A stretch of 64,000 nucleotides of DNA. It comes from Parcubacteria group bacterium. Its GTDB lineage: Bacteria > Patescibacteriota > Minisyncoccia > Phycocordibacterales > Zambryskibacteraceae. The notes below the pieces were generated by a model. The model ran no database searches and had not been told where the DNA came from. It saw only the letters and a program-made list of their open reading frames with translations. A program made the translations under genes and the position numbers. The stretch lies in the NCBI GenBank assembly GCA_028286565.1, contig JAQBRH010000002.1, positions 17,876 through 81,875 of the forward strand. The letters run 5' to 3'. Every line of letters begins with the position of its first letter. Position 1 is the stretch's first letter. This document shows, one piece after another, positions 1-64,000 of this stretch.

Positions 1-2
1 CA

Positions 3-1529
3 GCGGCTTGCAAGCCGGGTAAGATCACGGTGAACAACTTCAACGATGCGGAAGCAAACGGCGGTACGGGGAACCCCGGCGCCAAGGCATGTGCGGTCGG
101 ACAGGTTCAGAAGGTGGCCATCACCCCTGACAGCGTTCCGAACGCGCAGGTCGGCGGGACACAGCAGTTCTCGGCATCGGTGGATTGTGGAGAGAACATC
201 TTCACCTGGTCCACCACGGTTCCGACTGTGATCAACGTCAGTCAGACCGGTTCGGCGCGATTCATCGCCCTCGGATCGGGAGATGTGTGCGCGACGAGTG
301 CGGCCGGTACCAAGGCATGCGCAAAGGTTCGAGTGACCGGCCCAACCGGTCCCGCGGGCCCGACGATCTCCGGCATCACGCTTTCCCCGACGCAGCTCAA
401 TCTGCTTTTGGGAGGGACGAACTGCAGCGGCTCATTGCCGCAGCAGATCACCGTCGTGTTCGCTCCGGCAGATCTGCCGCAGTCGGATCGCGGTCTCACG
501 TGGGCGACGTCGAATGCGAATGTCGCAAACGTGTCGAACACTGGTCTTGTCAGCGTGGTAGGAGTCGGGACGGCGGTCATCACCGCCACCTCGACCTCGA
601 ACACAGCGGTCAAGAACACCTCGAACGTGATCGTCAGTGCCTGCACTCCAGGAAGCTTCTCGATCACTCCGCACGGACCGTTCACATTCAATTCAAACCC
701 CAACTGCCTGTCGCCGGCTATCCAACTCTCCGCTCTTGCGGCGAATGGAAGCCCGGTCCAGGTAACGTGGTCGAGTTCGAACTCGGCAGCCGCTACGGTG
801 AACGCCTCAGGGCTTGTCTCGGTCGTCCCCAGCGCCTCCGGCAATGGAACGATCACAGCTACTCCCCAGGCAGGTGTGCCCGGATCCGAGACCTTCGTGG
901 TCGCGAACGTGGCATGCCAAGGCGGTTCGCCGTCGATAACTTCAGTAGTAGTCACTCCGTCCACTTTCCAGTTGATTCTGGGAGGCGGAGGAGTAGCACT
1001 GAATGCAGTAGTTACTGCTGTCGGCGGGGCATCAACCGCGGTAACGTGGTCGGTGAACAAACAGTCGTGTGTTCGTCTGAGCAGCACGAGCGGCGCTACG
1101 ATCACAGTTACACCCCTCAGTCTGTGCACGGGGGTGATCGTCACCGCCACATCTGACTTCGATACGAACAAGTCGGGTTCATCGACGGGTTCGGTGGGAA
1201 GCGGGACGATCAGCTGCAGCTTCCAGTCCAATGTCGGGCAGCAAACCGACAATGTGACCATCAAGCTCTCAGTTGGACAGCAGGCAGTGCTCACAGGCGC
1301 CTGTACGAATCAGTACGGCACGGGGTTCATCCCGTTCTGGTACACGGACAAGCCGACGATCATCAACGTGATCGGAGCAACAACGGCCATCGTCATCAAC
1401 AACCAGACGTACTTCGCAGGCCCGCAGGCCACCATCAAGGGGATTGCGGCCGGCCAAGCGCAGGTGTTCATGCAAGCAAACGTGGCGGATCAAACACTGC
1501 TCTTCAAGCAGACCGTCATCATTCAGTAA
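3..1529 (+). CDS. Surface protein with tandem bacterial Ig-like (Big_2-type) repeats; 5' end runs off the window (no in-frame stop upstream, apparent GTG at 30 is an ORF-finder artefact)
   Basis: Repeated ~80-aa units with NVSNTGLVSVVG.GTAVITATS / SGLVSVVPSASGNGTITAT motifs typical of Big_2 domains; followed by a 10-bp stem hairpin plus T-run at 1544-1576. Confidence 0.7.
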   Translation, partial: AACKPGKITVNNFNDAEANGGTGNPGAKACAVGQVQKVAITPDSVPNAQVGGTQQFSASVDCGENIFTWSTTVPTVINVSQTGSARFIALGSGDVCATSAAGTKACAKVRVTGPTGPAGPTISGITLSPTQLNLLLGGTNCSGSLPQQITVVFAPADLPQSDRGLTWATSNANVANVSNTGLVSVVGVGTAVITATSTSNTAVKNTSNVIVSACTPGSFSITPHGPFTFNSNPNCLSPAIQLSALAANGSPVQVTWSSSNSAAATVNASGLVSVVPSASGNGTITATPQAGVPGSETFVVANVACQGGSPSITSVVVTPSTFQLILGGGGVALNAVVTAVGGASTAVTWSVNKQSCVRLSSTSGATITVTPLSLCTGVIVTATSDFDTNKSGSSTGSVGSGTISCSFQSNVGQQTDNVTIKLSVGQQAVLTGACTNQYGTGFIPFWYTDKPTIINVIGATTAIVINNQTYFAGPQATIKGIAAGQAQVFMQANVADQTLLFKQTVIIQ

Positions 1530-1543
1530 GCCTCTTACGAGGC

Positions 1544-1576
1544 GGGCTCATTCTCAGGAATGAGCCCTTTTTCTTT
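1544..1576 (+). terminator. Rho-independent terminator (GGGCTCATTC-TCAG-GAATGAGCCC then TTTTTCTTT)
   Basis: Perfect 10-bp inverted repeat followed by T-run directly after the stop of the Ig-repeat gene. Confidence 0.8.
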
Positions 1577-1632
1577 ACCCTGAGCTTGTCGAAGGGTTTA
1601 CCCTATGTCGGGCTTGAAGGTATACTTACAAA

Positions 1633-2676
1633 ATGAAAAAAGAGAAACCGGCTTCCCAAGTCCTCTACAGGAAATACCGCCCCCAGACCTTTAAGGATGT
1701 CATCGGCGAAGACCATGTGGTCAAAGTGCTTGAGAAGGCGATCTCTCTCGGCAATGTCTCGCATGCCTATCTTTTCTCCGGGTCGAGAGGTACGGGCAAG
1801 ACTTCCGTGGCGCGCATTCTCGCTCGCGAGCTCGGGACGTCGGCAAACGATTTGTATGAGATAGATGCGGCCACCCACACAGGTGTCGACGATATCCGAG
1901 AATTGAACGAAGGGGTGAGCACGCTCCCGTTCGATTCGAAATACAAGGTCTACATCATCGACGAGGTGCACATGCTTTCAAAGTCCGCCTTCAATGCGTT
2001 CTTGAAGACCCTTGAAGAGCCTCCGGCACACGTCATCTTTATCCTGGCCACGACCGAGATCGAGAAGGTCCCGGAGACCATCCGCTCAAGATGCCAGATC
2101 TTCGTCTTCAGATCTCCGAACCAATCGGTCTTAAAAGAATTCGCCGGAGTGATCGCGGGCAAAGAAGGATTCAAACTGGACGCTGATGCAGCAGAGCTCG
2201 TAGCCATCCTCGGAGACGGGTCATTTAGAGATACGCACGGGATACTCGAGAAGGTCATCTCCTCTTCGGCGGATAAAAAGATCACCCGAAGCGAAGTCGA
2301 AGCGGTCACCGGCGCTCCCCGGGCCGAACTCGTCCGAGACATCCTCGAAGCGGTCGTCCTCCAAGATCTCCATAAAGGATTATCCGCGGTGGGGAAGGCG
2401 AGCGCCGGGAATGCGGATATGAAATTATTCTCCAAGCTCATCCTCGAGCGCCTTCGTTTCCTTTTTCTCCTCCGCTTGAAAGCCGGGATGGATACGTATA
2501 TTTCCGAACAGATCTCCGAAGACGACCTTCATTTCCTTACAGACCTTGCGGCTAAAGCCGGAGCATCCCTCACTTCCGAAACTCTCATCACCTTCATCAC
2601 CGCTTCCGAATCTTCGGGCCGAACCTCGATCCCCGAACTTGCGCTTGAACTCGCTCTCGCGGATTCGATTAAATAA
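1633..2676 (+). CDS. dnaX: DNA polymerase III subunit gamma/tau (short form, 347 aa)
   Basis: AAA+ clamp-loader motifs: HAYLFSGSRGTGKTS (Walker A), YIIDEVHMLS (Walker B), AFLKTLEEPP, SRCQ sensor. Confidence 0.9.
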   Translation: MKKEKPASQVLYRKYRPQTFKDVIGEDHVVKVLEKAISLGNVSHAYLFSGSRGTGKTSVARILARELGTSANDLYEIDAATHTGVDDIRELNEGVSTLPFDSKYKVYIIDEVHMLSKSAFNAFLKTLEEPPAHVIFILATTEIEKVPETIRSRCQIFVFRSPNQSVLKEFAGVIAGKEGFKLDADAAELVAILGDGSFRDTHGILEKVISSSADKKITRSEVEAVTGAPRAELVRDILEAVVLQDLHKGLSAVGKASAGNADMKLFSKLILERLRFLFLLRLKAGMDTYISEQISEDDLHFLTDLAAKAGASLTSETLITFITASESSGRTSIPELALELALADSIK

Positions 2677-2698
2677 AAAGCTCCGGGAATCCGGAGCT
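2665..2698 (-). terminator. Hairpin AGCTCCGG-GAAT-CCGGAGCT with T-run on the minus strand; terminator for the convergent lipoprotein gene (and possibly dnaX)
   Basis: 8-bp perfect stem; minus-strand sequence after hairpin is TTTTTATTTAAT. Confidence 0.6.
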
Positions 2699-2702
2699 GT
2701 CC

Positions 2703-3923
2703 TTACGGGGCTATGAATGCTTTCTCTTTCGAAGTGTGGGGCTGATCGATGCCGATCTTCGAGGCCGAGATCGTCGGCATGTCCTCCGCCTTTGTGGAGC
2801 GCAGAGCCGAGAGGAGCGAGCCAAGCTTGTATTCGCCGTCGCCCAATATGTCCCAGTGGCCAAAGGTGTTCATGGCCGAGATGGTCATGGAGAGGCCTTC
2901 GGTCAAGGGGTCGAACAACATTGATCCTCTGTAGAGGGTCTTCACCTTGAACTGCGGCATGCTGCGCCACAGGAAGGGGATGGCGAAGTTTTCCCAATTT
3001 TTGCGGTCCCGGCTTACGAACAAGAAGAGATCGCAGTGCCCGCAGTCCGTACCTTTGGGATACGCCGCCGCGAGCATGAGGTAGCCGAACCCTTCGGCCC
3101 GGATCACATCGATGTGCCAGATCACGTAGCCGGGCTGAGCGATAGCGACCGGTCCGACGACCTTCAAAGGAGCTTCGGTCACGGACCTTCCGGGAATCGG
3201 GACCGCTTCGCGGAGGATAACATCCGTACCCGAAGCGACACAGCCTCCTCCGCCGGCCTGCACGTACCACATGCTCCAGAGCGAGCGATCCGGTTCGAGG
3301 ACGCTCGTCTGAGAGACCGCGTTGTGGTTGCGTTCCTGGAAAAGTATTCCTTTGTGGAAGATGTTCACTTCATCCGGCGTGGTCAGAGCCTTGATCGTAT
3401 TGAAGACCGGGTCAACCTCGCGCCAGGTGATGACCGTCTCGCCGAACCCCGGATCATAGATCATGTCCGGATCGGAAGAGTAGCGATTCGGTCCGGGGTG
3501 GGGGACGAGCGGGCTCTCCATGAAGCTCGGAGGGACCCAGCTCTGCGAGAGGAAACACAAGAAGGTCGGATTCTCGAAATTCGCGTTCGATCCTTTGTAC
3601 GGAGTGACGATCATCTTCTTCCCGCAGCCCCGGGGTCCGAGTATCACATCCGGGTGGACGTAGTCATCGTTCCCGAACGGATCGAGAGGCATCTTCGTGA
3701 GGTGGAGAGGGGTGGTCGTGGCCCTTCCTAGCAGTTCAAGATATGAGGCTGCCGGCGATTTGCGAACCAAGGAATCGATGGGCCAGAGGGGAGTCGGCCT
3801 TGGAAGCCGAGGCTTCAGCACGGGTGCTCCCGACCCGAACATCGAAGGGTCTCCTGGGAGGGAGAGCCTTTCCGGGGAACATCCGAGGAAGAGGACCATC
3901 AGGAAGAGGTTGTAGCGCCGCAT
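2703..3923 (-). CDS. Hypothetical lipoprotein (N-terminal MRRYNLFLMVLFLGC lipobox), 406 aa
   Basis: Long ORF, signal peptide with L-x-G-C lipobox; no recognisable catalytic family from sequence alone. Confidence 0.6.
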   Translation of the reverse strand: MRRYNLFLMVLFLGCSPERLSLPGDPSMFGSGAPVLKPRLPRPTPLWPIDSLVRKSPAASYLELLGRATTTPLHLTKMPLDPFGNDDYVHPDVILGPRGCGKKMIVTPYKGSNANFENPTFLCFLSQSWVPPSFMESPLVPHPGPNRYSSDPDMIYDPGFGETVITWREVDPVFNTIKALTTPDEVNIFHKGILFQERNHNAVSQTSVLEPDRSLWSMWYVQAGGGGCVASGTDVILREAVPIPGRSVTEAPLKVVGPVAIAQPGYVIWHIDVIRAEGFGYLMLAAAYPKGTDCGHCDLFLFVSRDRKNWENFAIPFLWRSMPQFKVKTLYRGSMLFDPLTEGLSMTISAMNTFGHWDILGDGEYKLGSLLSALRSTKAEDMPTISASKIGIDQPHTSKEKAFIAP

Positions 3924-4013
3924 AGGACCTCAAAGGTGGGTGTGATGAGCAAGTTCTCTAACTACCTTACTCTTTGGGCCTTGTATGTCAAAAGAAGTCG
4001 CCAATATAAGTAT

Positions 4014-4535
4014 CTACTCAACTATCACCTTTTTGATGTTTGAAAATTGCAGAAGATTCTTCTTGATCAAAGGCTTCATCATAGCTACTGAAAATGATGA
4101 TCCAAGCCAACCATCCATTTGTAGATCTGCATGAGCCACATCTCCTTCTAATCTCACTTTTACTAGGACGTCGGCCTGTCTTGGTGCGAACTCAGCCGCC
4201 TTTGTGGCTGCTTCAGAATACAGATCACTAATTTTATGAGTAATCTTTGTGCTTGTCGCTATCCACACGGTCTCGTTCATGATCTGATCAAGCTGCTGGT
4301 CACTCGTCATCCCTTTGGGAGGAGTGTTATTCCATACATCCAAAACTTTCTTCCTGTATACATCAAAGTCTTTGGGTAAAAAAATCGTAAGCTCATTTAT
4401 ATCTGAGCCGGTTTGCGCAGTAGAAGTTGTTTGACTTGCATTAGCGGGTACATCTTCCTTATTTCTAGTGGTGTAAACACCTACGCCGATCAAAACTATT
4501 AGTACGCAAATTATTAGAAGAATTCTTTTGTGCAT
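4014..4535 (-). CDS. Hypothetical membrane-anchored protein (single N-terminal TM); AT-rich gene
   Basis: N-terminal hydrophobic helix MHKRILLIICVLIVLIGVGVY, about 35% GC unlike neighbours. Confidence 0.55.
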   Translation of the reverse strand: MHKRILLIICVLIVLIGVGVYTTRNKEDVPANASQTTSTAQTGSDINELTIFLPKDFDVYRKKVLDVWNNTPPKGMTSDQQLDQIMNETVWIATSTKITHKISDLYSEAATKAAEFAPRQADVLVKVRLEGDVAHADLQMDGWLGSSFSVAMMKPLIKKNLLQFSNIKKVIVE

Positions 4536-4884
4536 ATTGTTGGTTGATAAAATTATAGCATCTATAATGCTGAGAGTCGTAGAAGACGTTAGAACTTGGA
4601 TACTGGAAAATTATGGCACTATGTATATACCAAATCTGCTGATTCATTAGGGGGTACCCTTACCCCCGAGAGGTGGGTACCCGGTAGGTGGAGTAATAGA
4701 TGTTAGGTTGGTTCTCAAAAAGTACCCCTTCCCCAGATTCTGCTCATCGGCAACCAATCTGAAATCTGGTATGAAATTTTTTGAATTCTTGGACTAAGGA
4801 ATGTGCACTTCCCATTTAGCTAAAAGTATGGTTATATTGAAAATAGAGTCCGGGCTAGCAATCTCACCTCTTCAGGGAAGACTA

Positions 4885-5472
4885 ATGAAAACGCCCAAGT
4901 TCCTTACATACCAGAGCCGGATCTACCTCGGCCTTATGATCGCAATTGCAGCAGCTGTGCAGATCTTCAGCCTCATGCTTGTGGGCGTGGACAACAAGGC
5001 CCTTCCTCCGATCACGCTCCACAGCCTTCACCTGGCAGGATTACTGATCTCATGCGGAGTCTTCCTGTTTCTCACATGGGCGGCCGTGTACTTCCTGTTC
5101 GTCGCAGTTCATCCAATCGACCTGATGAACGCCACCGACGACGCTGAGAAGGACGTGGTGGCTAGAAAGATCAGGGGCGGAGATACCGCTATCGTGACCT
5201 ATCACTTTCGTGAGTTGCCACTTCGGGCAAAGGTGCTCGAAGTCATGTGCTGGGTAATGGCCACGCTTTTCGGCTTCATGGGTCTCGCACTCGCTACGGG
5301 TGTCGTGGGATTTGCCTTGCGCGGTCCAGGTACCGGCAGCAAGTGGGGATACATCGGTGCGATGGTCTGCGGGGCCGTTCTCATGATTTCAATGGCTCTC
5401 GCCGGACGAACGAAGCGTGTGCATGCTTTCGAGAAGTCGCGTCTCGACCTGACTCGCGATCTCGGGATCTAG
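4885..5472 (+). CDS. Integral membrane protein (about 5 TM helices), hypothetical; ORF-finder start 4801 probably too far upstream
   Basis: MKTPKFLTYQ start preceded by AGGGAAG; multiple hydrophobic segments. Confidence 0.6.
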   Translation: MKTPKFLTYQSRIYLGLMIAIAAAVQIFSLMLVGVDNKALPPITLHSLHLAGLLISCGVFLFLTWAAVYFLFVAVHPIDLMNATDDAEKDVVARKIRGGDTAIVTYHFRELPLRAKVLEVMCWVMATLFGFMGLALATGVVGFALRGPGTGSKWGYIGAMVCGAVLMISMALAGRTKRVHAFEKSRLDLTRDLGI

Positions 5473-5473
5473 C

Positions 5474-5665
5474 ATGCGAGCCCATACGATCTACGCTCCA
5501 CCTGGAGACGAGAAGACTCTGGAGATAGCCAACTCGCTTCGTAGACAGGGATATATGGTAACTATCCAGCCCAACCCTGGACTTACCGAGCCCTTGTTCA
5601 GAGCTGAGGATGGTCCCATCAGGGGTTATGAGAAGATTCTTCAACACTTCCGTAACCAATCGTAA
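5474..5665 (+). CDS. Small hypothetical protein (63 aa), translationally coupled to upstream membrane protein
   Basis: Start 2 nt after upstream stop; GC-rich codon usage like host genes. Confidence 0.45.
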   Translation: MRAHTIYAPPGDEKTLEIANSLRRQGYMVTIQPNPGLTEPLFRAEDGPIRGYEKILQHFRNQS

Positions 5666-5689
5666 CGGCGTGCCTTCTAGGTGCGCTGT

Positions 5690-5744
5690 TTTTTTATTTA
5701 CTAATTTTGCGAGCTGGCCAGATGGTACGAAGTTGGAACCTATT
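5690..5744 (-). repeat. Copy 1 (inverted orientation) of conserved intergenic motif AGGTTCCAACTTCGTACCAtCtGGCCAGCT...
   Basis: Core ACGAAGTTGGAACCT at 5727-5741 is the reverse complement of the 15-nt core found at 14074-14088, 14675-14690 and 16077-16091; starts at the TAG stop of the 5740..6339 gene. Confidence 0.8.
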
Positions 5745-6339
5745 TGATAAATTTGAAAGTAGAAAGTATCTTATTTCCTTCTGATTCTTTTCTGTAAATA
5801 TCAACTTCATATATGTCTTCTCTGTGCTGGAAAAAAATTTGCTGAGACCATCCCTTAACAGCTTGGTCATTAGGGGACCCTCTGTATATCTCGTAAATAT
5901 ATGCTGTTTCTCCATCGATAGTATCTTTTCCAATAAATCTTCTTACAACTTTTCCACTATCATCTGTTTTAGAAATGAGATCCAAGAAATCAACAATATT
6001 TTTTGCTGATGCATAGTAACTACCCAATTCCTTTGAGCCCAGAGGATTAATTATAAAACTCATAGTTTGATTTCCGTTTTTTATCCCTATAGACAAAAGA
6101 GATTCGTCACCTGTTGCATCAACTTCTCCTTTAGAAGGGCCGACCGTCGTAATAGTCAAACTTTCTGGATAATTAAGTTTAAAATTGTGTGCAGTGTTTT
6201 TGTATATCTTCCAGTTATCAGTTTCAGTGTTACTCTCAGTTATTGAAGAAACATTTTGTATAGAGTTATTTTTTGAAACAAAATACCAACCACCCAGAAC
6301 TATAGTAATACCCACTATCAAAATTATTTTAATTTTCAT
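5740..6339 (-). CDS. Hypothetical secreted/membrane-anchored protein, AT-rich (alternative start 6378)
   Basis: MKIKIILIVGITIVLGGWYFV signal-anchor; about 33% GC. Confidence 0.55.
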   Translation of the reverse strand: MKIKIILIVGITIVLGGWYFVSKNNSIQNVSSITESNTETDNWKIYKNTAHNFKLNYPESLTITTVGPSKGEVDATGDESLLSIGIKNGNQTMSFIINPLGSKELGSYYASAKNIVDFLDLISKTDDSGKVVRRFIGKDTIDGETAYIYEIYRGSPNDQAVKGWSQQIFFQHREDIYEVDIYRKESEGNKILSTFKFIK

Positions 6340-6523
6340 AAATTTAAATATAGTACAAAAACAGTAATCTACCAACATTGCTGGCCGTCTCGAGCTGGAA
6401 CCGCGGACGGGCTTGCTTTGCTTGGCGGGTTAGTTACGTTTTGCAGTACTCCGATGATGCGTCTCGTGCGCTTCAAAAAGTGACGAAAGTTATTTAGCTC
6501 TTCTTTTTACAATGATCAGATCT

Positions 6524-6880
6524 TTATACCTCAGGCTCTTCATTAATACCCAATTTTGATTGCATTGCCTGTCTAATCCACCATGTGGCATACGTTGAGA
6601 ACTTGTAATCTTTCCCATGGTGTCCATGCTTCACATACATATCTACGGCTTTGTAGAGGCCAAGATTGCCTTCCGCGATCAAGTCCATGATTGATACATT
6701 AGGATCTGTACCCTCATATTTTTGTGCGATCCTAGCTACCAAACGAAGGTTGCCCTCCGCAAGCTTTTTCTTAGATTCATCATCTCCTTTGCGGGCAAGA
6801 GCTTTCTCCTCTTCTGCTTTAATGAGAGGAGACCTTGATATTTCCTCTAGATATTTTGTTAGTTGAGAGTTTTTTGCCAT
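6524..6880 (-). CDS. Truncated sigma-70 family fragment: regions 1.2-2.4 only (118 aa), no region 3/4; pseudogene or sigma-fragment decoy
   Basis: [42 protein letters not shown] are hallmark sigma70 region 2 motifs; ORF stops right after region 2.4 and no downstream region 3/4 ORF exists. Confidence 0.75.
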
Positions 6881-7337
6881 AATTTCTTAGTTTATTGATA
6901 TCCGGAGTTGAGAGCCAAGCAGCCATAGCCCCATATCCTTTCTTATTTATAGTAAACGGTTCAATGGGCTGTGCCTTTCTAAGAAAGATGAGTAGACAGT
7001 ACTTCTTATCTTTAAAAAGATTTGCATAGTGCGGGATATCCTTTTCCTCAATTCCGTCTTGTGTACCATACGCTTTGAGGATTTCTCGTACTTTAATTGG
7101 AGTAAGGCCCTCAAAGGTGAGTACTTTTGAGACTTCGGCGATGACGGTCACAGGCTCTCCACTATTCTTAAAATAAACGCTATCCCAGGCCTTGATCTTT
7201 CCCCACGGCGCGGAACGATTCATATACCAGCGGGATTCGATGGTCTTCTCTCCAGTGAGGACCTGGGGCAACAAACCCCAAGACTTTTTCATGATGGCCA
7301 CATGGTCGGTGTGATTGTTGTCTTTCCTTTTATTCAT
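6819..7337 (-). CDS. ASCH-domain-like protein (putative RNA-binding), 172 aa; 3' end overlaps sigma fragment by 62 nt
   Basis: [22 protein letters not shown] pattern resembles ASCH beta-barrel N-terminus; assignment tentative. Confidence 0.4.
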
Positions 7338-7635
7338 GAGGCAGCTCTTTCACTTTCCTTACAAGCTCGTCCCAACTAGATGTTTTCATTCTCTGTCCAG
7401 GCGGAAGTTCGAGATCACAAGCATGGTCCAAAATGTCACTTACAATATTTTGTCGTTCACCATTAATTGTTAAGGCCTCAAATCCTGTGCCACAGATCTT
7501 ATACGCCGCTTCTTCGGGCGTGAGATCACCAGCTTCCTTTCGAGCGATCGTATTCTCACAGTATTCTCTAAGAGCCGAGAGCTTCTTCTCAGGCGCAGCC
7601 TCATGTACTTTCTGAAATTCAGGATCTTGGGTCAT
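7330..7635 (-). CDS. Hypothetical protein (101 aa), 4-nt overlap (ATGA) with downstream gene
   Basis: ORF in AT-rich operon, coupled stop/start. Confidence 0.45.
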   Translation of the reverse strand: MTQDPEFQKVHEAAPEKKLSALREYCENTIARKEAGDLTPEEAAYKICGTGFEALTINGERQNIVSDILDHACDLELPPGQRMKTSSWDELVRKVKELPHE

Positions 7636-7678
7636 ATTGTGTAATAAGGATGGAATTACCTAGAAAATATTTCTTAAC

Positions 7679-8008
7679 TTAAGTAACAAAGGCACTAAGG
7701 AATTCTCTCAAAAAGAAAACGACGCCTATAAATATCAATGTTCCAATCAAAGACTTTTTTGAATAGTTATCTTCGTGATTTTTTCCATTGATCAGAAGAT
7801 ATGTTAGCTCATCAACAAATAATCCTAAGCCTACTGCATAAGTAACTACTGATCCGATCAGTAACCCCAAAAGAACGAGACCAACGCCGTACATATAATG
7901 ATGAGTCCAAAACTTCCCAACCGTAGGTGCAGGTATAGGTTTAAAGTACAGAAACAAGCGTGTGAAGATAATGGTACCTAGAAATATGAGGAAAAACAGA
8001 TCTGCCAT
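7679..8008 (-). CDS. Small membrane protein (3 TM), hypothetical
   Basis: Hydrophobic segments; AT-rich. Confidence 0.5.
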   Translation of the reverse strand: MADLFFLIFLGTIIFTRLFLYFKPIPAPTVGKFWTHHYMYGVGLVLLGLLIGSVVTYAVGLGLFVDELTYLLINGKNHEDNYSKKSLIGTLIFIGVVFFLREFLSAFVT

Positions 8009-8514
8009 GGGTTAAGTATATATGAATATAACCCTTCTGTTTCAGGAAAGTTTATTTACGTCTAGACACGAAAACACTGCTGAGAATAGCGAGAGTAAGA
8101 ATGATCCCAAGTGCGAACCATAAGGAAATATCTCTCGGATGCCCTATAAGATACCGAATATTAGACAGATATTGAGAAGGTTGCATCAAATCGGCTAGCC
8201 TATTGTTTCTGTATTCATGCTCAGATAGACGTTAACTCAGTATTAATCTTTCTGTACAGACGGTAAGGTCAACACAAGAAAGTTGACCGAGGGCCGTCTC
8301 TTTATCTATGCCTTGGACAGACATAATTGGAAAATAAAAGTCGTTAATGGACCCAATTGCCTCCACAGCCCTCCCGCAGGCCGTGCATTTTTATGTGGTT
8401 GTTGGTATGCATGATATCTATGACGTGAACAGCGGCCATGACTTACAAACTATTTGATATACCTCTACTTCTCCTAAAAAAGCGAGTCATCTAGACTCGT
8501 CCTTAGATGCAACA

Positions 8515-9042
8515 TCATCCTTTCTTAAGAAAAGGCACTGTGATTGAAGCAGCGAGGATAATACCAATACTATTACTTATGAGATCAAGCCACGTATCTT
8601 CGATGGTGGTCGACATTACAAAGCCGAGGTAATGCTGAAGCACAAACTCCAGGATCTCATTCCCCACCCCAAGCGCAGTCACCACAAGTGCCGTAAAAAC
8701 AAAAAATTGGAATTTATTGATTACGACTTTGCTGTCTCTGATCGCCAAGAAACAAACAACTAAAGCTAGAAACCCTCCACAAAGCCCATGCTGAATGCGA
8801 TTTGCAAGAGCTCCATCAAAGCTTTCAACAATGAGGGCACTAAAAAAATTAAGGATGAGGATAGTGACGATCGAGAGGCAAGCACGATGGAAATCTAGCT
8901 TAGGGATTCTCTGTTCAAAAAAGTATGCAACCAGGAAAAGAGAAACTAAATAAAGAATTGGGTAGGCAAAAGAAATACCAAAAAGGAGGGAGATAAGGTG
9001 GGCGGACATAACAGTAGAATACCACATACGAAGTTTGAACAA
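8515..9042 (-). CDS. Integral membrane protein (about 5 TM), hypothetical; hairpin CGAGTC-ATCTA-GACTCG plus T-run downstream on minus strand (8482-8510)
   Basis: Hydrophobicity pattern; terminator-like hairpin after stop. Confidence 0.55.
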   Translation of the reverse strand: MFKLRMWYSTVMSAHLISLLFGISFAYPILYLVSLFLVAYFFEQRIPKLDFHRACLSIVTILILNFFSALIVESFDGALANRIQHGLCGGFLALVVCFLAIRDSKVVINKFQFFVFTALVVTALGVGNEILEFVLQHYLGFVMSTTIEDTWLDLISNSIGIILAASITVPFLKKG

Positions 9043-9044
9043 TT

Positions 9045-9398
9045 TTAAAACTTTCCAGTTAATATAAAAACTAAGCTAATAAGCCCAAAAACAAACGCAA
9101 GCACGACAGTTCCTGAAATAAGATCTTTGCTGCGGCCAATTGCTTCATCGTGCCCAGGATGAAGTTTAGTAAGAGCAATTTCGATAGCCATATTTTGGAT
9201 TTCGGTAACTACAATGAAAAACCAGCAAAATATCAACAGTAGTAACTCTTGAGCTGATAGCGGCCCGAATAAGAAATATACAGCCGGTATTCCGATAATT
9301 CCAAAAACAATCATTTCGAAACGAACAGCGAAGTCCTGAGTGAAAGCATATTTCAAGCCTCGAAAGGGATGAGAAAGTCTATTAATCCAATACTTCAT
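9045..9398 (-). CDS. dgkA: Diacylglycerol kinase / undecaprenol kinase family (DgkA-like) membrane protein
   Basis: 3 TM helices and conserved EIQNMAIEIALTKLHPGHDEAIGRSKDLISGTVVLA resembling prokaryotic DAGK signature. Confidence 0.65.
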   Translation of the reverse strand: MKYWINRLSHPFRGLKYAFTQDFAVRFEMIVFGIIGIPAVYFLFGPLSAQELLLLIFCWFFIVVTEIQNMAIEIALTKLHPGHDEAIGRSKDLISGTVVLAFVFGLISLVFILTGKF

Positions 9399-9406
9399 GA
9401 CATATT

Positions 9407-9961
9407 TTAATTATGTGCTTTCTTTTTCTTAAACATCTTCTTATACTCGCTTCGGCTCATCAGACTTTTGGTATCAGTGAGTCTGTCTAAGAATACCTTG
9501 CCGTCAATATGGTCGAGCTCGTGGAGGATCACTTTGGCAAGCAAACCTTTAGCTTCCATAGTGAACCATTCTCCATTTTTGTCTCGCGCTTTAATGACAA
9601 GTGAAGTAGGTCTCGACACTTTGCCAAAGAGATTTGCATGGGCTACGCTGCCGCATCCTTCGTATTCTGAGAAGGTTTTCTTAGAGACTGAGAGTACCTG
9701 AGGATTTATGAATACACGCAGATCATCTGCCTCTTTATCTTTGTCGATTGTTCTCAGGGAAGTCATCCTTATTTCTGTAAGAAAAATCCTTTGGTTAATA
9801 CCAATTTGAGGAGCTGCGATCCCTACCAAATTTCCATGTCTCATTGAATCAACCAGATCTTTAATGGTCTTTTTAATTTTCTTTGATTTAAAATCCTTCA
9901 CCACAGAAGACTTCCTACGGATGATCGGATTGCCTACTTGGGTTAATTCTTTGATTATCAT
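9407..9961 (-). CDS. def: Peptide deformylase
   Basis: Motifs GIAAPQIGINQRIF, EGCGS, HELDHIDG (HExxH) diagnostic of PDF. Confidence 0.9.
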   Translation of the reverse strand: MIIKELTQVGNPIIRRKSSVVKDFKSKKIKKTIKDLVDSMRHGNLVGIAAPQIGINQRIFLTEIRMTSLRTIDKDKEADDLRVFINPQVLSVSKKTFSEYEGCGSVAHANLFGKVSRPTSLVIKARDKNGEWFTMEAKGLLAKVILHELDHIDGKVFLDRLTDTKSLMSRSEYKKMFKKKKAHN

Positions 9962-9969
9962 TTATTGTT

Positions 9970-10404
9970 TTAAATAAGATGTCTATCTGACTTCCAGACT
10001 ACACCTGAGCCAAAATCTGGAGCTCGAAATAAAGCCTTCTGATCATCCTCACTCATTTTCTGTGCGTACCCGCGTACAAGCTCTAGCTCCTTTGGGTCAG
10101 TAACCTTCCTGAAGCCCGGAGAATCATAGCCAGATCCCGGATCAGATTCCCATTTCAACAATCCCTCACTGTCGTTACCAAAGAGTCTTCCGGACTGTTC
10201 TCTAGACATCCACAGATACGTCTCATACCACCCGTCTATGATAGGTCCCTGAATTAATCTGACACTTTCTTTGTCTAGCCCTGTTTTATAATCTGCTACA
10301 CTCCAAGACCATCCTATTTGTGCTTGAATATCAAATTTAGCAAGGAAAAGTACTACTAAAGCTAATGCAAGCAGGAGCAAATAAAGTGAGTGAGTCTTTT
10401 TCAT
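9970..10404 (-). CDS. Hypothetical secreted protein (signal peptide), 144 aa
   Basis: N-terminal MKKTHSLYLLLLALALVVLFLA signal; AT-rich. Confidence 0.5.
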   Translation of the reverse strand: MKKTHSLYLLLLALALVVLFLAKFDIQAQIGWSWSVADYKTGLDKESVRLIQGPIIDGWYETYLWMSREQSGRLFGNDSEGLLKWESDPGSGYDSPGFRKVTDPKELELVRGYAQKMSEDDQKALFRAPDFGSGVVWKSDRHLI

Positions 10405-11060
10405 TTCTTTAAATATTCAAACATCTTCTCTAAAGCAATCTTTCTCATAGAAGTATTGTGTTTTTCATCATCATTCATCTCTGCCCAGGTCTTTTCATGT
10501 CCCTTGGGAATGAAAATGGGATCCCAGCCGAAACCCATTTCTCCTTTTGGAGCATTGGCAATTATTCCCTCCATAGATCCACTAAAGATGCGTACTCCCG
10601 ATTCATCACAAATAGCGAATTGAACTTCAGCTAAAGCGTCTCTGGTATCTAAACCGTCCACCAATCTACAGAGTCCCTCGTTATCAAGTGTTTCCAAAAA
10701 CCATTTAATAAGAGGACCAGGAAGAGATTTCATTCCCTTAAAAACAAGCGATACATCTTCTACTAATACTGGAGACTTTACGATTTCATATGCTCTTTTA
10801 GCCTTATCTTTAACAACTTCTTCCAAGTCTAAAGACTGGATTTCCTTAAGATCTAGTTTGGTGTGAGCAACAGGTAGATGAAAATAGTCTCCAAGATATT
10901 TGGCTTTTCCTTCATTACCCGTGATGAAAGTAAGATTACTCATAGCCTTCATCTTATCCTGATAGTCGTACTTAGCAAGCAGGTCAAATATCACTGCCAA
11001 TTCAGCAATAAACTCTTCGTGTGACTGCTCTAGGTCTTGATCTGTCACTGCTTTACTCAC
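10401..11060 (-). CDS. rdgB: Non-canonical purine NTP pyrophosphatase (Ham1/RdgB family) with N-terminal extension
   Basis: FITGNEGKAKYL N-terminal motif and C-terminal EMGFGWDPIFIPKGHEKTWAEM...HNTSMRKIA match ITPase family signatures. Confidence 0.7.
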   Translation of the reverse strand: MSKAVTDQDLEQSHEEFIAELAVIFDLLAKYDYQDKMKAMSNLTFITGNEGKAKYLGDYFHLPVAHTKLDLKEIQSLDLEEVVKDKAKRAYEIVKSPVLVEDVSLVFKGMKSLPGPLIKWFLETLDNEGLCRLVDGLDTRDALAEVQFAICDESGVRIFSGSMEGIIANAPKGEMGFGWDPIFIPKGHEKTWAEMNDDEKHNTSMRKIALEKMFEYLKK

Positions 11061-11104
11061 TTAGAAAAGTATTACATTGACGCGTCTTGAGCGTAGCACT
11101 TGTT

Positions 11105-11123
11105 TGCTGGGGAGCAGGGAATC
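11105..11123. repeat. 19-bp exact direct repeat of the 3' end of tRNA-Gln (tgctggggagcagggaatc); putative att scar
   Basis: Identical to 13576-13594 (tRNA-Gln T-stem 3' half plus acceptor 3' strand). Confidence 0.85.
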
Positions 11124-11860
11124 TCGACTACCGTCGCGAGTGGTTTTCGATCTCGACATACTCGATAACGAAAACCCTTTCGATTCCCTGACGCAAGCAA
11201 AGCAGTTTGCTTACTCTCTCCCAGCAGTAAAGCAAAACGAGCAGCCCGTGCCGCTCGTTTGTGCTAATAACTGCTGGGATTCGTGCGGGATGTTCGAACC
11301 CTTGTGGCTTCTTGTGATGAGGATTTCGAGAAACGACTCGAGAATATCAGGCGGATCAATGAGGCGACGACGGGAAGGGCTTTGGCTGCCTAGAACGTCT
11401 CGAACGTCCTAACGTCCGGAAATGCAAGGTTCACTGTGCTATTCCTCGAGCTCTACTGCCTCACATTCGGTTTAAACGTTGCGCTACTTCCAGGCATTAC
11501 TATCGACCTACTAGCGGTTACTGGTAGAGGGGTCTGGGGAAGCGCATCTGCTGGTGGAACCAGTGAAGCTGATCTTGTTTGGGTGGAAAGGGATATAGGA
11601 GGAGTGTCTTCACCCTCAGCCGTAAAACGTCGTCGATGTCGTGAAGTCCTATGCGCTGAAATGACCGGACGACCAGAAGTATGGTCGCTGTAGGTAGCCT
11701 CTATTAATATGGTAGCCCCACCAAAGGCTGAGCTCGTTCGCTCGTTGCTTAGAAACACGAGCGCGGCATGCTTTTGGCAAGGGTACGCTAGTGGCTAGTA
11801 CCTGGGTAGCCAAGGAGCTCCCCTGAGGAGCGAGATGCTTGCGCATAGCGCAAGGAGGAA
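11124..11860 (+). other. 0.74-kb segment without any credible ORF, rich in hairpins; candidate structured ncRNA, long leader, or decayed gene inside the putative integrated element
   Basis: All six frames fragmented by stops; hairpins CGCTCG-N13-CGAGCG (11737-11761), TTGCGC-ATA-GCGCAA (11836-11850); ends in AAGGAGG RBS of the next small gene. Confidence 0.35.
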
Positions 11861-11863
11861 TGT

Positions 11864-12037
11864 ATGGGCAAGAAGGACAAGTTCGAGGGACACAAGGACG
11901 AGAGCTTCAACCGTGCGCATGGCCGCCGGGACAACGAGCCGTCCAAGACAAAGCAGGACGACACCAAGCGCGAACGGAATGTCGCCGCAAAGGGTAGTGA
12001 AGAGCACAGCCGCGTAGCCAAAGGCAAGCGCGGTTAG
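11864..12037 (+). CDS. Small highly charged/basic protein (57 aa), below ORF-track cutoff
   Basis: Perfect SD AAGGAGG 5 nt upstream of ATG; followed by hairpin plus TTTTTCTTT terminator at 12063-12098. Confidence 0.6.
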   Translation: MGKKDKFEGHKDESFNRAHGRRDNEPSKTKQDDTKRERNVAAKGSEEHSRVAKGKRG

Positions 12038-12062
12038 TAAGCTCCTCTGAGCTCAGTTCGTT

Positions 12063-12098
12063 GACGGCCGGCGTGATTTCGCTGGCCGTTTTTCTTTA
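12063..12098 (+). terminator. Rho-independent terminator after small basic protein gene
   Basis: GGCCGGCG-tgatttc-GCTGGCCG imperfect stem followed by TTTTTCTTT. Confidence 0.55.
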
Positions 12099-12119
12099 TG
12101 ATGATGATACAATTTTATC

Positions 12120-12716
12120 ATGTCACACGAGGCGAACATCGCACGACGCGCATCCTGGCTCGGTAAGCACGGCACGGTCACCCTGATCGAAGATGAGACC
12201 ATTCAGGGGTACCAACATGCCCTTTCGCTCGAAGATGTCGCGGCAAGCTTGAAGCTCCTTCCGGAAGACGATCTAAGAGGCCTCGCCGCTGTCATCCTCC
12301 ACCAGCCTTCGCGAAAGGAAGACGCCGCCCACCCCCGCTGGGCGGCATATTTCTCCGACTATAGTCGGAATGATATCGTCGGTCCAACAATCCTGCTCGA
12401 GGCAGTTCGGCCGGAAGTTCCGAATCGTTGGCCGGTATCTCTTGGGCCCGAAGATGTCCGGGAGCTGAAACTACTTGTAGACGAAGGGCATGTCATCGAT
12501 CGGCAAGAACGGGTTGTCCTGATTTCGAATGACATTCACGCAGTGCGGAATACGCAGCTTCGTTCCTTGGTTCACGAGCTGGGGCATCATGTCGACTATA
12601 TGAGCAACCCAGCTTCGTACGCCTCGAAGGGAAAGAATCACAAAGAGTCTTTCGCGATTCGCTACGCGCGTCACCACGCTGACGTGCTCGACGGGCTGCG
12701 CTTCGCAAGGTCCTAA
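12120..12716 (+). CDS. Hypothetical protein with HExxH zinc-metallopeptidase-like motif (LVHELGHHVDY), SprT/ImmA-like possibility
   Basis: HELGH motif plus downstream His residues; no further family assignment possible. Confidence 0.45.
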   Translation: MSHEANIARRASWLGKHGTVTLIEDETIQGYQHALSLEDVAASLKLLPEDDLRGLAAVILHQPSRKEDAAHPRWAAYFSDYSRNDIVGPTILLEAVRPEVPNRWPVSLGPEDVRELKLLVDEGHVIDRQERVVLISNDIHAVRNTQLRSLVHELGHHVDYMSNPASYASKGKNHKESFAIRYARHHADVLDGLRFARS

Positions 12717-13095
12717 CATCCGCAGAGTAGGAGAAGGATTCGACTCTCTTCCGATGCCACGCGACCGTGCTGCGTACCGGCGAGCAATTCGCTCTGCAAG
12801 ACGTCGTGCTCGGTGACGCAATATCGCTCGAGCGGTTGACTCCCCGATGGCGGCACGAGCAAGATCCAGTTCATTCCTACCTGGATCTTCGAAAGGAGGT
12901 ATACCACTTCAGACGAGGATGAGCACTGAGTCTTTCCACTTTCAAAAAGCTGTGGATATCTGGTGAGCAAGAACACGTACAATAGAGATGTGGATCAATA
13001 ACTCTCATGTTGGAGGGTGTCGCTATTGTATTTGCCAAAGTTGTAAATATGTGTCCTAATGTGGCTGGCCCTATGGGACTATGTTGGAACTTTTG

Positions 13096-13527
13096 TTAAT
13101 CAAGAGGGTACAAAACATACCAAGGGTTCCCCGGTAGCCTTTTCCTAATACCAGCCTCAATGTTTCTGTCCGGCAAGTTGTGCCAAGGATCCACCCATCC
13201 ATCTTTTACTCTTAATAAATAGTGGCCGACGGGATACTTTTCGTTTTTAGCTATCAGAGTTATAGAACCTATAATTTTAGAATATTTACCTCCTTCCTTT
13301 TTATTAAACTCATATTTTTTATTTTGGTTAAAAAACTTACTTTTATAATTTATGTTTTTAGTTTTTAGATAATTTACAATATCAAATATTTTTACACCTC
13401 TTTCAATTGTATAAAACTTACTTTCAAAATCTTTCTTTACAGTGTCGTATGGTTTATCTAGAAAATTTGCGAGACAAGCAATTCCGCAACCGTTGAGATC
13501 TTTTTGATGTTGCCATTTTTTAGTCAT
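13096..13527 (-). CDS. Peptidase C39-like (papain-fold cysteine peptidase, C39_2-type) standalone domain; 30% GC, abuts tRNA-Gln
   Basis: Q-x5-NGCGIACLANFL catalytic Cys motif and C-terminal VGHYLL...DPWHN His region resemble C39 bacteriocin-processing peptidase domain. Confidence 0.5.
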   Translation of the reverse strand: MTKKWQHQKDLNGCGIACLANFLDKPYDTVKKDFESKFYTIERGVKIFDIVNYLKTKNINYKSKFFNQNKKYEFNKKEGGKYSKIIGSITLIAKNEKYPVGHYLLRVKDGWVDPWHNLPDRNIEAGIRKRLPGNPWYVLYPLD

Positions 13528-13575
13528 ACACCGATCCTACATTTTAATAATATATATGCAAGAGACTACCTTACG

Positions 13576-13648
13576 TGCTGGGGAGCAGGGAATCGAACCC
13601 CAATTAAAGGCTTCAAAGGCCTCTGTCCTACCGTTAGACGACTCCCCA
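13576..13648 (-). tRNA. tRNA-Gln (anticodon UUG)
   Basis: Minus-strand sequence TGGGGAG-TC-GTCT-AACGGTA-GGAC-A-GAGGC-CTTTGAA-GCCTT-TAAT-TGGGG-TTCGATT-CCCTG-CTCCCCA-G folds as cloverleaf with TTCGATT T-loop; acceptor UGGGG.../...CCCCA-G matches canonical bacterial tRNA-Gln. Confidence 0.85.
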
Positions 13649-13750
13649 ATAGGCTTAAGGTATCAAAAAATCGGAGAAATCGCTATCAGTGGTACCCTCG
13701 AATCACCTGTGCTAGGCTACATCTAGAAACCTTCCACCCGGAGCACGAAA

Positions 13751-13996
13751 ATGTCGACAGATAGCCGAGACCAGGTCTTTACTACCATGTGGATTGCGAT
13801 CATCCTCGGGTCCGGGACCGTAGCCGCGGGAATCGTCCTGAGCAATTCCCTGGTGCTTGTGACGGCGGGGATGGTCATTCTTCTTACTCTCATCTTCGGC
13901 TCTATGCAGTACGGACGGTCGCCACTCCCCTCCACCTACTCTCGATGGTGGATCGGGGTATCGTTGGGAACTATTGCTCTGGCGTTCCTCATGTAG
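13751..13996 (+). CDS. Small membrane protein (81 aa, 2-3 TM), hypothetical
   Basis: GGAG 7 nt upstream; hydrophobic segments; competing minus-strand ORF is Arg/Pro-rich and implausible. Confidence 0.45.
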   Translation: MSTDSRDQVFTTMWIAIILGSGTVAAGIVLSNSLVLVTAGMVILLTLIFGSMQYGRSPLPSTYSRWWIGVSLGTIALAFLM

Positions 13997-14070
13997 CAGG
14001 CCGAAGGCCCCAGTGACCGGCTTGATCAAAACTTTTCAAAGCTCCCAGCCTGGGTGCTTTTTCTTTACCT

Positions 14071-14120
14071 AAATAGGTTCCAACTTCGTAATAATAGGTT
14101 AGCAGACAAATTTGATAATG
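14071..14120 (+). repeat. Copy 2 of conserved intergenic motif (ATAGGTTCCAACTTCGTA...), immediately after hairpin plus T-run
   Basis: 15-nt core identical to the other copies; 3' half diverged. Confidence 0.8.
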
Positions 14121-14220
14121 CATTTAACTGAAGGGTGTGTTAATGTCACAACGATTCAGGAGGGTCCTGGACACTGTTCTTTATCGGTGAGCGCGATAAC
14201 CGTTCACAGGAGAGTGGGAT

Positions 14221-14634
14221 ATGTTTGCGAAAACCAAACGTAACGATTGGATCACACGCCTTACACTTCTCTTTTCTTCAGCCGTTGCCCTTGTGCATGA
14301 GAGCAAGCGCTCTCCTAGCCAGACTGAGAAACTTCTGCTGTGCTTACAGGAATTCAAGGATACCCCCGATGAATCAACTGTAATGACTCAGGATGATTAT
14401 GCGGTGCTACGAGTGACTCGCACACACGGGGGAGAGTGGGCCAACTTCATTATGGTGGTAAGGATCGGAGACATTTTTCCATCTCCGTTAGGAAATGAAC
14501 GCCACGAGTTCGTTCACTTCCCGGCTCCCACCACGGGTTTGGGTGGGGTAGGTGGGCGAGTCTTGTTCCTTTTAAAGAAGGAGCAGTCTGCCGTAGTCCG
14601 TGCCCATCTTAGCGAAGTTCCAAAAGAAGACTAG
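14221..14634 (+). CDS. Hypothetical protein (137 aa) flanked on both sides by copies of the intergenic motif
   Basis: GGAG RBS; strong terminator at 14641-14671. Confidence 0.55.
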   Translation: MFAKTKRNDWITRLTLLFSSAVALVHESKRSPSQTEKLLLCLQEFKDTPDESTVMTQDDYAVLRVTRTHGGEWANFIMVVRIGDIFPSPLGNERHEFVHFPAPTTGLGGVGGRVLFLLKKEQSAVVRAHLSEVPKED

Positions 14635-14640
14635 ATCTAT

Positions 14641-14671
14641 AGCGACACCGGATGTGAGGTGTCGCTTTTTA
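14641..14671 (+). terminator. Rho-independent terminator AGCGACACC-GGATGTGA-GGTGTCGCT-TTTTT
   Basis: Perfect 9-bp stem plus T-run immediately after stop. Confidence 0.85.
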
Positions 14672-14720
14672 ATAGGGTTCCAACTTCGTACCACAGGGCC
14701 AGCTAGCGAATTTTGAAAAG
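14672..14720 (+). repeat. Copy 3 of conserved intergenic motif (ATAGGGTTCCAACTTCGTACCACAGGGCCAGCTAGCGAATTTTG)
   Basis: Core plus extended ACCAC.GGGCCAGC match to copies 1 and 4. Confidence 0.8.
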
Positions 14721-14758
14721 AAAAACTCCTCAACAAATTAATGTTGAGGAGATGTGAC

Positions 14759-16000
14759 TTAGATGAATTCTGCGAGCCACCGACCTTCATTCATGAGTTG
14801 AGCGACTTTATTGCCGCTTGCATCATACGCAAAGATGGAGGTGGTTTCGTCTGAGATCATCAGGTCATGGTGCACACCCGACTCGTTGCACCCGATCTCA
14901 GCGAGGTCCTCTTGCGACATGGCTGGTCCACCCTTGAGTGCAGATGCGTATGCTTCACCGAGCGCGATATGGCATCGTTTGTTCTCGTCAAGCAGTGTAC
15001 AGAAGTGAGGTTCAGTGTATTGCGAGAGAGCTGATTCGAGTCCGACGCAGGCGACCTCTCCGAGCTGAGCAGCTCCGTCGTCACGAGAGATCAGCGATCC
15101 AAAAGCTTCTGAGCCTGTCTGTGCGGTGAACTTGCTGACTCGACCCTCAGAGAACCAGATCCGAAGACCTTCAACAATCGGTCCATCGAGCACTGAAGGC
15201 ATCGTTACTCTGACAACACCTTCGGTCTTCCTCCAATCCGGAGTCGTGAAGACCTCAAAGGTTGGCCAGTTCGGCTCAAACCACGTCCCATCTTCAGATT
15301 CCTTGCGTCCACCGAGCCATCTGGCCCGTGAAGACAGTCCAACTTTGAGGTCGGTGCCTTCACCTACAAAATGGAGAGTGGTGATGCCAAGAGTATTGAG
15401 CAAATCACATCGGCGACTCAGGCTGCTATTGAAAACAGTCGCCTGGGCAAGGCTATCATCGCGGTCTGCGCCTGTGATGGTAAACAGAAATTCCCACAAG
15501 TCTTCGATCGAAGTTCCGAGTTTCTTGGCCCAAGCGATCGTAGGCACATCGACAAGGGTCCATGGCTGGAGCATTTTCATGCGCCGAGAAGTGTAGGGTT
15601 CGTTAGCCTTCATGTAGGCTGATTTGAACCCAGATGGATATTTAGGATCTACATCATCCATTACTCCCAGGTCACCATTGCCTTTAAGGGCGATGCGAGC
15701 TCCGTCGTGGTCCACGATCTCTTGTGCTCGAACGCTTACCCATTTAGGCTCGTACAGCTTGTGTGTCTCCGGTGCTCCGAGGAACATGGCGCGCTCGAGC
15801 TCAGGGTTGCGATAGCGTACATCGACCGTTTCAACTCCGAGAGCATAGGCCTCTTTTGCTAAGACGGCGATCAGATGGCCGTGGTCCTCGATCTGATAGC
15901 TGTCGATATAGAGGGGCCGGGGCCTCTGGTCAAAACCAAGTCCGTGTATCAATCCCAATCTTGCATAATTACGCAGTTTTTCTTCAAAGGACAAACTCAT
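14759..16000 (-). CDS. Aminopeptidase, M29 (AmpS/PepS/aminopeptidase T) family; true start at internal Met (MSLSFEEKLRNYA), not ORF-track start 16114
   Basis: DENKRCHIALG and HHDLMISD metal-binding motifs; SD GGAGAG 7 nt upstream of ATG at 16000; ORF-track N-terminal extension overlaps motif copy 4. Confidence 0.8.
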   Translation of the reverse strand: MSLSFEEKLRNYARLGLIHGLGFDQRPRPLYIDSYQIEDHGHLIAVLAKEAYALGVETVDVRYRNPELERAMFLGAPETHKLYEPKWVSVRAQEIVDHDGARIALKGNGDLGVMDDVDPKYPSGFKSAYMKANEPYTSRRMKMLQPWTLVDVPTIAWAKKLGTSIEDLWEFLFTITGADRDDSLAQATVFNSSLSRRCDLLNTLGITTLHFVGEGTDLKVGLSSRARWLGGRKESEDGTWFEPNWPTFEVFTTPDWRKTEGVVRVTMPSVLDGPIVEGLRIWFSEGRVSKFTAQTGSEAFGSLISRDDGAAQLGEVACVGLESALSQYTEPHFCTLLDENKRCHIALGEAYASALKGGPAMSQEDLAEIGCNESGVHHDLMISDETTSIFAYDASGNKVAQLMNEGRWLAEFI

Positions 16001-16074
16001 TGGATCTCTCCGGGTGAGGGGTGACTGGCTAGGTAATACCACAAAAATGATAGAAGAGCTAGAAGCAGAAGGTT

Positions 16075-16118
16075 CCAACTTCGTCTCACGGGGCCAGTAA
16101 AATTTTGTGCTCATAATT
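16075..16118 (+). repeat. Copy 4 of conserved intergenic motif (AGGTTCCAACTTCGTCTCACGGGGCCAGTAAAATTTTG)
   Basis: 15-nt core identical; lies between divergent aminopeptidase and VOC genes. Confidence 0.8.
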
Positions 16119-16171
16119 TAGTTCTTAATACGTCTGCTATACTTGAACATAATTATTAATTAGCTATCACC

Positions 16172-16564
16172 ATGAACAGACCAGTACACTTTGAGATCCA
16201 GGCAGACAACATCGAGCGGGCAAAAACATTCTATGAGAAGGTCCTCGGCTGGAAGATCGAACAGATGATGAAGAAAGAAGAGGGAGGAATGGATTATTGG
16301 GGACTCGACACTGGGGACAGCACTCCGGGCATCAACGGAGGCCTCTATGCTCGAGCAGAAGGGACAGACAAGCTCTACACGTACGACTGCACCATCGCTG
16401 TTGAAGACGTGGACAAGGCCGTTGAGGCCGTAAAGGCGAACGGCGGCACCGTCCTCCGCGAGAAGTCCGAGATCCCGGGCGTCGGCTTTTTTGCGCGCTG
16501 CAAGGATACTGAAGGCAACCTGTTCGGATTGATGCAGCCGACGGGCTGGGATGGGAGCAAATAA
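16172..16564 (+). CDS. Glyoxalase/bleomycin-resistance (VOC) family protein
   Basis: VHFEIQADNIERAKTFYEKVLGW N-terminal and GNLFGLMQ C-terminal typical of VOC fold; terminator TGCACC-AAAGG-GGTGCA-TTTTTT at 16587-16612. Confidence 0.7.
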   Translation: MNRPVHFEIQADNIERAKTFYEKVLGWKIEQMMKKEEGGMDYWGLDTGDSTPGINGGLYARAEGTDKLYTYDCTIAVEDVDKAVEAVKANGGTVLREKSEIPGVGFFARCKDTEGNLFGLMQPTGWDGSK

Positions 16565-16761
16565 CAGAACAGGAAGAAGAAAATCAAATGCACCAAAGGG
16601 TGCATTTTTTCGTATATAGCTGAGTTAAGAATTAAAAATAAATGAAAAAATAAGGCTGTAATGAATTTTCATATAGGTCGTCAGTAGATGTAGGTCGAGA
16701 TTATAAACCAATCTGAGCAGCAGAATGTCTGCTCATCATTAGAAGAATTAATTTCACTACA

Positions 16762-17061
16762 ATGGCTAACAACGATAGAAACAGCGGTGGAGGCAGCGGA
16801 GGTAACAGCGGGGGAAACAATGGAGGAAATAACGGAGGGAACAGCGGCGGAAGCAACCGCGGATTCGCGGGCATGGATCGCGACAAACAGCGAGAAATAG
16901 CTTCTGAAGGAGGCCGAGTCGCTCATGAACGAGGAAACGCTCATGAGTGGGATTCGGAATCCGCTCGAGAGGCCGGCCGCAAGGGTGGCCAGAGCCGCAG
17001 CCAAAACAGCTCCGGTTCAGGCAATAGAGATTCCCTCGGCGAGGACAATCGCGGAATGTAG
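16762..17061 (+). CDS. KGG-repeat general stress protein (YciG-like) with N-terminal Gly/Asn/Ser-rich low-complexity region
   Basis: REIASEGGRVAHERG and ESAREAGRKGGQSRSQ match the KGG stress motif; terminator AAGACCCCG-AGCAATG-CGGGGTCTTT at 17087-17118. Confidence 0.6.
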   Translation: MANNDRNSGGGSGGNSGGNNGGNNGGNSGGSNRGFAGMDRDKQREIASEGGRVAHERGNAHEWDSESAREAGRKGGQSRSQNSSGSGNRDSLGEDNRGM

Positions 17062-17192
17062 ACTATATAGAAGAGTGAAAAAGGAGAGACAAAGACCCCG
17101 AGCAATGCGGGGTCTTTCGTCGCTTTACTGATGAGCTTGCATGTGGTGTGGTTATTTTCTATAATTCGAGTTGATTAAAACTAACATCATCT

Positions 17193-17771
17193 ATGAACAC
17201 CACCACCCTCCATCACCAGCACAGCAAACTCGAAAAGAAAATTAATTTTACCCCGCGATACGACCGCACTGTGGAGTGGTTCGGAGGTGTGAATTATTCG
17301 AACTTCGACCGGGCCGTGAATGATATCAAATCCCTTCTGCGGGAAAATCCGCGCGAAGAGATCCAGCTCGTTGTCAGTTCGTACGGAGGATCAACGGGGA
17401 TCGGGATGGGATTCTATGATTCGATGACCTCGATCATGAAGCCGCACCTCACCACCATCGGCACAGGCGACGTTGATTCTTCGGGAGTCATCGTCTTCCT
17501 CGCGGGCTCAAAGAGATTCCTCACCAAGAACACGCACCTCCTCCTCCACCTCGGAGGCCGGACCTTCGAAGAAGGCAAGCGATTCTCCACATATGACATC
17601 GAAGACATGCTGAAAGAGAATAAGTTGAAGGATTATCAGTATGCCTGCGTCCTCGCCGATGCGACGGAAGGAAGGTATTCTCCGGAGCGGATCCTCGAGC
17701 TCATGTCGAAGAACACCATTCTCTCGGCCGAAGAAGCCGTCCGCATGGGTCTCGCACACAAAGTGATATAA
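17193..17771 (+). CDS. ClpP-like serine peptidase (S14 family fold), standalone 192-aa paralog 1
   Basis: SSYGGSTGIGMGFYDSM, GTGDVDSSGVIVFLAG, LLLHLGG, AEEAVRMGLAHKVI parallel ClpP blocks (INSPGG..., GxAAS, MIHQP, AEEA..GL.D.I). Confidence 0.6.
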   Translation: MNTTTLHHQHSKLEKKINFTPRYDRTVEWFGGVNYSNFDRAVNDIKSLLRENPREEIQLVVSSYGGSTGIGMGFYDSMTSIMKPHLTTIGTGDVDSSGVIVFLAGSKRFLTKNTHLLLHLGGRTFEEGKRFSTYDIEDMLKENKLKDYQYACVLADATEGRYSPERILELMSKNTILSAEEAVRMGLAHKVI

Positions 17772-17775
17772 CAAA

Positions 17776-17806
17776 AAACCACTCTCGATCGAGTGGTTTT
17801 TATAGA
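17776..17806 (+). terminator. Rho-independent terminator AAAAAACCACTCGATCGAGTGGTTTTT (bidirectional; also follows sortase gene on minus strand)
   Basis: Palindrome CCACTCGATCGAGTGG flanked by A-run and T-run. Confidence 0.75.
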
Positions 17807-17809
17807 GAT

Positions 17810-18520
17810 CTATTTGACCAAGGTCGTATAGACGACGAGCCTCTGGTCATACGTCTTCTGTCCGGGCACCCAATCTCCGGTGCAGGTGACGAGGTTCAAG
17901 TGTATTCCGTCGGCGGATGTGAAGACCGAAGAGGTCGGCACATCCTGATACGGATACAAGATGGCCTCATCCACCCTGAAGTGAAGCGTGGTCCCGTCGC
18001 CTCGGGTGACGTACACATCATCTCCAGGCTTGAGATCTTCGAGGTGTTTGAAAACCCCCGAGAGAGCCAGGCCGTTGTCCACATGGCCGGCCATGACCGC
18101 ACTGCCTATTTCTCCGGGGACGGTTCCGGGTTTGTACCAAGAAACATCCGTGAAGTTATTCGGCGTCGCCATATTACCCTTGGCGTTTATCCCCACATGC
18201 TGGACGTTCGCATCGATCCCTAGAGAGGGGATCGCGAGGCGAGTCGGATAGGCAGACTGGACAACCGGTTTCGGTGCGATGATCGGTTTAGGTTTTGGAG
18301 GTATGACTGCTGTGCTCGGCTTGGTACTTGTAGATGCCGTCACCACTTCTCTTTCTGCAACGGCGATGGTGTTTGCTTCTACTGCTACAGGTGTGAAGGA
18401 GACGGTCCTCGAATCCTCATTGGCCGCATAGAAGACGGATCCGAAAAGGGTATATCCGAAGGTGAGGAGAGCGAGGAGGATGATGCCGATCCCTATTGTT
18501 CTTTTGGTGCTCGTGTTCAT
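17810..18520 (-). CDS. Sortase (class E/F-like transpeptidase)
   Basis: N-terminal TM anchor, conserved AGHVD His region and LNLVTCTGDW (TLxTC catalytic Cys motif). Confidence 0.75.
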   Translation of the reverse strand: MNTSTKRTIGIGIILLALLTFGYTLFGSVFYAANEDSRTVSFTPVAVEANTIAVAEREVVTASTSTKPSTAVIPPKPKPIIAPKPVVQSAYPTRLAIPSLGIDANVQHVGINAKGNMATPNNFTDVSWYKPGTVPGEIGSAVMAGHVDNGLALSGVFKHLEDLKPGDDVYVTRGDGTTLHFRVDEAILYPYQDVPTSSVFTSADGIHLNLVTCTGDWVPGQKTYDQRLVVYTTLVK

Positions 18521-18608
18521 GTAGTGTTGCGTTTACTTTACCAAACAACGGGGCTCGTGAGAGCTCCCGTAGTTCGGCCTAAGAGCGGATGCTCTTTGTT
18601 ATGTGAGG

Positions 18609-19280
18609 TTATCTAGCGTATTTTCGTGTGTAAGCGAGTCCGAGACCTGCGACTGCGATCGATCCGATAAGGAGAGCGATATTAGTCGTGGCTGCTCCTC
18701 CGAATCCGGTGTTAGGAATACCTGGGACCGGAACCGGGACGGGGGTGACTGCTACTCCGCCGACACCGACGACTGCTGGGAGGCCGGTCGAGACTGCGGT
18801 AGCGGGAACTGATGCGGTGTTGATGCTGAACTGGTAGGTGCCTCCTGCTGGAAGGTTCGATGCAATGTTACATTCGATAAGGAGGTTCAGCGCGGTTCCT
18901 CGAGCGATGATCATTGGTGAATCGAATACGATCGAGTTAGCGCCTGATGAGAGGTTCGCGATCGCGTTCGTGCCGCTGTTCAAGTTGTTCGAAGGGGTGA
19001 CAGAGTTCACTGCGTGGCAGCTCGTCAAGCTTGTTGCGGTTCCTCCGTTGCCTGAAGTGAGGACGATCGGAAGGCTGGCGAGGCGGATATCATCTGTTGA
19101 AGCCGTTGCGTCCAATCGAACGTTTGCCAAGACCACGTTTTGAGCTCCGGCGTTGATAGCTGAAGCGACCCCTGCGGTCTGAAGCTGAACAAGAAGGCTA
19201 GGACCGGCGACCTGGGCGCTTGCTCCTGAAGAGAAGGCGAAAAAGGCGGCGATCACTGGGATGATTAAGAGTTTCTTCAT
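18609..19280 (-). CDS. Secreted surface protein with C-terminal sorting signal (IPNTG + hydrophobic segment + RKYAR tail), probable sortase substrate
   Basis: Signal peptide MKKLLIIPVIAAFFAFSSGASA; C-terminal GIPNTGFGG-AATTNIALLIGSIAVAGLGLAY-TRKYAR tripartite cell-wall sorting signal; immediately upstream of sortase in same orientation. Confidence 0.7.
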   Translation of the reverse strand: MKKLLIIPVIAAFFAFSSGASAQVAGPSLLVQLQTAGVASAINAGAQNVVLANVRLDATASTDDIRLASLPIVLTSGNGGTATSLTSCHAVNSVTPSNNLNSGTNAIANLSSGANSIVFDSPMIIARGTALNLLIECNIASNLPAGGTYQFSINTASVPATAVSTGLPAVVGVGGVAVTPVPVPVPGIPNTGFGGAATTNIALLIGSIAVAGLGLAYTRKYAR

Positions 19281-19648
19281 TATAATGATGAGTTAATTAG
19301 ATACTAATCCAAACAAGGCTTCTTACAATTGTATGTGGGTGTTTAAGGCCTTGTTCTTAAATCCAAGAGACGTTGCCCCGCTCTGCTTCTTACAGTGTTT
19401 ATAAGCTCATCCGTGTTGTGGTTTATTCGTCCTCGCATATAATGAAGAAATGAAGAAAGCAGTTTACTCTATCCTCGCTGTCGCTTTGGTACTGCTGCTC
19501 GCCGCCTTTCTCAACGTTCTCGTGGCGGAGAAGCGGGCCACCGCCCCGGTGATCGCTCCGTTTTCCTCGAATTCATCAAACAGCATCTAGGGTTTCTGAG
19601 GCCTCTCTTGTACGGGCTCCTCGGGCGTGTCCGAATATGCTATCCACA

Positions 19649-19677
19649 TAGACTGGTGAACTCGGGTTCACTATACT
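19649..19677 (+). promoter_or_regulatory. Putative SOS promoter with Cheo-type LexA box GTGAAC-TCGG-GTTCAC (19656-19671) between TAGACT (-35-like) and TATACT (-10)
   Basis: Perfect 6-bp inverted repeat containing GAAC-N4-GTTC; TATACT immediately downstream; located 34 nt upstream of small ORF-lexA operon. Confidence 0.6.
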
Positions 19678-19704
19678 GAACAAAGTCAGTTAATCAGCAA
19701 CACC

Positions 19705-19911
19705 ATGAGCAAACACAACGTAGAAAAAATGTTACGAACAGAGCTCGAAGCTCTGAACAACACGATCGACATGAAGATCGTCCGGGGCCAGTCGTACGTG
19801 CGAGAGGCCCGGGCGCACAAGTATCTCTTGGCGAGGATCAGCCAGATGAGGAAGGTCGCTCGCGGCGGATTCTTCCAGAAGCTTTCATTCGTTCCCACTC
19901 TTTTCCTCTAG
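19705..19911 (+). CDS. Small hypothetical protein (68 aa) co-transcribed upstream of lexA
   Basis: ORF ends 3 nt before lexA start; no SD. Confidence 0.4.
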   Translation: MSKHNVEKMLRTELEALNNTIDMKIVRGQSYVREARAHKYLLARISQMRKVARGGFFQKLSFVPTLFL

Positions 19912-19914
19912 CCC

Positions 19915-20484
19915 ATGCAGGAACACACAGACAAAATTCAAAAGATCACCGGTTTCTACAAGAGGCACAAGCGCATGCCCGGCTACCAGGAGATCATGAA
20001 CTTGGTCGGCTTCAAGTCGAAGAACGCGGTCTTTAAGCTGATCAATCGATTGGTCGAAGAGGGGATCGTGAGGAAAGATTCACAAGGCAGGCTCACGCCG
20101 GCCCGAGCCTTTGATGAAGTGCCTCTCCTCGGACTCGTCGAAGCGGGGTTCCCAACGGTTGCCGAGGAAGGTACGGACACGCTTTCGCTTGACGACTATC
20201 TGATCGAGCACAAAGAATCTACGTATCTCCTCGAAGTGAAAGGGGATTCGATGATCGACGAGGGGATCAAAGAAGGCGACCTCGTCATCGCCGAGCGAAA
20301 AGGCGAAGCCAAGGACGGGGACATTGTCATCGCCGAGATCGACGGCGGCTGGACCATGAAATATTTTCGTAAGCGCGGCGGCAAAGTCTACCTCGAAGCC
20401 GCAAACCCGCGTTTCAAACCCATGTATCCAAAATATGATTTCAAGATCGCTGCTATTGTGAAGGGGGTGATCAGGAAGTATTAG
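19915..20484 (+). CDS. lexA: LexA repressor (S24 self-cleaving peptidase)
   Basis: N-terminal wHTH, C-terminal VKGDSMIDEGIKEGD (Ser nucleophile) and GGWTMKYF (Lys) motifs. Confidence 0.85.
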   Translation: MQEHTDKIQKITGFYKRHKRMPGYQEIMNLVGFKSKNAVFKLINRLVEEGIVRKDSQGRLTPARAFDEVPLLGLVEAGFPTVAEEGTDTLSLDDYLIEHKESTYLLEVKGDSMIDEGIKEGDLVIAERKGEAKDGDIVIAEIDGGWTMKYFRKRGGKVYLEAANPRFKPMYPKYDFKIAAIVKGVIRKY

Positions 20485-20569
20485 TGCACCAAACCGGGCA
20501 GCTCATACGTATCTAATATGTAAGCCAATTTTGGCTTTTGTTTTTTAGAAACTGATCAATACCCACACA

Positions 20570-21586
20570 ATGAAAGCACTCAAAACATTATTACTTTCCC
20601 TCATCCTGACCGTACTCGGATTCTCGGCCTATAATCCAATGCATGCCTTTGCCTTTGCCGGAAGCCAGTCGTCGAACTGGTCGGGCTACGTGGCCACGGA
20701 CGGCCCGTACACGGCGGTGAACGGCTCATGGACCGTGCCCGTCGTTCCTCCTTCGAACAGCCACCTCGTCAGCGCCGAATGGATCGGTATAGGAGGTATC
20801 AACTCGACCGACCTTATCCAGATAGGGACCGAAGCGATCTCGGACAACAATTATTCGAGGTACGTCGCCTGGTACGAGATCTTGCCCGCAAACCCGGTCA
20901 CCATTCCCATGGCGGTTCACGGCGGAGATTCAATGACCTCGTCCCTCAACCTCATCGGCCAGGACCTCTGGAGACTGACCATCAAGAACAACACGACCGG
21001 AGAGGATTATTCGACCACTCTTTCATATGCCTCGACCCTCTCATCAGCAGAGTGGATCGAAGAGCGCCCGAAAGACGTTGACCATTTCCTCACGCTCACG
21101 AATTTTGGACGGGTAGACTTCACCGGAAGCACCGCCGTACAGAACGGAGCATTCGTTCCTCTGCGAGACACGAACGCCGGGGCGATGACCATGATCGAAG
21201 GCTCTCGCGTCCTGGCGCGGGCGACGGGATTCAATGCGGACGGGCAAAGTTTCTCCGTCTACCAGCCTGAGAACCCGACTCCATTGCCGATCCCGACCCA
21301 AACTCCCGTAGCGTCCGTAGTCCAGTCTTCTTCTCAAGCCTCCGCGAGGATCATCACGGTTGTCGCCGCTCCGCAGAAAGTGATTGTGTCTCCCGCAGCC
21401 GGCGTGAGCATGCCGAACATGCAGGGCTCGTATGTGACCTATTACACATCCGCCGGTACTCCGATCAGGCTTTACACCGCGGCCGCAAACTCCGCAGTGA
21501 CTAAATCTATAGCGAAGAAAAAGATCGCCCCGCTGAAGAAAGTAATAAAAAAAGCCGTTACTAAAAAAGTTGTAGCGAAAAAATAA
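20570..21586 (+). CDS. Secreted glutamic peptidase, G1 (eqolisin/scytalidoglutamic) family-like, with Lys-rich C-terminal tail
   Basis: Signal peptide; SSNWSGYV near mature N-terminus, LIQIGTEA (candidate catalytic Gln) and SAEWIEERP (candidate catalytic Glu; cf. EWIVED of G1 peptidases); tail KSIAKKKIAPLKKVIKKAVTKKVVAKK; terminator CCCCGC-TTCG-GCGGGG-TTTT at 21590-21612. Confidence 0.55.
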   Translation: MKALKTLLLSLILTVLGFSAYNPMHAFAFAGSQSSNWSGYVATDGPYTAVNGSWTVPVVPPSNSHLVSAEWIGIGGINSTDLIQIGTEAISDNNYSRYVAWYEILPANPVTIPMAVHGGDSMTSSLNLIGQDLWRLTIKNNTTGEDYSTTLSYASTLSSAEWIEERPKDVDHFLTLTNFGRVDFTGSTAVQNGAFVPLRDTNAGAMTMIEGSRVLARATGFNADGQSFSVYQPENPTPLPIPTQTPVASVVQSSSQASARIITVVAAPQKVIVSPAAGVSMPNMQGSYVTYYTSAGTPIRLYTAAANSAVTKSIAKKKIAPLKKVIKKAVTKKVVAKK

Positions 21587-21633
21587 CAACCCCCGCTTCG
21601 GCGGGGTTTTGTGTAGCATAAAAAAGCCGCCTC

Positions 21634-22248
21634 TTATCGAGGCGGCCCCGCAAGGCGGGTGATGAATCGGGCGGCGAACTCGTACTCTTCTTTTTGGAGA
21701 TACCCGATCTGGTGCACCACCGTTCTGACCATATACGCACCTTGGGAAAAATCATAGCGCGTCGAGCCGCTCTGATTCATTGGTTCGTATACTGCACCCT
21801 TGACGAAGGTTGGGGCATATCCGAAGAACATGGCTGCGAGGTCGACGAGCTCTTCCTTATCGTGAAGCGGATGCTTGGTAGAGGTCAGCACCAGATGGGA
21901 CATCTCATGGGCAAGCGCGAATACGATCGCTTCGAACGAAGCTTCGGCAAGGAAGTTTCGCTGGATATGCAAGATCGCGATCCACTCGCTGAAGGCAGGC
22001 GTCCCGTATAATGCCCATGGGGGAGGGAGGGTTATCCAAGCGGGTACATGTTTCTTGCCGCCTGAATTTACATACCCGATCCGAAGCCTCATATCTAACT
22101 TGAGGCTCCGAGCCACCCAAAGCGCCATACCTGAGTGGTCTTTTGCCTCAAGCTTCGTTCGCAAAGGAGCTATGTTCAGAGCGGGCCGGGGCGGACCGTA
22201 ATGTTGCAGGAGACTGAAAAGCCACATCCGTATCTCTCTTTCTCGCAC
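21634..22248 (-). CDS. Hypothetical protein with HExxH metallopeptidase-like motif (FALAHEMSHLV)
   Basis: Single HEMSH motif; hairpin GCCGCCTC-TTAT-GAGGCGGC overlapping stop (21627-21647). Confidence 0.45.
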   Translation of the reverse strand: MREREIRMWLFSLLQHYGPPRPALNIAPLRTKLEAKDHSGMALWVARSLKLDMRLRIGYVNSGGKKHVPAWITLPPPWALYGTPAFSEWIAILHIQRNFLAEASFEAIVFALAHEMSHLVLTSTKHPLHDKEELVDLAAMFFGYAPTFVKGAVYEPMNQSGSTRYDFSQGAYMVRTVVHQIGYLQKEEYEFAARFITRLAGPPR

Positions 22249-22361
22249 AGAGCTCCTTGGCTAGGCGTGTCTGTAATCTATTTAACTCATTTTTTATAGA
22301 ATGTCAATTCGTGCTATGCTATATAGGTAATCCAAATGGTAACTAACCCGTCTGTATACAT

Positions 22362-22835
22362 ATGAACAACGCTGTAAAAATTCTTTTGGGAGCCCTCGCC
22401 CTCGTCCTATTGGTGGTGGTGTGGAAAAGTGCATCGGTCCGGGACAGCCTCAATATCGGAATAGATGAGACTTCGACCACCACCTCTGCAACTTCCACTC
22501 CAAGCATAAACATCGGCCTGAACCAAAACGGCCAGATCAGCGGCCACATCACCCTTTCTCCGGTGTGCCCAGTGGAGAGGATGCCTCCTGATCCGCTGTG
22601 CGCTCCTAAAGGATTTGAAACCACGGTAGTCATTCGATTCTCAGAAGGCAGGGAAGTAGCGAGGATCAAGACTGATACTCAAGGCGAATACAGCGCTTGG
22701 GTGCCGGGAGGCAGAGACTACGATGTCTCTCCAGAGGGCGGAGCGGTCTATCCGCGATGCGAGACCAAGACGGTGAGCGTAAAAGCAGGAGCGAATACCA
22801 TTGCAAATATCTCCTGTGATACGGGAATTCGCTAG
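22362..22835 (+). CDS. Hypothetical secreted protein (N-terminal signal anchor), 157 aa
   Basis: MNNAVKILLGALALVLLVVVW hydrophobic N-terminus. Confidence 0.5.
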   Translation: MNNAVKILLGALALVLLVVVWKSASVRDSLNIGIDETSTTTSATSTPSINIGLNQNGQISGHITLSPVCPVERMPPDPLCAPKGFETTVVIRFSEGREVARIKTDTQGEYSAWVPGGRDYDVSPEGGAVYPRCETKTVSVKAGANTIANISCDTGIR

Positions 22836-22921
22836 GGACCGGTTGAAAGATTCAAGATAGAACCGCGTCTATTGCATATAGAGACCGCGTGCGGTCTTCA
22901 TACTTAATCCATCAACTCATC

Positions 22922-23755
22922 ATGAAAAAGTTACATCCTTATGTCATTGCCGCGCTGTACGCGATCGCGGTCTTCCCGCTCGCGAATCTCGGCGCGGCGA
23001 CCCTTGATAAGTCGAAGATCCAAATTACCGACTGGCCTGTCCAGGTGGACGCTGCGGCTGATACGAACTCAAATACTACTCCAACCTCAAATGCCGGGAG
23101 CGGACAGGGATCATCCGGAAATGTCTCAGGCTCTTCTAATTCATCTGTAAATATGAACGCCGGATCAGGCCGATTTGACCTCAGCTCTGACTCATCCGCA
23201 AGGATCAATGTGAGCGACAGCGAACCCATCAGCATTGATCGGGGAACAGAAAGCCAAACCGCGGATACCGCATCCGTTTCCGGCACTTCGAATTCATCGG
23301 TAACATTTGACCGAGTCTCAACAGAGAATGATCTTAGGTCATTTATGGCTGCGTCGCTTACGAACGATGAAGATCTCCAAGGCATGACCTTCACGAACAA
23401 TGCGGTGGAAGTCTCATACAAAGCTCCGGGCAAGTTCCTCGCCCTTATCCCTATGTATCTCACCACTACCGCCCGAGTCGACGCGAGCGGCGATGTATCC
23501 GTGAGGTATCCGTGGTATAGCTTCCTGGTAAAGAACGATACGAACACCGATCTTGCGACCTCCATCAAAACGGAGATCCAGTCGATGATAAGCGCAAACG
23601 GAGGCACGCTGACCGCGGGACAAGCCGCAGCCATCGCCTCCCGCATCCACGCTATCTTCAAGGGCGATGCGACCGCGCCGAATACAGCTTCGAATGCTTC
23701 GGGCTCATACGGGAACTCAACCTCTACTTCGGCCACGAGCACCTCTGGACGATAA
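22922..23755 (+). CDS. Secreted Ser/Thr/Asn-rich protein, hypothetical (ORF-track start 22889)
   Basis: Signal peptide MKKLHPYVIAALYAIAVFPLANLGAA; long low-complexity S/N/T-rich regions. Confidence 0.55.
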   Translation: MKKLHPYVIAALYAIAVFPLANLGAATLDKSKIQITDWPVQVDAAADTNSNTTPTSNAGSGQGSSGNVSGSSNSSVNMNAGSGRFDLSSDSSARINVSDSEPISIDRGTESQTADTASVSGTSNSSVTFDRVSTENDLRSFMAASLTNDEDLQGMTFTNNAVEVSYKAPGKFLALIPMYLTTTARVDASGDVSVRYPWYSFLVKNDTNTDLATSIKTEIQSMISANGGTLTAGQAAAIASRIHAIFKGDATAPNTASNASGSYGNSTSTSATSTSGR

Positions 23756-24129
23756 CGCTTCCCATTTTGATTTAAAACTCCCCGCAGAGCGGGGAGTTTT
23801 CATATCCACACCCGGCTGGTTGTAGAAGAGCGGGGAGTATGGTATATTGTAGGGGTCAACCTCAGGTGGAAAATGACCAGGCTGCGATGCGGCACTAACC
23901 CTTCTTCCCCTAGAGGATTCAGAAATTCCGAGGATACCCGATCGGCTTTACGGATTGTCTGTCCCTAAAGTTCTTACATACATACGCGAGTGCTGAGCCG
24001 TTATGCCAAACTCTTTTGGCCTTCTCTACTCGTAACCAGGCGTTTTCATTGCTCTTTTACGTACATCAACTTGTATTGTGTTTGCGTTATTTTCTGCGCC
24101 TTACACACCGCATTATTCACTAGCTTATT

Positions 24130-24657
24130 GTGCATATGAAAACTCTCACTGTTGCGGAACAGTTTCAAGAAATATACGAATCCGAACTCGGCGCCATTTA
24201 TCGATTTTGCCTGATGCGAACGTCCGACCCGGAAGTCGCCTCGGACTTCAGCCAGGACGTCTTTCTGCGTTTTTGGAAAGCCTTGCTCGATAATCAGATC
24301 ATTAAAAATCCTCGAAGCTTTCTCTATACGATCGCCCGAAACATTATTATCGACGGATATAGGAAGAAAAAGACCTTATCGCTCGACGCCATCCTTTCGG
24401 ATGCGGGGGATGACAAGTCGGCGGTTGCGTCAACTCATTTGGACGCCATAGAGACCGAATGCGAAGCGGGCCGAGTCACCAAAGGCATGGAAGCTCTGGA
24501 CGAGCCGTATCGACGCGCGCTCCACATGCGCTACATCGAAGGATTGAAGCCTCGAGAGATCGCCACTATTCTCCAGGAATCCGCAAACGTCATCTCTGTC
24601 CGCATATCCCGCGGGGCAGAGCGGCTACGCAGTTCGATGGGCTATGCGAACGCTTAG
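24130..24657 (+). CDS. ECF-type RNA polymerase sigma factor (sigma-70 regions 2 and 4)
   Basis: Region 2 FLYTIARNIIIDGYRKK and region 4 HTH YIEGLKPREIATILQESANVISVRISRGAERLR. Confidence 0.8.
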   Translation: MHMKTLTVAEQFQEIYESELGAIYRFCLMRTSDPEVASDFSQDVFLRFWKALLDNQIIKNPRSFLYTIARNIIIDGYRKKKTLSLDAILSDAGDDKSAVASTHLDAIETECEAGRVTKGMEALDEPYRRALHMRYIEGLKPREIATILQESANVISVRISRGAERLRSSMGYANA

Positions 24658-25403
24658 CGCTTGATGAAAGACTCTACTCCGTCCCACCATCCGTCTCCGT
24701 CAGTGTCGCGCTTGTCTGCATTTGTTTTAACGCACGAAGCGCTTACTCCGACGAACGAGCACTCTTCGACTTCGTCCGGAAGTCCGTCGAGGTCTCGGTC
24801 GTTCACTCTAAAGCGGAGGCGGGCATCGAGTCCGGCCGGGTTGACCTTCGGGTCCTTGGCATCATAGAGCGCATATGTGATCTCGTTGGGAAAGGTGTAC
24901 GAAAGAACTTTCGGTACGCCTTTTTCATCGCGGGAGAAATAGATCACCTGTCGGACGAGTGCGCGGGCGAGGTCGGAGGTCTCCGTATGGAAGGATGTCG
25001 AGAGGATGATCTGCTTTGCATCGAACAACATGTGCGTAAAGTCCGCTTCCTTGAATGTGGAACCTATGTCGTATGCGGAATCCATCAGCTTGTTGCATTC
25101 GGCCGTTTTTGCCTTGTCCGCGCAGGTGGTGGAAAGTTCTTGAGTGACGGTCTTTACTCCGCTGATGTCGTGTTTATGAAGGAAGCCCAGATACGTCTGG
25201 AATACGCCCCATGCCTCATGGGCGAGAGCTTTGTCCGCGCCGCCTGCGAGCGTCGGGATCTCCGTCGGGGTGAAGGAAGACTCCGGTGTCTGCGCAGCCG
25301 TTGTGGCTCGGCTTGTAAGAAAGTTTAATTTGCCCGTCCTATACGAATAGCCGGCGAATCCGACGAGAGCGAGAACGATGACCGCGATGATTATTTTTTT
25401 CAT
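24654..25403 (-). CDS. Secreted protein with C-terminal Ca-binding Asp-rich repeat (DTDGDGWWDGVE, thrombospondin-type-3-like), hypothetical
   Basis: Signal anchor MKKIIIAVIVLALVGFAGYSY; DxDxDG motif. Confidence 0.5.
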   Translation of the reverse strand: MKKIIIAVIVLALVGFAGYSYRTGKLNFLTSRATTAAQTPESSFTPTEIPTLAGGADKALAHEAWGVFQTYLGFLHKHDISGVKTVTQELSTTCADKAKTAECNKLMDSAYDIGSTFKEADFTHMLFDAKQIILSTSFHTETSDLARALVRQVIYFSRDEKGVPKVLSYTFPNEITYALYDAKDPKVNPAGLDARLRFRVNDRDLDGLPDEVEECSFVGVSASCVKTNADKRDTDGDGWWDGVESFIKR

Positions 25404-25439
25404 GAGATTAATTATATCAAGGTCGATCCCGCCCATCCG

Positions 25440-26708
25440 TTGACAAGAATGCGCCTAATTGCTATAATTCTTTTAAACATGTATCAAAAAAGATCTAGTG
25501 GGCGAAGCGCCCATACAAGCGGTCCGAGCCGAAGCTCATCAAGACCCATGGGAGGCCCCGCACGCAGAAGCTTTGCTCCTCGACGCACCCCCCGCCACAC
25601 CGGCCAATATCTCGATCCAAAACTCTTTATCAACAAGGGTATCATTGTCGAAGAGTTCGATCATTTCGTGCCCGAGCACGCTTTCGAGGATTTTCTTATT
25701 GAAGAGAAATTAAAGAAGAATATCACTGATAAAGGCTATGTCGCACCGACATCGATCCAGGACCGCACCATCCCTCATATTCTGAAAGGCCAGGACGTGG
25801 TAGGGATCGCGAACACAGGCACCGGCAAGACCGCCGCCTTCCTCATCCCGCTTGTGAACAAGATGCTCAAGGATCCGAAGGGCTCTGTTCTCATCGTCGT
25901 CCCTACCCGCGAACTCGCCACTCAGATCAACGACGAACTAAAAGGATTCGCTCCGGGTACGGGCCTTTTTTCCGTCGTATGCGTGGGCGGTACGCCGATG
26001 GGCCCTCAGCTCCGCGACCTCAAATATAAGAACCACTTCATCATCGGCACTCCCGGACGCTTGAAGGATCTCATCGAGCGACGAGCTCTCGACCTTACCC
26101 AGACGGCTTCGGTCGTTCTCGATGAAGCCGATCGCATGCTCGACATGGGATTCATGCCCGACATGAAATTCATCATGGGCCTCTTGCCTCATGATCGCCA
26201 GACGCTTTTCTTCTCCGCCACCATGTCCAAAGAGATCGAGAAGCTTATTCATGAATTCCTAAGAGAACCGGTCTCCATCTCCGTGAAGACCCAGGATACC
26301 TCGAAGAACGTCGATCAGGACATCGTTCGCATGAAAGCGGGGGAGGACAAGCTTCAGGCCCTTGAAGATCTCCTTCGACAATCCGGATTCGACAAGGTCC
26401 TCATCTTCGGCCGCACCAAGCACGGCGTGGAAAGGCTCGCGAAGACCCTCACGGTCCGCGGGCTCTCCGCCGACTCGATCCACGGAGACAAGAGCCAGGG
26501 CCAGCGACAGCGCGCCTTGGACGCCTTCAAGCAGAACAAGATCCGCATCCTCGTCGCGACCGATGTGGCTGCCCGAGGACTCGATATCCCGAAAGTCTCT
26601 CACGTCATCAACTACGATGTCCCGGCGACCTATGAGGACTATATTCACCGCATCGGACGAACGGGGCGCGCAGGCCAGGTAGGCAAGGCCCTCACCTTCA
26701 TCGAGTAA
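25440..26708 (+). CDS. DEAD-box ATP-dependent RNA helicase with Arg/Ser-rich N-terminal extension
   Basis: Q-motif, ANTGTGKTAAF (motif I), VLDEADRMLDMGF (DEAD), SAT, HRIGRTGRAG (motif VI). Confidence 0.9.
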   Translation: MTRMRLIAIILLNMYQKRSSGRSAHTSGPSRSSSRPMGGPARRSFAPRRTPRHTGQYLDPKLFINKGIIVEEFDHFVPEHAFEDFLIEEKLKKNITDKGYVAPTSIQDRTIPHILKGQDVVGIANTGTGKTAAFLIPLVNKMLKDPKGSVLIVVPTRELATQINDELKGFAPGTGLFSVVCVGGTPMGPQLRDLKYKNHFIIGTPGRLKDLIERRALDLTQTASVVLDEADRMLDMGFMPDMKFIMGLLPHDRQTLFFSATMSKEIEKLIHEFLREPVSISVKTQDTSKNVDQDIVRMKAGEDKLQALEDLLRQSGFDKVLIFGRTKHGVERLAKTLTVRGLSADSIHGDKSQGQRQRALDAFKQNKIRILVATDVAARGLDIPKVSHVINYDVPATYEDYIHRIGRTGRAGQVGKALTFIE

Positions 26709-26765
26709 GAACCGCACTCGGCGTTCGTCTCCAAAACTATCCATACTCATCCATAACGAACTTTC

Positions 26766-27155
26766 ATGCCCTTACTCTTTCTCCTTGGCCGTGTGATCTT
26801 CGCCGTTTATTTCCTCGAAGCGGCTTATAACCACATCATCAACACGAACACTCTCGTCGGCTATGCACAATCAAAGGGAGTGCCCGAACCCCGCGCGGCC
26901 ATCATCCTTTCAGGATTCCTTCTTGCATTCGGCGGCGTGTCCGTCCTCTTCGGCGTCGCTCCTCGCGCCGGCCTTGCGGCTATCATTTTGTTCCTCCTCC
27001 CGGTTACTTATATGATGCATGCCTTTTGGAAGGAGACCGATCCGAAGCAGCGCCACCACGAGAAGATGGCCTTCCTAAAAAACCTCATGATCCTCGGCGC
27101 CTGCCTCATGCTCCTCTCCGTTCGCACCCCATGGGTCGCATCGCTCGGCGCATAA
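26766..27155 (+). CDS. DoxX-family membrane protein
   Basis: Four TM segments, RVIFAVYFLEAAYNHI start typical of DoxX. Confidence 0.6.
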   Translation: MPLLFLLGRVIFAVYFLEAAYNHIINTNTLVGYAQSKGVPEPRAAIILSGFLLAFGGVSVLFGVAPRAGLAAIILFLLPVTYMMHAFWKETDPKQRHHEKMAFLKNLMILGACLMLLSVRTPWVASLGA

Positions 27156-27218
27156 AAGTTTCCGCTCTGCACCATACTCAAGAGGTAAGGTACCTCTCCA
27201 AAAAACGTTTATATATGC

Positions 27219-28457
27219 ATGGAATCCGCATGGGAAATAGAGGGTTTCGAGCGCTATTCAAAGCTTAAAGAAGACACAGAGGCAGATGTGGCTATTATAG
27301 GCGGAGGCATGGCGGGCATGTGGGCCGCATATCTCTTGTCCAAAGAAGGAAAGAAAGTCGTCCTGATCGAAAAGGACAGGGTGGGAAGAGGGGAGACACT
27401 CTACACGACAGCTTTCATCACCGAAGAGATAGACACGGACCTCGTCGACCTTCTCGATATATTCGGCAAAAAGGACGCTCGGCTCTCGTGGCAGGCGGGG
27501 CGTGAGGCGATCGACCTCATCGAGTCGGTCATTAAAGAAGAGAATATAGATTGTGAATTCGAAAGAGGATCTCTTTTTGTCTATGCGGCGACGCCCGAAG
27601 AATTCAAGTCCCTTGAAGCGGAGGACAAGCTCGCCCGCAGCCTGGGATTCCAAACAAAATTACAAAAGGACCTCGATCTCGGATTTGAGCACGACGGGGC
27701 GTGGGAGATCGAAGACCAGGCTAAATTTCATCCTATGAAATTTTTTAAGGGCCTGCTTGAGGCTTCGATCAGAAACGGAGCCACTATCCATGAGAGAACC
27801 GAAGCGGATCGCATCCTTGGGAAAGATCCGATGAAAGTGGTAACCAAGGACGGCGCGAAGATCACCGCAAGGGATATCATCATCGCGACGTATAAGCCCT
27901 TCAACAATCCCGCGCCGACCCATTTTAAAAAAGGTATGTATGTGAGCTATGTCTATGAGCTTCGCATCAAGCCCGGGAGCGTCAGGCGGGGGATGTTCGA
28001 GGACCTCGAGAATCCGTACCACTATGTGCGCGTGGACCAACTGAACCACAAGTATGACAGGATGATCGTCGGAGGCGAGGATCACCGCGAAGAGCTGAAG
28101 CTTCCGCCGAAGAAAAACTTCACCGCTCTCGATGAGTACATCAAAGAAACATTCCCCACGCTCGAATATGTCATCGCTTCAAAATGGTCCGGGAAGATCC
28201 TCGAGCCGTCGGACGGACTCCCATTGATCGGCCCGGTCGAACCTCACATCTATGTAGCTTCGGCCTTTTCCGGGAACGGCATGACCTATTCGGCCATTTC
28301 CGGACGCATCCTCACCGACCTTATCCAAGGAAAGCCGAACGTCTACACGAGCCTGTATGATCCACAGAGATCCCTGTCTCCCAAGGCGCTTCTTAAGAAA
28401 GCCAAAGACTATGGGGGAGAGTTCCTGGGCGGCGCGGCTAAGAACATTTTTAAATAG
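27219..28457 (+). CDS. FAD-dependent oxidoreductase (DAO/glycine oxidase-like)
   Basis: N-terminal Rossmann DVAIIGGGMAGMWAAYLLSKEGKKVVLIEK dinucleotide-binding motif. Confidence 0.75.
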   Translation: MESAWEIEGFERYSKLKEDTEADVAIIGGGMAGMWAAYLLSKEGKKVVLIEKDRVGRGETLYTTAFITEEIDTDLVDLLDIFGKKDARLSWQAGREAIDLIESVIKEENIDCEFERGSLFVYAATPEEFKSLEAEDKLARSLGFQTKLQKDLDLGFEHDGAWEIEDQAKFHPMKFFKGLLEASIRNGATIHERTEADRILGKDPMKVVTKDGAKITARDIIIATYKPFNNPAPTHFKKGMYVSYVYELRIKPGSVRRGMFEDLENPYHYVRVDQLNHKYDRMIVGGEDHREELKLPPKKNFTALDEYIKETFPTLEYVIASKWSGKILEPSDGLPLIGPVEPHIYVASAFSGNGMTYSAISGRILTDLIQGKPNVYTSLYDPQRSLSPKALLKKAKDYGGEFLGGAAKNIFK

Positions 28458-28476
28458 TTAGTGCTACTATGTTCAT

Positions 28477-29022
28477 ATGATGAAAAGAACATGGTCCGCT
28501 TGGTTTCCCTTCGTGCTGCTTTCGAGTTTTTTCTCGATCACATTCTTTGCGGGGGTTCAGCAGGTAACCCGCTCGGGAGCGAATGACCCGCAGGTGGAGA
28601 TGAGCGAAGACGCCGTCTCGCACCTTGCGAACCCGGCCGCCAGTCCGCAATCCTTGGTCGATCCGGAAATAAATATCGAGAAAAGCCTTGCGCCGTACCT
28701 GATCATTTTTGATGACAAGAACGAAGCGGTCGCTTCGGGTGCTTCGCTCGACGGGTCGACCCCGGTCCCGCCTCGAGGAGTGTTCGAGTATCTCCGGTCG
28801 CACCCCGAGGATCGATTCACCTGGGAGCCGAAGTCAGGAGTGAGAAATGCGGTCGTCATGCGCAGGGTCGAAGGCCCGCATGCGGGGTTCGTCCTGGCCG
28901 GCCGCTCCATGCGGGAGACCGAGGCGAGAGTCGCAAACCTCGGCAGGCTCGTCTTCGCCGCATGGATAGCTTTCCTTGTTATTTCCTTCGGATATTCGTT
29001 CTACATTACCCGCAAACACTAA
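28477..29022 (+). CDS. Hypothetical membrane protein (N- and C-terminal TM)
   Basis: Hydrophobic termini; GC-rich ORF. Confidence 0.5.
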   Translation: MMKRTWSAWFPFVLLSSFFSITFFAGVQQVTRSGANDPQVEMSEDAVSHLANPAASPQSLVDPEINIEKSLAPYLIIFDDKNEAVASGASLDGSTPVPPRGVFEYLRSHPEDRFTWEPKSGVRNAVVMRRVEGPHAGFVLAGRSMRETEARVANLGRLVFAAWIAFLVISFGYSFYITRKH

Positions 29023-29092
29023 AAGCGAGAAAGACGAGCCCCGGCCCTGCGTCTCTATATACAGAGGTGAAGACCTCTCTAACTTATATCCA

Positions 29093-29578
29093 ATGAAAAA
29101 CCTCATTCTTATTATTCTTGCTCTGGTAGTGATCGCCGGAGCCTGGCTTCTCATCAGGAAGCCTTCCGTGACCACTCCGGTAGACACCACCGTGGTGAAC
29201 GTCGGCGGCTCAAGTCAAACTCCGGGGAATACAACTCCGACCGTAACGGGTACTTCGATCATCGTTACCACTCCCGCTGCGGGCGCCACGACCACGTCTC
29301 CCATCAGCTTGTCCGGGAACGCTCAAGGCAGCTGGTTCTTTGAAGCGTCGGCTCCCGTTCTCATCATGGACGCAGCCGGCAAGACGCTCGGGCAAGGCAC
29401 TATCCATGCGACCGGAGATTGGATGACCACCGCCTATGTGCCCTTCACCGGTTCGGTGGCGTATACGCTCCCGGTCGGGACCACGACCGAAGGGTTCGTT
29501 ATCTTCATGAACGATAATCCGTCCGGTGATCCGGCAAGGTCCGTCTCGATCCGAGTCCCTGTCCACTTCAAGAGATAA
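29093..29578 (+). CDS. Hypothetical secreted protein (signal anchor MKNLILIILALVVIAGAWLL); ORF-track start 28976 probably spurious
   Basis: Signal peptide at internal Met; bidirectional terminator ACTCCCC-GAC-GGGGAGT plus T-run at 29580-29609. Confidence 0.5.
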   Translation: MKNLILIILALVVIAGAWLLIRKPSVTTPVDTTVVNVGGSSQTPGNTTPTVTGTSIIVTTPAAGATTTSPISLSGNAQGSWFFEASAPVLIMDAAGKTLGQGTIHATGDWMTTAYVPFTGSVAYTLPVGTTTEGFVIFMNDNPSGDPARSVSIRVPVHFKR

Positions 29579-29611
29579 TAAAAAAACTCCCCGACGGGGA
29601 GTTTTTTGCGT

Positions 29612-30340
29612 CTACTGAGTTTCAGGCTGATCTTCGGAGCCGGCTTGGTTTTCAAGGCCGAAGGGGAGGGAATTCCTGACAGGAACCTTCTTGATGAGTC
29701 TGATGATCTCATCTTCATCGTCGGTGATGGTGAAGAGGGTGAGGTCTTCGGCGGAGATGGTGCCTCGGGCGATGAGGTTTTCTTGCATGAACCTCTCAAG
29801 CGACTTCCAGTAGTCCGAACCGACGCAGATGATGGGTACGCCGACGACCTTTCTCGTCTGAACGAGGGTGATGATCTCAAAGAACTCGTCGAGCGTGCCG
29901 TAGCCGCCGGGGAAGAAGATAAAGGCTTCCGCCGAGAAGGAGAGGATCACCTTGCGGACGAAAAAGTAATACGAATTAATGGCTTTCGATATGTATTTGT
30001 TCACGATCTGCTCGTGGGGAAGCTGGATGGTCAAGCCGACCGATGTCCCCGAAGCTTCGCTCGCTCCGCGGTTCGCCGCTTCCATGATGCCGGGGCCTCC
30101 TCCGGTGATGACCGAATAGCCGAGGTCCTTGACGATCCGAGAGGCCAGGGACCGGGCTTTTATATAATACGGGTTCTCTTCTGTGAACTGAGTCGAACCG
30201 AAAAAAGTGACCGACTGGGGATATTCTTCGAGAAACTTGAATCCGTCCGTAAATTCTTTGCTAATTTCTGATACGCGCTCGGCGGCGACTTTCTGCATCT
30301 CTTCGCGCGTGAGGGTAAAGCTGTTTTCCTGTGATTGCAT
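29612..30340 (-). CDS. LOG-family protein (TIGR00730; cytokinin riboside 5'-monophosphate phosphoribohydrolase-like)
   Basis: VTFFGSTQF, ITGGGPGIMEAANRGA, PGGYGTLDEFFEI signature blocks of LOG/YvdD family. Confidence 0.8.
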   Translation of the reverse strand: MQSQENSFTLTREEMQKVAAERVSEISKEFTDGFKFLEEYPQSVTFFGSTQFTEENPYYIKARSLASRIVKDLGYSVITGGGPGIMEAANRGASEASGTSVGLTIQLPHEQIVNKYISKAINSYYFFVRKVILSFSAEAFIFFPGGYGTLDEFFEIITLVQTRKVVGVPIICVGSDYWKSLERFMQENLIARGTISAEDLTLFTITDDEDEIIRLIKKVPVRNSLPFGLENQAGSEDQPETQ

Positions 30341-30404
30341 GGGGACATCATATCAAGTGGATATCCCATTGGCCACAGGCCGGAAAGATTTGTATACTAG
30401 AAAG

Positions 30405-30881
30405 ATGAAAAAATTGAACAAAAACCAATGGATAGCAGTGGCTTCAGGAATCGGACTTCTGGCCGCGCTCTTTTATGGAGGCACTATCTTGAATCTTTTT
30501 AATCAGAACCCTAATACATTACAAACTATGGCAACAGAGACGACCGGAGTAAAAATAGAAAACATCACGAACGGACAAGGCGACGTGGCGGCAGCCGGCG
30601 ACACTGTCACTGTGAACTACGTCGGGACCCTCACGGACGGCAAGGTCTTCGACAGCTCGATCGATCGCGGACAGCCTTTCACCTTCCAGCTCGGAGTCGG
30701 CCAAGTCATTCGCGGATGGGATGAAGGAGTGGCAGGTATGCGAGTCGGAGGCAAGCGACGATTGACCATCTCTCCCGATTTCGGATACGGCGCTCAGACC
30801 GTCGGACCGATCCCGGCGAATTCCACTCTTATGTTCGATGTTGATCTCTTGAAGGTCCAGCATCCGGTCCAGGCACAATAA
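30405..30881 (+). CDS. FKBP-type peptidyl-prolyl cis-trans isomerase with signal anchor (ORF-track start 30207 overlaps LOG gene and is likely spurious)
   Basis: GDTVTVNYVGTLTDGKVFDSS...FQLGVGQVIRGWDEGVAGMRVGGKRRLTISPDFGYG FKBP domain. Confidence 0.8.
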   Translation: MKKLNKNQWIAVASGIGLLAALFYGGTILNLFNQNPNTLQTMATETTGVKIENITNGQGDVAAAGDTVTVNYVGTLTDGKVFDSSIDRGQPFTFQLGVGQVIRGWDEGVAGMRVGGKRRLTISPDFGYGAQTVGPIPANSTLMFDVDLLKVQHPVQAQ

Positions 30882-30886
30882 TCCGT

Positions 30887-31501
30887 ATGGAGATCCATCT
30901 CCACCACGCGTATCTCTTGGAAGGCGCGCCTCTTGAAGGGGAGCGTTTTCTTTCTTCCATGCTCGAGGGTATCGGCTTTTCTCGAAAGGGGAATCCTGAC
31001 TATGCGGAGTTCAATGAAGAAGCCTTTAGCGTCGATGATGCCCGCAGGCTTAGGGATATGGCCGGAGGCAAGCCATTTGGCGATAAAAAAGTGTTTGCGG
31101 TGAAGACGCGTAGATTTTCGGATGGAGCGCAGAACGCGCTTTTAAAGACGCTTGAGGAGCCGATCCTGAACACGCATTTCTTCCTTCTTTTTGAAGACCG
31201 GGAATTGCTCCTGCCCACGCTTTTGTCCCGCCTGTCCGTTGTTCGTGTAGGCAGAGGAGAAGAGAACAACAAAGAGGCGGAAGAGTTTCTCACCATGAAC
31301 CCGTCGCAAAGGCTGTTATTCGTGAAGAAATTCATTGATAAGGAAAAGTCCCTTGCTCCCTTCCTCGATTCGCTTCTCTTGATACTTCGCGCCAAAGGGT
31401 CCGATGATATTAAAAAAGTGTTTCCTCTCCGCCTCTACGCCGACGATCCTTCCGCTTCGGGCCGGCTTATCCTCGAACATCTCTCTCTGGCCCTTCGGTA
31501 A
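30887..31501 (+). CDS. DNA polymerase III delta-prime-like clamp-loader subunit (degenerate AAA+, no P-loop)
   Basis: HHAYLLEG, AQNALLKTLEEP, LLSRLSVV sensor motif parallel HolB/DnaX blocks; Walker A absent as typical of delta-prime. Confidence 0.55.
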   Translation: MEIHLHHAYLLEGAPLEGERFLSSMLEGIGFSRKGNPDYAEFNEEAFSVDDARRLRDMAGGKPFGDKKVFAVKTRRFSDGAQNALLKTLEEPILNTHFFLLFEDRELLLPTLLSRLSVVRVGRGEENNKEAEEFLTMNPSQRLLFVKKFIDKEKSLAPFLDSLLLILRAKGSDDIKKVFPLRLYADDPSASGRLILEHLSLALR

Positions 31502-31520
31502 AATAATGTTAAAATAGGCT

Positions 31521-32063
31521 ATGGCATACAACTTCCAACCATTTAAGGCCGCCACTGAGGCGACGTTCGAGTGGCTCAAATCCGAATTCACCGGGCTTCG
31601 TACTGGCCGAGCGACCCCGAGCATTCTCGATGTCATCACCGTCACGGCCTACGGCGGCACTCGCATGCAGATCAGAGAGCTCGCGACCGTATCCGTCGAA
31701 GACCCCCGCACGCTCCGATTGTCTCCGTGGGACAAGTCCGTCATCAAAGACGTGGACTCGGCCATTCGTGAATCGAATCTCGGCCTCTCTGTGGCCGTCG
31801 ATGGGGATGGGATCCGCGTTTCTTTCCCGGAACTGACCGCCGACAGGCGCTTGAGCCTCATAAAGGTGGCCAAAGAAAAGCTCGAAGAAGCCCGCATCAG
31901 GATCAGGAACGAACGCCAGCGAGCGCTCGGGGAGATCGATCGCGGAGAGACGGGAGACGATGATAAGGCCCGCTCGAAGACCGAGCTCCAAAAGCTCGTC
32001 GATGATGCGAACGCCAAGCTTGAAGACCTCACTGCCAAGAAAGAAAAAGAAATCTCCGAATAA
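31521..32063 (+). CDS. frr: Ribosome recycling factor
   Basis: Full-length similarity pattern to RRF incl. C-terminal coiled region LEEARIRIRNERQRAL. Confidence 0.85.
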   Translation: MAYNFQPFKAATEATFEWLKSEFTGLRTGRATPSILDVITVTAYGGTRMQIRELATVSVEDPRTLRLSPWDKSVIKDVDSAIRESNLGLSVAVDGDGIRVSFPELTADRRLSLIKVAKEKLEEARIRIRNERQRALGEIDRGETGDDDKARSKTELQKLVDDANAKLEDLTAKKEKEISE

Positions 32064-33139
32064 TGTCCCTCCTCTACTTTTTTATAATTCTCTCGGTCCT
32101 CGTCATCGTCCACGAGCTTGGGCACTTTCTCGTAGCCAAATATTTTAAGATCCGCGTGGATGAATTCGGCCTCGGATATCCGCCTCGGGCGACGTCCTTG
32201 TTCTCATGGAAAGGAACTCTCTTTACATTGAACTGGCTGCCGTTCGGAGGGTTCGTGAAGATCTTTGGAGAAAACCCAAATGAACAAGGCGAAGAGACCT
32301 CGGCGAACAGCTTTCAGTCTAAAAACCGCGGGATCCAGGCAGCGGTCCTTGTCGCCGGCGTAGTGGGGAACTTCCTCTTCGCGTGGCTCCTCATCTCGGT
32401 CGGGTTCATGTCCGGGCTGCCTTCGCCGATGGGAGTCGGTCTTCCCGTCTTGGATGCTCATACGGTCATCACCACTGTCCTCAAGGATTCCCCGGCTGAC
32501 CTCGCCGGGCTCAAATCCGGAGACGCGCTTCAAAAGTTATTGAGAGATACGCAAGAAGCGGATATTTCTCCTCTGCCAGCTTCAGAATTTATCGGCTCTT
32601 CGCCCGAACCTCTGACCTTCGTCGTCACTCGAGGATCGGAAACGCTTACAAAGGTCATCACCCCAAAGGACGGCATCGTCGCGGGCAAGGTCGGCGTCGG
32701 AGTGGCTCTCGACACCGTGGGCACGGTCAAACTTCCTTTCTTTAAGGCCCTGTACGAAGGGTTCAAAGTGACCGCCCGGCTGACATACCTCACAGCCACC
32801 GCCCTTTTGAAATTCATCGGACAAGCTATAACCGGCCGCGCGGACCTTTCTCAAGTGACGGGTCCTGTCGGGCTTGTGGGCATGGTCGGGGATGTACGAG
32901 TGCTTGGGTTTGTCTACCTCCTCTCCTTTACGGCGCTTATCTCCATTAACCTTTCCGTAGTGAATCTCCTGCCCATTCCGGCGCTCGACGGCGGCCGCCT
33001 TCTCTTCGTCGCAATAGAAACCGTCTTGAGACGTCCTATATCACCAAAGGTCTTCAACAGAGCGAATATGATCGGCTTCACGCTCCTTATCATCCTCATG
33101 CTCCTTGTTACCTTTAGGGATATCATGCATTTGATATAA
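32063..33139 (+). CDS. rseP: RIP zinc metalloprotease (site-2 protease, M50) RseP-like with PDZ domain
   Basis: HELGHFLVAK (HExxH in TM1), PDZ region, NLLPIPALDGGRL (LDG motif). Confidence 0.85.
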   Translation: MSLLYFFIILSVLVIVHELGHFLVAKYFKIRVDEFGLGYPPRATSLFSWKGTLFTLNWLPFGGFVKIFGENPNEQGEETSANSFQSKNRGIQAAVLVAGVVGNFLFAWLLISVGFMSGLPSPMGVGLPVLDAHTVITTVLKDSPADLAGLKSGDALQKLLRDTQEADISPLPASEFIGSSPEPLTFVVTRGSETLTKVITPKDGIVAGKVGVGVALDTVGTVKLPFFKALYEGFKVTARLTYLTATALLKFIGQAITGRADLSQVTGPVGLVGMVGDVRVLGFVYLLSFTALISINLSVVNLLPIPALDGGRLLFVAIETVLRRPISPKVFNRANMIGFTLLIILMLLVTFRDIMHLI

Positions 33140-33146
33140 TATTTTT

Positions 33147-33494
33147 ATGAAATTTTTCTCAAAAGCCGAAGGTCCTACGGAAGAAAATATTGATCGACCA
33201 AGAAGTGCGATCGAGCAGAAGATGTATTTGCATACTGAAGGCAAGCTAATGCGCGACTATATAGTGCGTCGAGGGATCTCTCCTGCAGATGAAGAAGGTA
33301 CCAGCAAGGCCGTCCAAGAATGGATAGATACGTACGCATCTGATTATGAAAAAGTGTTCGCAGAAATGTTGAAGCAAGAGCCCGATCTCGTTCAACGCTG
33401 GAGCTCAGAAATAGACACCACATTTCACTCTATGGTCGATAATCTTGAGCATAGGCTCTATCATGCCGACTCAGGGTCAGAAAGAGCCGCCTAG
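33147..33494 (+). CDS. Hypothetical protein (115 aa)
   Basis: ORF with consistent codon usage between rseP and proS. Confidence 0.4.
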   Translation: MKFFSKAEGPTEENIDRPRSAIEQKMYLHTEGKLMRDYIVRRGISPADEEGTSKAVQEWIDTYASDYEKVFAEMLKQEPDLVQRWSSEIDTTFHSMVDNLEHRLYHADSGSERAA

Positions 33495-33531
33495 CTTTGT
33501 TTTTGGGTCTTCTTTCAAGTAAAATAGGCGA

Positions 33532-34782
33532 ATGAGACAATCCGCCCTATTTACAAAGACCCGCAAGGAAGCCCCTGCTGATGAGACAGCGAAGAACGCC
33601 ATGCTCCTTATCAGGGCCGGTTTTATACATAAAGAAATGGCCGGGGTCTACTCCATCCTCCCGCTCGGGCTCCGCGTCGTAAAAAAGATCAAAGACATCA
33701 TCTCCGGAGAGATGGAGAAGCTCGGCTCAAGCGAACTTATCATGTCGACGCTTCAGGCCAAGGAGCTATGGGAAAAGACAGACCGCTGGTCGGATGAGAA
33801 GGTGGACATCTGGTTCAAGTCCGCACTGAAGAGCGGGACCGAGGTCGGATTCGGCTGGTCTCATGAAGAGCCGATCACCAACCTCATGAAGTATCACGTC
33901 GGGAGCTATGCAGATCTCCCCGTCTTTGTGCATCAATTTCAAAACAAGCTGAGGAACGAGACGCGGGCTAAGTCGGGCATCATGCGCTGTAGGGAGTTCG
34001 TTATGAAGGACATGTATTCGTATGCGACGACCGAAGAAGAGCACATGGATTTTTATAACAAGACGAGCACGGCGTACATGAACGTCTTCAAGGCTCTCGG
34101 CCTCGGAGACATAACCTATGTTACTTCCGCATCCGGCGGCGTTTTCACCGACAAGTTCAGCCATGAATTCCAAACTCTCTGCGATGCGGGCGAAGACAAT
34201 ATCTATCTCTCGAAGGACGGAACAACCGCGCTTAACGAAGAGGTGTTCAATGATGAGACTCTGGAAAAAATGGGCAAGTCTAAAGAAGATTTCGAGCTTA
34301 AAAAAGCCGCAGAAGTGGGAAATATCTTTACCTTCGGGACAAAAAAATGTGAAGAACTGGATGTGTATTTTACGGACAAGGACGGTCAAAAGAAACCGGT
34401 GTTCCTGGGTTCATACGGCATAGGAGTGACGCGCCTCATGGGGGTCGTGGCGGAAATATTCGGAGATGAGAACGGCCTTGTCTGGCCCGCATCCATCGCT
34501 CCGTTCCGGGCGCATCTCCTGGTCCTGTCGGAAGACCCTTTGGTAAAGGAGCTCGCGGACGAAGTCTATACAACCCTCTCGGCCGAAGGCGTCGATGTCC
34601 TCTACGACGATCGAAATCTCCGCGCCGGTGAAAAATTCGCCGACTCCGACCTCATCGGCATTCCGACCCGCATTATCGTCGGGAACAAGACGATCGAATC
34701 AAAAATGTTTGAAGTGAAGGACCGCGCCACCGGAGAGACGAGCCAGATGTCTCTCGAGCATCTCTTAACCGAATTACAGTAA
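33532..34782 (+). CDS. proS: Prolyl-tRNA synthetase, short form (416 aa) lacking editing insertion
   Basis: Class II motif 2 LRNETRAKSGIMRCREFVMKDMYSY and C-terminal anticodon-binding domain. Confidence 0.75.
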   Translation: MRQSALFTKTRKEAPADETAKNAMLLIRAGFIHKEMAGVYSILPLGLRVVKKIKDIISGEMEKLGSSELIMSTLQAKELWEKTDRWSDEKVDIWFKSALKSGTEVGFGWSHEEPITNLMKYHVGSYADLPVFVHQFQNKLRNETRAKSGIMRCREFVMKDMYSYATTEEEHMDFYNKTSTAYMNVFKALGLGDITYVTSASGGVFTDKFSHEFQTLCDAGEDNIYLSKDGTTALNEEVFNDETLEKMGKSKEDFELKKAAEVGNIFTFGTKKCEELDVYFTDKDGQKKPVFLGSYGIGVTRLMGVVAEIFGDENGLVWPASIAPFRAHLLVLSEDPLVKELADEVYTTLSAEGVDVLYDDRNLRAGEKFADSDLIGIPTRIIVGNKTIESKMFEVKDRATGETSQMSLEHLLTELQ

Positions 34783-35849
34783 TGGCCGATTTTTTTGGAA
34801 AAGAACGAATGCGACGAATGCTCTCGCATGATATAGGCATCGACCTTGGGACGGCGAACACCCTCGTCTACGTTCGCGGCAAAGGCATCCTCATCAACGA
34901 ACCCTCGGTCGTTGCCGTGAACCAGAAGACCGGACAAGTAGTGGCCGTAGGGGCCGCGGCCAAGGAGATGCTTGGCCGAACTCCGGCCCACATCGAAGCG
35001 GTCAAGCCTCTGGTCGACGGCGTGATCTCCGATTTCGAAGTGACCGAAGAGATGATCTCCTACCTTTTGAACCGCGCTCAGGAGAACAACAAAAAAGCCT
35101 TTGGCCCTCGCGTCGTGGTGGGCGTCCCGTCAGGGATAACGAACGTCGAGATCCGCGCGGTCCGAGACGCAACGAGGAATGCCGGAGCGGGGGAAGTCTT
35201 CATTATCGAAGAACCGATGGCGGCGGCGATCGGCATGCGCCTGCCGATCCACGAGCCGGTCGGCAGCATGGTGGTGGACATCGGCGGAGGAACTTCGGAC
35301 ATCGCCGTTCTCTCCATGGGCGGAATGGTCAGGACAAAGAATCTCCGAATCGCCGGCGACCGCTTCAACGACGATATCATTTCTTATATTCGAAACCAGT
35401 TTAAAATACTTATCGGGGAGAAGACGGCGGAGAGGGTCAAGCACGCGATCGGTTCGGTTATACCGGGAGACGAGCCTCTCGAAGCCTCGATCAAGGGCCG
35501 AGACCTCATCACCGGCCTCCCACGCGAAGTGATCGTCACGGACACGGACATTCGAGAGGCGCTCTCCGGGTCGATCGAGGCCTTGGTCAATTCTATCCGC
35601 GAGGTGCTCGAATCCACTCCTCCGGAGATCCTGGCGGACATCATGCAACGGGGAATATACCTCGCGGGCGGCGGAGCGCTTATCTCCGGGCTCGGAGAGC
35701 TCATCGCGAGCGAGGTGAATATCCCCGTGCACGTCACCGCGGACCCTTTGACCGCCGTCGCGCGCGGCACCGGAGTGATCCTCGAAAATCTGGATCTCTA
35801 TAGAGATATTTTAATAGAAAATGAAGACGCCTTACCTCCAAAGAAATAG
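34782..35849 (+). CDS. mreB: Rod shape-determining protein MreB
   Basis: DIGIDLGTANTLVYV actin-fold phosphate-1 motif and full-length MreB pattern. Confidence 0.9.
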   Translation: MADFFGKERMRRMLSHDIGIDLGTANTLVYVRGKGILINEPSVVAVNQKTGQVVAVGAAAKEMLGRTPAHIEAVKPLVDGVISDFEVTEEMISYLLNRAQENNKKAFGPRVVVGVPSGITNVEIRAVRDATRNAGAGEVFIIEEPMAAAIGMRLPIHEPVGSMVVDIGGGTSDIAVLSMGGMVRTKNLRIAGDRFNDDIISYIRNQFKILIGEKTAERVKHAIGSVIPGDEPLEASIKGRDLITGLPREVIVTDTDIREALSGSIEALVNSIREVLESTPPEILADIMQRGIYLAGGGALISGLGELIASEVNIPVHVTADPLTAVARGTGVILENLDLYRDILIENEDALPPKK

Positions 35850-36603
35850 ACCCGATCGAGCATTCGGCAAAAAGGCTTTATTCCTGCTTGGAGTTTTTAT
35901 TTTCGGCGCTCTTGTTTTTTCACTTTTTGACGGACTGTTTGTCCGGCTGGCTGCTCCCATATGGAAGAGCGAGAATGTCGTGGCCCGAAGCGCCTGGAGG
36001 GTCAGCGGATTTTTCAAGGATACGAATGCTCTTCTTCAAGAAAATGCCGATCTTCGCGCGCGCGTCGCCTCTGATGAACTTTTGATCTCCTCCCTCCGCT
36101 CGATCGAGAATTCTCGCGAAGTACTCCTCAATTCGTTCGGCCGAAGCGGCACCTCCACCTTCATCGGGGCCACCGTGCTCGTCCATCCTCCGGAAACTCC
36201 CTACGACTTTCTGGTACTCGATGCGGGCTCAAACTACGGGGTGAAAGTGGGGGACTCGGTGGCCCTTCCCGAAGGATCAAAGATCGGGGTCGTGATTGAA
36301 GTCTTCTCCAAGGATTCTCGGGCCAAGCTCTTTTCAACAAGCGGAGAGCAAACGAACGCGATCCTTGAACGGGGCGGGGCACCCGTCACTCTCATCGGCC
36401 GAGGCGGAGGGGCGTTCGAGATCGAACTTCCGCGAGAGGTGCCTGTTGTCGCCGGTGACCGAGTGCTTGATTCGACCATCACCGCCGGGATGATCGGCGT
36501 AGTGCGGGATATAGAGTCTGTCCCCACGGATTCGTTCAAGAAAGTGCTGGTCGAGAGCGCCGCTCCGATCCATTCGCTTCATTTTGTCCGCATCGTTCAA
36601 TGA
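35821..36603 (+). CDS. mreC: Rod shape-determining protein MreC
   Basis: N-terminal TM, coiled-coil, C-terminal beta domains; position after mreB. Confidence 0.75.
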   Translation: MKTPYLQRNRPDRAFGKKALFLLGVFIFGALVFSLFDGLFVRLAAPIWKSENVVARSAWRVSGFFKDTNALLQENADLRARVASDELLISSLRSIENSREVLLNSFGRSGTSTFIGATVLVHPPETPYDFLVLDAGSNYGVKVGDSVALPEGSKIGVVIEVFSKDSRAKLFSTSGEQTNAILERGGAPVTLIGRGGGAFEIELPREVPVVAGDRVLDSTITAGMIGVVRDIESVPTDSFKKVLVESAAPIHSLHFVRIVQ

Positions 36604-36863
36604 AAAAACGAGACATCGCCACCCTCATACTCCTCATCCTCATCCTGGCTTTCCCATATTGGGTGTATCTTCCGGCGCTCCTCCTTGCTATCCTATTCCT
36701 CCCCATGTATTGGGAGGGGATTTTCCTCGGCTTTCTCATTGATGTATTCTATGGAGCGCGAGCGCATCCGGGGCTTTCGCTTTCGTACCCGTATGCCCTC
36801 GGGGTTCTCCTCTTGATCCTCGTCCTTATTCCACTCCGCGAGCACCTTCGATTCGATGCATAA
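36600..36863 (+). CDS. mreD: Rod shape-determining protein MreD (small polytopic membrane protein)
   Basis: Position, size and hydrophobicity; ATGA overlap with mreC. Confidence 0.6.
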   Translation: MKKRDIATLILLILILAFPYWVYLPALLLAILFLPMYWEGIFLGFLIDVFYGARAHPGLSLSYPYALGVLLLILVLIPLREHLRFDA

Positions 36864-38565
36864 ACAATTCCTTCGCAACTTTAAAAAACGATTTCGCAGG
36901 CAATATCAGGACATCAATCCCGAGGATATTTTCCTTGATTCGGCAAACTTGCCCGGGTTCGCCGAACACCGCTTTGAGGGGCGCATCGAAAAGCCGATCT
37001 CCGAACGCACGTTCTTTGTTTTGAAATGCGTCCTCTGTATCGTCGTCTTCCTTTTTTGTATAAAGCTCTGGAACCTTCAGATCCACAAGGGAACCGCCTA
37101 TGCGGAAGTTTCCGAGAATAACCGCCTGGCGCACACGCTTATCTTTGCCAATCGCGGCCTCATCTATGACCGCAATAAAGTCGAACTCGCAACGAACGCG
37201 GTCAAGGATGACGCCTCCGGATTTTCCTCTCGCCTCTATCCGCCCGTCGAAGGCTTGGCGCACGTCGTCGGGTATCTCAAATATCCGGCCAAGGATTCTT
37301 CCGGACATTTCTACGAAGAAGCATACAAAGGCCAGGCCGGGGTCGAGAAGGTCTACAACGATTCTTTATCCGGCAAGAACGGATTGAAGATCACGGAGAC
37401 CGACGCCTTGGGCAAAGTGGTATCCGAGAGCGTCATTGAAAAGCCTGAAGACGGGAACGACCTCACTCTCTCGATCGACTCGCGCTTCAACATCGAGCTC
37501 TACAAGGCCATCGCCAACATCGCTCATACACGAGGATTTACGGGCGGAGCCGGGGTGGTCATGGATGTGGAAACCGGAGAGATCCTCGCCCTGACGAGCT
37601 ATCCGGAGTATAACCAAAACATAGTGACGGAAGGCGCTGACCGCAAGGCTATTTCCGAACTTTTCACTTCCAAAGATCAGCCGTTCCTCGATCGGGCGAC
37701 GAGCGGCCTCTATACGCCGGGTTCGATCGTCAAGCCGATCATGGGCCTCGCGGCCTTGAACGAAGGAGTGATCGACGCGAATAAGCAGATCCTGTCGACG
37801 GGTTCGATCAGCGTCCCCAATCCGTATGACAAGACCAAGCCTTCAATATTTAGGGACTGGAAGGCCCTCGGCTGGGTGGATCTGAAGGACGCTCTGGCCG
37901 TTTCTTCGGACGTGTATTTCTACGAGGTCGGAGGAGGCTTCGAAGGCCAGAAAGGCATCGGCATCAATGCCATAGACAAATATTATGAACTCTTCGGCAT
38001 GACCGAGAAGACGGGGATCGACCTGCCGGGCGAGAGCGCGGGCGTCATCCCGAGCCCCGAGTGGAAGAAAGAAAATTTCAACGGAGAACCGTGGCGCCTC
38101 GGGGACACCTACATCACCTCGATCGGCCAATACGGCACTCAGGTGACCGCCCTGGAAGCGGTGCGATGGGTTGGAGCGATCGCGAACGGGGGCAAGCTCT
38201 TGGTCCCAAGCGTCGTAATTGGAGGGAAGCCGGCGACGGAGAGGGTATTCAGAACGATCGACCTCCCGTATCAAACGTGGCAGACCGTCCGGGACGGCAT
38301 GAGGCAGGGAGTGACGACTGGTATCGTCACCGCGCTCAACCACCCGGCGGTAGCCTTTGCAGCGAAGACCGGTACGGCCGAGCTCGGAGTGACAAAGCAG
38401 CTCGTGAACTCGTGGTCGACCGGCTTTTGGCCATACGACCATCCGCGCTACGCCTTCGCTGTATTAATGGAAAAGGGGGACAGGAACAACACCGTCGGAG
38501 CGACCTATGCGATGCAGGAAGTAGAGAACTGGATGATCATAAACGCCCCGGAGTATTTGAAATAG
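36856..38565 (+). CDS. mrdA: Penicillin-binding protein 2 (elongation-specific transpeptidase)
   Basis: SIVKP (SxxK), SSD (SxN-like), KTGTA motifs; N-terminal TM and dimerisation domain; follows mreBCD. Confidence 0.85.
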   Translation: MHKQFLRNFKKRFRRQYQDINPEDIFLDSANLPGFAEHRFEGRIEKPISERTFFVLKCVLCIVVFLFCIKLWNLQIHKGTAYAEVSENNRLAHTLIFANRGLIYDRNKVELATNAVKDDASGFSSRLYPPVEGLAHVVGYLKYPAKDSSGHFYEEAYKGQAGVEKVYNDSLSGKNGLKITETDALGKVVSESVIEKPEDGNDLTLSIDSRFNIELYKAIANIAHTRGFTGGAGVVMDVETGEILALTSYPEYNQNIVTEGADRKAISELFTSKDQPFLDRATSGLYTPGSIVKPIMGLAALNEGVIDANKQILSTGSISVPNPYDKTKPSIFRDWKALGWVDLKDALAVSSDVYFYEVGGGFEGQKGIGINAIDKYYELFGMTEKTGIDLPGESAGVIPSPEWKKENFNGEPWRLGDTYITSIGQYGTQVTALEAVRWVGAIANGGKLLVPSVVIGGKPATERVFRTIDLPYQTWQTVRDGMRQGVTTGIVTALNHPAVAFAAKTGTAELGVTKQLVNSWSTGFWPYDHPRYAFAVLMEKGDRNNTVGATYAMQEVENWMIINAPEYLK

Positions 38566-38655
38566 CATTCCTTGCTTTTTTGACAATGCGTGATATAATA
38601 CAAAAAGAGTCAAAAGCTGTTCTTGTGGTCTCATAGTCCTTTTCAGGAGATGATC

Positions 38656-39015
38656 ATGCGTTTCTCGATCCTTGCAATGCTGGTGATCACTGCGTGCTCA
38701 CGGGCATCCATGGTAGAGCCTGTGGCGCCGACACCTGGACCCGTTCTCGAAATGAACTTCAATGGTCAGAAGGGGATGAGGACCCTCACGGTCCGGGGCG
38801 AGCCCTTTACCTTTGGATGGGTTTCCTCCCGAGCGACATCCTGCGAGATGGTTACGCCCGTACGTTCAGGTCTCAGCCTCGTCGGCCACAGTGCGTCGAT
38901 TTCTCCCGATCACAATTTTTACCCGGCCAAGGGAAAGCCGGTGACGTTCACGATTTTCTGCAAGGATGGAGAAGCTGTGGTCCGAGATTCCGTTCTTGCG
39001 TACAAAGGATCATGA
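38656..39015 (+). CDS. Hypothetical lipoprotein (ITAC lipobox)
   Basis: MIMRFSILAMLVITACSRA signal. Confidence 0.5.
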   Translation: MRFSILAMLVITACSRASMVEPVAPTPGPVLEMNFNGQKGMRTLTVRGEPFTFGWVSSRATSCEMVTPVRSGLSLVGHSASISPDHNFYPAKGKPVTFTIFCKDGEAVVRDSVLAYKGS

Positions 39016-39164
39016 TCCCAAAGCCCCGCCGGGTTACCGGCGGGGCATGCCTCCAGCACATGTTGCTGGTTTTTTTATACCATTATCCCAAAATTAGTGG
39101 GGTTGATTTTCAGTTGAGTTTGAGGTATTATACGCGCCATAAAACAGTGCGATAAAGAGACCAC

Positions 39165-39632
39165 ATGAACGACAACCACGAATATCTGACTCAGGCAAAA
39201 TTCGACCAATTCAAGGCCGAACTTGAGAACTTGAAGACGAACAAGCGCCGCGAGATCGCCGAAGCTCTCGCCTATGCTTCATCTCTTGGAGACAAATCAG
39301 AGAACGCCGAATATCATGAAGCTAGAGATTCTCAGGCTCACGTCGAAGACCGCATCAACCACCTCGAAGCCGTATTAAAGAACGCCTCGATCGTTTCTAC
39401 GCACGATACGAACACTGTCACCGTCGGCTCGGTCATCACCATCTCAAAGAACGGCGTCGCCGACCGCAGGCACTACACCATCGTCGGTTCAGAAGAAGCC
39501 GATGCGATGAGCGGGAAGATCTCTACCAAATCTCCTTTGGGCTCAGCCGCTCTCGGCAAGTCAAAGGGCGAATCATTCTCCTTTCAAACTCCGCAGGGCA
39601 TGGCCAACTGCGTTATTCTCGAAATAGAATAG
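39165..39632 (+). CDS. greA: Transcription elongation factor GreA
   Basis: N-terminal coiled-coil with acidic tip (GDKSENAEYHEARD) and C-terminal FKBP-like domain. Confidence 0.85.
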   Translation: MNDNHEYLTQAKFDQFKAELENLKTNKRREIAEALAYASSLGDKSENAEYHEARDSQAHVEDRINHLEAVLKNASIVSTHDTNTVTVGSVITISKNGVADRRHYTIVGSEEADAMSGKISTKSPLGSAALGKSKGESFSFQTPQGMANCVILEIE

Positions 39633-39677
39633 ACGTAATCCCTCGCCGAGAACCTCGAAAGCTAGTATTCTAGACAT

Positions 39678-41147
39678 ATGGCATCCATAGAAGAAATTCG
39701 CGACGGTCGGCTTCAAAAACTCCAACTCCTGGCCGATAAAGGCATCGAAGCGTATCCGGCCTCAGCCACAGCTTCTCTCACTAACGCAGAAGCGGTAGAA
39801 AAGTTCGAAACTCTCAAGGACAATGAGCCGGTCACGCTGGTCGGACGCATCCTCTCGCTCCGCGCACAAGGCAAGATCATCTTCATCACCTTCGACGACG
39901 GCACGGCGAGATTTCAAGCGCTCCTCAAATCCGGTGAACCGCTTCCGGAAGAAGATTTCGAGCTGTTTCAAAACGCCTTTGATATAGGAGACTTCGTCGA
40001 GATCCGCGGCGTGCTCTTTTTGACAAAGAGGGAAGAGAGAACCGTCCTCGCCGAATCGGTTCGCATGCTCGCCAAGTCCTTGCGCCCGCTCCCGGAGAAG
40101 TGGCACGGCCTCGCGGATACCGAAGAGCGTTTTAGAAAGCGCTACCTTGACCTCATCTCCAATCCGGAAGTGAAGGAGCGTTTTATCCTGCGCTCAAAGC
40201 TCATCACGGAGATCCGCCGCATCCTCGACGACGCCGGATACCTAGAAGTGGAGACGCCGGCCCTTCAGCCGATCTATGGAGGCGCGTCGGCCGAACCGTT
40301 CGTCACGCATCACAATGCGCTCGACACAGACCTCTACCTCCGCATCTCGGACGAACTTTATTTGAAGCGGCTCTTGGCCGGAGGATTTCCCAAGGTCTAC
40401 GAGATCGCCCGGGACTTTAGGAACGAAGGCATCGACCACACTCACAACCCCGAGTTCACCATGCTCGAATTCTACGAAGCCTATTCGGATGCTCCTCGGC
40501 AGATGCAGTTCGTCGAGACGATGATGAAGACACTCGTGAAGAAGCTATTTAATAAAGACACGGTCGAATGGGAAGGCGAAGTGATCGACTTTGAGAGCGA
40601 CTTTGAAGTTGTCCGCTATTTTGAACTTTTGGAGCGATATGCAGGCATCACAAATCCGGCCACGGCCACGGAGAAAGATCTCCGAGAAAAGGCGCTCGAG
40701 CTCGGGATCGAGTTGTCGCCCGCCGATTCGTATTACAAAGTGATGGACAATATCTATAAGAAAGCCTGCAGGCCGAAACTGATCCAGCCGACCTTCATCA
40801 TCGATTATCCGCAGGACTACCTTCCACTCGCGAAGAAGAAGGCCGGAGAAGAGGGGATCGTCGAAGCCTTCCAGCTCGTCATCGGAGGCACAGAATTGGT
40901 AAAAGCCTTTTCAGAACTTAACGACCCGATCGATCAGAGGTCTCGCTTTGAAGCCCAGGAGAAATTCAAAGAAGAAGGGGAGAAGGACGCGCAGATCCTC
41001 GACGAAGACTTCATTGAAGCCATGGAACACGGTATTCCTCCGGCTGGCGGCGTCGGCATAGGCATCGACCGTCTCGCCATGCTCTTTACGAATACTCATA
41101 ACATCAAAGAGGTGATCTTGTTTCCGACCCTCCGCCCGAAGAACTAA
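39678..41147 (+). CDS. lysS: Lysyl-tRNA synthetase, class II
   Basis: OB-fold N-domain, motif 2 FRNEGIDHTHNPEFTMLEFY, motif 3 GIGIDRLAMLFT. Confidence 0.9.
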   Translation: MASIEEIRDGRLQKLQLLADKGIEAYPASATASLTNAEAVEKFETLKDNEPVTLVGRILSLRAQGKIIFITFDDGTARFQALLKSGEPLPEEDFELFQNAFDIGDFVEIRGVLFLTKREERTVLAESVRMLAKSLRPLPEKWHGLADTEERFRKRYLDLISNPEVKERFILRSKLITEIRRILDDAGYLEVETPALQPIYGGASAEPFVTHHNALDTDLYLRISDELYLKRLLAGGFPKVYEIARDFRNEGIDHTHNPEFTMLEFYEAYSDAPRQMQFVETMMKTLVKKLFNKDTVEWEGEVIDFESDFEVVRYFELLERYAGITNPATATEKDLREKALELGIELSPADSYYKVMDNIYKKACRPKLIQPTFIIDYPQDYLPLAKKKAGEEGIVEAFQLVIGGTELVKAFSELNDPIDQRSRFEAQEKFKEEGEKDAQILDEDFIEAMEHGIPPAGGVGIGIDRLAMLFTNTHNIKEVILFPTLRPKN

Positions 41148-41205
41148 TTGACTTTTTAATATTTTGTGCTAGTGTTTAGATAGAACCTCAACCAGGAGCC
41201 GTTTC

Positions 41206-41505
41206 GTGCCCCAGCTCAAATCATTTGAAGTTTTCTCGCAAAACAGACCTCTCGGGGAGTTGAAAGACCACGAGTGGAATGGACGGACCGTTCTGTGTGC
41301 TCAGTGCCATACTGGCAGTGTGCCGTATGGTCTCATCATCGGCTTTCGAGTCGAGGAGAAAAATCCGGACGAGAAACCCGGAGATGTCATCAAGATCCTC
41401 GCGCTCGATGAGAAGCGGGGAGATTCAGAGGAGCAGGCCCTGATCGGAGAACTGACCCGGTTCTTCTCGAGGATCCTGGACGGGCGGATCATTTTCTACT
41501 GGTAG
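41206..41505 (+). CDS. Hypothetical protein (99 aa)
   Basis: ORF only. Confidence 0.35.
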   Translation: MPQLKSFEVFSQNRPLGELKDHEWNGRTVLCAQCHTGSVPYGLIIGFRVEEKNPDEKPGDVIKILALDEKRGDSEEQALIGELTRFFSRILDGRIIFYW

Positions 41506-41534
41506 CACCTTCACAACTTCTTTAGGAGTTAGCG

Positions 41535-42113
41535 ATGAATCTCTACACGATCCTCGGGTCGGGGATAGGGTTCACACTCTATCTCTGCTTTGCCTGGCAA
41601 GTTCGGCGTAAGAGCCTTCCATTGAGCATGGCCACGTTTCTGTTGTGGGGCATACTCGATGCGATCAACGCGATCTCTACCTACCGGAAGGATGGCGCCT
41701 GGCTTTTGCCGGTCATGTATTCGATCGGGGGTCTCTTGATCTGCCGAGAGCTGTGGCTTAAGCGGCTGATAAAGTGGACATGGTTCGAGTCGCTCATTAC
41801 CGGGCTCGTTCTGGTGTGCCTTATCGGCTGGGCATATTCGGGCGACAGGACGGCAATTATTCTGTCCGGGGTCAGTGTGTTCTTGGCCGGGTTGCCCCAA
41901 TGCATGGATTCACTCGAAATGCCGGCTGAACAGCCGCTGGGGTTGTATGCCGGATTCTTCGCCGCGAATGGCCTAGCCATGATGGGCGGTACAGAGTGGA
42001 GTGTTGAACAGATGCTGTACTCGACGCTCTGTTTCGGCATCACGATCCTCGTTGTCCTGCCGCTCATGTTGGATCGGATCAAGCGCAGAGTCCCATTCAG
42101 GGAATGGATCTAG
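41535..42113 (+). CDS. Hypothetical integral membrane protein (6 TM)
   Basis: Hydrophobicity. Confidence 0.5.
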   Translation: MNLYTILGSGIGFTLYLCFAWQVRRKSLPLSMATFLLWGILDAINAISTYRKDGAWLLPVMYSIGGLLICRELWLKRLIKWTWFESLITGLVLVCLIGWAYSGDRTAIILSGVSVFLAGLPQCMDSLEMPAEQPLGLYAGFFAANGLAMMGGTEWSVEQMLYSTLCFGITILVVLPLMLDRIKRRVPFREWI

Positions 42114-42315
42114 TAGAAGAAGTTGTTTTTGTACGCCCCGACTACGGTCGGGGCTTCTTCATACCCAAAACTGCAAAACAGATAGGGGAAGATGGCAAGA
42201 GGAAAAGTGGATAACTCGGCTGGTAGAGTGGATGGTGGTGGGATACAATTTCATACGAGTGGGAGAAAGTGGGAATGGTTCGACAAGCTCACCACAAGAC
42301 AGAAAAATCATATAC

Positions 42316-42750
42316 ATGTTCATAGGCGAGTACACACATACGGTAGACGAGAAAAAAAGGATCTCTCTGCCTTCCAAGTTCAAAGCCGAACTTGGGAAAA
42401 AGGTCGTCGTCACTCGCGGACTCGATAACTGTCTTTTCCTCTTCCCTCACAAGACCTGGGCTCTGATAGCCGCGGAGATGTCCAAATTGGATGTGAAGCA
42501 GGCGGATGCACGAGGCTTCTCGCGCTTCATGTTCTCCGGGGCATCGGAGATAGATGTGGATTCGATGGGAAGGATCTTGATACCGGATTATTTGCGGGAA
42601 TTCGGGGATCTTAAAACGCCGGTCGTCTTTGCGGGAGTTTCGGATCGGATCGAGATCTGGAACGAGCGACGATGGGATACCTATAAGAAGCGCATCGAAT
42701 CTCAGGCGGACATGATGGCCGAAAAGCTCGGCTCGATAGGGATACGATAA
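42316..42750 (+). CDS. mraZ: Transcriptional regulator MraZ (ORF-track start 42001 is an upstream extension)
   Basis: Duplicated DxxxR-type MraZ halves (VDEKKRISLP / VDSMGRILIP). Confidence 0.85.
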   Translation: MFIGEYTHTVDEKKRISLPSKFKAELGKKVVVTRGLDNCLFLFPHKTWALIAAEMSKLDVKQADARGFSRFMFSGASEIDVDSMGRILIPDYLREFGDLKTPVVFAGVSDRIEIWNERRWDTYKKRIESQADMMAEKLGSIGIR

Positions 42751-43661
42751 TGACGCCCTTCGATATGACTCAGGGTAAACACGTCTCAGTTCTTTTGAAC
42801 GAATCGATCGATCTGCTGGACCTTGAGGAAGGAGACATCTTCCTCGACGGCACTCTCGGAGCGGGAGGGCACAGCGCCCTCGTTGCCGAGCGATTCCACG
42901 ACGCGGTAGAGATCATCGGTCTCGACCGCGACCCGGAAGCCCTGAAGAGAAGTGAAGAGAGGTTGCGGACTCTCACCACTTCGGCCTTTTTCCGACAGGA
43001 AAGCTTCAAAAATCTTGATCAGGTACTCGAAGCTCTCGGCGTCGGAAAAGTGAACGGCATTCTTCTTGATCTGGGGATCTCTTCGGATCAGCTGGATGCC
43101 GAAGGCAGGGGGTTCTCGTTCCTCAGGGATGAGCCCCTCTCGATGAACATGGATCCGAACGATGCATCGGTGTCGGCGGAGCTCATCCTTAATACGTGGG
43201 ACGAAGAATCGATCGAGCTCATCATCCGAGGGTTTGGTGAAGAGAAGCTTTCTCGAAAGATCGCCCGAGAGATCGTAAGGAGACGCGAGATAAAGCCCTT
43301 CAAGACAACGTTTGATCTCCTCGAAGCTGTGGGAGCTGCCACTCCCGCTTCGGCCAAACGTTTCAAGATCCATCCGGCCACCCGAACATTTCAGGCCCTC
43401 AGAATTGCGGTCAACGGGGAACTCGCCGCTCTTGAAGAAGGCCTAGAAAAGGGATTCGAAGCTCTCGAATCGAACGGACGCATGGCGGTCATTTCCTTCC
43501 ACAGCCTTGAAGACAGGATCGTCAAGCAATTTTTCAAAGAGAAGGCCGAAAACGGGGCCGCCCGGCTCATCACCAAAAAGCCGATAACTCCGACCGACGA
43601 AGAGATAGAGAGAAATCCGCGCTCCAGAAGCGCAAAGCTGAGAGTCATTCAAAAGTTATAA
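42750..43661 (+). CDS. rsmH: 16S rRNA (cytosine1402-N4)-methyltransferase RsmH (MraW)
   Basis: DGTLGAGGHS SAM-binding motif, full-length RsmH pattern. Confidence 0.9.
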   Translation: MTPFDMTQGKHVSVLLNESIDLLDLEEGDIFLDGTLGAGGHSALVAERFHDAVEIIGLDRDPEALKRSEERLRTLTTSAFFRQESFKNLDQVLEALGVGKVNGILLDLGISSDQLDAEGRGFSFLRDEPLSMNMDPNDASVSAELILNTWDEESIELIIRGFGEEKLSRKIAREIVRRREIKPFKTTFDLLEAVGAATPASAKRFKIHPATRTFQALRIAVNGELAALEEGLEKGFEALESNGRMAVISFHSLEDRIVKQFFKEKAENGAARLITKKPITPTDEEIERNPRSRSAKLRVIQKL

Positions 43662-43681
43662 GCACCTTTAGAGAGAACGAT

Positions 43682-43996
43682 ATGTATAAAACCAAAGCCC
43701 TTCAATATGATAATCGAGTCCGCATTTTTTGGACTCTTGTCTCTCTCTGCGTCGCGTCCCTTGCTCTCTATGTCTACGGGGTCAATGCGACCGTGCGCAA
43801 CACCGTGGTCCGCGCTCAGCTCGAGGCCGAAGCCTCGAATATCTCTGCGCACCTCGGCGAGATGGAATTTGCATACATCAGCTTAAAAAATAAGGTTTCG
43901 CTCGAAGTAGCCTATGCCCGGGGGTATCAGGATGTGGTGTCTCCGACCTTTATCTCTCGATCGAGCCGCTCACTCTCTCTGAATACTAAGCGATAG
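43682..43996 (+). CDS. ftsL: FtsL-like small bitopic cell-division protein
   Basis: Size, single TM, position between rsmH and ftsI. Confidence 0.5.
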   Translation: MYKTKALQYDNRVRIFWTLVSLCVASLALYVYGVNATVRNTVVRAQLEAEASNISAHLGEMEFAYISLKNKVSLEVAYARGYQDVVSPTFISRSSRSLSLNTKR

Positions 43997-43998
43997 TC

Positions 43999-45735
43999 AT
44001 GAAGGATGCTTCGCGGTTGCGCTTCCTCTCTGTCCTCGTCATACTCTTTGCCCTCGTGCTCATCGGGAGGCTGTATTTTGTCCAGATCGTTTCCGGTGCG
44101 ACATATAAAGACAAGGCCGAGCATCAATATGTCGCCGGGGCGAACTTCTTTGACCGCGGGTCCATATTCTTTAGCAGCAAGGATGGCACCTCCGTCCCTG
44201 CGGCCACGCTAAAGACCGGCTACACGCTCGCCATCAATCCCCAGATCCTCTCAAAGAGCGGAGACCTCGAAAGCATCTATGCCTCTCTGAATGCGATCGT
44301 GCCTTTGGACAAGACGGTCTTCATGCAGAAAGCAAAGAAGGACAAGGATCCGTATGAAGAGCTTCAAAACAGATTGCCGACGGATGTGGCCGACAAGATC
44401 GAAGCTCTAAAGATCAAAGGGCTATCCGTATATAGAGAAAAGTGGAGGATCTACCCAGGAGACAGCATGGCCGCCCATACGATCGGCTTCATCGGCTACA
44501 AGGGCGACGAGCTCGCCGGCCGCTACGGCCTTGAGCGCTTCTATGAGCCCGTGCTCAAGCGCTCGGGAGACGATGCGTTCGTGAACTTCTTCGCGGAGAT
44601 CTTTTCGAATATCCAGAAGTCGGTCACTCCGGGCGAGAGCCCCGAAGGCGATATCGTCACGACGATCGAACCGACCGTCGAATCCTTTCTCGAAGCGTCC
44701 CTGAAGAAAGTGAATGATACATATTCCTCGGATTTTACCGGAGGGATCGTCATCGATCCGAAAACAGGAGAGATCTATGCGATGGGTATGTATCCGACCT
44801 TCGATCCGAATGCTCCGCAGAAAGAAAAGAGCGCGGCCATATTCAGAAATCCGTTCGTTGAAGACCGCTACGAGATGGGCTCGATCATCAAGCCCTTGAC
44901 CATGGCCGCCGGGCTCGATTCGGGAGCGATCACTCCGCGCACTACGTACAACGACCCGGGCTGCCTCACCTTGAACAAGAAAACCTTCTGCAATTATGAC
45001 AACAAGTCGCACGGCTCGAACCTCCCGATGCAGATCATCCTCGACAAGTCGCTGAACACCGGAGTGTCCTTCGTCGTCAGCCGGATGGGGAATTCGGTCT
45101 TTACCGATTATATGTACAAATACGGCCTCGGCTCGACGACGGGGATCGATCTGCCGAACGAAGGGCATTCGCTCGTCTCGAACCTCAATTCTCCGCGCGA
45201 CCTCGAACACGCCCAGGCCTCCTTCGGCCAAGGCATCGCCCTGACGCCGATCGTCACCGTGCGCGCGCTTTCGGTCCTCGCGAACGGCGGCTACCTCATC
45301 ACTCCGCATTTGGCGAAGGAGATCGATTATAAGATTGGGACCAAAAAGACCATTACATACCCGAAGGGCGAACAGGTATTGAAGCCGGAGACGTCCGAAC
45401 AGATATCCCGCATGCTGACCGAAGTGGTCGATACCGCCCTGAAGAACGGACAGGTCAGGCTCCCGAACTATAGCGTGGCCGCAAAGACGGGTACGGCCCA
45501 GATCGCGAATGCCGGCGGATACTACGCGGATCGCTACCTCCATTCATTTTTCGGCTATTTCCCTTCGTATGATCCGAAATTCCTCGTTTTCCTTTATACG
45601 TACTATCCGAAGAACGTCCAATATGCCTCCGAAACCCTGACCGACACCTTTATCGACATCACCAAATTTCTGATAAACTACTACAATATCCCTCCGGACA
45701 GGGATGCCCCACCCCCTCCTACCGTTCAACTATGA
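43999..45735 (+). CDS. ftsI: Penicillin-binding protein (FtsI/PBP3-type transpeptidase)
   Basis: SIIKP (SxxK), SLN, KTGTA motifs; position in dcw cluster. Confidence 0.85.
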   Translation: MKDASRLRFLSVLVILFALVLIGRLYFVQIVSGATYKDKAEHQYVAGANFFDRGSIFFSSKDGTSVPAATLKTGYTLAINPQILSKSGDLESIYASLNAIVPLDKTVFMQKAKKDKDPYEELQNRLPTDVADKIEALKIKGLSVYREKWRIYPGDSMAAHTIGFIGYKGDELAGRYGLERFYEPVLKRSGDDAFVNFFAEIFSNIQKSVTPGESPEGDIVTTIEPTVESFLEASLKKVNDTYSSDFTGGIVIDPKTGEIYAMGMYPTFDPNAPQKEKSAAIFRNPFVEDRYEMGSIIKPLTMAAGLDSGAITPRTTYNDPGCLTLNKKTFCNYDNKSHGSNLPMQIILDKSLNTGVSFVVSRMGNSVFTDYMYKYGLGSTTGIDLPNEGHSLVSNLNSPRDLEHAQASFGQGIALTPIVTVRALSVLANGGYLITPHLAKEIDYKIGTKKTITYPKGEQVLKPETSEQISRMLTEVVDTALKNGQVRLPNYSVAAKTGTAQIANAGGYYADRYLHSFFGYFPSYDPKFLVFLYTYYPKNVQYASETLTDTFIDITKFLINYYNIPPDRDAPPPPTVQL

Positions 45736-47030
45736 AAGACCTCTTAAAACGCGCGGTGGTCCTCCTTCTCGAAAAGGAAGCCAAGCTCGCCCTCAAGAAA
45801 TACAAGCCCCGCATCGTGGCCATCACGGGCACCGTGGGCAAGACCTCGACCAAGGACGCCGTCTATACGGCGCTTTCGAGATTTTATTTTACGCGCACGG
45901 CGAAGAAAAGTTTTAATTCCGAATTCGGCGTACCACTCACCATTCTCGACCTGCCGACCGCGTGGTCGAGCCCTGTAGGCTGGATAAAGAATCTATTGAA
46001 CGGTCTTTCGCTTATTCTTTTGCCCAATGCCTACCCCGAGTGGCTCGTCCTTGAGGTCGGAGCCGATAAGCCGGGAGATATCAAATCTGTGACCGAATGG
46101 CTGAAGCCGGATATCACCGTCATCACCAAACTTTCAAAAGTGCCTGTGCACGTCGAAGCCTTTCCCTCCGTGGCAGATGTGTTCGAAGAAAAGGGGAATC
46201 TGGTGAAGGCTCTCAAGAGGGGAGGAACGCTCATTTTGAACGCCGACGACGAGGATGTCCTCGCCTACAAGAACCTGTCCGATGAAAAGGTCATCCTCTT
46301 CGGCAATTCTCCCGACGCAGACGTGAGCGCCCGGGGATATGAGGTTCTGTATGACGAGGACGGAGGAGCCCGAGGCATCACGTTCAAGGTAGTGAGCGAG
46401 GAGGAAGAATACCCGGTCTTCCTCGAAGGCACGCTCGGCGAACACCATGCCTATCATGTGCTTGCGGCTTTCGCCGTATGCAGGGCCCTCGGCGAACACC
46501 TCTCGATCGCCGCCAAAGCCTTCAAGAATCACGAGCCGACTCCCGGCCGCATGAGGATCATCAAGGGGGTTAAAAAGTCGCTCATCCTCGATGATACATA
46601 TAACTCATCTCCTGTGGCCGCCGTTGAGGCTCTGAATACGCTCCAAGCTCTTCCGCGAGCGAAACGAAAGATCGCCGTGCTCGGAGACATGCTTGAGCTC
46701 GGGAAGTTCTCCATCGACGAGCATAAGAAGGTCGGCCTTCTCGCCGCCTCCGCCGCGGACATCGTGGTGACCGTCGGCGTGCGTTCTCGATACACCGCCG
46801 AGGGCGCCCTTCAGGGAGGAATGAAAGAAGATCGCGTGCTGCAATTTGATGATTCGTACGAAGCCGGAGATTATATCCAAAATCTCATTCAAGAAGGCGA
46901 TGCTCTGCTCGTGAAAGGCTCGCAGGGAGTCCGCATGGAGAGAGTGGTCGAAGAGATCATGCTTCATCCTGAAGACAAAGAAACATTATTGGTCAGACAG
47001 GACGCCCAATGGAGAGAACGAAACAAATAA
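45732..47030 (+). CDS. murF: UDP-N-acetylmuramoyl-tripeptide--D-alanyl-D-alanine ligase
   Basis: ITGTVGKTSTKD P-loop and Mur ligase middle/C domains. Confidence 0.85.
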   Translation: MKDLLKRAVVLLLEKEAKLALKKYKPRIVAITGTVGKTSTKDAVYTALSRFYFTRTAKKSFNSEFGVPLTILDLPTAWSSPVGWIKNLLNGLSLILLPNAYPEWLVLEVGADKPGDIKSVTEWLKPDITVITKLSKVPVHVEAFPSVADVFEEKGNLVKALKRGGTLILNADDEDVLAYKNLSDEKVILFGNSPDADVSARGYEVLYDEDGGARGITFKVVSEEEEYPVFLEGTLGEHHAYHVLAAFAVCRALGEHLSIAAKAFKNHEPTPGRMRIIKGVKKSLILDDTYNSSPVAAVEALNTLQALPRAKRKIAVLGDMLELGKFSIDEHKKVGLLAASAADIVVTVGVRSRYTAEGALQGGMKEDRVLQFDDSYEAGDYIQNLIQEGDALLVKGSQGVRMERVVEEIMLHPEDKETLLVRQDAQWRERNK

Positions 47031-47818
47031 ACGGCGTCGAGCTCGCGGATACTATCCTTCTAGGATTGAAAAGTGTGAAGAAAGAGCCAAAGCGCATGAC
47101 GTTTGTTATGTTCGATCCCTCTCCCGCCATCCTTTCCTATATCGCAAGGAAAGAGCGGGCGGGGAAGCTCCTCGGCGTCGACACGGTGAGGATCGAACGG
47201 ACTCCCCGGACTACGGAGGAAGCCGTTTCTATTATTGAAGACTTGAATGCCACAGACACGAACGGAATTGTTATCCAGCTTCCGCTTCCGGAGGGGATAG
47301 ATACAGGCGCGGTCTTAGACGCGCTCGAGCCCGACCTCGATGTGGATATCTTGGGTTCTGAGGCCAAGCGAAAGTTCATGGCTCGAGAAATACATCGCCT
47401 GCCGCCCGTTGCCGGCGCGGTATGGGAAATGCTCACCCGCGAGAAGGTCGCTCTCGAAGGATCGAGGATCGTGGTTCTTGGCCGGGGACGTTTGGTGGGG
47501 GAGCCGGTCGGGATGCTTTTTGAAAGAGAAAAGGTCCCTTTTGAATATATAGATATCCATACATCCAAAGAAAAAACCATCGAACTCCTGGCCTCCGCGG
47601 ACATCATCATTTCGGGAATAGGCGTGCCTCATTTTATTTTGCCCGAGATGGTCAGGGAGGGAGTGGTGATCATCGATGCTGGGACGAGCGAATCGAACGG
47701 CAAGCTCGCGGGGGATATGCATCCGGATACGGCAAAAAAGGCCCTGCTCTACACACCCGTCCCGGGCGGAGTCGGCCCGGTAACCGTCGCCATGCTCTAC
47801 AAAAATCTCTTTATCTGA
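47009..47818 (+). CDS. folD: Bifunctional methylenetetrahydrofolate dehydrogenase/cyclohydrolase
   Basis: C-terminal TPVPGGVGPVTVAMLYKN signature and Rossmann GRGRLVG. Confidence 0.8.
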   Translation: MERTKQINGVELADTILLGLKSVKKEPKRMTFVMFDPSPAILSYIARKERAGKLLGVDTVRIERTPRTTEEAVSIIEDLNATDTNGIVIQLPLPEGIDTGAVLDALEPDLDVDILGSEAKRKFMAREIHRLPPVAGAVWEMLTREKVALEGSRIVVLGRGRLVGEPVGMLFEREKVPFEYIDIHTSKEKTIELLASADIIISGIGVPHFILPEMVREGVVIIDAGTSESNGKLAGDMHPDTAKKALLYTPVPGGVGPVTVAMLYKNLFI

Positions 47819-48005
47819 TTAATGCGATAGATAAAGATTCGGGCGGGGGAAAGAAGGGAACAAGCTGTCCCAAAACATAAAGCCCAAAATGACAAGAGTG
47901 ATCAGGATGACAAGGGTCAAAACGAACGGTTTCTTCATGTGGTAAGTATAGCTCCAAGCTGCAATCTTGAAAATCCGAAGTTTTCTGTTATTGTGTAGGC
48001 CTACT

Positions 48006-48077
48006 GGCCCTATCGTCTAACGGTTAGGACGGGACCTTCTCAAGGTTCAAATCAGAGTTCGATTCTCTGTAGGGTCA
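48006..48077 (+). tRNA. tRNA-Glu (anticodon CUC)
   Basis: GGCCCTA-TC-GTCT-AACGGTTA-GGAC-G-GGACC-TTCTCAA-GGTTC-AAAT-CAGAG-TTCGATT-CTCTG-TAGGGTC-A cloverleaf. Confidence 0.85.
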
Positions 48078-48123
48078 CACTATTTTGTATGATTGTTTAG
48101 CCGCTTTTTCAATCTTTTAAGAT

Positions 48124-48519
48124 GTGCTAAGGTATTCTCGGAATCAGTACCCATCTCTATCCCGAGGAAAAGTGACCAGGAAACGAGACCTCTCGAACAT
48201 CACCCTCCGCCATTTCATTCGAGTGAATGACGGAGACGAAGGACCGACGGTAACCGAGCTTCGAAATCTCGGAGTGAAGATCAACCCGCAGATGATGACG
48301 TGCGTGAACGGGTCGAATCTCCAGAAGCATTGCGAGCTCATCCATGCAAGTGAAGAGGTGATCATCGCCCTCCAGACTGATCGGAGGAAAAAACACCTCA
48401 AGTTCGAGGTCTATCGGCTCAAGACCGACGGCAAGGCTCATCTCCACAAGACGAGGCTCGTACCCCGGGTCTCGGCTCCGGAACCGAAGAAGCCCGTCCG
48501 GCGCCCCAAGGCGAACTAA
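48124..48519 (+). CDS. Hypothetical basic protein (131 aa) downstream of tRNA-Glu
   Basis: ORF only. Confidence 0.4.
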   Translation: MLRYSRNQYPSLSRGKVTRKRDLSNITLRHFIRVNDGDEGPTVTELRNLGVKINPQMMTCVNGSNLQKHCELIHASEEVIIALQTDRRKKHLKFEVYRLKTDGKAHLHKTRLVPRVSAPEPKKPVRRPKAN

Positions 48520-48525
48520 CCCGAA

Positions 48526-48918
48526 GTGTTTTCCTTCAAATTTGGTAAAATAGAAGAAGACTCATACGAGAGGTGGAGCATGCGCAAGCAAGATCCGAAA
48601 GGAGTACGGCAGTGGTATGTCCTATGCATCGACACGGACACGAATGATTCGGTCCGGAGGCTGATCTATGAAGAATACGCCCACACGAACAAGCGCTGCG
48701 CGGACAAGGTTCACCGCGATCTGTGGGAGGTAAGCCACGTGGACTATCGGCGGATCATGGCGTCGCGAGTTTCCGGCGGATTCAAGCTCGAAGTCTACTT
48801 CGACACGAGCGACGGCGGGCCGATCCTCCGCCATCACTTCGAGAAAGAGAGCACGTCGGCGGTCGAGTATGTGCGAAAAATGCTCGCCGCTCGTGCGGCC
48901 CGGCCCGCACCCCGATAA
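48526..48918 (+). CDS. Hypothetical protein (130 aa)
   Basis: ORF only. Confidence 0.4.
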   Translation: MFSFKFGKIEEDSYERWSMRKQDPKGVRQWYVLCIDTDTNDSVRRLIYEEYAHTNKRCADKVHRDLWEVSHVDYRRIMASRVSGGFKLEVYFDTSDGGPILRHHFEKESTSAVEYVRKMLAARAARPAPR

Positions 48919-48970
48919 CCGGGGTGTTTTTATTTTAGAAAAGTCTTGCGTGATACAATGAATATCGATC

Positions 48971-50323
48971 ATGCAACTCTTTCCCCGGAAGAAATCTTCT
49001 CCTAGACATATCAATGATGTTTTCTTCGACCCAAAACGGCAGACCCTCGATCTCAGGGAGAAGACATGGAAGCTCGAATTGAGCCGCAACAAAGTTCTCG
49101 GTTTTTTCAGACATCACGTATGGATGTCGCTTGCCTCACTCATCCTCTTTGTCGGCCTTGTGGTTCTGATCTGGGGCAAGCCTTCCCAAACAAAAGCAGA
49201 CACAATTGTTTTCTATCCTTCCTCATGCCTGGGAGGCTGGAAGAATCCCGACCACGCGGCGGGCAAGCCCGAAGGGGAAAGCGGGAAAAGGGATGATGAT
49301 TTTACGAACCAAAACTCCTCAGTCCTTTCGAACTCCTCGTCTCAGATATTCTGCGGAAGTTTTAAAGGAGAGATTCCTCCTGCCACCACTCCCCAAAAGA
49401 TCATCCTTTCTTTCTATTGGAGACTAAAGGCAGTCGAAGACCCCATCCCGGCTCCCGCCGTCATCACCGACGAGAATGCGAACTCGACACTCGAAGTTAT
49501 TCTTGATACTCCTTCTACCACTCCGACGAGCATTACCAATGAAGTTCCCCCTGCGCCCGAACCGGTTCCGGAATCTTCTCCTGAAACTCCAATTGATCCT
49601 GTTTCTTTTTTCCGCACATTTATACCCGTCGCCTACGCTGAGGAAGTTGCCACTACGACCCCAACTTCTACTCCGGAGGTCCTGCCTGCATCGGACGAAT
49701 TTCTGGAAGTATTGTATACCCTCGACGGTTCGGAGTGGGTTTCCCTCGGCAAGATAAAAGCCGCGGATCTTTCGGCGGCCCGCTTCGAGATTCCCGCTTC
49801 AGCGTATTCAAGGTGGACCGATTTGGCAAAACTCCAGATGCAAATACGCTCTCTCCCGACGTTCGATAATCCAGGCGCACTTTACCTCGACGGTATGGTT
49901 CTTGAGGTTTCGTATGGAGAAGTGGACAAGATACAAGAGGCGTATGAGGATCAGAATAAGCCTCATATAAAAGGCGATGATGCCACCACTACACCTCTTC
50001 GCATTACCGCCGGGTTGGATCAAAATAATATAGAGATACTTAAAATATCGAGCGACTCGGACACGTTGGGAGGCATTGATGTTTACAACGCCGTAACGGA
50101 CACGCTTGTGCTAACAGCCAACCCCGATCAAACTTCGTCATACGAAGTTTCGGTCCTCTACTTTACGCCGGGCGTCTATACGCTTCTCCGGCGGGATTCT
50201 CAAACTTCCTGCAATAACCTTTCGCTTAAGGCCTGTAGATTTCAAGAAGGGTTTAAAGATGAAACGATGTTTCAAATCATTGCTCCCGTGGCTTCTTCTA
50301 CACCTGAAGATATGAATCCATAG
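48971..50323 (+). CDS. Type-II membrane protein with large extracellular Pro/Thr-rich and beta-rich domains, hypothetical
   Basis: TM at residues about 50-70, PT-rich linker, no recognised catalytic motifs. Confidence 0.55.
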   Translation: MQLFPRKKSSPRHINDVFFDPKRQTLDLREKTWKLELSRNKVLGFFRHHVWMSLASLILFVGLVVLIWGKPSQTKADTIVFYPSSCLGGWKNPDHAAGKPEGESGKRDDDFTNQNSSVLSNSSSQIFCGSFKGEIPPATTPQKIILSFYWRLKAVEDPIPAPAVITDENANSTLEVILDTPSTTPTSITNEVPPAPEPVPESSPETPIDPVSFFRTFIPVAYAEEVATTTPTSTPEVLPASDEFLEVLYTLDGSEWVSLGKIKAADLSAARFEIPASAYSRWTDLAKLQMQIRSLPTFDNPGALYLDGMVLEVSYGEVDKIQEAYEDQNKPHIKGDDATTTPLRITAGLDQNNIEILKISSDSDTLGGIDVYNAVTDTLVLTANPDQTSSYEVSVLYFTPGVYTLLRRDSQTSCNNLSLKACRFQEGFKDETMFQIIAPVASSTPEDMNP

Positions 50324-50337
50324 TATGATAGAATCAC

Positions 50338-51420
50338 GTGAAGTTAAAAAATAAAAAACTTGCGGCAAGCAGGATCTTTAATGGGATACTCCTTCTCCTT
50401 TTAACTCTGGCTCTCGGCACATATGTTTTGGCTGCCACTCCCAATCCCGGACATCCATGGGCGGAAGTAGGGAACGGAGATTTTCAAGTGACCGGTGCGA
50501 CAGCTATGCGCACATATACGGTTCCCGATGCCAGTGCTACTCTTCTTACCACAAATGCCCTTGTAACTTCCGCTCAGGGCGGGACAGGGAACGGCTTTAC
50601 TAAATTTTCAGGTCCAACGACAGCCGAAAAGACGTTTACTCTGCCCGATGCGAGCGCCACAGTCCTTACATCGAGTGCCGCGGTGACCCTGGCTCAAGGA
50701 GGCACCAATGCGGCGATCACTGCGGTGAACGGGGGCATAGCGTACTCGACCGCTTCCGCCCTGGCTCTGAGTGCCGCCGGATCTGCGGGCCAGATCCTTC
50801 AGTCCGGAGGTGCCGCCGTGCCTACCTGGTCGACCGCGACATATCCGGCCACGGCAGGTACGGCAGGGAATCATCTTGTCTCAAACGGTACAAACTTTGT
50901 CAGTGCTGCTCAAATGCCGGCTTTTTATGTCGGACAAGGCGTGGCACCGACAGCCGCCTCCGTGACCACAAATGTGACGAACGTTACGTATTTTATATAT
51001 TTAGGCAAGGCCACTAAGGCCTTCACGAGCTGCAATGCCGCCTATCGCGTTACGACAGTTCCGGCGGGCACCTTAACATGGGCAGAGATAGGTATTGCTA
51101 AGGGTACTCCCGCCCTCAACGCAGCTAGCGCCATGACTCGCCTTGGATTCGCCGATGTTTCGGGGGTTGTGACAAGCGCCGTGGTCAAGAAAACCGCCAT
51201 CACCGTCTCGTCTGTGACTATTGGAGACGACTTGTGGTTTGCCTGGGGAGGGCAGTATGTTACTACTCAGTGGCAAGGTCGCGCCACGCTTCAAGATGAT
51301 ATCCAAAGCGGCGTAGTGCAGCAGTTTGCCGGCAGATTTTCTACTATGGGCGCTGCGGCAGCCTCTACCTTGAGCGCGAACACGCTCTTGCCCTTAGAAG
51401 TTGCCGTTAGCTGTACCTAA
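50338..51420 (+). CDS. Secreted protein with tandem about 33-aa repeats (TFTLPDASATVLT...AQGGTN), hypothetical
   Basis: Signal anchor; internal repeats YTVPDASATLLTTNALVTSAQGGTGNG / TFTLPDASATVLTSSAAVTLAQGGTNAA. Confidence 0.55.
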   Translation: MKLKNKKLAASRIFNGILLLLLTLALGTYVLAATPNPGHPWAEVGNGDFQVTGATAMRTYTVPDASATLLTTNALVTSAQGGTGNGFTKFSGPTTAEKTFTLPDASATVLTSSAAVTLAQGGTNAAITAVNGGIAYSTASALALSAAGSAGQILQSGGAAVPTWSTATYPATAGTAGNHLVSNGTNFVSAAQMPAFYVGQGVAPTAASVTTNVTNVTYFIYLGKATKAFTSCNAAYRVTTVPAGTLTWAEIGIAKGTPALNAASAMTRLGFADVSGVVTSAVVKKTAITVSSVTIGDDLWFAWGGQYVTTQWQGRATLQDDIQSGVVQQFAGRFSTMGAAAASTLSANTLLPLEVAVSCT

Positions 51421-51421
51421 T

Positions 51422-52408
51422 ATGCGAAGGCTGAATACAGTCATTTCTTGCTACGTGGTATTGCTATTTTTGATACCACAATTTGTTTTCGCAGCACTTT
51501 CGTGCTCGATCACTACCGCAGCCGCATGCACGAGTCCGAGCGCGATCATCTTGCGCATGTCAGCGGCCTCGAATGCGCATGCGGAGCTTCCGGGTCAGTC
51601 GACCGCCGGGTATGCGTCGAACGTCGTCTGCTGTACTGGCGGCACGGGGCTTGGGACGAGTTGCTCGGGTACTTTTGATACCGTCGCAAAACTGTCTGCG
51701 GTAACAAATGCCCATATCCAGCAAAATACTCAAAGTGGATATGCACAGAATGCTTGTATGTCGGTAACATCCGGAACAGTAAGCATTGGATATGTATCAG
51801 GGAGTTGTACAGGCTTCGATACGACACTTGCCTCTATGTCAGCAACGACAAATGCTCAGATGGGCAGTCCAGCGACATATACTACAAGAATTTGCGGATC
51901 AGCCGCGGCCGCCGTGACTCAAAACTTATCCTTCGCGCTTTCAGCGAACACTATTGGATTCGGCACGCTGTCTTCCGCCGCCGCCCGCTATGCCACGTCG
52001 GACTCATTGGGAAGTGCGTCTGAGATCGAAGCCCATACCCTGAGCGTTTCGTCGAATGCGGCAAGCGGATATGCGGTCACCGTTATGGGGGCGACCATGA
52101 CCTCTTCACAAAACGTCTCGAATACCATCACCGCGCTGGCCGCCAACACCGCATCATCCGCAGGTACGGAGCAGTTCGGCCTCCGCATGACGGCCGCGGG
52201 AGGCGTGGGTTCCGTGACTGCGCCGTATGCCGCGGCGGGATTTGCGTATGCGGGTACTGCGGGAACGGCAAGCCAAGTGGCCGCGGCGGGAACAGGGGAC
52301 GGGGTATCGACGGTCTACTCAGTTCGATATCTTGCAAACGTCGGCGCAACAACGGAATCCGGGACATACTCTTCGAGTCTTGTATATGTGGCCACAGCCA
52401 ATTTTTGA
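51422..52408 (+). CDS. Secreted Cys-rich surface protein, paralog A (shared C-terminal beta-rich domain ending SLVYVATANF)
   Basis: C-terminal about 170 aa alignable to 52485..53534 product (ANTIGFGTL.S.AARYA...L.VS.NA..GY..TV.GAT.TS.QNV.NTITA...YLAN...TTE.GTY..SLVYVATANF). Confidence 0.6.
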   Translation: MRRLNTVISCYVVLLFLIPQFVFAALSCSITTAAACTSPSAIILRMSAASNAHAELPGQSTAGYASNVVCCTGGTGLGTSCSGTFDTVAKLSAVTNAHIQQNTQSGYAQNACMSVTSGTVSIGYVSGSCTGFDTTLASMSATTNAQMGSPATYTTRICGSAAAAVTQNLSFALSANTIGFGTLSSAAARYATSDSLGSASEIEAHTLSVSSNAASGYAVTVMGATMTSSQNVSNTITALAANTASSAGTEQFGLRMTAAGGVGSVTAPYAAAGFAYAGTAGTASQVAAAGTGDGVSTVYSVRYLANVGATTESGTYSSSLVYVATANF

Positions 52409-52484
52409 TTCTTATCCCCAGTGTGTCGGAATGTTTAAGCTTTTGTGATAATATTTAGAAGTAAATAGCCCCTTAATCAATCAG

Positions 52485-53534
52485 ATGAAATCTCCATTTA
52501 ATAAAGTGTTTTACATCTTTGCATGTCTCCTTCTAATTTTTTCAAACGTCTCTCTCGCTTCCGCCGCCGCCTTGACCTCTTTCTCGGATACAATGTCCAG
52601 ACAAACCATCAGCACGAACTCGAGCCATGTCCTCAAATTTACTACCCCCACCGGTGTGGCGATCAGCCAGACAGTGAAATACACCTTCCCGACCGGTTTC
52701 AATTTCACTAGCTCAACCTTCGCAAACGTCACTATCAGCTGGGGTACCACTACCGGCCTCGAAAACTCGACTACTACCGCCTCTTCTAACTCCGCTACGG
52801 CTTGGGGCGCGGCCTTCTCCGGTTCGAACAATGTAGTGTTGACCTTGACCGCCCCTTCAGGCGCTGGAAATAACATTCCCGCCGGCAAGATCATGATCGT
52901 TACCATCGCAAGCACCAATTCCGTCAACCCCTCGGGCGCCACTACCTATTCTATCGGCGTTATCGGCAGCTTCGGCGATACGGGAACGACCACGGTAAAT
53001 ATTATCGGAGACGATACGGTCGCAGTTTCCGGCACGGTCCCTCAGGCCATCACCTTTGCCATCTCCGCTAATACCATCGGTTTCGGCACCCTCGATTCCG
53101 GCGCCGCACGATATGCAAATACGACCACAGGTTCAGCCTCTGACGTCGTTGCTCACACCCTGGCCGTTTCAACCAATGCGCCTACCGGCTATACCATTAC
53201 TGTCCAAGGAGCAACTCTTACCTCTCAACAAAATGTGGCGAACACCATCACGGCCATAGGCGCAAGCCCCGCTACGTCGAGCACGGGGAATGAGCAGTTC
53301 GGTATCTACGCCTCCAAGGCCGGAGGCACGAACGGTACCATCGCTTCTCCGTACGTTACCGTTTCGTCGTTCGGATATAACGCCACCGCGGGCTCTGCGG
53401 CGACCTTTGCTTCCGGTACGAGCGCCACCGCCACCGAGACCTACTCCCTCCACTATTTGGCGAACATCGCCCCTACCACCGAAGCCGGCACATACGCCGC
53501 AAGCCTCGTTTATGTAGCCACTGCGAACTTTTAG
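52485..53534 (+). CDS. Secreted surface protein, paralog B (signal peptide ending AAALTSFSD; same C-terminal domain)
   Basis: See paralog A; signal region resembles SipW/TasA-type cleavage context (tentative). Confidence 0.6.
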   Translation: MKSPFNKVFYIFACLLLIFSNVSLASAAALTSFSDTMSRQTISTNSSHVLKFTTPTGVAISQTVKYTFPTGFNFTSSTFANVTISWGTTTGLENSTTTASSNSATAWGAAFSGSNNVVLTLTAPSGAGNNIPAGKIMIVTIASTNSVNPSGATTYSIGVIGSFGDTGTTTVNIIGDDTVAVSGTVPQAITFAISANTIGFGTLDSGAARYANTTTGSASDVVAHTLAVSTNAPTGYTITVQGATLTSQQNVANTITAIGASPATSSTGNEQFGIYASKAGGTNGTIASPYVTVSSFGYNATAGSAATFASGTSATATETYSLHYLANIAPTTEAGTYAASLVYVATANF

Positions 53535-53546
53535 GGCCTACGCCGC

Positions 53547-54515
53547 ATGAAAATCTCCACTTTTATCCGAATCGTGCTGGTAAGTCTTTTCGTGGTCGTG
53601 CCTATGAGAAGGACAATGGCTTTAACTGTTTCTCCGGCCAAGATCGAGATCAGCGCCGATCCCGGTACGACGGTCAGCGGAGAATTTTTAGTGGTAAACG
53701 AAGAAGGGGGGATCAAAACCTTTTATACTTCGTCCGAGAATTTTGAGGCCCAAGGGGAAACCGGCACGCCGAGTTTTGTGCCGGGGGAGAAGGACCTCGC
53801 GTCCTGGACCAAGGTCATTTCGGAAGTGACTCTGGGGAAGGGAGAGCAAAGGAAAATACCTTTTACTATTTCTGTTCCCAATGGAGCTGAAGCGGGGGGC
53901 CATTTTGCGGCAATTTTCCTCAGTACCATTCCACCGGCGAATTCTTCTAATCAGGTGTCGGTGGGATCGAAGATCGGCATCCTCCTCCTTCTGCGAGTTA
54001 GCGGTCCTTTGAAAGAGGGTGGGGGACTCCTCGAATTTTCAACGGAAAATAATAAGCATTTTTATACATCGCTACCGGTGCTCTTTTCCTATAGGTTTCA
54101 AAATTCCGGAAATGACCGCGTAAAGCCGAACGGCACCTTGAAGATCAAGAATTCTCTCTGGCTGACCTCGTATGAAGGATCGGGAAATCCGAGCGAAGGA
54201 AATATTCTTCCGGGAAGCGTCAGAAAATTCAGCCTTGAATGGAAGAAAAATGAGACCTCAGGAGACCCGGTCGGATTCATGGGTGCGCTAAAGAATGAAT
54301 GGAAAAACTTTGCTTTTGGGTTCTATACCGCCCATTTGGACCTTCAGTACGGCTCTACGCCCGATACCGCTTCGCTTTCCACGACGTTCTTCGTGCTCCC
54401 ATGGCACGTCCTGTTGATCGGGCTCGGCATCCTTATCGTTCTTCTCTTTATTTTCTCTCGAATCGTTAAGCGATATAACCGATGGATCATAGAGAAATCT
54501 CGAAGCGCGCTCTAG
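53547..54515 (+). CDS. Surface protein with N-terminal signal, beta-sandwich-like domain and C-terminal TM anchor plus basic tail (DUF916/CscA-like architecture, tentative)
   Basis: Signal; LTVSPAKIEISADPGTTVSGEFLVVNEEGG pilus-chaperone-like strand pattern; C-terminal WHVLLIGLGILIVLLFIFSRIVKRYNRW. Confidence 0.45.
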   Translation: MKISTFIRIVLVSLFVVVPMRRTMALTVSPAKIEISADPGTTVSGEFLVVNEEGGIKTFYTSSENFEAQGETGTPSFVPGEKDLASWTKVISEVTLGKGEQRKIPFTISVPNGAEAGGHFAAIFLSTIPPANSSNQVSVGSKIGILLLLRVSGPLKEGGGLLEFSTENNKHFYTSLPVLFSYRFQNSGNDRVKPNGTLKIKNSLWLTSYEGSGNPSEGNILPGSVRKFSLEWKKNETSGDPVGFMGALKNEWKNFAFGFYTAHLDLQYGSTPDTASLSTTFFVLPWHVLLIGLGILIVLLFIFSRIVKRYNRWIIEKSRSAL

Positions 54516-55426
54516 CCCTTCTTGTCTTTGGTGTCCTAGGCTTCTTCGCTCGCTCGGCATCAGCGCAAGTTATTACCGTGCATAGCACGACGACGGTAAG
54601 CATCACCGCCGAAGTGATCGATCCGAATGCTCCCACGCCAACTCCGACCCCAACCCCCACTCCTGCTCCCGCCGGCGGAGGGGGAGGCGGGGGCGGGGGA
54701 GTTTCTATGGCCGGACAGGTAAAATTTTCCGGGAAGGCCTATCCTGGAACTCTTGTGACATTGCTTGAGAACGCGCGCATCGTAGGCACGACGAGGTCGG
54801 AGAGCGATGCGAGTTTTGCTGTAATGCTCGACGGAGTGAATACCGGGGCGTATGTGTTCAGCCTCTTTTCCGAAGATTATCAAGGCAACAGATCTTCCCT
54901 TGTCACATTTTCCGTCGCCGTATCCGGAGCCGGGATCACGTATGTGTCGAATATTTTTATCGCCCCGACCATTAGCGTGGATAAACAGCAGGTGAAGCAG
55001 GGAGATCCGCTGAAGGTGTTCGGGCAGAGTACTCCGGGCGCGGATATCGGCCTGACAGTGCATTCAACGAACGAGCTTTCGTATACCACCCACACGGACT
55101 CCCAGGGTATTTATCTTTTTACCGTCGATTCATCAAAGCTTGAATTCGGCGATCATTCCACCCAATCCCGGGCATTCCTCAACACTGACGAAAGCTTTCT
55201 CTCCAAGTCCCTCAGTTTCCAGGTCGGACTAAAGAATATCCTGGCGGTGGCCGGGTTCGGTCTCAAGGGGGATCTTAACGGCGACGGCAAGGTAAATCTC
55301 ATCGACTTCTCTATCATGGCGTATTGGTATAAGCGGGCTAATTTCCCCCTAAAGGTCGATTTGAACACCGACGGCAAGATAAATATTACGGATTTCTCGA
55401 TCATGATCTATAACTGGACCGGCTAA
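54482..55426 (+). CDS. Secreted dockerin-domain protein (PT/poly-Gly linker, two Ca-binding dockerin repeats at C-terminus)
   Basis: GDLNGDGKVNLIDFSIMAYWY and VDLNTDGKINITDFSIMIYNW match type-I dockerin duplicated F-hand repeats (DxNxDGxINxxD). Confidence 0.75.
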   Translation: MDHREISKRALALLVFGVLGFFARSASAQVITVHSTTTVSITAEVIDPNAPTPTPTPTPTPAPAGGGGGGGGGVSMAGQVKFSGKAYPGTLVTLLENARIVGTTRSESDASFAVMLDGVNTGAYVFSLFSEDYQGNRSSLVTFSVAVSGAGITYVSNIFIAPTISVDKQQVKQGDPLKVFGQSTPGADIGLTVHSTNELSYTTHTDSQGIYLFTVDSSKLEFGDHSTQSRAFLNTDESFLSKSLSFQVGLKNILAVAGFGLKGDLNGDGKVNLIDFSIMAYWYKRANFPLKVDLNTDGKINITDFSIMIYNWTG

Positions 55427-55427
55427 T

Positions 55428-56315
55428 ATGAAAAAAATACTTATACTCTGTTTTTTGGCACTGGCGCCTTTTATTGTTCGGGCCGCGGAGTTTTCAAGCG
55501 TGGTGAATTCCGGGAAAAACGTCGAGGCGCGTACTGCCTTCTCGGTAGAGCTTTTACTCGAACCCAAAGGCACGGTGAACGGCATACAAGGAACGGTCAT
55601 CCTGCCGGTCGGGCTTTCGGTCGCAGATATACGCTTTGACCGGTCGATCATTCCCTTGTGGGTAGAGAGTCCTCATGCGATCCGGTCCGGGGATCATGAA
55701 GAGATCGTATTTTCCGGACTTGTTCCCGGAGGATTTTCAGGTTTGCTGAGTCCGTATTATCACGGATCCCGCCCGGGAACGCTGTTCACGATCCGCGCGA
55801 CGGCTTTGAACGAAGGCGTATATGAGATCTTATTTAAGGGCATGACATATCTCCAAGATGGCCAAGGCACGGAGTCATCCGTTCCGCCCTTGACGGCGAG
55901 CATAACCGTAGGTCCGCACAGAGGCGGGGAGGCGGAGAAACGCATCGACACCACCGTCCCGGAGGCGTTCTTGCCCGTGGTATCAAAGTCTCCGCTCATC
56001 TTCAACGATCGCTGGTTCGTCTCTTTTGACACCAAGGATACCGAATCAGGGATCAATTATTATGAAGTGGCGGAGGTGCAGCCGGGCTCCTTCGGCGAGC
56101 CGCTGTGGAAGCGCGCCGCAAGTCCCTACGAGCTCAAGGATCAAACCCTCGAGAGCGTCGTCTATGTCCGAGCCGTAGACCATGACGGCAATATGATAAC
56201 CGAAGAAGTCCGTCCCCAGAATAAAGGAACAAAAGCACATCCGTGGATTATTTCAGGTATACTTTTGTTAGCGATCCTCCTCTTTATTTCGCGGAGAAAG
56301 CTATATGAAAAATAA
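55428..56315 (+). CDS. Membrane-anchored cohesin-like domain protein (signal, cohesin-like beta-sandwich, Ig-like domain, C-terminal TM + basic tail)
   Basis: N-terminal about 140-aa domain paralogous to that of the next gene and consistent with cohesin fold (GIQGTVILPVGLSVADIRFD...GTLFTIRATALNEGVYEI); C-terminal HPWIISGILLLAILLFISRRKLYEK. Confidence 0.55.
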   Translation: MKKILILCFLALAPFIVRAAEFSSVVNSGKNVEARTAFSVELLLEPKGTVNGIQGTVILPVGLSVADIRFDRSIIPLWVESPHAIRSGDHEEIVFSGLVPGGFSGLLSPYYHGSRPGTLFTIRATALNEGVYEILFKGMTYLQDGQGTESSVPPLTASITVGPHRGGEAEKRIDTTVPEAFLPVVSKSPLIFNDRWFVSFDTKDTESGINYYEVAEVQPGSFGEPLWKRAASPYELKDQTLESVVYVRAVDHDGNMITEEVRPQNKGTKAHPWIISGILLLAILLFISRRKLYEK

Positions 56316-58017
56316 GATCTATCTGCTCGGGTTCCTTCTCCTGCCATACTTCGCGCATGCTGCAACCCTTTCCATTCTCCCGGCTACGGGTTCATATGGC
56401 AGCGGCGATGTCTTCCAAGCTTCCGTGTATGTTTCGAGCCCTCTCGAGGCCATCAATGCGGTTCAAGGCACGATCTCATTCCCGGAGACGAACCTGGAGG
56501 TCGTTTCCTTGTCCAAAATGGGCTCTATTGTCGGATTGTGGGTTCAGGAGCCGACATTCTCGAATCTCGCGGGAGTGATCAACCTCGAGGGCGTAGTGCT
56601 GAATCCGGGCTTTATCGGCTCATCCGGCAAGGTGCTCACCGTCACATTTAGGGCCAGGGCCGCGGGCTCGGTGCCTGTGGTATTCAGTTCGAGTTCGGTC
56701 CTCGCGAACGACGGCCAGGGGACGAATGTTCTCAAGGGCTTCACGGGATCAACCTATATAATCGGCGATACGACTACCCAGCAGAGCGCCGCGGAAGCAA
56801 CGAGCGCTCTCGGAGAGCTCGGGACGCCCGGATCGATCGTCATAACCTCGAGCACCCATCCGGATCCCTCCAAGTGGTATAACATTTCTGATGCATCGCT
56901 TGCGTGGAAGCTGCCGGCCGGGGCGACTGGGGTGAGATATGCGTTCGATCATAATGCCCGGACGATTCCCTCAGTCGATGTCCCCGGACTTATTTCCTCA
57001 AAAACCTTTTCTAATTTAGAGGATGGAGTGTGGTATATGCATGTTCGAATAAAGAACGACAAGGGATGGGGGGCGGTTGCGCATTTTAGGGTGGCGATCG
57101 ATACTGTGCCCCCATTATCTTTCAAGATCTCTTTCCCTCACGGGTCTATATCGGATGATCCGCGGCCGGTCGTCTATTTCAATACGACAGATAAGGGATC
57201 GGGTATCAGCCACTACGCCGTGCGAGTGGGAGAAAATGATCTTCCGATCGTCGAGGAAAGAGATATTTCTTCAAACCCATATGCTGTTCCTTCCCAGCTT
57301 CCGGGCAAACGGGCTATTCTTGTCCAGGCAGTCGACAAGGCGGGCAACCTGACTACCGAAACGAGCGAGTTCGAAGTTCAGTCGATCGCTCCGCCGAAGA
57401 TCATCGACTTCCCGACCTCAATGGTCGAAGGAGATAGCCTGCGCATCCGAGGTACTACGTACATAGGCGCTACTATCAATGCATATGTGAAGAACGAAAA
57501 GGGAGAAATCGATACGGAGGCCACTAAAAGCACTGGCCTCGGAGATTTCGGCTTCATGTGGTCAAAACATTTGGACCCGGGAGTGTACATCGTGACTTTC
57601 GACGCGATTGATATCCGCGGAGCCACCAGCATACGTACCGAGCCTCTGACCCTCGAGGTAAAGCGCAGAGCTCTCTTTGCCATCGGGTCCTTGATCGTCG
57701 ACTATGTGTCGCTCGCTCTGTTCCTCGTCTTCTGCATTGCCGGCCTTGCTTTCCTCGGCTGGTATCTCCTGTCAAAAATTATTTTCTTCAAGACGAAGCT
57801 CCGCAAGGATCTCCACAAGATGGATCATGATTTCCATAAAGCCTTTGCTCTCTTGGCCAAAGATTTCGAGGATGAGATCAAGCACCTCGAGGGAGTCCGT
57901 TCAATGCGGGAATTGACCCAGGAAGAAGAGAGGATCGTCAAAAAAATGCGCCAGAACCTCGACGACGCCGAGGAATATCTCGAAGAAGAGCTGAGGGGCA
58001 TCGAAAATAAATTATAG
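56305..58017 (+). CDS. Membrane-anchored cohesin-like domain protein 2 with Ig-like middle domains, TM segment and cytoplasmic coiled-coil tail
   Basis: AVQGTISFPETNLEVVSLSKMGSIVGLWVQEP...GKVLTVTFRARAAGSVPVVFSS cohesin-like domain; TM LALFLVFCIAGLAFLGWYLL; charged coiled-coil C-terminus. Confidence 0.55.
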   Translation: MKNKIYLLGFLLLPYFAHAATLSILPATGSYGSGDVFQASVYVSSPLEAINAVQGTISFPETNLEVVSLSKMGSIVGLWVQEPTFSNLAGVINLEGVVLNPGFIGSSGKVLTVTFRARAAGSVPVVFSSSSVLANDGQGTNVLKGFTGSTYIIGDTTTQQSAAEATSALGELGTPGSIVITSSTHPDPSKWYNISDASLAWKLPAGATGVRYAFDHNARTIPSVDVPGLISSKTFSNLEDGVWYMHVRIKNDKGWGAVAHFRVAIDTVPPLSFKISFPHGSISDDPRPVVYFNTTDKGSGISHYAVRVGENDLPIVEERDISSNPYAVPSQLPGKRAILVQAVDKAGNLTTETSEFEVQSIAPPKIIDFPTSMVEGDSLRIRGTTYIGATINAYVKNEKGEIDTEATKSTGLGDFGFMWSKHLDPGVYIVTFDAIDIRGATSIRTEPLTLEVKRRALFAIGSLIVDYVSLALFLVFCIAGLAFLGWYLLSKIIFFKTKLRKDLHKMDHDFHKAFALLAKDFEDEIKHLEGVRSMRELTQEEERIVKKMRQNLDDAEEYLEEELRGIENKL

Positions 58018-58046
58018 AAAAAATGCCGCACCACTACGGTACGGCA

Positions 58047-58634
58047 TTACACAGGCAGGATGGCATCGATAAAGCCCCAGTCAAGCGCCTCTTCTGCGGT
58101 CAGAATGTGATCCTTGCGCAGGAGGGTATGAAGGTCTTCATCAGTTTTTCCAACCGCGCTTACGCGCCGGAGCAAAAGTTCATGAGTGTAGGCCCAGGCC
58201 TCCTCGAGATCCGGTATCACCTTGTTGTCCAGGAACAGCTTAAACGCATCTGTATCCATGAACGGTCGGATAGAAACAGGATACGTTTGAGTATTGTAAT
58301 GGAAGAGATACTTCGATTCGGGTCTCCCAACGCGAATGTGACAGGCTTGAAGAATGAAGGCTGCGGCAGAGTATGCTCGGCCGGTTACCACTCCTATTAC
58401 CGCTTGATCGCTTTTCTCGATAGTCTTGCATATCTGCTGGGAGCACAAGAAGCTACCGCCCTTAGAATTTATCTGCAGGGTAACCACCGGATAGGCGCGT
58501 GAGGCCTGGCGGCTGAGTAATTGGTCGAATTGCTGTGTTCGGGCCAGGTTGACTCGGCTGTTGAGCCTGATTCTTTGCTTGCGTGGGACGGATTGTAGAG
58601 TAGCTAGAATCGCGTCCTTGCGTATGCACAGCAT
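58047..58634 (-). CDS. ClpP-like serine peptidase (S14 fold), standalone paralog 2; start at internal Met with SD GGAGGA (ORF-track start 58898 runs through terminator/promoter region)
   Basis: VTLQINSKGGSFLCSQQI, VVTGRAYSAAAFIL, YLFHYN, ILTAEEALDWGFIDAIL parallel ClpP blocks; GGAGGAAACAATG at 58634. Confidence 0.6.
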   Translation of the reverse strand: MLCIRKDAILATLQSVPRKQRIRLNSRVNLARTQQFDQLLSRQASRAYPVVTLQINSKGGSFLCSQQICKTIEKSDQAVIGVVTGRAYSAAAFILQACHIRVGRPESKYLFHYNTQTYPVSIRPFMDTDAFKLFLDNKVIPDLEEAWAYTHELLLRRVSAVGKTDEDLHTLLRKDHILTAEEALDWGFIDAILPV

Positions 58635-58678
58635 TGTTTCCTCCGGCCCGGGGCCAGGTTTGCCGTGTGAAGGAACAT

Positions 58679-58733
58679 TGACTCTAGGATGTTTCTGGTG
58701 TAAAATGATATCATTAACAAAATATTTGTCAAG
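58679..58733. promoter_or_regulatory. Two overlapping candidate sigma70-type promoters on opposite strands: plus TTGACT-17-TAAAAT (58679-58707) and minus TTGACA-16-TATCAT (58733-58706) with overlapping -10 hexamers
   Basis: Near-consensus hexamers and spacers read directly; plus one faces small ORF 58739.., minus one faces ClpP-like gene. Confidence 0.5.
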
Positions 58734-58738
58734 TAATA

Positions 58739-58905
58739 TGCACGAATCGAACGAAAACGTTTCTTCAAACGAAGAAGCAGTACAGGCAGAATTAAAAAAG
58801 GGACAGATCGGATACGTGGACAAGCATGGATCATTCATGAAGTTCGATACTCCGGAGCAATTGGCTGAATACCGAAGCGAGGAGAACGATCCGTCCAATA
58901 GATAA
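58739..58905 (+). CDS. Small acidic hypothetical protein (55 aa), candidate
   Basis: Downstream of strong plus-strand promoter, followed directly by strong terminator; no SD. Confidence 0.3.
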
Positions 58906-58937
58906 GCAAAAAACTCCCTTCGGGGAGTTTTTTCTTT
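58906..58937. terminator. Bidirectional rho-independent terminator AAAAAACTCCC-TTCG-GGGAGTTTTTT
   Basis: Perfect 7-bp GC-rich stem, A-run upstream and T-run downstream. Confidence 0.85.
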
Positions 58938-58951
58938 GGTATACTTATTTC

Positions 58952-61675
58952 ATGTCAGAGACTGGATCTTTTTCTAATCCCCACGAAGAACTCGCCTACC
59001 TTCGCTCCAAAGTCCTTGAGACAGAGAAGCGCCTCGAGAAGTTCGGCGTCGAACCTATCCGCCCGGATATCATCCGAAGCACGGTCAGTGATTTCAAGGA
59101 TTCCCATGCCCGCCTCGTGACTCCGGAGAAACAAGCGGCGGCATCGACTCAAGCCGAAACTCTCCTCGGCGCAACGGACGAGAAGCAGCTGAAAGAAATG
59201 CTTCGCATTACGGAGACAAAGGGCGTGCTCCAAGCCCTCTCCACGATCGAGAAGATGCGCGGCTGGAAGCTTGAGGACGATTTCCACGATCACTTGGTCG
59301 GCCTCATCACGCACGGCCTGCCTCCGCAGGGGATAAAAGAAAAAGGCCCGGAGTACAAAGCGCTTCACATGAGCCTCTATGAGGTCATACTCCCGAAGAC
59401 CGTCGAATCGGATAAGCCTTTTGCCGAATTGGTCCGCAGCATGGAACAGCTCTATGCAGGGCTTCTCTCCATCGGAAGCGATAAGGACACGGAGAACGAC
59501 TATATGGTCTTTGAGATCGCGAATCCCGATGGGGAAGAAGACACTGCGATCTTTGTCTCCGTGCCTACGGATCGCAAACAGCTTTTCGAACGGCAGGTCC
59601 TTTCGATCTTTCCGACCGTCCGTCTCAACCCTCGAGAGCGTGACTACAATATCTTTAGCGACGGAGGCCGGGCCTTCGGCGCGAGTGCGAACCTCGCCTC
59701 GTTCGGAGCATATCCCTTGCAGACAGCCGAGGCCTTTGGAGAAGATCCGCTGAATGTGATCCTCCAGAGCTTCGCCAAGATCCCAAAGGCCGGATCGGGC
59801 GCGGCGCTCCAGATCATTTTTAAGCCGAGGGGAACATCGTATACGGACTCATATCAAAAAGCCCTCGAGAAGATCCAAAAGGGCACCAAGCCCGAAGAGG
59901 CGCTCGAGCAAAGCACCTTCGGCGGGGAATTCAAGAAAGCCGTCGGTGAGATATTTTTCTCCATAGACAAGAAAAAAGAAGACAAGGCGCCGATCATCCC
60001 CGAAGACATCATCCTCAGCATCAAGAAAAAGCTCGAAAGCCCCATCGTCGAGACGAACATCCGCTTTGCCGTCTCGGCTCCGATTGAAAGCGACGCTCGG
60101 CACCTCTTGGACCACCTCGAGTCGGCCTTTAACCAATTCGAGAGCTCAGGCAAGAACCGGTTCGAATGGGAGCGGGTGCAGGCGAACAAGGAAAGCGATT
60201 TTTATCGGGCCTTCACCTTCCGGCTTTTCAGAGAGAGCGATGTTGTCCCTTTGAACCTCAAAGAACTCTCGGCCATCCTCCATTTCCATACCGAGTCCCT
60301 CATCGAAACCTCGACCTTGAAGCGAAGCTCGGCCAAAGGCGCGCCGCTCCCCATGGGCGTACCGACCGAAGGCACATTCCTCGGAGTGAATAAATTCCAG
60401 AACGGCGAGATGAAGGTGGCCATGAAGGACGAAGACCGGCTCAGGCATTTCTATGCGATCGGCCAGACCGGGACGGGAAAGTCGACCCTTCTCAAGAACA
60501 TGATCATCCAGGACATTATCCGCGGAGACGGCGTCTGCATGATCGATCCGCACGGAGTGGATATCCAAGATGTGCTCGCGAACATCCCGCAGCATCGGAT
60601 CGACGATGTGATCTACTTCGACCCGGCCTCGACCGAGCGCCCGATGGCCCTCAACATGCTCGAATACAACCCGAAGTATCCGGAGCAAAAGACCTTTGTG
60701 GTGAACGAACTTTTCTCTATCTTCCAAAAGCTCTATGGAGGCAATCCCGAATCGATGGGCCCGATGTTCGAGCAATACTTTAGGAACGCGGCTATGCTCG
60801 TGATCGAAGATCCAGAGACGGGGTCAACCCTCCTCGACATCTCGAGAGTGCTTGCGAACAAGCAGTATAGACAGCTGAAGATCAGCCGCTGCAAGAACCC
60901 GATCGTCGTTCAGTTTTGGACCGAAGTGGCGGACAAGGCGGGCGGAGAAGCATCGCTCGCGAACATCGTCCCGTACATCACCTCGAAGTTCGACGTCTTC
61001 CTGGCGAACGACATTATGCGTCCCATCATTGCCCAGGAAAGGTCCTCGTTCGATTTTCGGGACATCATGGACAAGAAAAAGATCCTCCTCGTCAATCTTT
61101 CCAAGGGCCGCCTCGGAGACATCAACGCGAACCTGATCGGCCTGATCCTCGTCGGAAAGATCCTCATGGCCGCCCTTTCAAGGGTTGATTCGATCGGACA
61201 GGGCATGCCCCCGTTCTATCTATACATAGATGAATTCCAAAACGTCACCACGAACTCGATAGCCACCATCCTTTCGGAGGCGCGCAAATATAAGCTGTCG
61301 CTGAACATCGCTCATCAATACATCGCCCAGCTTGAAGACAACATCAAGAACGCCGTATTCGGAAACGTCGGCACGCTCGCGGTTTTCAGAGTGGGAACTG
61401 ACGACGCCGAGTACCTTTCAAAGCAATTCGAGCCCGTCTTTACCGCAAACGATATAGTGAATATCGATAACAGGAATGCGTATATAAAAATGCTCGTCGA
61501 CGGCCGGCCGGTCGCTCCGTTCAATATCGAGACCCTGCCTCCTCCTCCCGGACATCCGGATCAAATAGAGACCATCAAGCGATTATCATTCGGCAAATAC
61601 GGAGGGGATAAGGCGGAGATCGAAGCTCGTATCATGGAAAAGTATAAAAAAGCCGATCCTCCTCCCGCTATATAA
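58952..61675 (+). CDS. Large P-loop ATPase of the FtsK/HerA/VirB4-TraC (DUF87-like) superfamily with about 490-aa N-terminal domain of unknown function
   Basis: Walker A AIGQTGTGKSTL, Walker B FYLYIDEFQN, arginine-finger region ARKYKLSLNIAHQ; terminator hairpin GGGGCCGAC-GATG-GTCGGCCCC at 61683-61704. Confidence 0.65.
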   Translation: MSETGSFSNPHEELAYLRSKVLETEKRLEKFGVEPIRPDIIRSTVSDFKDSHARLVTPEKQAAASTQAETLLGATDEKQLKEMLRITETKGVLQALSTIEKMRGWKLEDDFHDHLVGLITHGLPPQGIKEKGPEYKALHMSLYEVILPKTVESDKPFAELVRSMEQLYAGLLSIGSDKDTENDYMVFEIANPDGEEDTAIFVSVPTDRKQLFERQVLSIFPTVRLNPRERDYNIFSDGGRAFGASANLASFGAYPLQTAEAFGEDPLNVILQSFAKIPKAGSGAALQIIFKPRGTSYTDSYQKALEKIQKGTKPEEALEQSTFGGEFKKAVGEIFFSIDKKKEDKAPIIPEDIILSIKKKLESPIVETNIRFAVSAPIESDARHLLDHLESAFNQFESSGKNRFEWERVQANKESDFYRAFTFRLFRESDVVPLNLKELSAILHFHTESLIETSTLKRSSAKGAPLPMGVPTEGTFLGVNKFQNGEMKVAMKDEDRLRHFYAIGQTGTGKSTLLKNMIIQDIIRGDGVCMIDPHGVDIQDVLANIPQHRIDDVIYFDPASTERPMALNMLEYNPKYPEQKTFVVNELFSIFQKLYGGNPESMGPMFEQYFRNAAMLVIEDPETGSTLLDISRVLANKQYRQLKISRCKNPIVVQFWTEVADKAGGEASLANIVPYITSKFDVFLANDIMRPIIAQERSSFDFRDIMDKKKILLVNLSKGRLGDINANLIGLILVGKILMAALSRVDSIGQGMPPFYLYIDEFQNVTTNSIATILSEARKYKLSLNIAHQYIAQLEDNIKNAVFGNVGTLAVFRVGTDDAEYLSKQFEPVFTANDIVNIDNRNAYIKMLVDGRPVAPFNIETLPPPPGHPDQIETIKRLSFGKYGGDKAEIEARIMEKYKKADPPPAI

Positions 61676-61718
61676 AAAATAACGGGGCCGACGATGGTCG
61701 GCCCCTGGTGGGTTGTGT

Positions 61719-61997
61719 CTAGCCCTTGTGTTCGCCGAGCGTTCCTTTGAAGCTCTCCTGGGTCCGCTCTTCGGCGATGTCTTCGCCGAGGCGGCGGTTA
61801 CGAGCCTGCTCTGCGAAAACCGCCAGGGCGCCTTGGGACAAGCGTTCGCGCGGCTTTCGGGCGGATCTCTGAAGCGGAGGCATCACGGGGGCTTCCGGCT
61901 TCGGAGGCGGCGCGGGGCGTTTTGCCGCAAGGGCTTGCATGCGAGCGATGGAAGCTTGGACCGGATCGGTCTCGTTCTCGGACATCTCTGACTCCAT
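61719..61997 (-). CDS. Hypothetical small charged/Pro-rich protein (92 aa)
   Basis: Minus-strand hairpin plus TTATTTTTT immediately after its stop; overlapping plus-strand ORF less plausible. Confidence 0.35.
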   Translation of the reverse strand: MESEMSENETDPVQASIARMQALAAKRPAPPPKPEAPVMPPLQRSARKPRERLSQGALAVFAEQARNRRLGEDIAEERTQESFKGTLGEHKG

Positions 61998-62105
61998 TGC
62001 TATGGGTCGACGTGCGAGGAGGTGCTGGTTCTGAACTGTATCTTATCACAAACAAGCTCTAAAGTCAATAGCACTAAACTCTGTGGATAAGGATAAACAG
62101 GGAAA

Positions 62106-62558
62106 TTAGGAGAATAAAGAATCGATCACGTCTTTAACCGTGGAGCTGTCGGCCTTGCCTTTGAGGTCTTTCATGATGAGGCCCATGAATTGGCCTTTTT
62201 TAGCGGGGTCGGTTGAGCCGGTCTCTGCCTGTTTCGCTTTTATAAATGTTTCAATTTCAGCTTTCGACATTTGCTGGGGAAGGAAGGTTTCGAGAACGCG
62301 GAGCTCGGCCTGCTCATCGTGGGCGAGGTCGGCTCGGCCGCCTTTCTCGAATTGCTCGATCGAATCCTTGCGCTGCTTTACGCCCCGGTGGATCACGGCC
62401 ATGGCGTCCTCATCCGAGAGGATCTCGTCCGGTTTTCGCTTTTTGGCTACGAGTTCGTTCGTGAAGGCGGTCAGGAGGCCCCGGAGAACGTTGAGTTTTA
62501 GAGCATCCCGCGCGATCATGGCTTCCTTTATCTTCTCTCTGATTTCGGTGTGTATCAT
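62106..62558 (-). CDS. GatB/YqeY-domain protein
   Basis: Full-length match to YqeY pattern (IREKIKEAM..D..KL.VLRGLL.A..N). Confidence 0.8.
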   Translation of the reverse strand: MIHTEIREKIKEAMIARDALKLNVLRGLLTAFTNELVAKKRKPDEILSDEDAMAVIHRGVKQRKDSIEQFEKGGRADLAHDEQAELRVLETFLPQQMSKAEIETFIKAKQAETGSTDPAKKGQFMGLIMKDLKGKADSSTVKDVIDSLFS

Positions 62559-62598
62559 AAAATTATCTTAACACATCCATTATTGTTATAATCTAGCC

Positions 62599-63681
62599 AT
62601 GCAAAGCCTTGCCATCCTCCTTATCCTCGGATTTATCCTCCTCATCGCCTTGAACGGACTGGGCCTTTTCTTCATCTCGAGAAGGATCTCGGACCGGGCC
62701 GAGGTTCCCGCAGATAACAAAGGCATGGATCTCCTCCTCCAGCAGGTGAACGAACTCTCGCGCGTGGTCGACCACAAGATGAGCGAGACGAACAAGATGA
62801 TGAACGAGTCGGTGAGGAGCCAGTTCGGCGAATCGGCCAAGCTCATCCGCGAAGTGACCGAAGGCCTGACCAAGCTTGATGAGACGAACAAGCAAGTCGT
62901 CTCCTTTGCCGACCAGCTTCAATCACTCGAAGATATTTTAAAGAATCCAAAACAGCGCGGCATCCTCGGCGAATATTATCTTGAGACGCTCTTGAAGAAC
63001 TGCATGCCTCCCGGATCTTATGAAATGCAGTATGAGCTCGGGACGGACGACGACGGCGCGCGCCTCATCCCCGATGCGGTGGTCTTCGTGAAGGAGAAGA
63101 TCATCCCGATCGATTCCAAATTCTCTTTGGAGAACTATAACCGCCTGGTCGAGGAGAAGAATCCCGCCGAGAAGGTCAGGCTCGAGAAGCTCTTCGTCAG
63201 CGACCTCAAGAACCGCATCACCGAGACGTCCAAATATATCCAGCCGGGCAAGGGGACGATGGACTTCGCTTTTATGTTCATCCCGCACGAAGCCATCTAC
63301 TATGACCTCATTGTGAACAAGATCGGAGCGCTCCAAGAAGAGACCGAAAGCCTCATCCAGAGAGCCGCCTCGAAATACAAGGTCATCATCGTCTCGCCGA
63401 CATCTTTCCTCGCCTACCTCCAGACCGTTCTCCAAGGATTGAAGGCCCTCCAGATCGAAGAGAAGGCCCAGGAGATCGTAAAGAGGGTAGAGGACCTCGG
63501 GCGGCACCTTAAAACCTACGAAGAATATTATACAAAGCTCGGGAACACTCTCGGCACGGCGGTTAACCATTACAACGGGGCGGGGAAGGAGCTTTCTAAG
63601 ATAGACAAGGATGTCCTTCGCATCACCGGTACCTCCGCCGGCATCGAAACTATCTCCATCGACAAACCGAGCCTGGAATAG
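62599..63681 (+). CDS. rmuC: DNA recombination protein RmuC
   Basis: N-terminal TM, long coiled-coil, C-terminal RmuC nuclease-like domain (PDAVVFVKEKIIPIDSKF). Confidence 0.8.
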   Translation: MQSLAILLILGFILLIALNGLGLFFISRRISDRAEVPADNKGMDLLLQQVNELSRVVDHKMSETNKMMNESVRSQFGESAKLIREVTEGLTKLDETNKQVVSFADQLQSLEDILKNPKQRGILGEYYLETLLKNCMPPGSYEMQYELGTDDDGARLIPDAVVFVKEKIIPIDSKFSLENYNRLVEEKNPAEKVRLEKLFVSDLKNRITETSKYIQPGKGTMDFAFMFIPHEAIYYDLIVNKIGALQEETESLIQRAASKYKVIIVSPTSFLAYLQTVLQGLKALQIEEKAQEIVKRVEDLGRHLKTYEEYYTKLGNTLGTAVNHYNGAGKELSKIDKDVLRITGTSAGIETISIDKPSLE

Positions 63682-63739
63682 GCTTGTACACGCCTCATAT
63701 TCTTGCTTTTCTAGGCTTAATATGTAGAATAAGTGTCCT

Positions 63740-64000
63740 ATGGCAGAAAAAGCAACCACAAAGAAACCGGCTAAAAAGGTCGCCCCAGAAGCCGCTGAAA
63801 GCGCTCCAAAGGCCGTGAAGGCCCCAAAGGCTCCTAAGACCGAGTTCGCGGTTATCGCGACCGGAGGCAAGCAGTACCGCGTCTCCCCCGGAGATTCGAT
63901 CAAGATCGAGAAGATCATCGGCGAGCACAAAGAAGGGGACAAGCTCGTATTCGACAAGGTTCTCCTCGTCGACGACGGAGGCCTCGCAGCCACCATCGGC
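63740..64000 (+). CDS. rplU: 50S ribosomal protein L21 with Lys/Ala-rich N-terminal extension; 3' end beyond window
   Basis: [24 protein letters not shown]...VLLVDDGG matches L21 core. Confidence 0.75.

Follow-up and report, generated by a model that had tools for sequence, protein, structure and literature searches.

The closest described counterparts of the locus analysed here are tRNA-linked genomic islands, integrated at tRNA 3' ends and detected by methods of the IslandViewer type, among them islands reported from Patescibacteria (PMC12455944). In 63 Patescibacteria MAGs, 120 genomic islands have been described; most of the transfers took place inside the phylum, few were recent, and translation genes were over-represented among them (PMC12455944). 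The region at ~2.7–13.6 kb of the window (the whole 64,000-nucleotide stretch of Parcubacteria DNA that was analysed) shares with these islands its position beside a tRNA gene, deviations in GC and oligonucleotide composition, accessory and surface-protein genes, and a content that varies between relatives; at 2.5–11 kb, it is also placed within their size range of 2.7–45 kb (PMC12455944). A direct repeat matching the 3' end of its tRNA gene is a partial parallel, as it bounds only a 2.45-kb sub-segment. The region differs from these islands in that it carries no integrase or mobility gene, it forms an alternating patchwork of AT-rich and GC-rich pieces, it includes housekeeping-type genes (def, DagK and ITPase) that may be sole copies, and the tRNA gene and island are inverted relative to most relatives.

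Two other kinds of system offer partial parallels. As in hypervariable regions at hot spots, conserved genes (dnaX, tRNA-Gln and glyoxalase) flank content that turns over, and the same hot spot serves several Parcubacteria lineages, although the case here is built on single contigs of distant relatives. As in integron-like cassette arrays, a short conserved site follows some ORF stops and adjacent pieces differ in GC; however, the motif found here occurs on both strands and also in divergent promoter regions. An integron cassette array was rejected, there being no IntI integrase and the 28-nt motif not being an imperfect palindrome of the attC type. The ~2.7–13.6 kb interval is probably a composite tRNA-linked island, built from DNA that Patescibacteria exchange with one another.

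Base composition of the locus

Sliding-window GC and segment counts identify three low-GC blocks where the first-pass annotation had placed them, at 3950–4800 (block 1, 40.4% GC), 5690–11060 (block 2, 39.6%) and 13090–13560 (block 3, 31.4%). The sequence around them has 57.7% GC at 1–3949, 54.0% at 4801–5689, 53.5% at 11061–13089 and 52.9% at 13561–64000; the window as a whole is ~53% GC, and ~58% is reached only within its first 4 kb. The annotation had described the mosaic as ~35% GC blocks in ~60% GC sequence. Its spot counts are exact (0.35 at 6001–6060 and 0.60 at 2041–2100), but as block averages these figures overstate a contrast that is really ~40% in ~53%.

The GC contrast far exceeds chance: 300-nt windows stay below 45% GC for up to 52 consecutive steps, whereas no run in 200 block shuffles exceeded 30. 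GC3 is 0.25–0.47 in the 12 block genes versus 0.45–0.76 (median 0.635) in 58 background ORFs (Mann-Whitney p=3.3e-8), and the offset is present at all codon positions, with GC1/GC2/GC3 of 46.7/33.3/36.5 in the block versus 56.1/40.7/66.7 in the host. After normalisation for GC, tetranucleotide usage at 5690–11080 correlates with that of the host at r=0.14, whereas random host segments of the same size give 0.59±0.10, with a minimum of 0.36. Both the composition and the oligonucleotide signature of the blocks are foreign to the host, as in tRNA-linked islands. The genome core, at ~53% GC, is unusually GC-rich for a clade in which relatives have 36–47%.

Gene content and boundaries

On its left, the variable interval is anchored by a conserved dnaX/holB-like clamp-loader gene (1633–2676, plus strand; Pfam DNA_pol3_delta2 and AAA) with a host-like GC3 of 0.65 and identities of 78%, 82% and 70% to its counterparts in relatives L197, L198 and L003. 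The next gene (2703–3923, minus strand) is GC-rich (GC3 0.76) and encodes a conserved hypothetical protein of 406 aa without a match in the Pfam search. It belongs to the semi-conserved stretch from dnaX to tRNA-Gln: a 422-aa gene of L197, 70% identical in protein and 73% in nucleotide sequence, likewise separates dnaX from tRNA-Gln and has the same relative orientation. After a GC step at ~3930–3990, block 1 (3950–4800, minus strand) consists of a gene for a 173-aa membrane-anchored protein (4014–4535; GC3 0.40) and 265 nt of AT-rich non-coding DNA. The protein has a single weak SpoIIIAH-like match, and its exact sequence was not found on record in other assemblies. A GC-rich insert follows (4801–5689, plus strand; GC 54%, GC3 0.64), with a terminator-like hairpin (5664–5690) at its end and a 223-aa ORFan whose sole database match is itself (locus tag JWN89_29). 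The tetranucleotide signature of this insert is not host-like (r=0.06–0.14).

Block 2 (5690–11080) is the main AT-rich block, and all ten genes called in it (Pfam and Logan gene calls) lie on the minus strand, in accord with the "almost all" of the first-pass annotation. In order of coordinate, they encode a PsbP_2-like secreted protein (5740–6378), a sigma70 fragment of 118 aa (6524–6880; Pfam Sigma70 r1.2+r2), a 172-aa protein (6819–7337), a 101-aa protein (7330–7635), a 109-aa membrane protein (7679–8008), a DUF2238 protein (8515–9042; Pfam), a prokaryotic DagK (9045–9398; Pfam), Def (9407–9961; Pfam), a 144-aa secreted protein (9970–10404) and a Ham1 ITPase (10401–11060; Pfam Ham1). A minus-strand terminator at 8499–8483 divides them into two transcription units. 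Pfam confirms the def, dgkA-like kinase, Ham1 and truncated sigma70 genes named earlier. The 172-aa protein, which had been called ASCH-like, is only faintly so (PF04266, E=0.17), and its AlphaFold model is unusable (pLDDT 34).

The edges of block 2 also lie where they had been drawn, at a motif copy on the left and at a repeat of the tRNA-Gln 3' end on the right. The left copy of the 28-nt motif, AGGTTCCAACTTCGTACCAnnnGGCCAGC (5713–5741, minus strand), starts at the stop codon of the 5740–6378 gene and belongs to a 50-nt inverted pair with 14676–14725 (82% complementary). A second minus-strand copy (13065–13090), with 0 mismatches to the degenerate pattern, lies at the left edge of block 3, 5 nt past the stop codon of the 13096–13527 gene, and the motif thereby marks two block edges. 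Three intergenic plus-strand copies (14077–14102, 14677–14702 and 16072–16097) surround a 137-aa gene and an M29 aminopeptidase gene. Conservation is confined to a 28-nt core that is not palindromic and does not extend into the flanks; five copies occur in 5.7–16.1 kb and none in the other 48 kb, with 0.04 expected by chance.

The integration anchor is tRNA-Gln(UUG) (13577–13648, minus strand; ARAGORN and Rfam). A 19-nt direct repeat of its 3' end, TGCTGGGGAGCAGGGAATC (11105–11123, plus strand), is identical to 13576–13594, where shuffles give 0 expected matches, and is separated from the right edge of block 2 by 25 nt. Between them the two copies enclose just 2.45 kb and leave the main 5.4-kb block outside, with no such repeat at its far end; near 5690, 4800 and 3950 nothing derived from the tRNA was found except a 10-mer at 3961, which may be a coincidence. 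The copy at 11105–11123 looks like an att remnant. It is contained in a 141-nt element (11095–11235) with a fold of -55.9 kcal/mol (z=-5.7), and an inverted 12-mer of the tRNA-Gln T-arm is present at 11179–11190. The GC-rich part of the repeat-bounded segment (11124–13089, plus strand; GC 53.5%) has Logan gene calls for a basic protein of 57 aa (11864–12037) and a 198-aa protein (12120–12716), the latter 48.5% identical to the product of a 195-aa gene in an AT-rich block of relative L009. About 740 nt of this part is without a convincing gene; Rfam has no match in 11124–13089, and 11236–11863 has no significant structure.

Block 3 (13090–13560, minus strand; GC3 0.28) encodes a 143-aa protein (13096–13527) with weak Peptidase_C39 and phrog_4049 matches, and abuts the tRNA-Gln 3' end, ending 16 nt from it (13577). 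The variable interval runs from there toward dnaX, and the 10.9 kb between the two holds all three blocks. On the other side, a glyoxalase-family gene (16172–16564, plus strand; Pfam Glyoxalase) is the conserved right anchor, with homologues that adjoin tRNA-Gln in L011 and L016.

The mosaic is contiguous at two of its junctions. Logan contigs, which probably derive from the run behind the MAG and represent an independent assembly rather than independent data, match 4909–11080 and 11183–13606 at 100% identity. One of them comprises the whole of block 2 with 780 nt of its GC-rich left flank, and another, L002, links block 3 to the GC-rich 11183–13089; the junctions at 5690 and 13090 are both crossed.

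The locus in related Parcubacteria

In nine relatives (L003, L010, L011, L012, L013, L016, L018, L196 and L197), tRNA-Gln follows dnaX, lying 20 nt to 3.9 kb downstream. With respect to dnaX, the tRNA-Gln of the window has the reverse of the orientation seen in most relatives. Over 95 nt it shares 94% identity with that of L197, which is on the opposite strand relative to dnaX, and the match stops precisely at the tRNA 3' end. The 2.5 kb 3' of tRNA-Gln fall in the lowest 0–2% of GC for the locus in L003, L010, L018 and L196, and in the lowest 9% in L016, while L012 and L013 have low-GC stretches on the side of tRNA-Gln facing away from dnaX. All nine keep dnaX and tRNA-Gln with different genes beside the tRNA, including a restriction-modification system, NUDIX, MGMT, APH and PnuC; in L003, these are def, NUDIX and a methyltransferase. 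The dnaX/tRNA-Gln locus is a hot spot for low-GC variable DNA, as seen in single contigs of distant relatives (dnaX 51–82% identical) rather than in a strain-level pangenome.

A search over 5.8 billion proteins identified no near-identical donor; the best def match is 78% identical, with a nucleotide identity of ~70%. Identity of def to the relatives is 69–76%, versus 45–84% for core genes. Its GC3 shift is likewise close to that of the core, at +0.22 versus a core mean of ~+0.26 in the comparison with L005 and +0.10 versus +0.11 with L003. The lead of GC3 over GC1, obtained with the Muto-Osawa regression coefficients, is 8.5 versus 11.0, 2.1 versus 3.6 and 6.7 versus 6.4 for island versus host in three genomes. 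The def identity, def GC3 shift and GC3-over-GC1 lead favour vertical descent or a long stay in the genome over import.

In every relative examined, def occupies a low-GC patch of variable position, and the def of this clade is always lower in GC than its surroundings, by 0.04 to 0.14; at 35 unrelated def loci, used as a control, the difference is -0.008±0.025. The mosaic recurs independently in L009 (JGI metagenome 3300077554), in which a def 76–78% identical, a sigma-like gene and the homologue of the 198-aa protein are found in a 36–43% GC block adjoining a 51–53% GC rpoD. L009 also carries the same 28-nt motif.

Proposed origin of the island

The composite island probably arose as follows. 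DNA exchanged among Patescibacteria, from an AT-rich flexible gene pool, would have accumulated beside the tRNA-Gln 3' end and retained a lower GC and an oligonucleotide usage unlike that of the host. The 2.45 kb flanked by the 19-nt repeats, at the least, probably entered by site-specific integration into the tRNA-Gln 3' end. A later inversion, for which inverted copies of the 28-nt motif are the probable sites, would have turned tRNA-Gln and the island around, placing between dnaX and tRNA-Gln an island formerly beyond the tRNA. The first-pass annotation had proposed, as one of two options, a large recent acquisition from a low-GC donor that brought a second copy of housekeeping genes. The part about the donor is supported, in that composition and the variable tRNA site fit lateral acquisition from lower-GC Patescibacteria. 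A single acquisition is not supported, since AT-rich and GC-rich pieces, three or more of each, alternate in the interval and an att-like repeat lies inside it. Nor is a recent date supported, given a best def match of 78% and a def GC3 that tracks core genes.

It is also conceivable, if unlikely, that the region is native, vertically inherited without lateral transfer, and carries a persistent compositional offset (intragenomic heterogeneity), the alternative that the first-pass annotation had itself set against its proposal. Def and its neighbours would then have stood beside tRNA-Gln since before these lineages split, ~20 GC3 points below the core, as accessory or low-recombination DNA that escapes a core GC drive such as GC-biased gene conversion or selection. 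The core-like identity and GC3 shift of def and the small differences in GC3-over-GC1 lead agree with this account, as do the failure to find a close donor, the placement of def downstream of tRNA-Gln in the same orientation in the window and L003, and the order of def and the sigma-like gene, which L009 shares inside an AT-rich block. However, gene content at the locus, def excepted, differs in every relative, and def occupies other loci in L005, L009, L090 and L091; in L005, a def and IMPase pair lies between a helicase gene and DoxX, which are neighbours in the window. Def GC3 regressed on host GC3 has a slope of just 0.40 (n=7), the tetranucleotide signature is far from that of the host, and the repeated tRNA 3' end points to one or more integration events. 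Furthermore, accessory status alone does not impose AT-richness, because GC-rich ORFans share the interval.

An improbable source of the island is a prophage, integrative element or integrated plasmid, now decayed, that would have lost its integrase and structural genes and left def, a sigma factor and a nucleotide-pool sanitiser as auxiliary cargo. Phages carry def and sigma factors, and the region is tRNA-adjacent, has the 3'-end direct repeat and is AT-richer than the host; the sigma gene, which matches phrog_351, is truncated and rearranged in a manner that fits decay, and the 143-aa protein matches phrog_4049. These two families, one of sigma factors and one of unknown function, are nevertheless the only PHROGs matches, and no prophage structural, packaging or lysis gene was found. 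No gene for an integrase, structural proteins, replication or conjugation lies in 2.7–16.2 kb, scans of ORFs from the region and the window with Pfam, NCBIfam and PHROGs gave no integrase, transposase or recombinase, and neither region nor 64-kb window has phage or plasmid genes. Viral, phage and plasmid collections yielded no relatives of the region and no DNA similarity to it. Viral contigs lack close relatives of Def, Ham1 and the 143-aa protein, their sigma-70 matches are generic only (31–43%), and all def homologues are chromosomal genes of Patescibacteria.

Finally, a chimeric join, raised in the first-pass annotation, in which an assembler stitched in AT-rich blocks from a co-occurring low-GC Parcubacterium, is very improbable, because a separate Logan assembly spans two junctions and the L009 mosaic comes from another metagenome. 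Related Parcubacteria of ~40% GC do exist, with genes of the kind found in the blocks, and one Logan contig stops at 11080, exactly at the right compositional step, the next beginning 102 nt on. Yet Logan's different assembler runs through the steps at 5690 and 13090, and therefore the reads themselves connect AT-rich to GC-rich DNA. A chimera would also need six alternating switches, each returning to the same host locus, which is syntenic with relatives on both flanks (dnaX and the 406-aa gene; tRNA-Gln and glyoxalase), and there is no junction repeat of at least 21 nt to mislead a de Bruijn assembler (motif copies share at most 18 nt exactly, and the tRNA repeat has 19). Several independent assemblies of relatives also have low-GC DNA at this locus, with L005 to L008 drawn from four sources.

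The composite tRNA-linked island is thus a known, ordinary kind of genomic island, because related Parcubacteria keep AT-rich variable DNA at the same tRNA-Gln site. The second copy of housekeeping genes suggested in the first-pass annotation is not supported: the 64-kb window has no second def, and this def may be the only copy in the genome because relatives likewise hold theirs in low-GC variable patches. The def, DagK and Ham1 genes are intact and of Parcubacteria type, and are probably the working copies of this genome.

Base composition of the mosaic

The first-pass annotation described AT-rich blocks of roughly 35% GC embedded in sequence of roughly 60% GC, and the three low-GC blocks are real by both a 300-nt sliding profile and segment counts over the window. 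Blocks 1 (3950-4800, 40.4% GC), 2 (5690-11060, 39.6%) and 3 (13090-13560, 31.4%) are separated by segments of 54.0% (4801-5689) and 53.5% (11061-13089) and enclosed by DNA of 57.7% (1-3949) and 52.9% (13561-64000). The two spot counts behind the original figures, 0.35 and 0.60, are exact, but the contrast holds at those two spots; as block averages it is ~40% in ~53%. The transitions are sharp, 40-80 nt wide, and match gene boundaries. GC3 is 0.25-0.47 in 12 of 12 block ORFs versus 0.45-0.76 (median 0.635) in the 58 ORFs outside 3950-13600 (Mann-Whitney p = 3.3e-8), and GC1 and GC2 are lower too (46.7 and 33.3 in the blocks versus 56.1 and 40.7 in the host). When tetranucleotide signatures are normalised for GC, 5690-11080 and the remaining window correlate at r = 0.14, whereas size-matched random host segments give 0.59 ± 0.10 (minimum 0.36). 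The two GC-rich pieces within the interval, at 4801-5689 and at 11081-13089, do not resemble the host by this measure either (r = 0.06-0.14).

The host core has ~53% GC (GC3 ~0.64-0.67) and all relatives recovered, including L003, L005, L196, L197, L198 and L170, have 36-47%; the host is therefore an outlier in its clade, which makes AT-rich accessory DNA conspicuous here. Host GC3 exceeds GC1 by ~11 points of implied genome GC, a lead that suggests that GC is still rising in the host lineage. A Big_2 surface-protein gene upstream of dnaX (30-1529 in the window, 7500-9999 in L196 and 7500-9925 in L197) lies 8-15 GC points above its genome, an offset that is conserved and gene-specific in the window and these two relatives and opposite in direction to that of def.

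The dnaX and tRNA-Gln locus

A search of genome contigs with dnaX found a closest relative of at most 57%, yet exposed the synteny of dnaX and tRNA-Gln. Nine Parcubacteria relatives have tRNA-Gln(UUG) downstream of dnaX/holB, usually at 20-140 nt and at most 3.9 kb, with a glyoxalase gene close by in two of the nine. The same anchors occur in the window as dnaX (1633-2676), tRNA-Gln (13577-13648) and the glyoxalase gene (16172-16564); here, 10.9 kb separates dnaX from tRNA-Gln, the tRNA is directed back at dnaX, and the interval contains all three AT-rich blocks. A conserved hypothetical gene of 406 aa (2703-3923, minus strand) just after dnaX occupies the same position in L197 and is 70% identical. 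In the relatives, low-GC DNA also adjoins the side of tRNA-Gln that faces away from dnaX, with a different set of genes in each genome. At the tRNA 3' side, the adjacent 2.5 kb rank in the lowest 0-2% GC of the locus in four relatives (L003, L010, L018, L196) and in the lowest 9% in a fifth, L016; GC is likewise low in L012 and L013, slightly further out or on the flipped side. The genes found there include a restriction-modification pair, NUDIX, MGMT, an aminoglycoside-phosphotransferase-like gene and PnuC, and in L003 NUDIX, a methyltransferase, def and DUF3850. The dnaX and tRNA-Gln locus is a conserved hot spot for AT-rich accessory DNA across the Parcubacteria.

Gene content

Pfam bears out the earlier assignment of def, a dgkA-like kinase, Ham1 and a truncated sigma70 to the minus strand of block 2. 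The matches are def (9407-9961), a prokaryotic diacylglycerol/undecaprenol kinase (9045-9398), the Ham1 ITPase (10401-11060), DUF2238 (8515-9042) and a 118-aa sigma-70 fragment limited to regions 1.2 and 2 (6524-6880). A minus-strand terminator (8499-8483) divides the Ham1-to-DUF2238 unit from the remaining block 2 genes, and the other genes of the block encode small membrane or secreted proteins. The label "ASCH-like" for a 172-aa protein (6819-7337, minus strand) reduces to a sub-threshold match (E = 0.17); its single-sequence AlphaFold model is unusable (pLDDT 34), and it has no PDB sequence match. The sigma-like gene appears to have been split and rearranged relative to its counterpart in L009, a contig from another metagenome (5837-6502, 221 aa): the N-terminal half of the latter corresponds to the 118-aa fragment and the C-terminal half to a 101-aa ORF (7330-7635, minus strand), which in the window is placed upstream, with the 172-aa gene separating both pieces. 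In L011, a 310-aa sigma gene lies between dnaX and tRNA-Gln.

No integrase, transposase, phage or plasmid functions were found in the region or in the rest of the window, and comparison of def, Ham1, the 143-aa protein of block 3 (13096-13527), the sigma fragment, the 28-nt motif described below and the whole block with viral, phage and plasmid collections returned generic sigma-70 matches only. A 223-aa protein between two blocks is an ORFan, since the homology search returned itself alone. The ~630 nt of GC-rich DNA at 11236-11863 are without a convincing gene, a significant fold (z = -0.6 and -1.9) or an Rfam match, and may be decayed coding sequence. At a relaxed threshold, Rfam matches in 3.8-16.3 kb are the tRNA and one chance snoRNA match only.

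The GC-rich part of the window is ordinary Parcubacteria core (frr, rseP, proS, mreBC, pbp2, greA, lysS, mraZ, mraW, ftsI, a Mur ligase gene and folD), and the core-gene stretch is collinear with L005 at 45-84% protein identity. Further along, large surface/Ig-domain proteins without a Pfam match (48.9-58 kb) precede a 907-aa VirD4/TraD-like coupling protein (58952-61675) of normal host composition.

tRNA-derived repeats and a 28-nt motif

Both repeats previously placed at the edges of the main block are present. On the right, 25 nt past the edge of block 2, positions 11105-11123 match the last 19 nt of tRNA-Gln exactly (TGCTGGGGAGCAGGGAATC) and form a direct repeat with 13576-13594. The two repeats bracket 2.45 kb, consisting of GC-rich 11124-13089 and block 3, an arrangement of the kind typically left when an element integrates site-specifically at the 3' end of a tRNA gene. 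Before such an insertion, the Ham1-to-def operon would have followed the tRNA at a distance of ~45 nt, with both facing the same way, comparable to the def patch that follows tRNA-Gln in L003. The internal copy is included in a 141-nt element (11095-11235) that also has an inverted 12-mer of the tRNA T-arm, folds at -55.9 kcal/mol (z = -5.7) and has no Rfam match. The gap between two separately assembled Logan contigs (11081-11182) falls inside this element.

On the left, the edge of block 2 carries a copy of the 28-nt motif AGGTTCCAACTTCGTACCAnnnGGCCAGC (5713-5741, minus strand) directly after a stop codon, and the left edge of block 3 carries another (13065-13090, minus strand), also directly after a stop codon. 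Three further copies, all on the plus strand, are intergenic (14077-14102, 14677-14702 and 16072-16097). All five copies thus lie in 5.7-16.1 kb (10.4 kb); elsewhere in the window, over 48 kb, there are none, and 0.04 would be expected by chance. Among 2.4 Mb of related loci outside the window the motif occurs in L009 alone, at 2328-2356 on the plus strand and 127 nt upstream of def. Because the sequence around the copies is not conserved, the motif looks like a protein-binding or recombination site. Other identities were rejected: a DNA uptake sequence because the copies form a cluster instead of being spread over the genome, a dif/Xer site or SOS box because the half-sites are unconserved, and an ECF-type promoter because the flanks are unconserved. 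A LexA-like repressor gene (19915-20484; Peptidase_S24 and a weak LexA DNA-binding domain) is located 4 kb from the motif cluster.

The motif copies at 5713-5741 (minus) and 14675-14703 (plus) form a 50-nt inverted pair. Reversing an inversion between them would give the order dnaX(+), 406-aa gene(-), tRNA-Gln(+), island, glyoxalase gene(+), which is the layout of most relatives, and the block genes would then lie on the window's majority gene strand. From this arrangement we infer that an inversion between motif copies turned tRNA-Gln and the island around.

Age and source of the AT-rich DNA

The largest block had been read as either a large recent acquisition from a low-GC donor, with a second copy of housekeeping genes, or a chimeric join. 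A foreign signature at a turnover hot spot agrees with acquisition; a single event, a recent date and second copies are unsupported, the date given a closest def of 78% and a GC3 shift parallel to that of the core. First, the 708 def homologues found are all from Patescibacteria, and the closest are only 78-69% identical (~70% in nucleotide terms), which gives no sign of a recent donor. Second, def identity parallels that of the core, at 69% for L005 (core genes 45-84%) and 76% for L003 (dnaX 70%), and the def GC3 shift matches the core shift (+0.22 versus +0.16 to +0.37 against L005; +0.10 versus +0.11 against L003). Third, def GC is below its surroundings in every clade member examined: relatives show differences of -0.04 to -0.11 and the window one of -0.14, versus -0.008 ± 0.025 in 35 unrelated loci; this control reuses a def-alignment metagenome scan that caught generic def motifs, mostly at distant loci. 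Across seven genomes, def GC3 follows host GC3 with a slope of 0.40. Codon positions were compared using the Muto-Osawa regression coefficients that Lawrence and Ochman reportedly gave in 1997, and with these values the GC3 lead over GC1 is similar in island and host genes of three genomes (8.5 versus 11.0, 2.1 versus 3.6 and 6.7 versus 6.4).

The position of def differs from genome to genome. In L005, a helicase gene and DoxX, neighbours in the window, are separated by an AT-rich islet of two genes, def and one for inositol monophosphatase. Over 9188-10540 and 14905-16152 of L005, which take in this pair and proS, GC3 is 0.20-0.22 for the pair and 0.29 for proS, versus ~0.42 for neighbours; proS is among the less conserved core genes shared by L005 and the window (57%). 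Gene-by-gene replacement may be common in the clade.

The block thus combines a foreign signature and a turnover hot spot, yet has probably been long resident or long circulating among close relatives, and repeated lateral exchange is the reading that we favour with reasonable confidence. The main rival, vertical inheritance of a compartment that keeps lower GC, seems rather improbable. Somewhat more doubtful still is a def-bearing island family that would have co-diverged with its Parcubacteria hosts since before the split of the window, L009 and L003 (~22-24% def protein divergence), keeping a deficit of ~20 GC3 points and shifting parallel to each host, with the 28-nt motif as the site of cassette exchange and of inversion of the tRNA-Gln segment. 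If this were true, possibly the sole copy of an essential translation gene would reside permanently in flexible AT-rich DNA.

A chimeric join by the assembler, the other explanation raised in the first-pass annotation, is unlikely. Two Logan contigs, which another assembler built from run SRR13312974, are 100% identical to the window, one over 4909-11080 and one over 11183-13606. They cross the steps at 5690 and 13090 uninterrupted, so that the reads themselves physically link AT-rich to GC-rich DNA. A chimera would also require six alternating switches, each back to one syntenic locus, and no repeat of at least 21 nt exists at any junction. A like mosaic is seen in the 9.5-kb L009. Its low-GC block (36-43% GC) contains def at 76-78% identity, a sigma-like gene at 55% and, at 48%, a homologue of the protein of 198 aa encoded at 12120-12716, and adjoins GtrA, rpoD and one more gene at 51-53% GC. 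Logan coverage leaves out 102 nt (11081-11182) and the steps at 3950 and 4800, and one contig ends exactly at the right-hand step of block 2. The remaining contig ends are at an unremarkable place (4909) or within the tRNA, which indicates that this assembly often breaks at random or at repeats. No other assembly has the exact product of 11077-11412 or of 4014-4535 on record.

Relation to known genomic islands

The region quite likely works as a tRNA-linked genomic island or flexible-genome hot spot, a known kind of feature. It shares with such islands a position at a tRNA 3' end, deviant composition and content that varies between relatives. A tRNA-derived direct repeat is present in part, bounding 2.45 kb; unlike such islands, the region has no integrase that could be found. 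In Patescibacteria, 120 genomic islands of 2.7-45 kb have been described in 63 MAGs; the transfers are mainly intra-phylum and mainly not recent, at a mean divergence of 23.7%, and translation genes are enriched among them (PMC12455944). Since islands are already common in this phylum, the region adds to a known kind; its more unusual points are the dnaX/tRNA-Gln hot spot, the systematic occurrence of def within flexible DNA that is AT-rich, and a 28-nt motif that is specific to the lineage and marks block edges.

The sharp GC mosaic of this Patescibacteria MAG contig is most likely biological rather than a binning or assembly error, which is of use for quality control and annotation. If def, DagK and ITPase are sole copies, housekeeping functions of these reduced genomes would be carried in laterally exchanged AT-rich DNA, in agreement with the published enrichment of transferred translation genes, and composition-based contamination filters would be risky for the phylum.

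Follow-up and report, generated by a model that had tools for sequence, protein, structure and literature searches.

The described system that the locus analysed here probably most resembles is the SCC/SCCmec composite island. In these islands a serine recombinase (the large serine recombinases, LSRs, CcrAB and CcrC) targets the 3' end of a single conserved housekeeping gene. Elements inserted one after another lie in tandem in one orientation, and short integration-site repeats are found between them; six and eight copies are reported from two staphylococcal genomes (PMC3900703). Many units lack a recombinase (pseudo-SCC), and the cargo consists of accessory, resistance or defence genes whose GC content deviates. 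The arrays described below are similar in each of these respects. They differ in the target, which is rlmH for SCC and a tRNA gene here (tRNA-Gln, with a relative at tRNA-Trp); in the hosts, which are Patescibacteria of many classes; in the repeat, a shared 15-bp sequence there and a 33-nt one-sided arm with a 5-nt insert relative to the target here; and in the units, which here can be as small as one gene. The LSR elements here also include a rolling-circle Rep gene, and the likeness drawn to the Ccr systems is one of arrangement.

The serine integrases of phages and ICEs (A118/LI, Bxb1, phiC31) have the same Resolvase, Recombinase and Zn ribbon architecture as the recombinases found here, are likewise encoded beside the att junction, and have arms of like length (P arm of approximately 25–28 bp, B arm of approximately 20–23 bp). 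Their attP and attB sites are alike over the inner 12 bp, but in attP the distal (ZD) motif is located 5 bp farther from the centre than in attB (PMC3783163), a layout that our sites appear to share. Their sites are, however, pseudo-palindromic with both half-sites recognisable, whereas only left arms are conserved here; their targets are mostly protein-coding genes; and the family described here is known from sequence, with no recombination directionality factor identified. The tycheposon islands of Prochlorococcus are comparable in their serial integration at the 3' end of a tRNA, which displaces older elements outward, in cargo arrays split by partial-tRNA repeats (bioRxiv 10.1101/2020.12.28.424599), in the frequency of degenerate integrase-less remnants, and in their streamlined host genomes without classical mobile elements. 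Tycheposons use tyrosine recombinases and not a serine recombinase, and their repeats are true partial tRNAs, whereas the repeat here seems to be the element's own arm. Integrons (IntI, attI, attC) also contain co-oriented, mostly single-gene, functionally unrelated cassettes, with GNAT, VOC and NUDIX genes among them, sites that abut or overlap the stop codon, and site variants that are homogeneous within a genome. They differ in their tyrosine integrase, in a site that is a structured imperfect palindrome with R''/R' boxes rather than a conserved linear sequence, and in being anchored at attI with a Pc promoter rather than at a tRNA gene; many cassettes here appear to have their own promoters.

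We analysed a 64-kb stretch of DNA from a Parcubacteria group bacterium (the window). It contains a motif, M, of approximately 33 nt, made up of an A-rich stretch followed by GGTTCCAACTTCGT[A/C]CCA…GG.CAGC. Five full copies and half-copies were found, all of them at 5.7–16.1 kb:

5713–5745, minus strand: motif copy M1 (copy 1 of the original prediction), nhmmer E=1.7e-9
9028–9047, minus strand: weak 5' half-copy of the motif (TAAAATTGTTCAAACTTCGT), nhmmer E=2.3
13064–13096, minus strand: motif copy M5 (ACAAAAGTTCCAACATAGTCCCATAGGGCCAGC), nhmmer E=1.3e-6, sequence checked
14071–14103, plus strand: motif copy M2 (copy 2), nhmmer E=1e-4
14671–14703, plus strand: motif copy M3 (copy 3), nhmmer E=2.9e-11, the window's closest match to the family profile
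16066–16098, plus strand: motif copy M4 (copy 4), nhmmer E=1e-7, ending in CAGT

The original prediction had recognised a real motif, but counted four copies and missed M5; it also placed copy 2 off by 1 and copy 4 off by 7. Its invariant 15-nt core, AGGTTCCAACTTCGT, is exact in three copies, at 5727–5741(-), 14075–14089(+) and 16070–16084(+), and carries one mismatch (GGG...) at 14675–14689(+); these four matches compare with 0.09 expected from shuffles. The further sequence attributed to three copies is ACCA..GGCCAG, common to copies 1, 3 and 4, whereas copy 2 has an intact 5' half and a diverged 3' half (AATAATAGGTTAGC) that retains only GG..AGC. The copies are intergenic, as had been proposed, and are found close to stop codons: M1 overlaps the TAG stop of ORF 5740–6378, M5 starts 4 nt past the stop of ORF 13096–13527, and the half-copy, with the strand and type of position of the full copies, overlaps the stop of ORF 9045–9398. 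No further copy was detected by nhmmer in the window downstream of the glyoxalase/VOC gene at 16172–16564. The association with tRNA-Gln, like the fifth copy and the serine nature of the recombinase, lay outside the view of the original prediction. The features around this tRNA gene are as follows:

5740–11060, minus strand: low-GC cargo operon, 40% GC
6380–6523, minus strand: S element, a conserved non-coding module with homologues in other loci
11106–11122, minus strand: T', which repeats 17 nt of the tRNA-Gln 3' end exactly and in direct orientation (ATTCCCTGCTCCCCAGC)
11123–11270, minus strand: X element, a structured non-coding module (fold of -78.6 kcal/mol)
11271–11300, minus strand: degenerate site resembling a tRNA 3' end (GGTTCGAACATCCCGCACGAATCCCAGCAG)
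11301–13063, unstranded: 1.8-kb segment (54% GC) that separates M5 from the degenerate site
13096–13527, minus strand: cargo ORF of 143 aa, 32% GC, with a weak peptidase C39-like match
13577–13648, minus strand: tRNA-Gln (UUG), found by ARAGORN and Rfam
14221–14634, plus strand: orphan ORF of 137 aa, a single-gene cassette between M2 and M3
14759–16003, minus strand: peptidase M29 gene between M3 and M4 (Pfam E=2e-97)
16172–16564, plus strand: glyoxalase/VOC gene downstream of M4

The proposed B arm of attB, and the anchor of the whole array, is the tRNA gene's 3' end (GGTTCGATTCCCTGCTCCCCAGC). The 143-aa ORF is the sole gene between tRNA-Gln and M5, and M5 is the end of the first cassette counted from the tRNA. 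The segment beyond it contains ORF 12120–12716(+), with an HExxH motif, but no recombinase homologue, and is presumed to be cargo or a remnant. In the fold of the X element a stem pairs T' with a duplicate of the 5' acceptor strand of the tRNA; an X homologue comes right after the tRNA in 8 other loci, suggesting that X is the native B' side of the site, normally located directly after tRNA-Gln in relatives. T' lies directly upstream of the low-GC operon, at one edge of the composition break, and M1 lies at the other, where the low-GC island ends; the predicted coincidence of copy 1 with a GC break (40% at 5741–11060 against 53% for the genome) is borne out. The operon encodes Ham1/ITPase, peptide deformylase, DAG kinase-like, truncated sigma-70, PsbP-like and hypothetical proteins. 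Within it the S element, which ends in a 23-nt, tRNA-length site variant (GGTTCCAGCTCGAGACGGCCAGC) at 6380–6402(-), bounds the PsbP-like cassette on the left; homologues of approximately 95 nt occur in four other loci (L019, L093 with two copies, L115 and L139). On the other side of the tRNA, the ORF at 14221–14634 does lie between two direct copies as described; its protein is on record from a Parcubacteria group bacterium MAG. The peptidase M29 gene is oriented in reverse to the flanking M3 and M4. The cassettes of the window have 31–42% GC, compared to 53% for the genome.

The same motif sequence is present at more than 140 loci in Patescibacteria of many classes. The 143 loci contain 51 tRNA-Gln genes compared to 14 other tRNAs, and in 50 of the 50 tRNA-Gln-bearing loci outside the window the M copies all lie downstream of the tRNA and share its orientation. 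Unrelated accessory or defence genes lie between the copies. Information content stays high over positions -5 to +27 and collapses immediately past CAGC. The same downstream module can follow the tRNA-Gln 3' end (T) at one place and M at another (L095, L135, L050, L081, L030/L032 and L133), with homology that begins exactly after CAGC. In register, positions 1–12 from the centre of M show a 60% match to the tRNA-Gln end, compared to 25–32% off register and approximately 30% for most other tRNAs. From GGTTC to CAGC, M spans 28 nt and T spans 23 nt; because the 9-nt distal motif fits the tRNA similarly at shifts of 10 and 5 (0.56 and 0.49), it is chiefly the GGTTC anchor and this length difference that support the 5-bp shift.

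Five proteins with Resolvase, Recombinase and Zn_ribbon_recom domains are encoded on the opposite strand and terminate at the junction, directly adjoining tRNA-Gln in three cases, tRNA-Ser in one and an M copy in one. In L015 a truncated LSR is found beside a tRNA fragment. As an independent test, loci were retrieved by LSR homology only. In four independent elements obtained in this way the LSR abuts tRNA-Gln and one strong co-oriented M (E of 1e-7 to 1e-11) is present at the far end, 4.5–6.7 kb being enclosed. One pair of genomes provides the empty and the occupied site, with T|X-T' in L019 and T|P'-LSR...M|X-T' in L158. For an LSR at tRNA-Trp, the arm GGTTCCAACATCTACCCACAAGGCCCGC has an end matching that tRNA (...GCCCGC), again with 5 extra nt, suggesting that the arm sequence co-varies with the target. 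The associated recombinase was found in related loci and is a serine integrase. The 64-kb window contains no LSR gene or fragment, which counts against the explanation given below. In L132 an LSR lies at tRNA-Ser, the M copies are of the Gln type and there is an inverted duplication, an arrangement that this explanation does not account for.

We consider it probable, at roughly three chances in four, that M represents the left half-site of attP (the P arm) in integrative elements that LSRs move, and that its chromosomal copies are attR scars beside tRNA-Gln. The linkage to the tRNA, the position of the junction, the LSRs next to it and one pair of empty and occupied sites are observed directly; the assignment of the P arm, the crossover dinucleotide, the course of decay and the inversion are inferred. 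An LSR family spread through the Patescibacteria would insert its elements immediately after the tRNA-Gln 3' end, the last 23 nt or so of which (T) would be the B arm of attB. Crossover at the GC of ...CAGC would give tRNA|P'-LSR...cargo...M|old flank, and every chromosomal M would therefore be an attR with a conserved P arm and a variable B' side. The composition of M, a likeness to the tRNA end with 5 additional nt, fits the offset of the distal motif between attP and attB. Of the options in the original prediction, the recombination site and the cassette are those favoured by the data: motif copies bound acquired gene modules, homology starts at the end of the motif, and LSR genes abut the junction in related loci. 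Strict attP x attB logic accounts poorly for the single-gene arrays, which reach 12 copies of M at a median spacing of 658 nt with one intact gene, and often a promoter of its own, per unit; either decay has been remarkably tidy, or short cassettes are mobile on their own. Serine integrase att sites are usually symmetric, and here the right half-sites are not conserved and no dyad symmetry was found. An excised circle with M joined to P' was likewise not observed.

It is possible, though doubtful, that the arrays work much as integrons do, each gene and its M forming an independently mobile, recombinase-less module and an LSR in trans needing one conserved half-site (T, T' or M); this would refine the attR explanation rather than exclude it. 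The co-oriented single-ORF arrays favour it, as do an attC-like stop codon 0–8 nt ahead of M in about half of the units, a site at both array ends (n genes, n+1 sites), an array with two non-coding X-T' modules, one behind T and the other behind M, variants at positions 18, 20, 23 and 24 of M that are more similar within a locus than between loci, and integron-typical cargo (GNAT, NUDIX, VOC, methyltransferases). Such cassettes, however, have no conserved start to serve as second half-site, attR and attL are not normally accepted by serine integrases (PMC3783163), no identical cassette was found at two array positions with clean boundaries on both sides, and no circular cassette was seen. A function at the RNA level is unlikely. 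M would there be a mimic of the tRNA 3' end in polycistronic transcripts led by tRNA-Gln, and would punctuate, process or stabilise the upstream mRNA, as its close coupling to the upstream stop codon, its similarity to the tRNA 3' half and the acceptor-like stem in folded X-T' modules might suggest; the first gene often begins 18–22 nt past the tRNA, which implies co-transcription. But M matches no Rfam family, no partner strand is present for an acceptor-like helix, covariation is absent from the one small hairpin that could form (positions 14/23 and 14/18), a divergent gene precedes approximately 15% of the copies, and LSR adjacency and the empty/occupied pair would be left unexplained. The same lack of Rfam match, covariation and pairing partner argues against the small RNA suggested originally, and the predicted absence of a conserved palindrome was confirmed, no complementary partner being enriched within 200–400 nt of approximately 200 copies.

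The two remaining readings are both very improbable. As a transcriptional signal for the downstream gene, M would be an operator, an upstream activating site, or a promoter read by an alternative sigma factor or by a phage-type polymerase. A co-directional start does follow 58% of the copies, at a median of 56 nt, and an extended -10 box comes right after the site in some loci (e.g. L081, tcgtaaaattggtataat). The spacing to starts is nevertheless broad (5 to 289 nt), 19% of the copies (34/177, M1 and M3 included) face a convergent gene, for 23% the nearest 300 nt are free of genes, and M has no -10-like element of its own; it is tied to the upstream stop codon and not to downstream starts. Neither the confinement of all significant window copies to 5.7–16.1 kb of 64 kb nor the strict tRNA-Gln linkage is accounted for, and the regulator site of the original prediction is unlikely. 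The copies could also be functionless relics, either decaying partial tRNA-Gln copies left by tyrosine-integrase islands or a selfish repeat of the REP/MITE type. True partial tRNA copies (T') are present in 13 of 46 arrays, and tycheposon islands provide known examples of partial-tRNA arrays beside tRNA genes (bioRxiv 10.1101/2020.12.28.424599). M, however, is near-invariant across distant classes while the local tRNA acceptor varies, it always has the 5-nt insert and the TTCCAAC 'loop' seen in no tRNA-Gln here, and no tyrosine recombinase was found in the 880 kb searched. The MITE or REP-like element of the original prediction is not supported, given the lack of terminal inverted repeats or palindrome and a distribution that is limited to regions downstream of tRNA-Gln rather than dispersed in the genome.

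Under the attR explanation, repeated integration into the tRNA, into duplicates of its end (T') and into existing M sites would have built tandem arrays downstream of tRNA-Gln; the LSR and replication genes would then have been lost, leaving cargo modules between co-oriented M copies. The array in the window would be an LSR-less, decayed example with foreign cargo of low GC, in which one inversion of approximately 5.7–13.65 kb would explain why M copies are found on both sides of the tRNA. If M is the conserved end of an inserted element, each copy in these Patescibacteria would mark an edge of acquired DNA.

The 15-mer core AGGTTCCAACTTCGT was found as exact copies at 5727-5741 on the reverse strand and at 14075-14089 and 16070-16084 on the forward strand, and with one mismatch at 14675-14689 on the forward strand, giving four matches in the window against 0.09 expected. 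Alignment of the copies lengthened the motif to GGTTCCAACTTCGT[A/C]CCA...GG.CAGC, a sequence of about 33 nt referred to here as M. A profile built from the copies of relatives was used to scan the window, and the sequences of the five significant copies were verified. These copies, with a weak half-copy and a shorter variant, are as follows.

Copies of M and related sequences in the window
5713-5745, reverse strand, M1, profile match
13064-13096, reverse strand, M5, profile match, absent from the original list
14071-14103, forward strand, M2, profile match
14671-14703, forward strand, M3, profile match
16066-16098, forward strand, M4, profile match
9028-9047, reverse strand, weak half-copy of M
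6380-6402, reverse strand, 23-nt variant of M

All significant copies fall within 5.7-16.1 kb, the profile scan detecting none in the other 50 kb. The original prediction had described four copies; the motif is real, but the count is five, plus the half-copy and the variant, and the coordinates given for copies 2 and 4 were off by 1 and 7 nt, respectively.

When one genome per species was scanned with the query GGTTCCAACTTCGTNNNANNNGGNNAG, 22 loci were identified, nearly all in Patescibacteria MAGs and spread over many classes; the window itself belongs to a Parcubacteria group MAG. A metagenome scan returned at least 120 matching rows; viral contigs scanned for the motif and for the large serine recombinase (LSR) described below yielded nothing. 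The 143 loci analyzed (880 kb; L-numbers designate loci fetched by motif or by LSR homology) contain 262 copies of M at a median spacing of 658 nt, with two or more copies in 57 of 105 non-redundant loci and 12 copies within 10.6 kb in the densest array (L078). ARAGORN detected 51 tRNA-Gln genes and 14 other tRNAs in the 143 loci. In all 50 of the loci other than the window that contain tRNA-Gln, every copy of M lies downstream of the tRNA and in the same orientation; copies on both strands were found only in the window and L059.

Conservation of M extends from position -5 (A, 94%) to +27 and drops at once after the terminal CAGC. A co-directional ORF precedes 76% of copies, its stop codon lying 0-8 nt before M in about half (median 15 nt); the next gene start follows M at widely varying distances (median 56 nt), and 19% of copies point into a convergent gene. 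The genes adjoining M are mutually unrelated, and the cargo is of accessory types (GNAT, NUDIX, VOC, HAD, methyltransferases, NTPase, NERD, erythromycin esterase). Small GIY-YIG nuclease genes (~80-100 aa), one of them fused to an AAA kinase-like domain, occur in or beside the arrays of 13 non-redundant loci, often directly upstream or downstream of tRNA-Gln (for example L013 5975-6271, L026 8602-8877, L050 531-1307, L052 262-964 and L117 4577-4813). Because they lack DNA-binding domains and occupy variable positions, they were rejected as mobilizers and treated as cargo.

M resembles the 3' end of tRNA-Gln (T). In M, GGTTC.AA is the counterpart of the T-stem end together with the T loop, and CCCAGACGGCCAGC that of the 3' strands of the T stem and acceptor stem together with the discriminator. 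M has five additional nucleotides between the two parts, and the distance from GGTTC to CAGC is 28 nt in M versus 23 nt in tRNA-Gln. CAGC ends 40 of 45 tRNA-Gln genes, and at the two positions of its final GC M has G (94%) and C (81%). M is not identical to any local tRNA, and its sequence is conserved across lineages. The same downstream module can follow both T and M, or different variants of M, with homology starting exactly after CAGC (L095, L135, L050, L081, L030/L032, L037/L080/L113 and L133); in L095, L135 and L050 the flank is transferred from T to M. Pairs sharing an upstream gene and M but differing downstream, which would bracket the crossover from its other side, were absent from the data. 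In four loci with a CCA-encoding tRNA-Gln (L031, L033, L043, L136), the 30 nt after the tRNA share TTGAG(G/A)NA(G/T)GTTC(T/G)G.(T)GTCC(G)AG, possibly the junction of a further family of elements.

Two conserved non-coding modules accompany the arrays. The X element (150-190 nt) directly follows tRNA-Gln in about one quarter of arrays and ends in T', which repeats 14-20 nt of the tRNA end exactly and, in 13 of 46 arrays, lies 156-190 nt downstream. The fold of the X element is strong (-67 to -105 kcal/mol); its closing stem, formed by T' and a copy of the tRNA 5' acceptor strand, co-varies with the local tRNA, and the element matches no Rfam family. Besides the window it occurs in L002, L014, L019, L069, L095, L119, L121, L126 and L158; it may act as a decoy or as a second attB, serve as a processing module, or be a scar. 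The S element (~95-117 nt) starts with GCGC.C.AG.CGC.TCGA and ends in a 23-nt site of tRNA length, GGTTC.AGC.CGAG.CGGCCAGC, which combines the 3' end of M with the spacing of the tRNA. It has an internal direct repeat, is sometimes tandem, and was also found in L019 (~1340-1465), L093 (~1970-2095 and ~2795-2920), L115 and L139.

Serine integrases make the same inner contacts, at positions 1-12, in attP and attB, and their zinc-ribbon motif lies at 16-24 in attP versus 11-19 in attB, a 5-bp shift (PMC3783163). Counted from the GC of CAGC, which would be the central crossover dinucleotide, M carries TTCCAACTT at 16-24 and tRNA-Gln carries TTCGA.TCC at 11-19; over positions 1-12 tRNA-Gln is 60% identical to M in register, compared to 25-32% off register. 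The 5-nt difference in arm length holds for both the tRNA-Gln and tRNA-Trp pairs. M is about 5 bp longer than the tRNA arm, with its distal motif shifted outward, but that 9-mer taken alone fits the tRNA just as well when shifted by 10. From these sequence comparisons, M is best read as the P arm of attP and the tRNA end as the B arm of attB. T joined to the right half-site P' would then form attL, and M joined to the flank would form attR; an example of a reconstructed attP (M plus P') would be AGTTCCAACTTCGTACCATACAGCTAGC followed by ATTTGCGAAAAAGTACCGTTTTTGGGTGC. The P-arm reading would explain why M is asymmetric and tRNA-like, why its boundary is sharp and its right side variable, and why copies keep one orientation relative to the tRNA. 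In LSR elements P' is conserved (…TTTTTRGG…) but shows only weak symmetry to M and doubles as coding sequence; in attR copies the sequence after CAGC carries no information, as expected for B'. Against the P-arm reading, copies of M have neither dyad symmetry nor a conserved right half-site, and the pseudo-palindrome of serine-integrase sites was not seen, no inverted partner being enriched near M, in keeping with the earlier observation that the motif lacks a conserved palindrome.

The LSR family was identified by protein clustering followed by HMM search. Its members (490-630 aa) have Resolvase, Recombinase and Zn_ribbon_recom domains and carry YxRKST, and recombinases of this domain set lie beside the junction in L003, L077, L120, L132, L143 and L146-L161. 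The original prediction had proposed a search for an associated recombinase; one is present beside the junction in these related loci, but the 64-kb window itself has no LSR. The C-terminal coding ends, which lie on the opposite strand, extend up to and across the junction, at tRNA-Gln in L003, L077 and L120, at tRNA-Ser in L132 and at a copy of M in L143. At least 2812 homologues were found at E<=1e-30, the named sources all being Patescibacteria. As an independent test, loci were fetched by LSR homology alone and tRNAs and M were sought afterwards. In four independent elements (L146/147, L151/152, L156/157 and L158) the LSR abuts tRNA-Gln, and exactly one strong copy of M (E 1e-7 to 1e-11) lies co-oriented at the far end, 4.5-6.7 kb away. 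Alignment of an empty site (L019, T/X-T') with an occupied one (L158, T/P'-LSR...M/X-T') revealed precise insertion between the attB halves (B/P'...P/B' versus B/B'). No excised form of an element was seen. The activity we propose on this basis is attP x attB recombination by the LSR.

The cargo of the LSR-fetched elements is mostly defence (ThsB-TIR, DpnI, Mrr, a BsaWI restriction-modification system, SduA, zeta toxin). Most intact elements have a rolling-circle Rep gene (REP_ORF2-G2P / Phage_CRI / RepSA-like) directly upstream of the LSR (L003 3410-4156, L120 2036-2854, L077 1575-2615, L146 9267-10004, L151 9270-10004, L160 8972-9988), and they therefore look like integrative rolling-circle plasmids or inovirus-/pSAM2-like elements. 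A second LSR subfamily is longer (~600-630 aa; L146/L147 3239-5173, forward strand, and L143 1352-3247, reverse strand) and lies beside an SDH-protease gene. Its coding end abuts a copy of M rather than the tRNA, so its element appears to use the attR of a first element as its target; in L146 the second LSR abuts the far-end M, placing the elements in tandem. Decay was observed directly in L015, where the order is tRNA fragment, truncated LSR, cargo and M. In L160/L161 the LSR (9989-11497, forward strand) lies at tRNA-Trp (11449-11520, reverse strand), with arms at 3154-3171 and 1075-1090. The arm reads GGTTCCAACATCTACCCACAAGGCCCGC, and its end matches tRNA-Trp (...GCCCGC), again with five extra nucleotides. 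The distal arm retains GGTTCCAAC and the 3' part matches tRNA-Trp, which suggests that the LSR family may be retargeted to other tRNAs through changes in the arm's inner portion. In L132 the copies of M are of the Gln type though the LSR sits at tRNA-Ser. This locus also contains an inverted duplicate of the post-tRNA-Ser sequence (LSR C-terminal region; 6280-6360 versus 8720-8797), and its positions 1-105 form an odd inverted overlap with 5461-5565 of another contig, L145; the arrangement may reflect inversion or misassembly.

The window contains a decayed, LSR-less array, and the following features lie in or near it.

Features in or near the array in the window
1633-2676, dnaX
6380-6523, reverse strand, S element
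11106-11122, reverse strand, T'
11123-11270, reverse strand, X element
13577-13648, reverse strand, tRNA-Gln

T' lies directly before a low-GC operon (40%, with the genome at 53%) that ends with M1, so the composition island of the original prediction is bounded by T' and M1; a PsbP-like and a C39-like cassette have GC contents of 31% and 32%, respectively. M5 and M1 are downstream of tRNA-Gln and co-oriented with it; M2-M4 are on its other side and on the opposite strand. The gene dnaX precedes tRNA-Gln in 16 other loci, and compared to the canonical order of dnaX, tRNA-Gln and array, the tRNA and first cassettes (~5690-13700) look inverted. Re-inverting ~5.7-13.65 kb places all five copies of M and T' downstream of the tRNA and co-oriented, in canonical order after dnaX. 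We infer a single inversion of this segment, but misassembly may also explain the order: the one other assembly of the organism (a Logan contig from the same sample) begins inside the tRNA, at ~13622. A search for close relatives found the window only in sample SRR13312974. Within the low-GC cargo, a 118-aa ORF (6524-6880, reverse strand) has only sigma-70 regions 1.2 and 2, and is overlapped by a 172-aa ORF without a Pfam match (6819-7337, reverse strand); the two are probably a decayed or frameshifted gene. The public call of an M29 peptidase gene (14759-16114, reverse strand, 451 aa) covers M4, but its start is probably over-extended, as the Pfam match begins at an internal Met (gene 14759-16003).

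Several other explanations were offered for the motif, some of them in the original prediction. A REP or MITE element is contradicted by the lack of a palindrome, the confinement of the copies to 5.7-16.1 kb of the window and the strict linkage to tRNA-Gln. A binding site for a regulator, or a promoter (sigma-54, ECF, Bacteroidetes-type or phage-type), does not fit the broad spacing to gene starts or the copies facing convergent genes. A small RNA, hairpin or other structured RNA family was likewise discarded: candidate pairs in M show no covariation, and Rfam recognized only tRNAs in the window and eight related loci. Beside the array of L095, a SAM riboswitch (S box; 3070-3173, forward strand) exceeds the gathering threshold of Rfam. 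Partial tRNA repeats of the classical island type describe T' (13/46 loci) but not M. Target-site duplication of the CRISPR- or casposon-like kind was rejected because M and T differ and identical non-coding modules are found after different sites. For HUH/IS200-type single-strand transposition, neither a Y1 transposase homologue nor hairpins were found, and DNA uptake sequences, Ter, dif/Xer, shufflons and DGRs were set aside on distribution, orientation or missing symmetry. The proposal that did stand was a recombination site: M is a real recombination-site family, of a known kind but with new members and host range.

The closest known system is the SCC composite island of staphylococci. In SCC, too, a serine recombinase targets the 3' end of a conserved gene, integration-site repeats separate the tandem units, and units without a recombinase occur (PMC3900703). 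Tycheposon islands are alike in tRNA anchoring and decay pattern, but employ tyrosine recombinases, and neither a tyrosine-recombinase signature nor a XerD homologue was found in 4815 ORFs of the 143 loci. As in integrons, the arrays are co-oriented and consist of unrelated cassettes, most with a single gene, that each terminate in a site; they have neither of the two defining features of integrons, IntI and attC structure. An attC-type folding inverted repeat is not general, no complementary partner of M being found within 200-400 nt apart from a local inverted partner in L095. Arrays of tidy single-gene units are hard to obtain by strict attP x attB recombination, which keeps in play an explanation that we consider unlikely: that each gene with its M is an independently mobile cassette, shuffled in trans by a serine recombinase that needs only a single sequence-specific half-site, whether the tRNA-Gln end, one of its duplicates, or M. 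If true, this would be a serine-recombinase analogue of the integron and the main gene-capture platform of Patescibacteria, with the structured non-coding modules (X-T' and S) as further mobile units.

Under the attachment-site reading the mechanism itself is not new and has parallels in SCC composite islands and in islands linked to tRNA genes. No published description of this particular system turned up in literature searches on the motif sequence and on the system. Patescibacteria have tiny genomes and few recognized mobile elements, and to our knowledge their acquisition of genes is poorly understood. Our result points to one superphylum-wide hot spot, the 3' end of tRNA-Gln, at which the LSR family deposits defence and accessory genes, and the 33-nt arm serves as a simple marker of the edges of acquired DNA in metagenome-assembled genomes. 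We know of almost no genetic tools for Patescibacteria; if the att assignment is right, it would provide attP/attB pairs for immediate use and a natural landing pad in genetic work on these bacteria, as well as new serine integrases for genome engineering.

What the first reader, a model, noticed from the sequence alone, without database searches (positions are those of the whole stretch)
6524..6880. Truncated sigma-70: regions 1.2-2.4 only, no region 3/4
The 118-aa product contains the core-RNAP-binding and -10-recognition region 2 ([12 protein letters not shown]...[13 protein letters not shown]) and then terminates. No downstream ORF supplies regions 3 or 4. It lies in the AT-rich block, and its 5' end is overlapped by the ASCH-like gene. 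A sigma fragment that can bind core but not the -35 element could act as a decoy or inhibitor of host transcription, as some phage-encoded factors do. It may also simply be a pseudogene.
Basis: partly seen in the sequence, partly recalled or inferred. Interest (0 to 1): 0.55.

Follow-up and report, generated by a model that had tools for sequence, protein, structure and literature searches.

The report
Conserved stand-alone sigma domain-2 protein
This short gene is not a broken sigma factor: it belongs to a small, conserved family of free-standing "domain 2 only" copies of the main bacterial transcription initiation factor, kept in tiny-genome (Parcubacteria-type) bacteria next to normal full-length sigma factors, and no such family turned up in the literature I could search.

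Summary
Window 6524-6880 (-) encodes a 118-aa protein with sigma-70 regions 1.2 and 2 only. It ends about 12 residues after WWIRQA, and no region 3/4 coding potential exists downstream or anywhere in the 64 kb.

It is not a pseudogene. About 13 proteins of 113-139 aa stop at the same point with a shared tail (xxKLGI + acidic). They sit inside long contigs, in unrelated gene contexts, and use TAA, TAG or TGA stops. They form one clade against canonical RpoD region 2 (bootstrap only 60%). dN/dS to the closest relative is 0.18. The same MAG apparently carries a second paralogue at 60% identity.

Region 2.3, which captures and melts the -10 strand, stays almost as conserved as in real RpoD (0.94 vs 0.97). 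The core-binding region 2.2 is relaxed (0.77 vs 0.94).

A 221-aa relative (P0267) fuses this module to a domain homologous to the window's 101-aa ORF (7330-7635). That same contig carries a full-length sigma 500 bp away.

Best reading: an accessory sigma-2-only factor, either a minimal -10-only initiation factor or a competitor for core RNAP, with a new partner domain. The mechanism is inferred, not shown. No phage link was found.

The parts
6524..6880 (-). Sigma-2-only gene. The 118-aa product (NCBI MDB5266216.1) carries regions 1.2, 2.1, 2.2, 2.3 and the first residues of 2.4, then an acidic tail ([12 protein letters not shown]) and a TAA stop.
   Evidence: Pfam r1_2 + r2. NCBIfam RpoD partial match. 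AF2 model pLDDT 86.5, six helices. Foldseek PDB top hits are sigma domain 2 in holoenzymes, TMq 0.72-0.80. Family alignments. dN/dS 0.18.
7330..7635 (-). 101-aa all-helical protein (JWN89_33, MDB5266218.1), the candidate partner or regulator of the sigma-2 protein ('PD' domain). It has invariant C26, C48, C73 and an ACDLELP motif.
   Evidence: Homologous to the C-terminal half of the sigma2 fusion protein P0267 (BLASTP E 8e-18, 35% identity; alignment). Its 72%-identical homologue lies 13 nt upstream of the sigma-2 gene in L087. Only two homologues in 5.8 billion proteins. AF2 pLDDT 82, five helices. No significant PDB fold match. No Pfam, PADLOC or PHROG hit.
6819..7337 (-). 172-aa ORF (JWN89_32) wedged between the partner gene and the sigma-2 gene. 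It overlaps the partner gene by 8 nt and the sigma-2 gene by 62 nt. It is co-directional and probably co-transcribed. ASCH-like only weakly.
   Evidence: ORF list. Absent from the closest relative's locus L087, where the PD gene abuts the sigma-2 gene. Pfam ASCH E 0.17, below threshold. Exact protein annotated in NCBI as hypothetical.
6379..6523 (.). 145-bp intergenic spacer after the stop codon. It holds no remnant of regions 2.4-4, no structured RNA and no clear terminator on the gene's strand.
   Evidence: Three-frame translations. RNA fold z-score +1.9. Rfam shows nothing here. Terminator scan.
12120..12716 (+). 198-aa protein with an HELGHH (HExxH) motif (JWN89_42). Its 48%-identical homologue sits directly upstream of the sigma2-PD fusion gene in L092. 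Possibly linked; membership is uncertain.
   Evidence: tblastn between window and L092. L092 ORFs. No Pfam or NCBIfam family.

Best explanation
SHOWN: the gene encodes an intact, selectively maintained protein that is just the sigma-2 domain of a primary-type (RpoD-like) sigma factor. It belongs to a small family of 113-139-aa sigma-2-only paralogues in Parcubacteria/Patescibacteria-type genomes. In at least one related genome such a protein exists alongside a full-length sigma factor. Here it sits in a co-directional, overlapping gene string with a 101-aa helical protein that is fused to the same module in a relative.

INFERRED: the protein docks on the beta-prime clamp helices of core RNA polymerase, as sigma-2 does in any holoenzyme. 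It uses its fully conserved region 2.3 residues (equivalents of E. coli F427, Y430, W433, W434, R436, Q437) to capture the non-template strand of a -10-like element. It has no sigma-3, no 3.2 finger and no sigma-4, so it cannot read a -35 element or hold the beta flap. It would therefore act as a minimal -10-only melting/initiation factor in the manner of phage T4 gp55. While bound it would necessarily exclude the full-length sigma from that polymerase. The 101-aa protein is proposed as its partner or regulator. Whether the net output is activation of a special promoter class or damping of housekeeping transcription is unresolved.
For: - The domain is complete and well folded: AF2 pLDDT 86.5, and PDB fold hits are sigma domain 2.
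- Thirteen short members share the stop position and the xxKLGI tail. They lie inside contigs of up to 308 kb, use TAA/TAG/TGA stops, and are followed by unrelated genes.
- Twelve of them form one clade in an NJ tree built without the tail.
- dN 0.174, dS 0.99, omega 0.18 against P0002. dS is saturated for nearly all other pairs.
- A second paralogue, P0005 (MDB5266577), falls in the same accession and locus-tag series as this gene (MDB5266216; JWN89 tags).
- Region 2.3 majority-residue conservation is 0.94 in the family against 0.97 in canonical RpoD. Regions 1.2, 2.1 and 2.2 drop to 0.61, 0.73 and 0.77 against 0.80, 0.93 and 0.94. Even the most divergent member (L086 ORF) keeps [17 protein letters not shown] intact.
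- The fusion protein P0267 is sigma2 + PD. PD is adjacent to the sigma-2 gene in L087.
- Locus L092 carries P0267 and a 473-aa sigma with regions 1.2-4 about 500 bp apart. P0267's sigma-2 part is closer to the family (56-62%) than to that sigma (49.5%).
- Precedent: T4 gp55 is a sigma-R2-like protein that binds the clamp helices and recognises a -10-like element alone (PMC7892883).
- Own knowledge: isolated sigma-2 fragments bind -10 single-stranded DNA (Feklistov and Darst 2011, PDB 3UGO, listed).
Against: - There are no expression or binding data.
- The canonical core-binding residues Q406 and E407 are not conserved in the family (0.50 and 0.42), so affinity for core may be lower or different.
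- Absence of the 3.2 finger and sigma-4 makes efficient initiation doubtful without helpers.
- The PD protein has no detectable similarity to sigma-4, HTH domains or gp33. It is found only in this sub-lineage, not near other family members.
- The full-length sigma of this very genome was not seen, because only 64 kb are available.
- Monophyly has only 60% bootstrap on 109 columns.
- The family is rare, about 15 clusters at 90% identity in 5.8 billion proteins.
Confidence: 0.55

Rival explanations
1. Core-RNAP decoy or competitive inhibitor. The fragment occupies the beta-prime clamp helices, blocks full-length sigma, and so lowers or re-tunes transcription without itself directing initiation.
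For: The sigma-2 fold is complete. It lacks everything needed for -35 reading and for the 3.2-finger functions. Any sigma-2 bound to core must exclude another sigma (established structural knowledge). The protein coexists with a full-length sigma in L092.
Against: The pattern of constraint is the reverse of what a decoy needs. Core-binding residues in region 2.2 are relaxed, and Q406/E407 are variable. The DNA-melting region 2.3 is as conserved as in real RpoD. In alternative sigma factors these 2.3 residues vary freely (own knowledge), so the fold alone does not demand them. No phage or defence-system context was found.
Confidence: 0.22
2. One half of a split sigma factor. A separately encoded region 3-4 polypeptide elsewhere in the genome reassembles with it, as in B. 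subtilis SigO-RsoA. Or a DNA rearrangement rejoins the two halves, as in sigK interrupted by the skin element.
For: Split sigma factors exist (PMC7826278; PMC10141391). The break lies exactly at the domain boundary between sigma-2 and sigma-3. Two paralogues occur in one genome.
Against: No region 3/4 fragment appears in 64 kb of window or within about 1-10 kb of the gene (to the contig end) in the other loci read. The only sigma nearby, in L092, is complete and has its own region 2. The conserved family-specific tail replaces region 2.4 rather than breaking it cleanly. The fusion partner PD is not sigma-4-like. No recombinase or element borders were seen.
Confidence: 0.08
3. An RNAP-independent single-stranded-DNA binding or sensing protein. 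It exploits the -10 strand-capture surface and is tied to the DNA-damage response.
For: Regions 1.1 and 4, which mask DNA binding in free sigma (own knowledge), are absent. Region 2.3 is the most constrained part. In two distant sub-lineages the gene lies within a few genes of a Y-family polymerase (IMS) gene and an S24 LexA/UmuD-like gene, plus NUDIX, DNA-alkylation repair, MgsA and SprT-like genes (L004; L089/L090).
Against: The association appears in only 2 of about 8 independent contexts and not in this window. Most region 2.1-2.2 positions are still well conserved (DLI.xGNLGL.KAV), which suggests the core interface still matters. There is no precedent.
Confidence: 0.1
4. A pseudogene, or a sequencing, assembly or gene-calling artefact of a truncated rpoD.
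For: The protein stops where a full-length sigma would continue. It sits in a compositionally odd block. NCBI simply calls it a primary sigma factor.
Against: An independent assembly gives identical sequence. The family shares the same end point and a conserved tail. omega is 0.18. Members are internal to long contigs and use three different stop codons. A fusion variant adds a different domain rather than regions 3-4.
Confidence: 0.03

Closest known systems
Domain 2 of primary (group 1) sigma factors RpoD/SigA, and the engineered sigma-2 fragments used in structural work (e.g. PDB 3UGO, 5H6X, 4X8K)
   Same: 50-57% sequence identity to canonical RpoD region 1.2-2.3. Same six-helix fold. All -10 strand-capture residues are kept. 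The length and boundaries match the laboratory sigma-2 constructs.
   Different: This is a natural, separately encoded and conserved protein. It lacks regions 1.1, 3.0-3.2 and 4. It has its own C-terminal tail (xxKLGI + acidic residues) in place of [16 protein letters not shown]. The canonical core-binding residues Q406/E407 are variable. It evolves faster: 0.55 within-family identity against 0.72 among canonical sequences.
Bacteriophage T4 gp55 (late sigma) with co-activator gp33 (PMC7892883; PMC2988020)
   Same: A small sigma-R2-type protein without sigma-4. gp55 binds the clamp helices and recognises a -10-like element on its own, and it works with a separate small helical partner.
   Different: gp55 is very diverged from sigma-70, carries an extra helix-loop-helix and a sliding-clamp-binding motif, and is a phage protein. 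The protein here is a close RpoD derivative in a cellular genome. Its candidate partner PD shows no similarity to gp33. No phage context was found.
B. subtilis two-subunit sigma factor SigO-RsoA (MacLellan et al. 2009, cited in PMC7826278)
   Same: Sigma function is spread over two small polypeptides encoded together. One is a short protein with a region-2-like segment.
   Different: SigO-RsoA belongs to the ECF/group 3-4 world, and between them the two proteins supply both sigma-2 and sigma-4. Here no sigma-4 is supplied by the neighbour, and the module is RpoD-derived.
sigK split by the skin element (B. subtilis, C. difficile; own knowledge)
   Same: An ORF encoding only the N-terminal, region-2 half of a sigma factor.
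   Different: There the C-terminal half lies on the same chromosome across an excisable element with its own recombinase, and the break is not conserved as a stand-alone protein. Here no C-terminal half or element is detectable, and the short form is conserved in many contexts.
MzaA, the sigma-70-family protein of the MZA anti-phage system (NF041931 / PADLOC PDLC02203)
   Same: Shares the generic sigma region 2.
   Different: MzaA is about 700 aa, and the match covers only its region 2. No other MZA components were hit among the seven proteins scanned.

Membership tests
Sigma-70 family (Pfam clan; RpoD-type) | Region 2 (core binding, -10 recognition), Pfam PF04542 | tested here: met
   E 2.6e-12, 46.8 bits against cut-off 24, aa 41-109. 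Fold confirmed.
Sigma-70 family (Pfam clan; RpoD-type) | Region 1.2, Pfam PF00140 (groups 1-2) | tested here: met
   E 5.4e-07, 29.9 bits against cut-off 22, aa 7-31.
Sigma-70 family (Pfam clan; RpoD-type) | Region 4 (-35 recognition, beta-flap binding), PF04545/PF08281 | tested here: not met
   No hit. The protein ends at the equivalent of E. coli residue ~451. No coding potential downstream.
Sigma-70 family (Pfam clan; RpoD-type) | Region 3 (extended -10, 3.2 finger), PF04539 | tested here: not met
   No hit. The alignment to SigA stops at residue 199 of 371.
RpoD equivalog (NCBIfam NF006666 / TIGR02393) | Whole-protein score above the curated cut-off | tested here: not met
   105.7 bits against 572; 77.5 bits against 354. 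The NCBI name 'primary sigma factor' is therefore an over-annotation.
T4 gp55-type late sigma | Sequence membership in the gp55 family, an HLH motif after the R2-like domain, and a sliding-clamp-binding motif | tested here: not met
   PHROGs gives only the generic sigma family phrog_351. BFVD fold hits are ordinary phage sigma factors; only one weak hit (E 0.46, TMq 0.47) is under 170 aa. The protein ends right after the R2-like domain.
T4 gp55-type late sigma | Binds the clamp helices and directs initiation from a -10-like element alone | not testable with these tools
   Needs biochemistry. Only residue conservation could be assessed.
Two-subunit sigma (SigO-RsoA type) | A co-encoded second polypeptide supplies the missing sigma domain (sigma-4) | tested here: not met
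   The co-encoded or fused PD protein has no Pfam hit and no significant fold match to sigma-4 or HTH domains. No region 4 lies nearby except inside complete sigma factors.
Sigma gene split by an excisable element (sigK/skin type) | The C-terminal half is on the same replicon, separated by an element with a recombinase | tested here: not met
   No region 3/4 fragment in the 64 kb. Only 64 of the contig's 220,859 bp could be read, so this is not exhaustive.
Short sigma-2-only family defined here (P0001-6, 12/15, 17, 132, 140, 184, 338; fusion P0267) | RpoD-like regions 1.2-2.3, a stop about 5-25 residues after WWIR(Q/E)A, tail xxKLGI or a variant, and (K/R)(D/G/E)(Y/F)(K/R)F before S(T/S/E)YA(T/S)WW | tested here: met
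   Alignments. Clade in the NJ tree. Profile searches.

The most novel reading that the evidence does not exclude
A cellular counterpart of the phage gp55 principle. Parcubacteria-type bacteria keep one or more sigma-2-only 'mini-sigmas' derived from RpoD. These load onto core RNAP and open -10-only promoters, or re-tune sigma competition. They work together with a previously unknown cysteine-bearing helical partner domain (separate here, fused in P0267). In some lineages they are wired to a DNA-damage/translesion gene cluster. This would be a new class of bipartite or minimal initiation factor in bacteria.
Probability: 0.2. Interest if true: 0.8.

Novelty: new variant of a known kind. Interest (0 to 1): 0.6.

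Why it matters
Sigma factors are defined by pairing a -10-reading domain 2 with a -35-reading domain 4. The only well-studied natural exceptions are phage T4 gp55 and the split SigO-RsoA pair.

A conserved, cellular, RpoD-derived domain-2-only family would be a natural experiment on the minimal machinery for promoter melting. It would also bear on sigma competition in organisms with very small regulatory repertoires (CPR/Patescibacteria).

It has a practical side too. These proteins are currently annotated as 'primary sigma factor', which can mislead sigma-factor counts and completeness or metabolic inferences for such genomes. The fusion and neighbourhood link also gives a first functional handle on an orphan 101-aa protein family.

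Tried and rejected
1. Hidden regions 3/4. I tried three-frame translation downstream, tblastn with an E. coli C-terminus, an HMM of 77 RpoD C-termini against all six-frame ORFs of the window and family loci, and tblastn with the L092 full-length sigma. Only a complete ECF sigma at 24130-24657 turned up.

2. Structured RNA, intron or terminator in the GC-richer 145-bp spacer. Rfam gave nothing, the fold z-score was +1.9, and there was no terminator on the gene's strand.

3. Phage or defence origin. The viral pattern scan gave 0 hits. Phage tblastn gave only canonical sigma factors. DNA of the block has no phage match. PADLOC matched only MzaA, through generic region 2. PHROGs gave only the generic sigma family.

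4. GTDB representative genomes scanned with P0001. Only canonical RpoDs of Actinomycetota and others came back.

5. Conserved gene neighbourhood across the whole family. None exists. The exceptions are the PD link in this lineage and the IMS/S24 link in two others.

7. Proteins with 2-3 sigma-2 stretches at the top of the representative search (P0121-P0129). They look like assembly duplications or chimeras of ordinary RpoD/RpoS, not family members.

8. Chimeric assembly as the cause of the AT-rich block. This is unlikely. The Logan contig spans the AT-to-GC switch at about 5600, and the related JGI contig L092 shows the same mosaic.

9. Literature. No paper on natural sigma-2-only proteins in CPR bacteria was found.

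Full report
**Observation.**

The ORF at 6524-6880 on the minus strand (ATG to TAA, 118 aa) is real.
- Pfam finds Sigma70_r1_2 (aa 7-31, E 5.4e-07) and Sigma70_r2 (aa 41-109, E 2.6e-12). Both score above their gathering thresholds. Nothing is found for regions 3 or 4.
- NCBIfam's RpoD model aligns aa 8-107 to profile positions 102-198 of 370, at 105.7 bits against a cut-off of 572.
- B. subtilis SigA in PDB 7ckq aligns over residues 99-199 of 371.
- In E. coli sigma70 numbering (my own mapping), the protein runs from region 1.2 to about residue 451. Q437 is kept. T440 and R441 of region 2.4 are replaced by the tail [12 protein letters not shown]. Region 1.1 is also absent.
- An AlphaFold2 model built on 12 sequences is confident (pLDDT 86.5, six helices). 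Its best PDB fold matches are domain 2 of SigA/RpoS in holoenzyme structures (TMq 0.72-0.80).

**No regions 3/4.**

- After the TAA, all three frames are full of stops.
- Only 145 bp separate the stop from the next gene, a PsbP-like lipoprotein at 5740-6378.
- That spacer has no Rfam match, folds worse than shuffled sequence (z = +1.9), and has no terminator on the gene's strand.
Apart from the gene itself, the only hit in the 64 kb is a complete ECF-type sigma at 24130-24657 (Sigma70_r2 + r4_2).
- A Logan contig assembled independently from run SRR13312974 is 100% identical to window 4909-11080, stop codon included.

**It is a family, not a wreck.**

- The exact protein is NCBI MDB5266216.1, from a Parcubacteria-group MAG on a 220,859-bp contig.
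- Database searches recover proteins of 113-139 aa that end at the same place: P0002 (78% identity), P0003, P0004, P0005, P0006, P0012/P0015, P0017, P0132, P0140, P0184, and the L086 ORF (= P0338/P0333).
- They share a tail absent from canonical RpoD: WWIRQAI-xx-KLGI followed by acidic residues, in place of [23 protein letters not shown].
- Where DNA was available, the genes lie inside contigs and end in TAA, TAG or TGA, so this is not a recoding artefact.
- They are followed closely by unrelated genes: a GNAT acetyltransferase 3 bp away in L001, VanY in L004, a Y-family polymerase in L089/L090, and a tRNA-binding protein in L093. None shows downstream region 3/4 remnants.
- I built a neighbour-joining tree on the 109 columns up to WWIRQAx, so the tail was excluded. 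The 12 short proteins form one clade against 60 canonical region-2 sequences. Bootstrap support is only 60%.
- Against P0002, dN = 0.174, dS = 0.99 and omega = 0.18. For nearly all other pairs dS is saturated while dN stays at 0.24-0.63.
- The paralogue P0005 (60% identity, on a 308-kb contig) is MDB5266577.1. This gene and its neighbours run MDB5266211-287 with locus tags JWN89_32-102. P0005 therefore falls in the same consecutive series and almost certainly in the same genome.
- Together these results rule out a recent pseudogene, an assembly error and a contig-end artefact.

**What selection preserves.**

I compared majority-residue conservation in the 12 short proteins with 60 canonical RpoD sequences.

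| Region | Short family | Canonical RpoD |
|---|---|---|
| 1.2 | 0.61 | 0.80 |
| 2.1 | 0.73 | 0.93 |
| 2.2 | 0.77 | 0.94 |
| 2.3 to start of 2.4 | 0.94 | 0.97 |

- The canonical core-binding residues Q406 and E407 are invariant in RpoD. In the family they fall to 0.50 and 0.42.
- F427, S428, Y430, W433, W434, I435 and R436 are invariant in the family. Q437 is kept in 11 of 12 members.
- The most divergent member (L086 ORF) has rewritten regions 1.2 and 2.2 but keeps [17 protein letters not shown] letter for letter.
- From established structural work (own knowledge; e.g. PDB 3UGO), these residues capture and flip the non-template -10 bases. In alternative sigma factors they vary, so the fold alone does not require them.
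- Constraint is therefore centred on the DNA-melting surface. That argues against a pure core-binding decoy.

**Partner and coexistence with a full-length sigma.**

- A profile search found P0267 (221 aa). It is a family-type sigma-2 module with the KLGI tail, continuing into a C-terminal domain.
- That domain is homologous to the window's 101-aa ORF at 7330-7635 (BLASTP E 8e-18, 35% identity over 96 residues; invariant C26, C48, C73 and ACDLELP).
- In the closest relative's contig (L087), the homologue of this 101-aa protein (72% identity) ends 13 nt before the sigma-2 gene.
- In the window, a 172-aa ORF (6819-7337) is wedged between the two. It overlaps the 101-aa gene by 8 nt and the sigma-2 gene by 62 nt. 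Its ASCH similarity is weak (E 0.17).
- Gene fusion plus adjacency is a classic sign of functional coupling.
- The 101-aa protein has only these homologues in 5.8 billion proteins. It matches no Pfam, PADLOC or PHROG family.
- Its AlphaFold2 model is a five-helix protein (pLDDT 82, from only 3 sequences). It has no significant PDB fold match, so no support for a sigma-4, HTH or gp33-like role could be obtained.
- The P0267 contig (L092) is from a related organism. Its peptide deformylase is 78% identical to the window's, and an HExxH protein directly upstream of P0267 is 48% identical to window 12120-12716.
- About 500 bp from P0267, L092 carries a 473-aa sigma with regions 1.2, 2, 3 and 4. 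Its best NCBIfam match is RpoD at 194 bits.
- P0267's sigma-2 part is 49.5% identical to that sigma but 56-62% identical to the short family.
- So the short proteins are old accessory paralogues that coexist with a full-length sigma, not replacements for one.

**Context.**

- No gene neighbourhood is shared by the whole family.
- One recurrent theme appears. In L004, and in the distantly related L089/L090, the gene lies within a few genes of an IMS (Y-family polymerase) gene and a Peptidase_S24 (LexA/UmuD-like) gene. NUDIX, DNA-alkylation repair, MgsA and SprT-like genes are also nearby. This is a lead, not a result.
- No phage connection was found.

**Mechanism (inferred).**

- The most economical reading: the protein binds the beta-prime clamp helices like any sigma-2 and uses an intact -10 strand-capture surface.
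- Without regions 3.0, 3.2 and 4 it could at best act as a minimal -10-only melting or initiation factor. T4 gp55 does this (PMC7892883).
- While bound, it excludes full-length sigma.
- The 101-aa protein would be its co-factor or regulator.
- Three rivals remain: a pure decoy, half of a split sigma in the manner of SigO-RsoA (PMC7826278, PMC10141391), and an RNAP-independent ssDNA-binding role. All three are less well supported but not excluded.
- No step of the mechanism is demonstrated.

**Novelty.**

- I found no description of natural, cellular, RpoD-derived sigma-2-only proteins in the searchable literature.
- Databases label them 'primary sigma factor', although they fall far below the RpoD equivalog cut-off.
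- I class this as a new variant of a known kind: the sigma-70 family, in a minimal single-domain form with a novel partner domain.
- The family is rare. All members with a taxonomic label are Parcubacteria-group, and the closest canonical sequences are from Nealsonbacteria, Pacebacteria and Patescibacteria MAGs.

**Limits.**

- Only 64 kb of this genome could be read, so its own full-length sigma was not seen.
- The single GTDB scan was unproductive.
- Monophyly rests on a short alignment.
- The PD structure rests on three sequences.

Noticed in passing
window 4000-11100 (and L092 1-6400 vs 7200-9552): Sharp compositional mosaic. The block is 30-49% GC per 200 bp and the flanks 51-62%, with a GC-rich patch at 5000-5600 inside the block. 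The independent Logan contig spans the switch at ~5600. The related JGI contig L092 shows the same AT-rich/GC-rich alternation, with the full-length sigma in the GC-rich part. This looks like a real genome feature of the lineage rather than a chimeric assembly; the cause is unknown.
   Followed up: partly
window 24130-24657 (+): A complete ECF-type sigma factor of 175 aa (Sigma70_r2 + Sigma70_r4_2; NCBIfam sigma70-ECF 83.9 bits). This exact ORF (GTG start) is not in the protein collection, so the annotated start may differ.
   Followed up: partly
window 11080-12100: About 1 kb of GC-rich sequence without a convincing ORF and without an Rfam match. It lies directly after the Ham1-like gene, and the Logan contig L003 ends exactly at 11080.
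   Followed up: no
L004 4475-8128; L089 4697-10219; L090 6802-12601: In two distant branches of the short-sigma family the gene sits beside a Y-family DNA polymerase (IMS) gene and an S24 LexA/UmuD-like peptidase gene. NUDIX, DNA-alkylation repair, MgsA, SprT/YgjP-like and PemK toxin genes are also nearby. This may link the family to a DNA-damage gene cluster.
   Followed up: partly
L092 7020-8441 (-): The full-length 473-aa RpoD-like sigma next to the sigma2-PD fusion has a diverged region 2.3 (DYKIARFTTMATWWVRQAI; the equivalents of Y425 and Y430 are replaced). The short paralogues, by contrast, keep the canonical motif. It also has a ~160-aa N-terminal extension.
   Followed up: no
window 12120-12716 (+) and L092 5204-5791 (+): An orphan ~195-aa protein family with an HELGHH (HExxH metalloprotease-like) motif and no Pfam or NCBIfam family. 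In L092 it is directly upstream of the sigma2-PD fusion gene.
   Followed up: partly
protein P0131 (292 aa; no locus fetched): An AT-rich/CPR-like protein made of two diverged tandem sigma-2-like domains and no region 4. It is a different unusual sigma-2 architecture. By contrast, P0121-P0129 with 2-3 sigma-2 stretches look like assembly duplications or chimeras of ordinary RpoD/RpoS.
   Followed up: no
window 13096-13648: A very AT-rich 143-aa ORF (13096-13527, minus strand; 23% GC around 13200-13400) with a weak Peptidase_C39 match (E 0.003). It lies immediately beside tRNA-Gln (13577-13648, minus strand). This could be a small island at a tRNA gene.
   Followed up: no
P0012 / L005 6084-6473: The 129-aa family member P0012 ends in KLGIETDWVKEDGVSYKKL. 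This resembles the linker of the fusion protein P0267 (KLGIPTDWEKFYEDGLEE...). It may be a truncated former fusion. No PD remnant was found downstream in L005.
   Followed up: partly
window 6819-7337 (-) vs L087: The 172-aa ORF between the PD gene and the sigma-2 gene is absent from the closest relative's locus, where the two genes are 13 nt apart. So it is a recent insertion here or a loss there. Its last ~20 codons are read from the sigma-2 gene's 5' end in another frame.
   Followed up: partly
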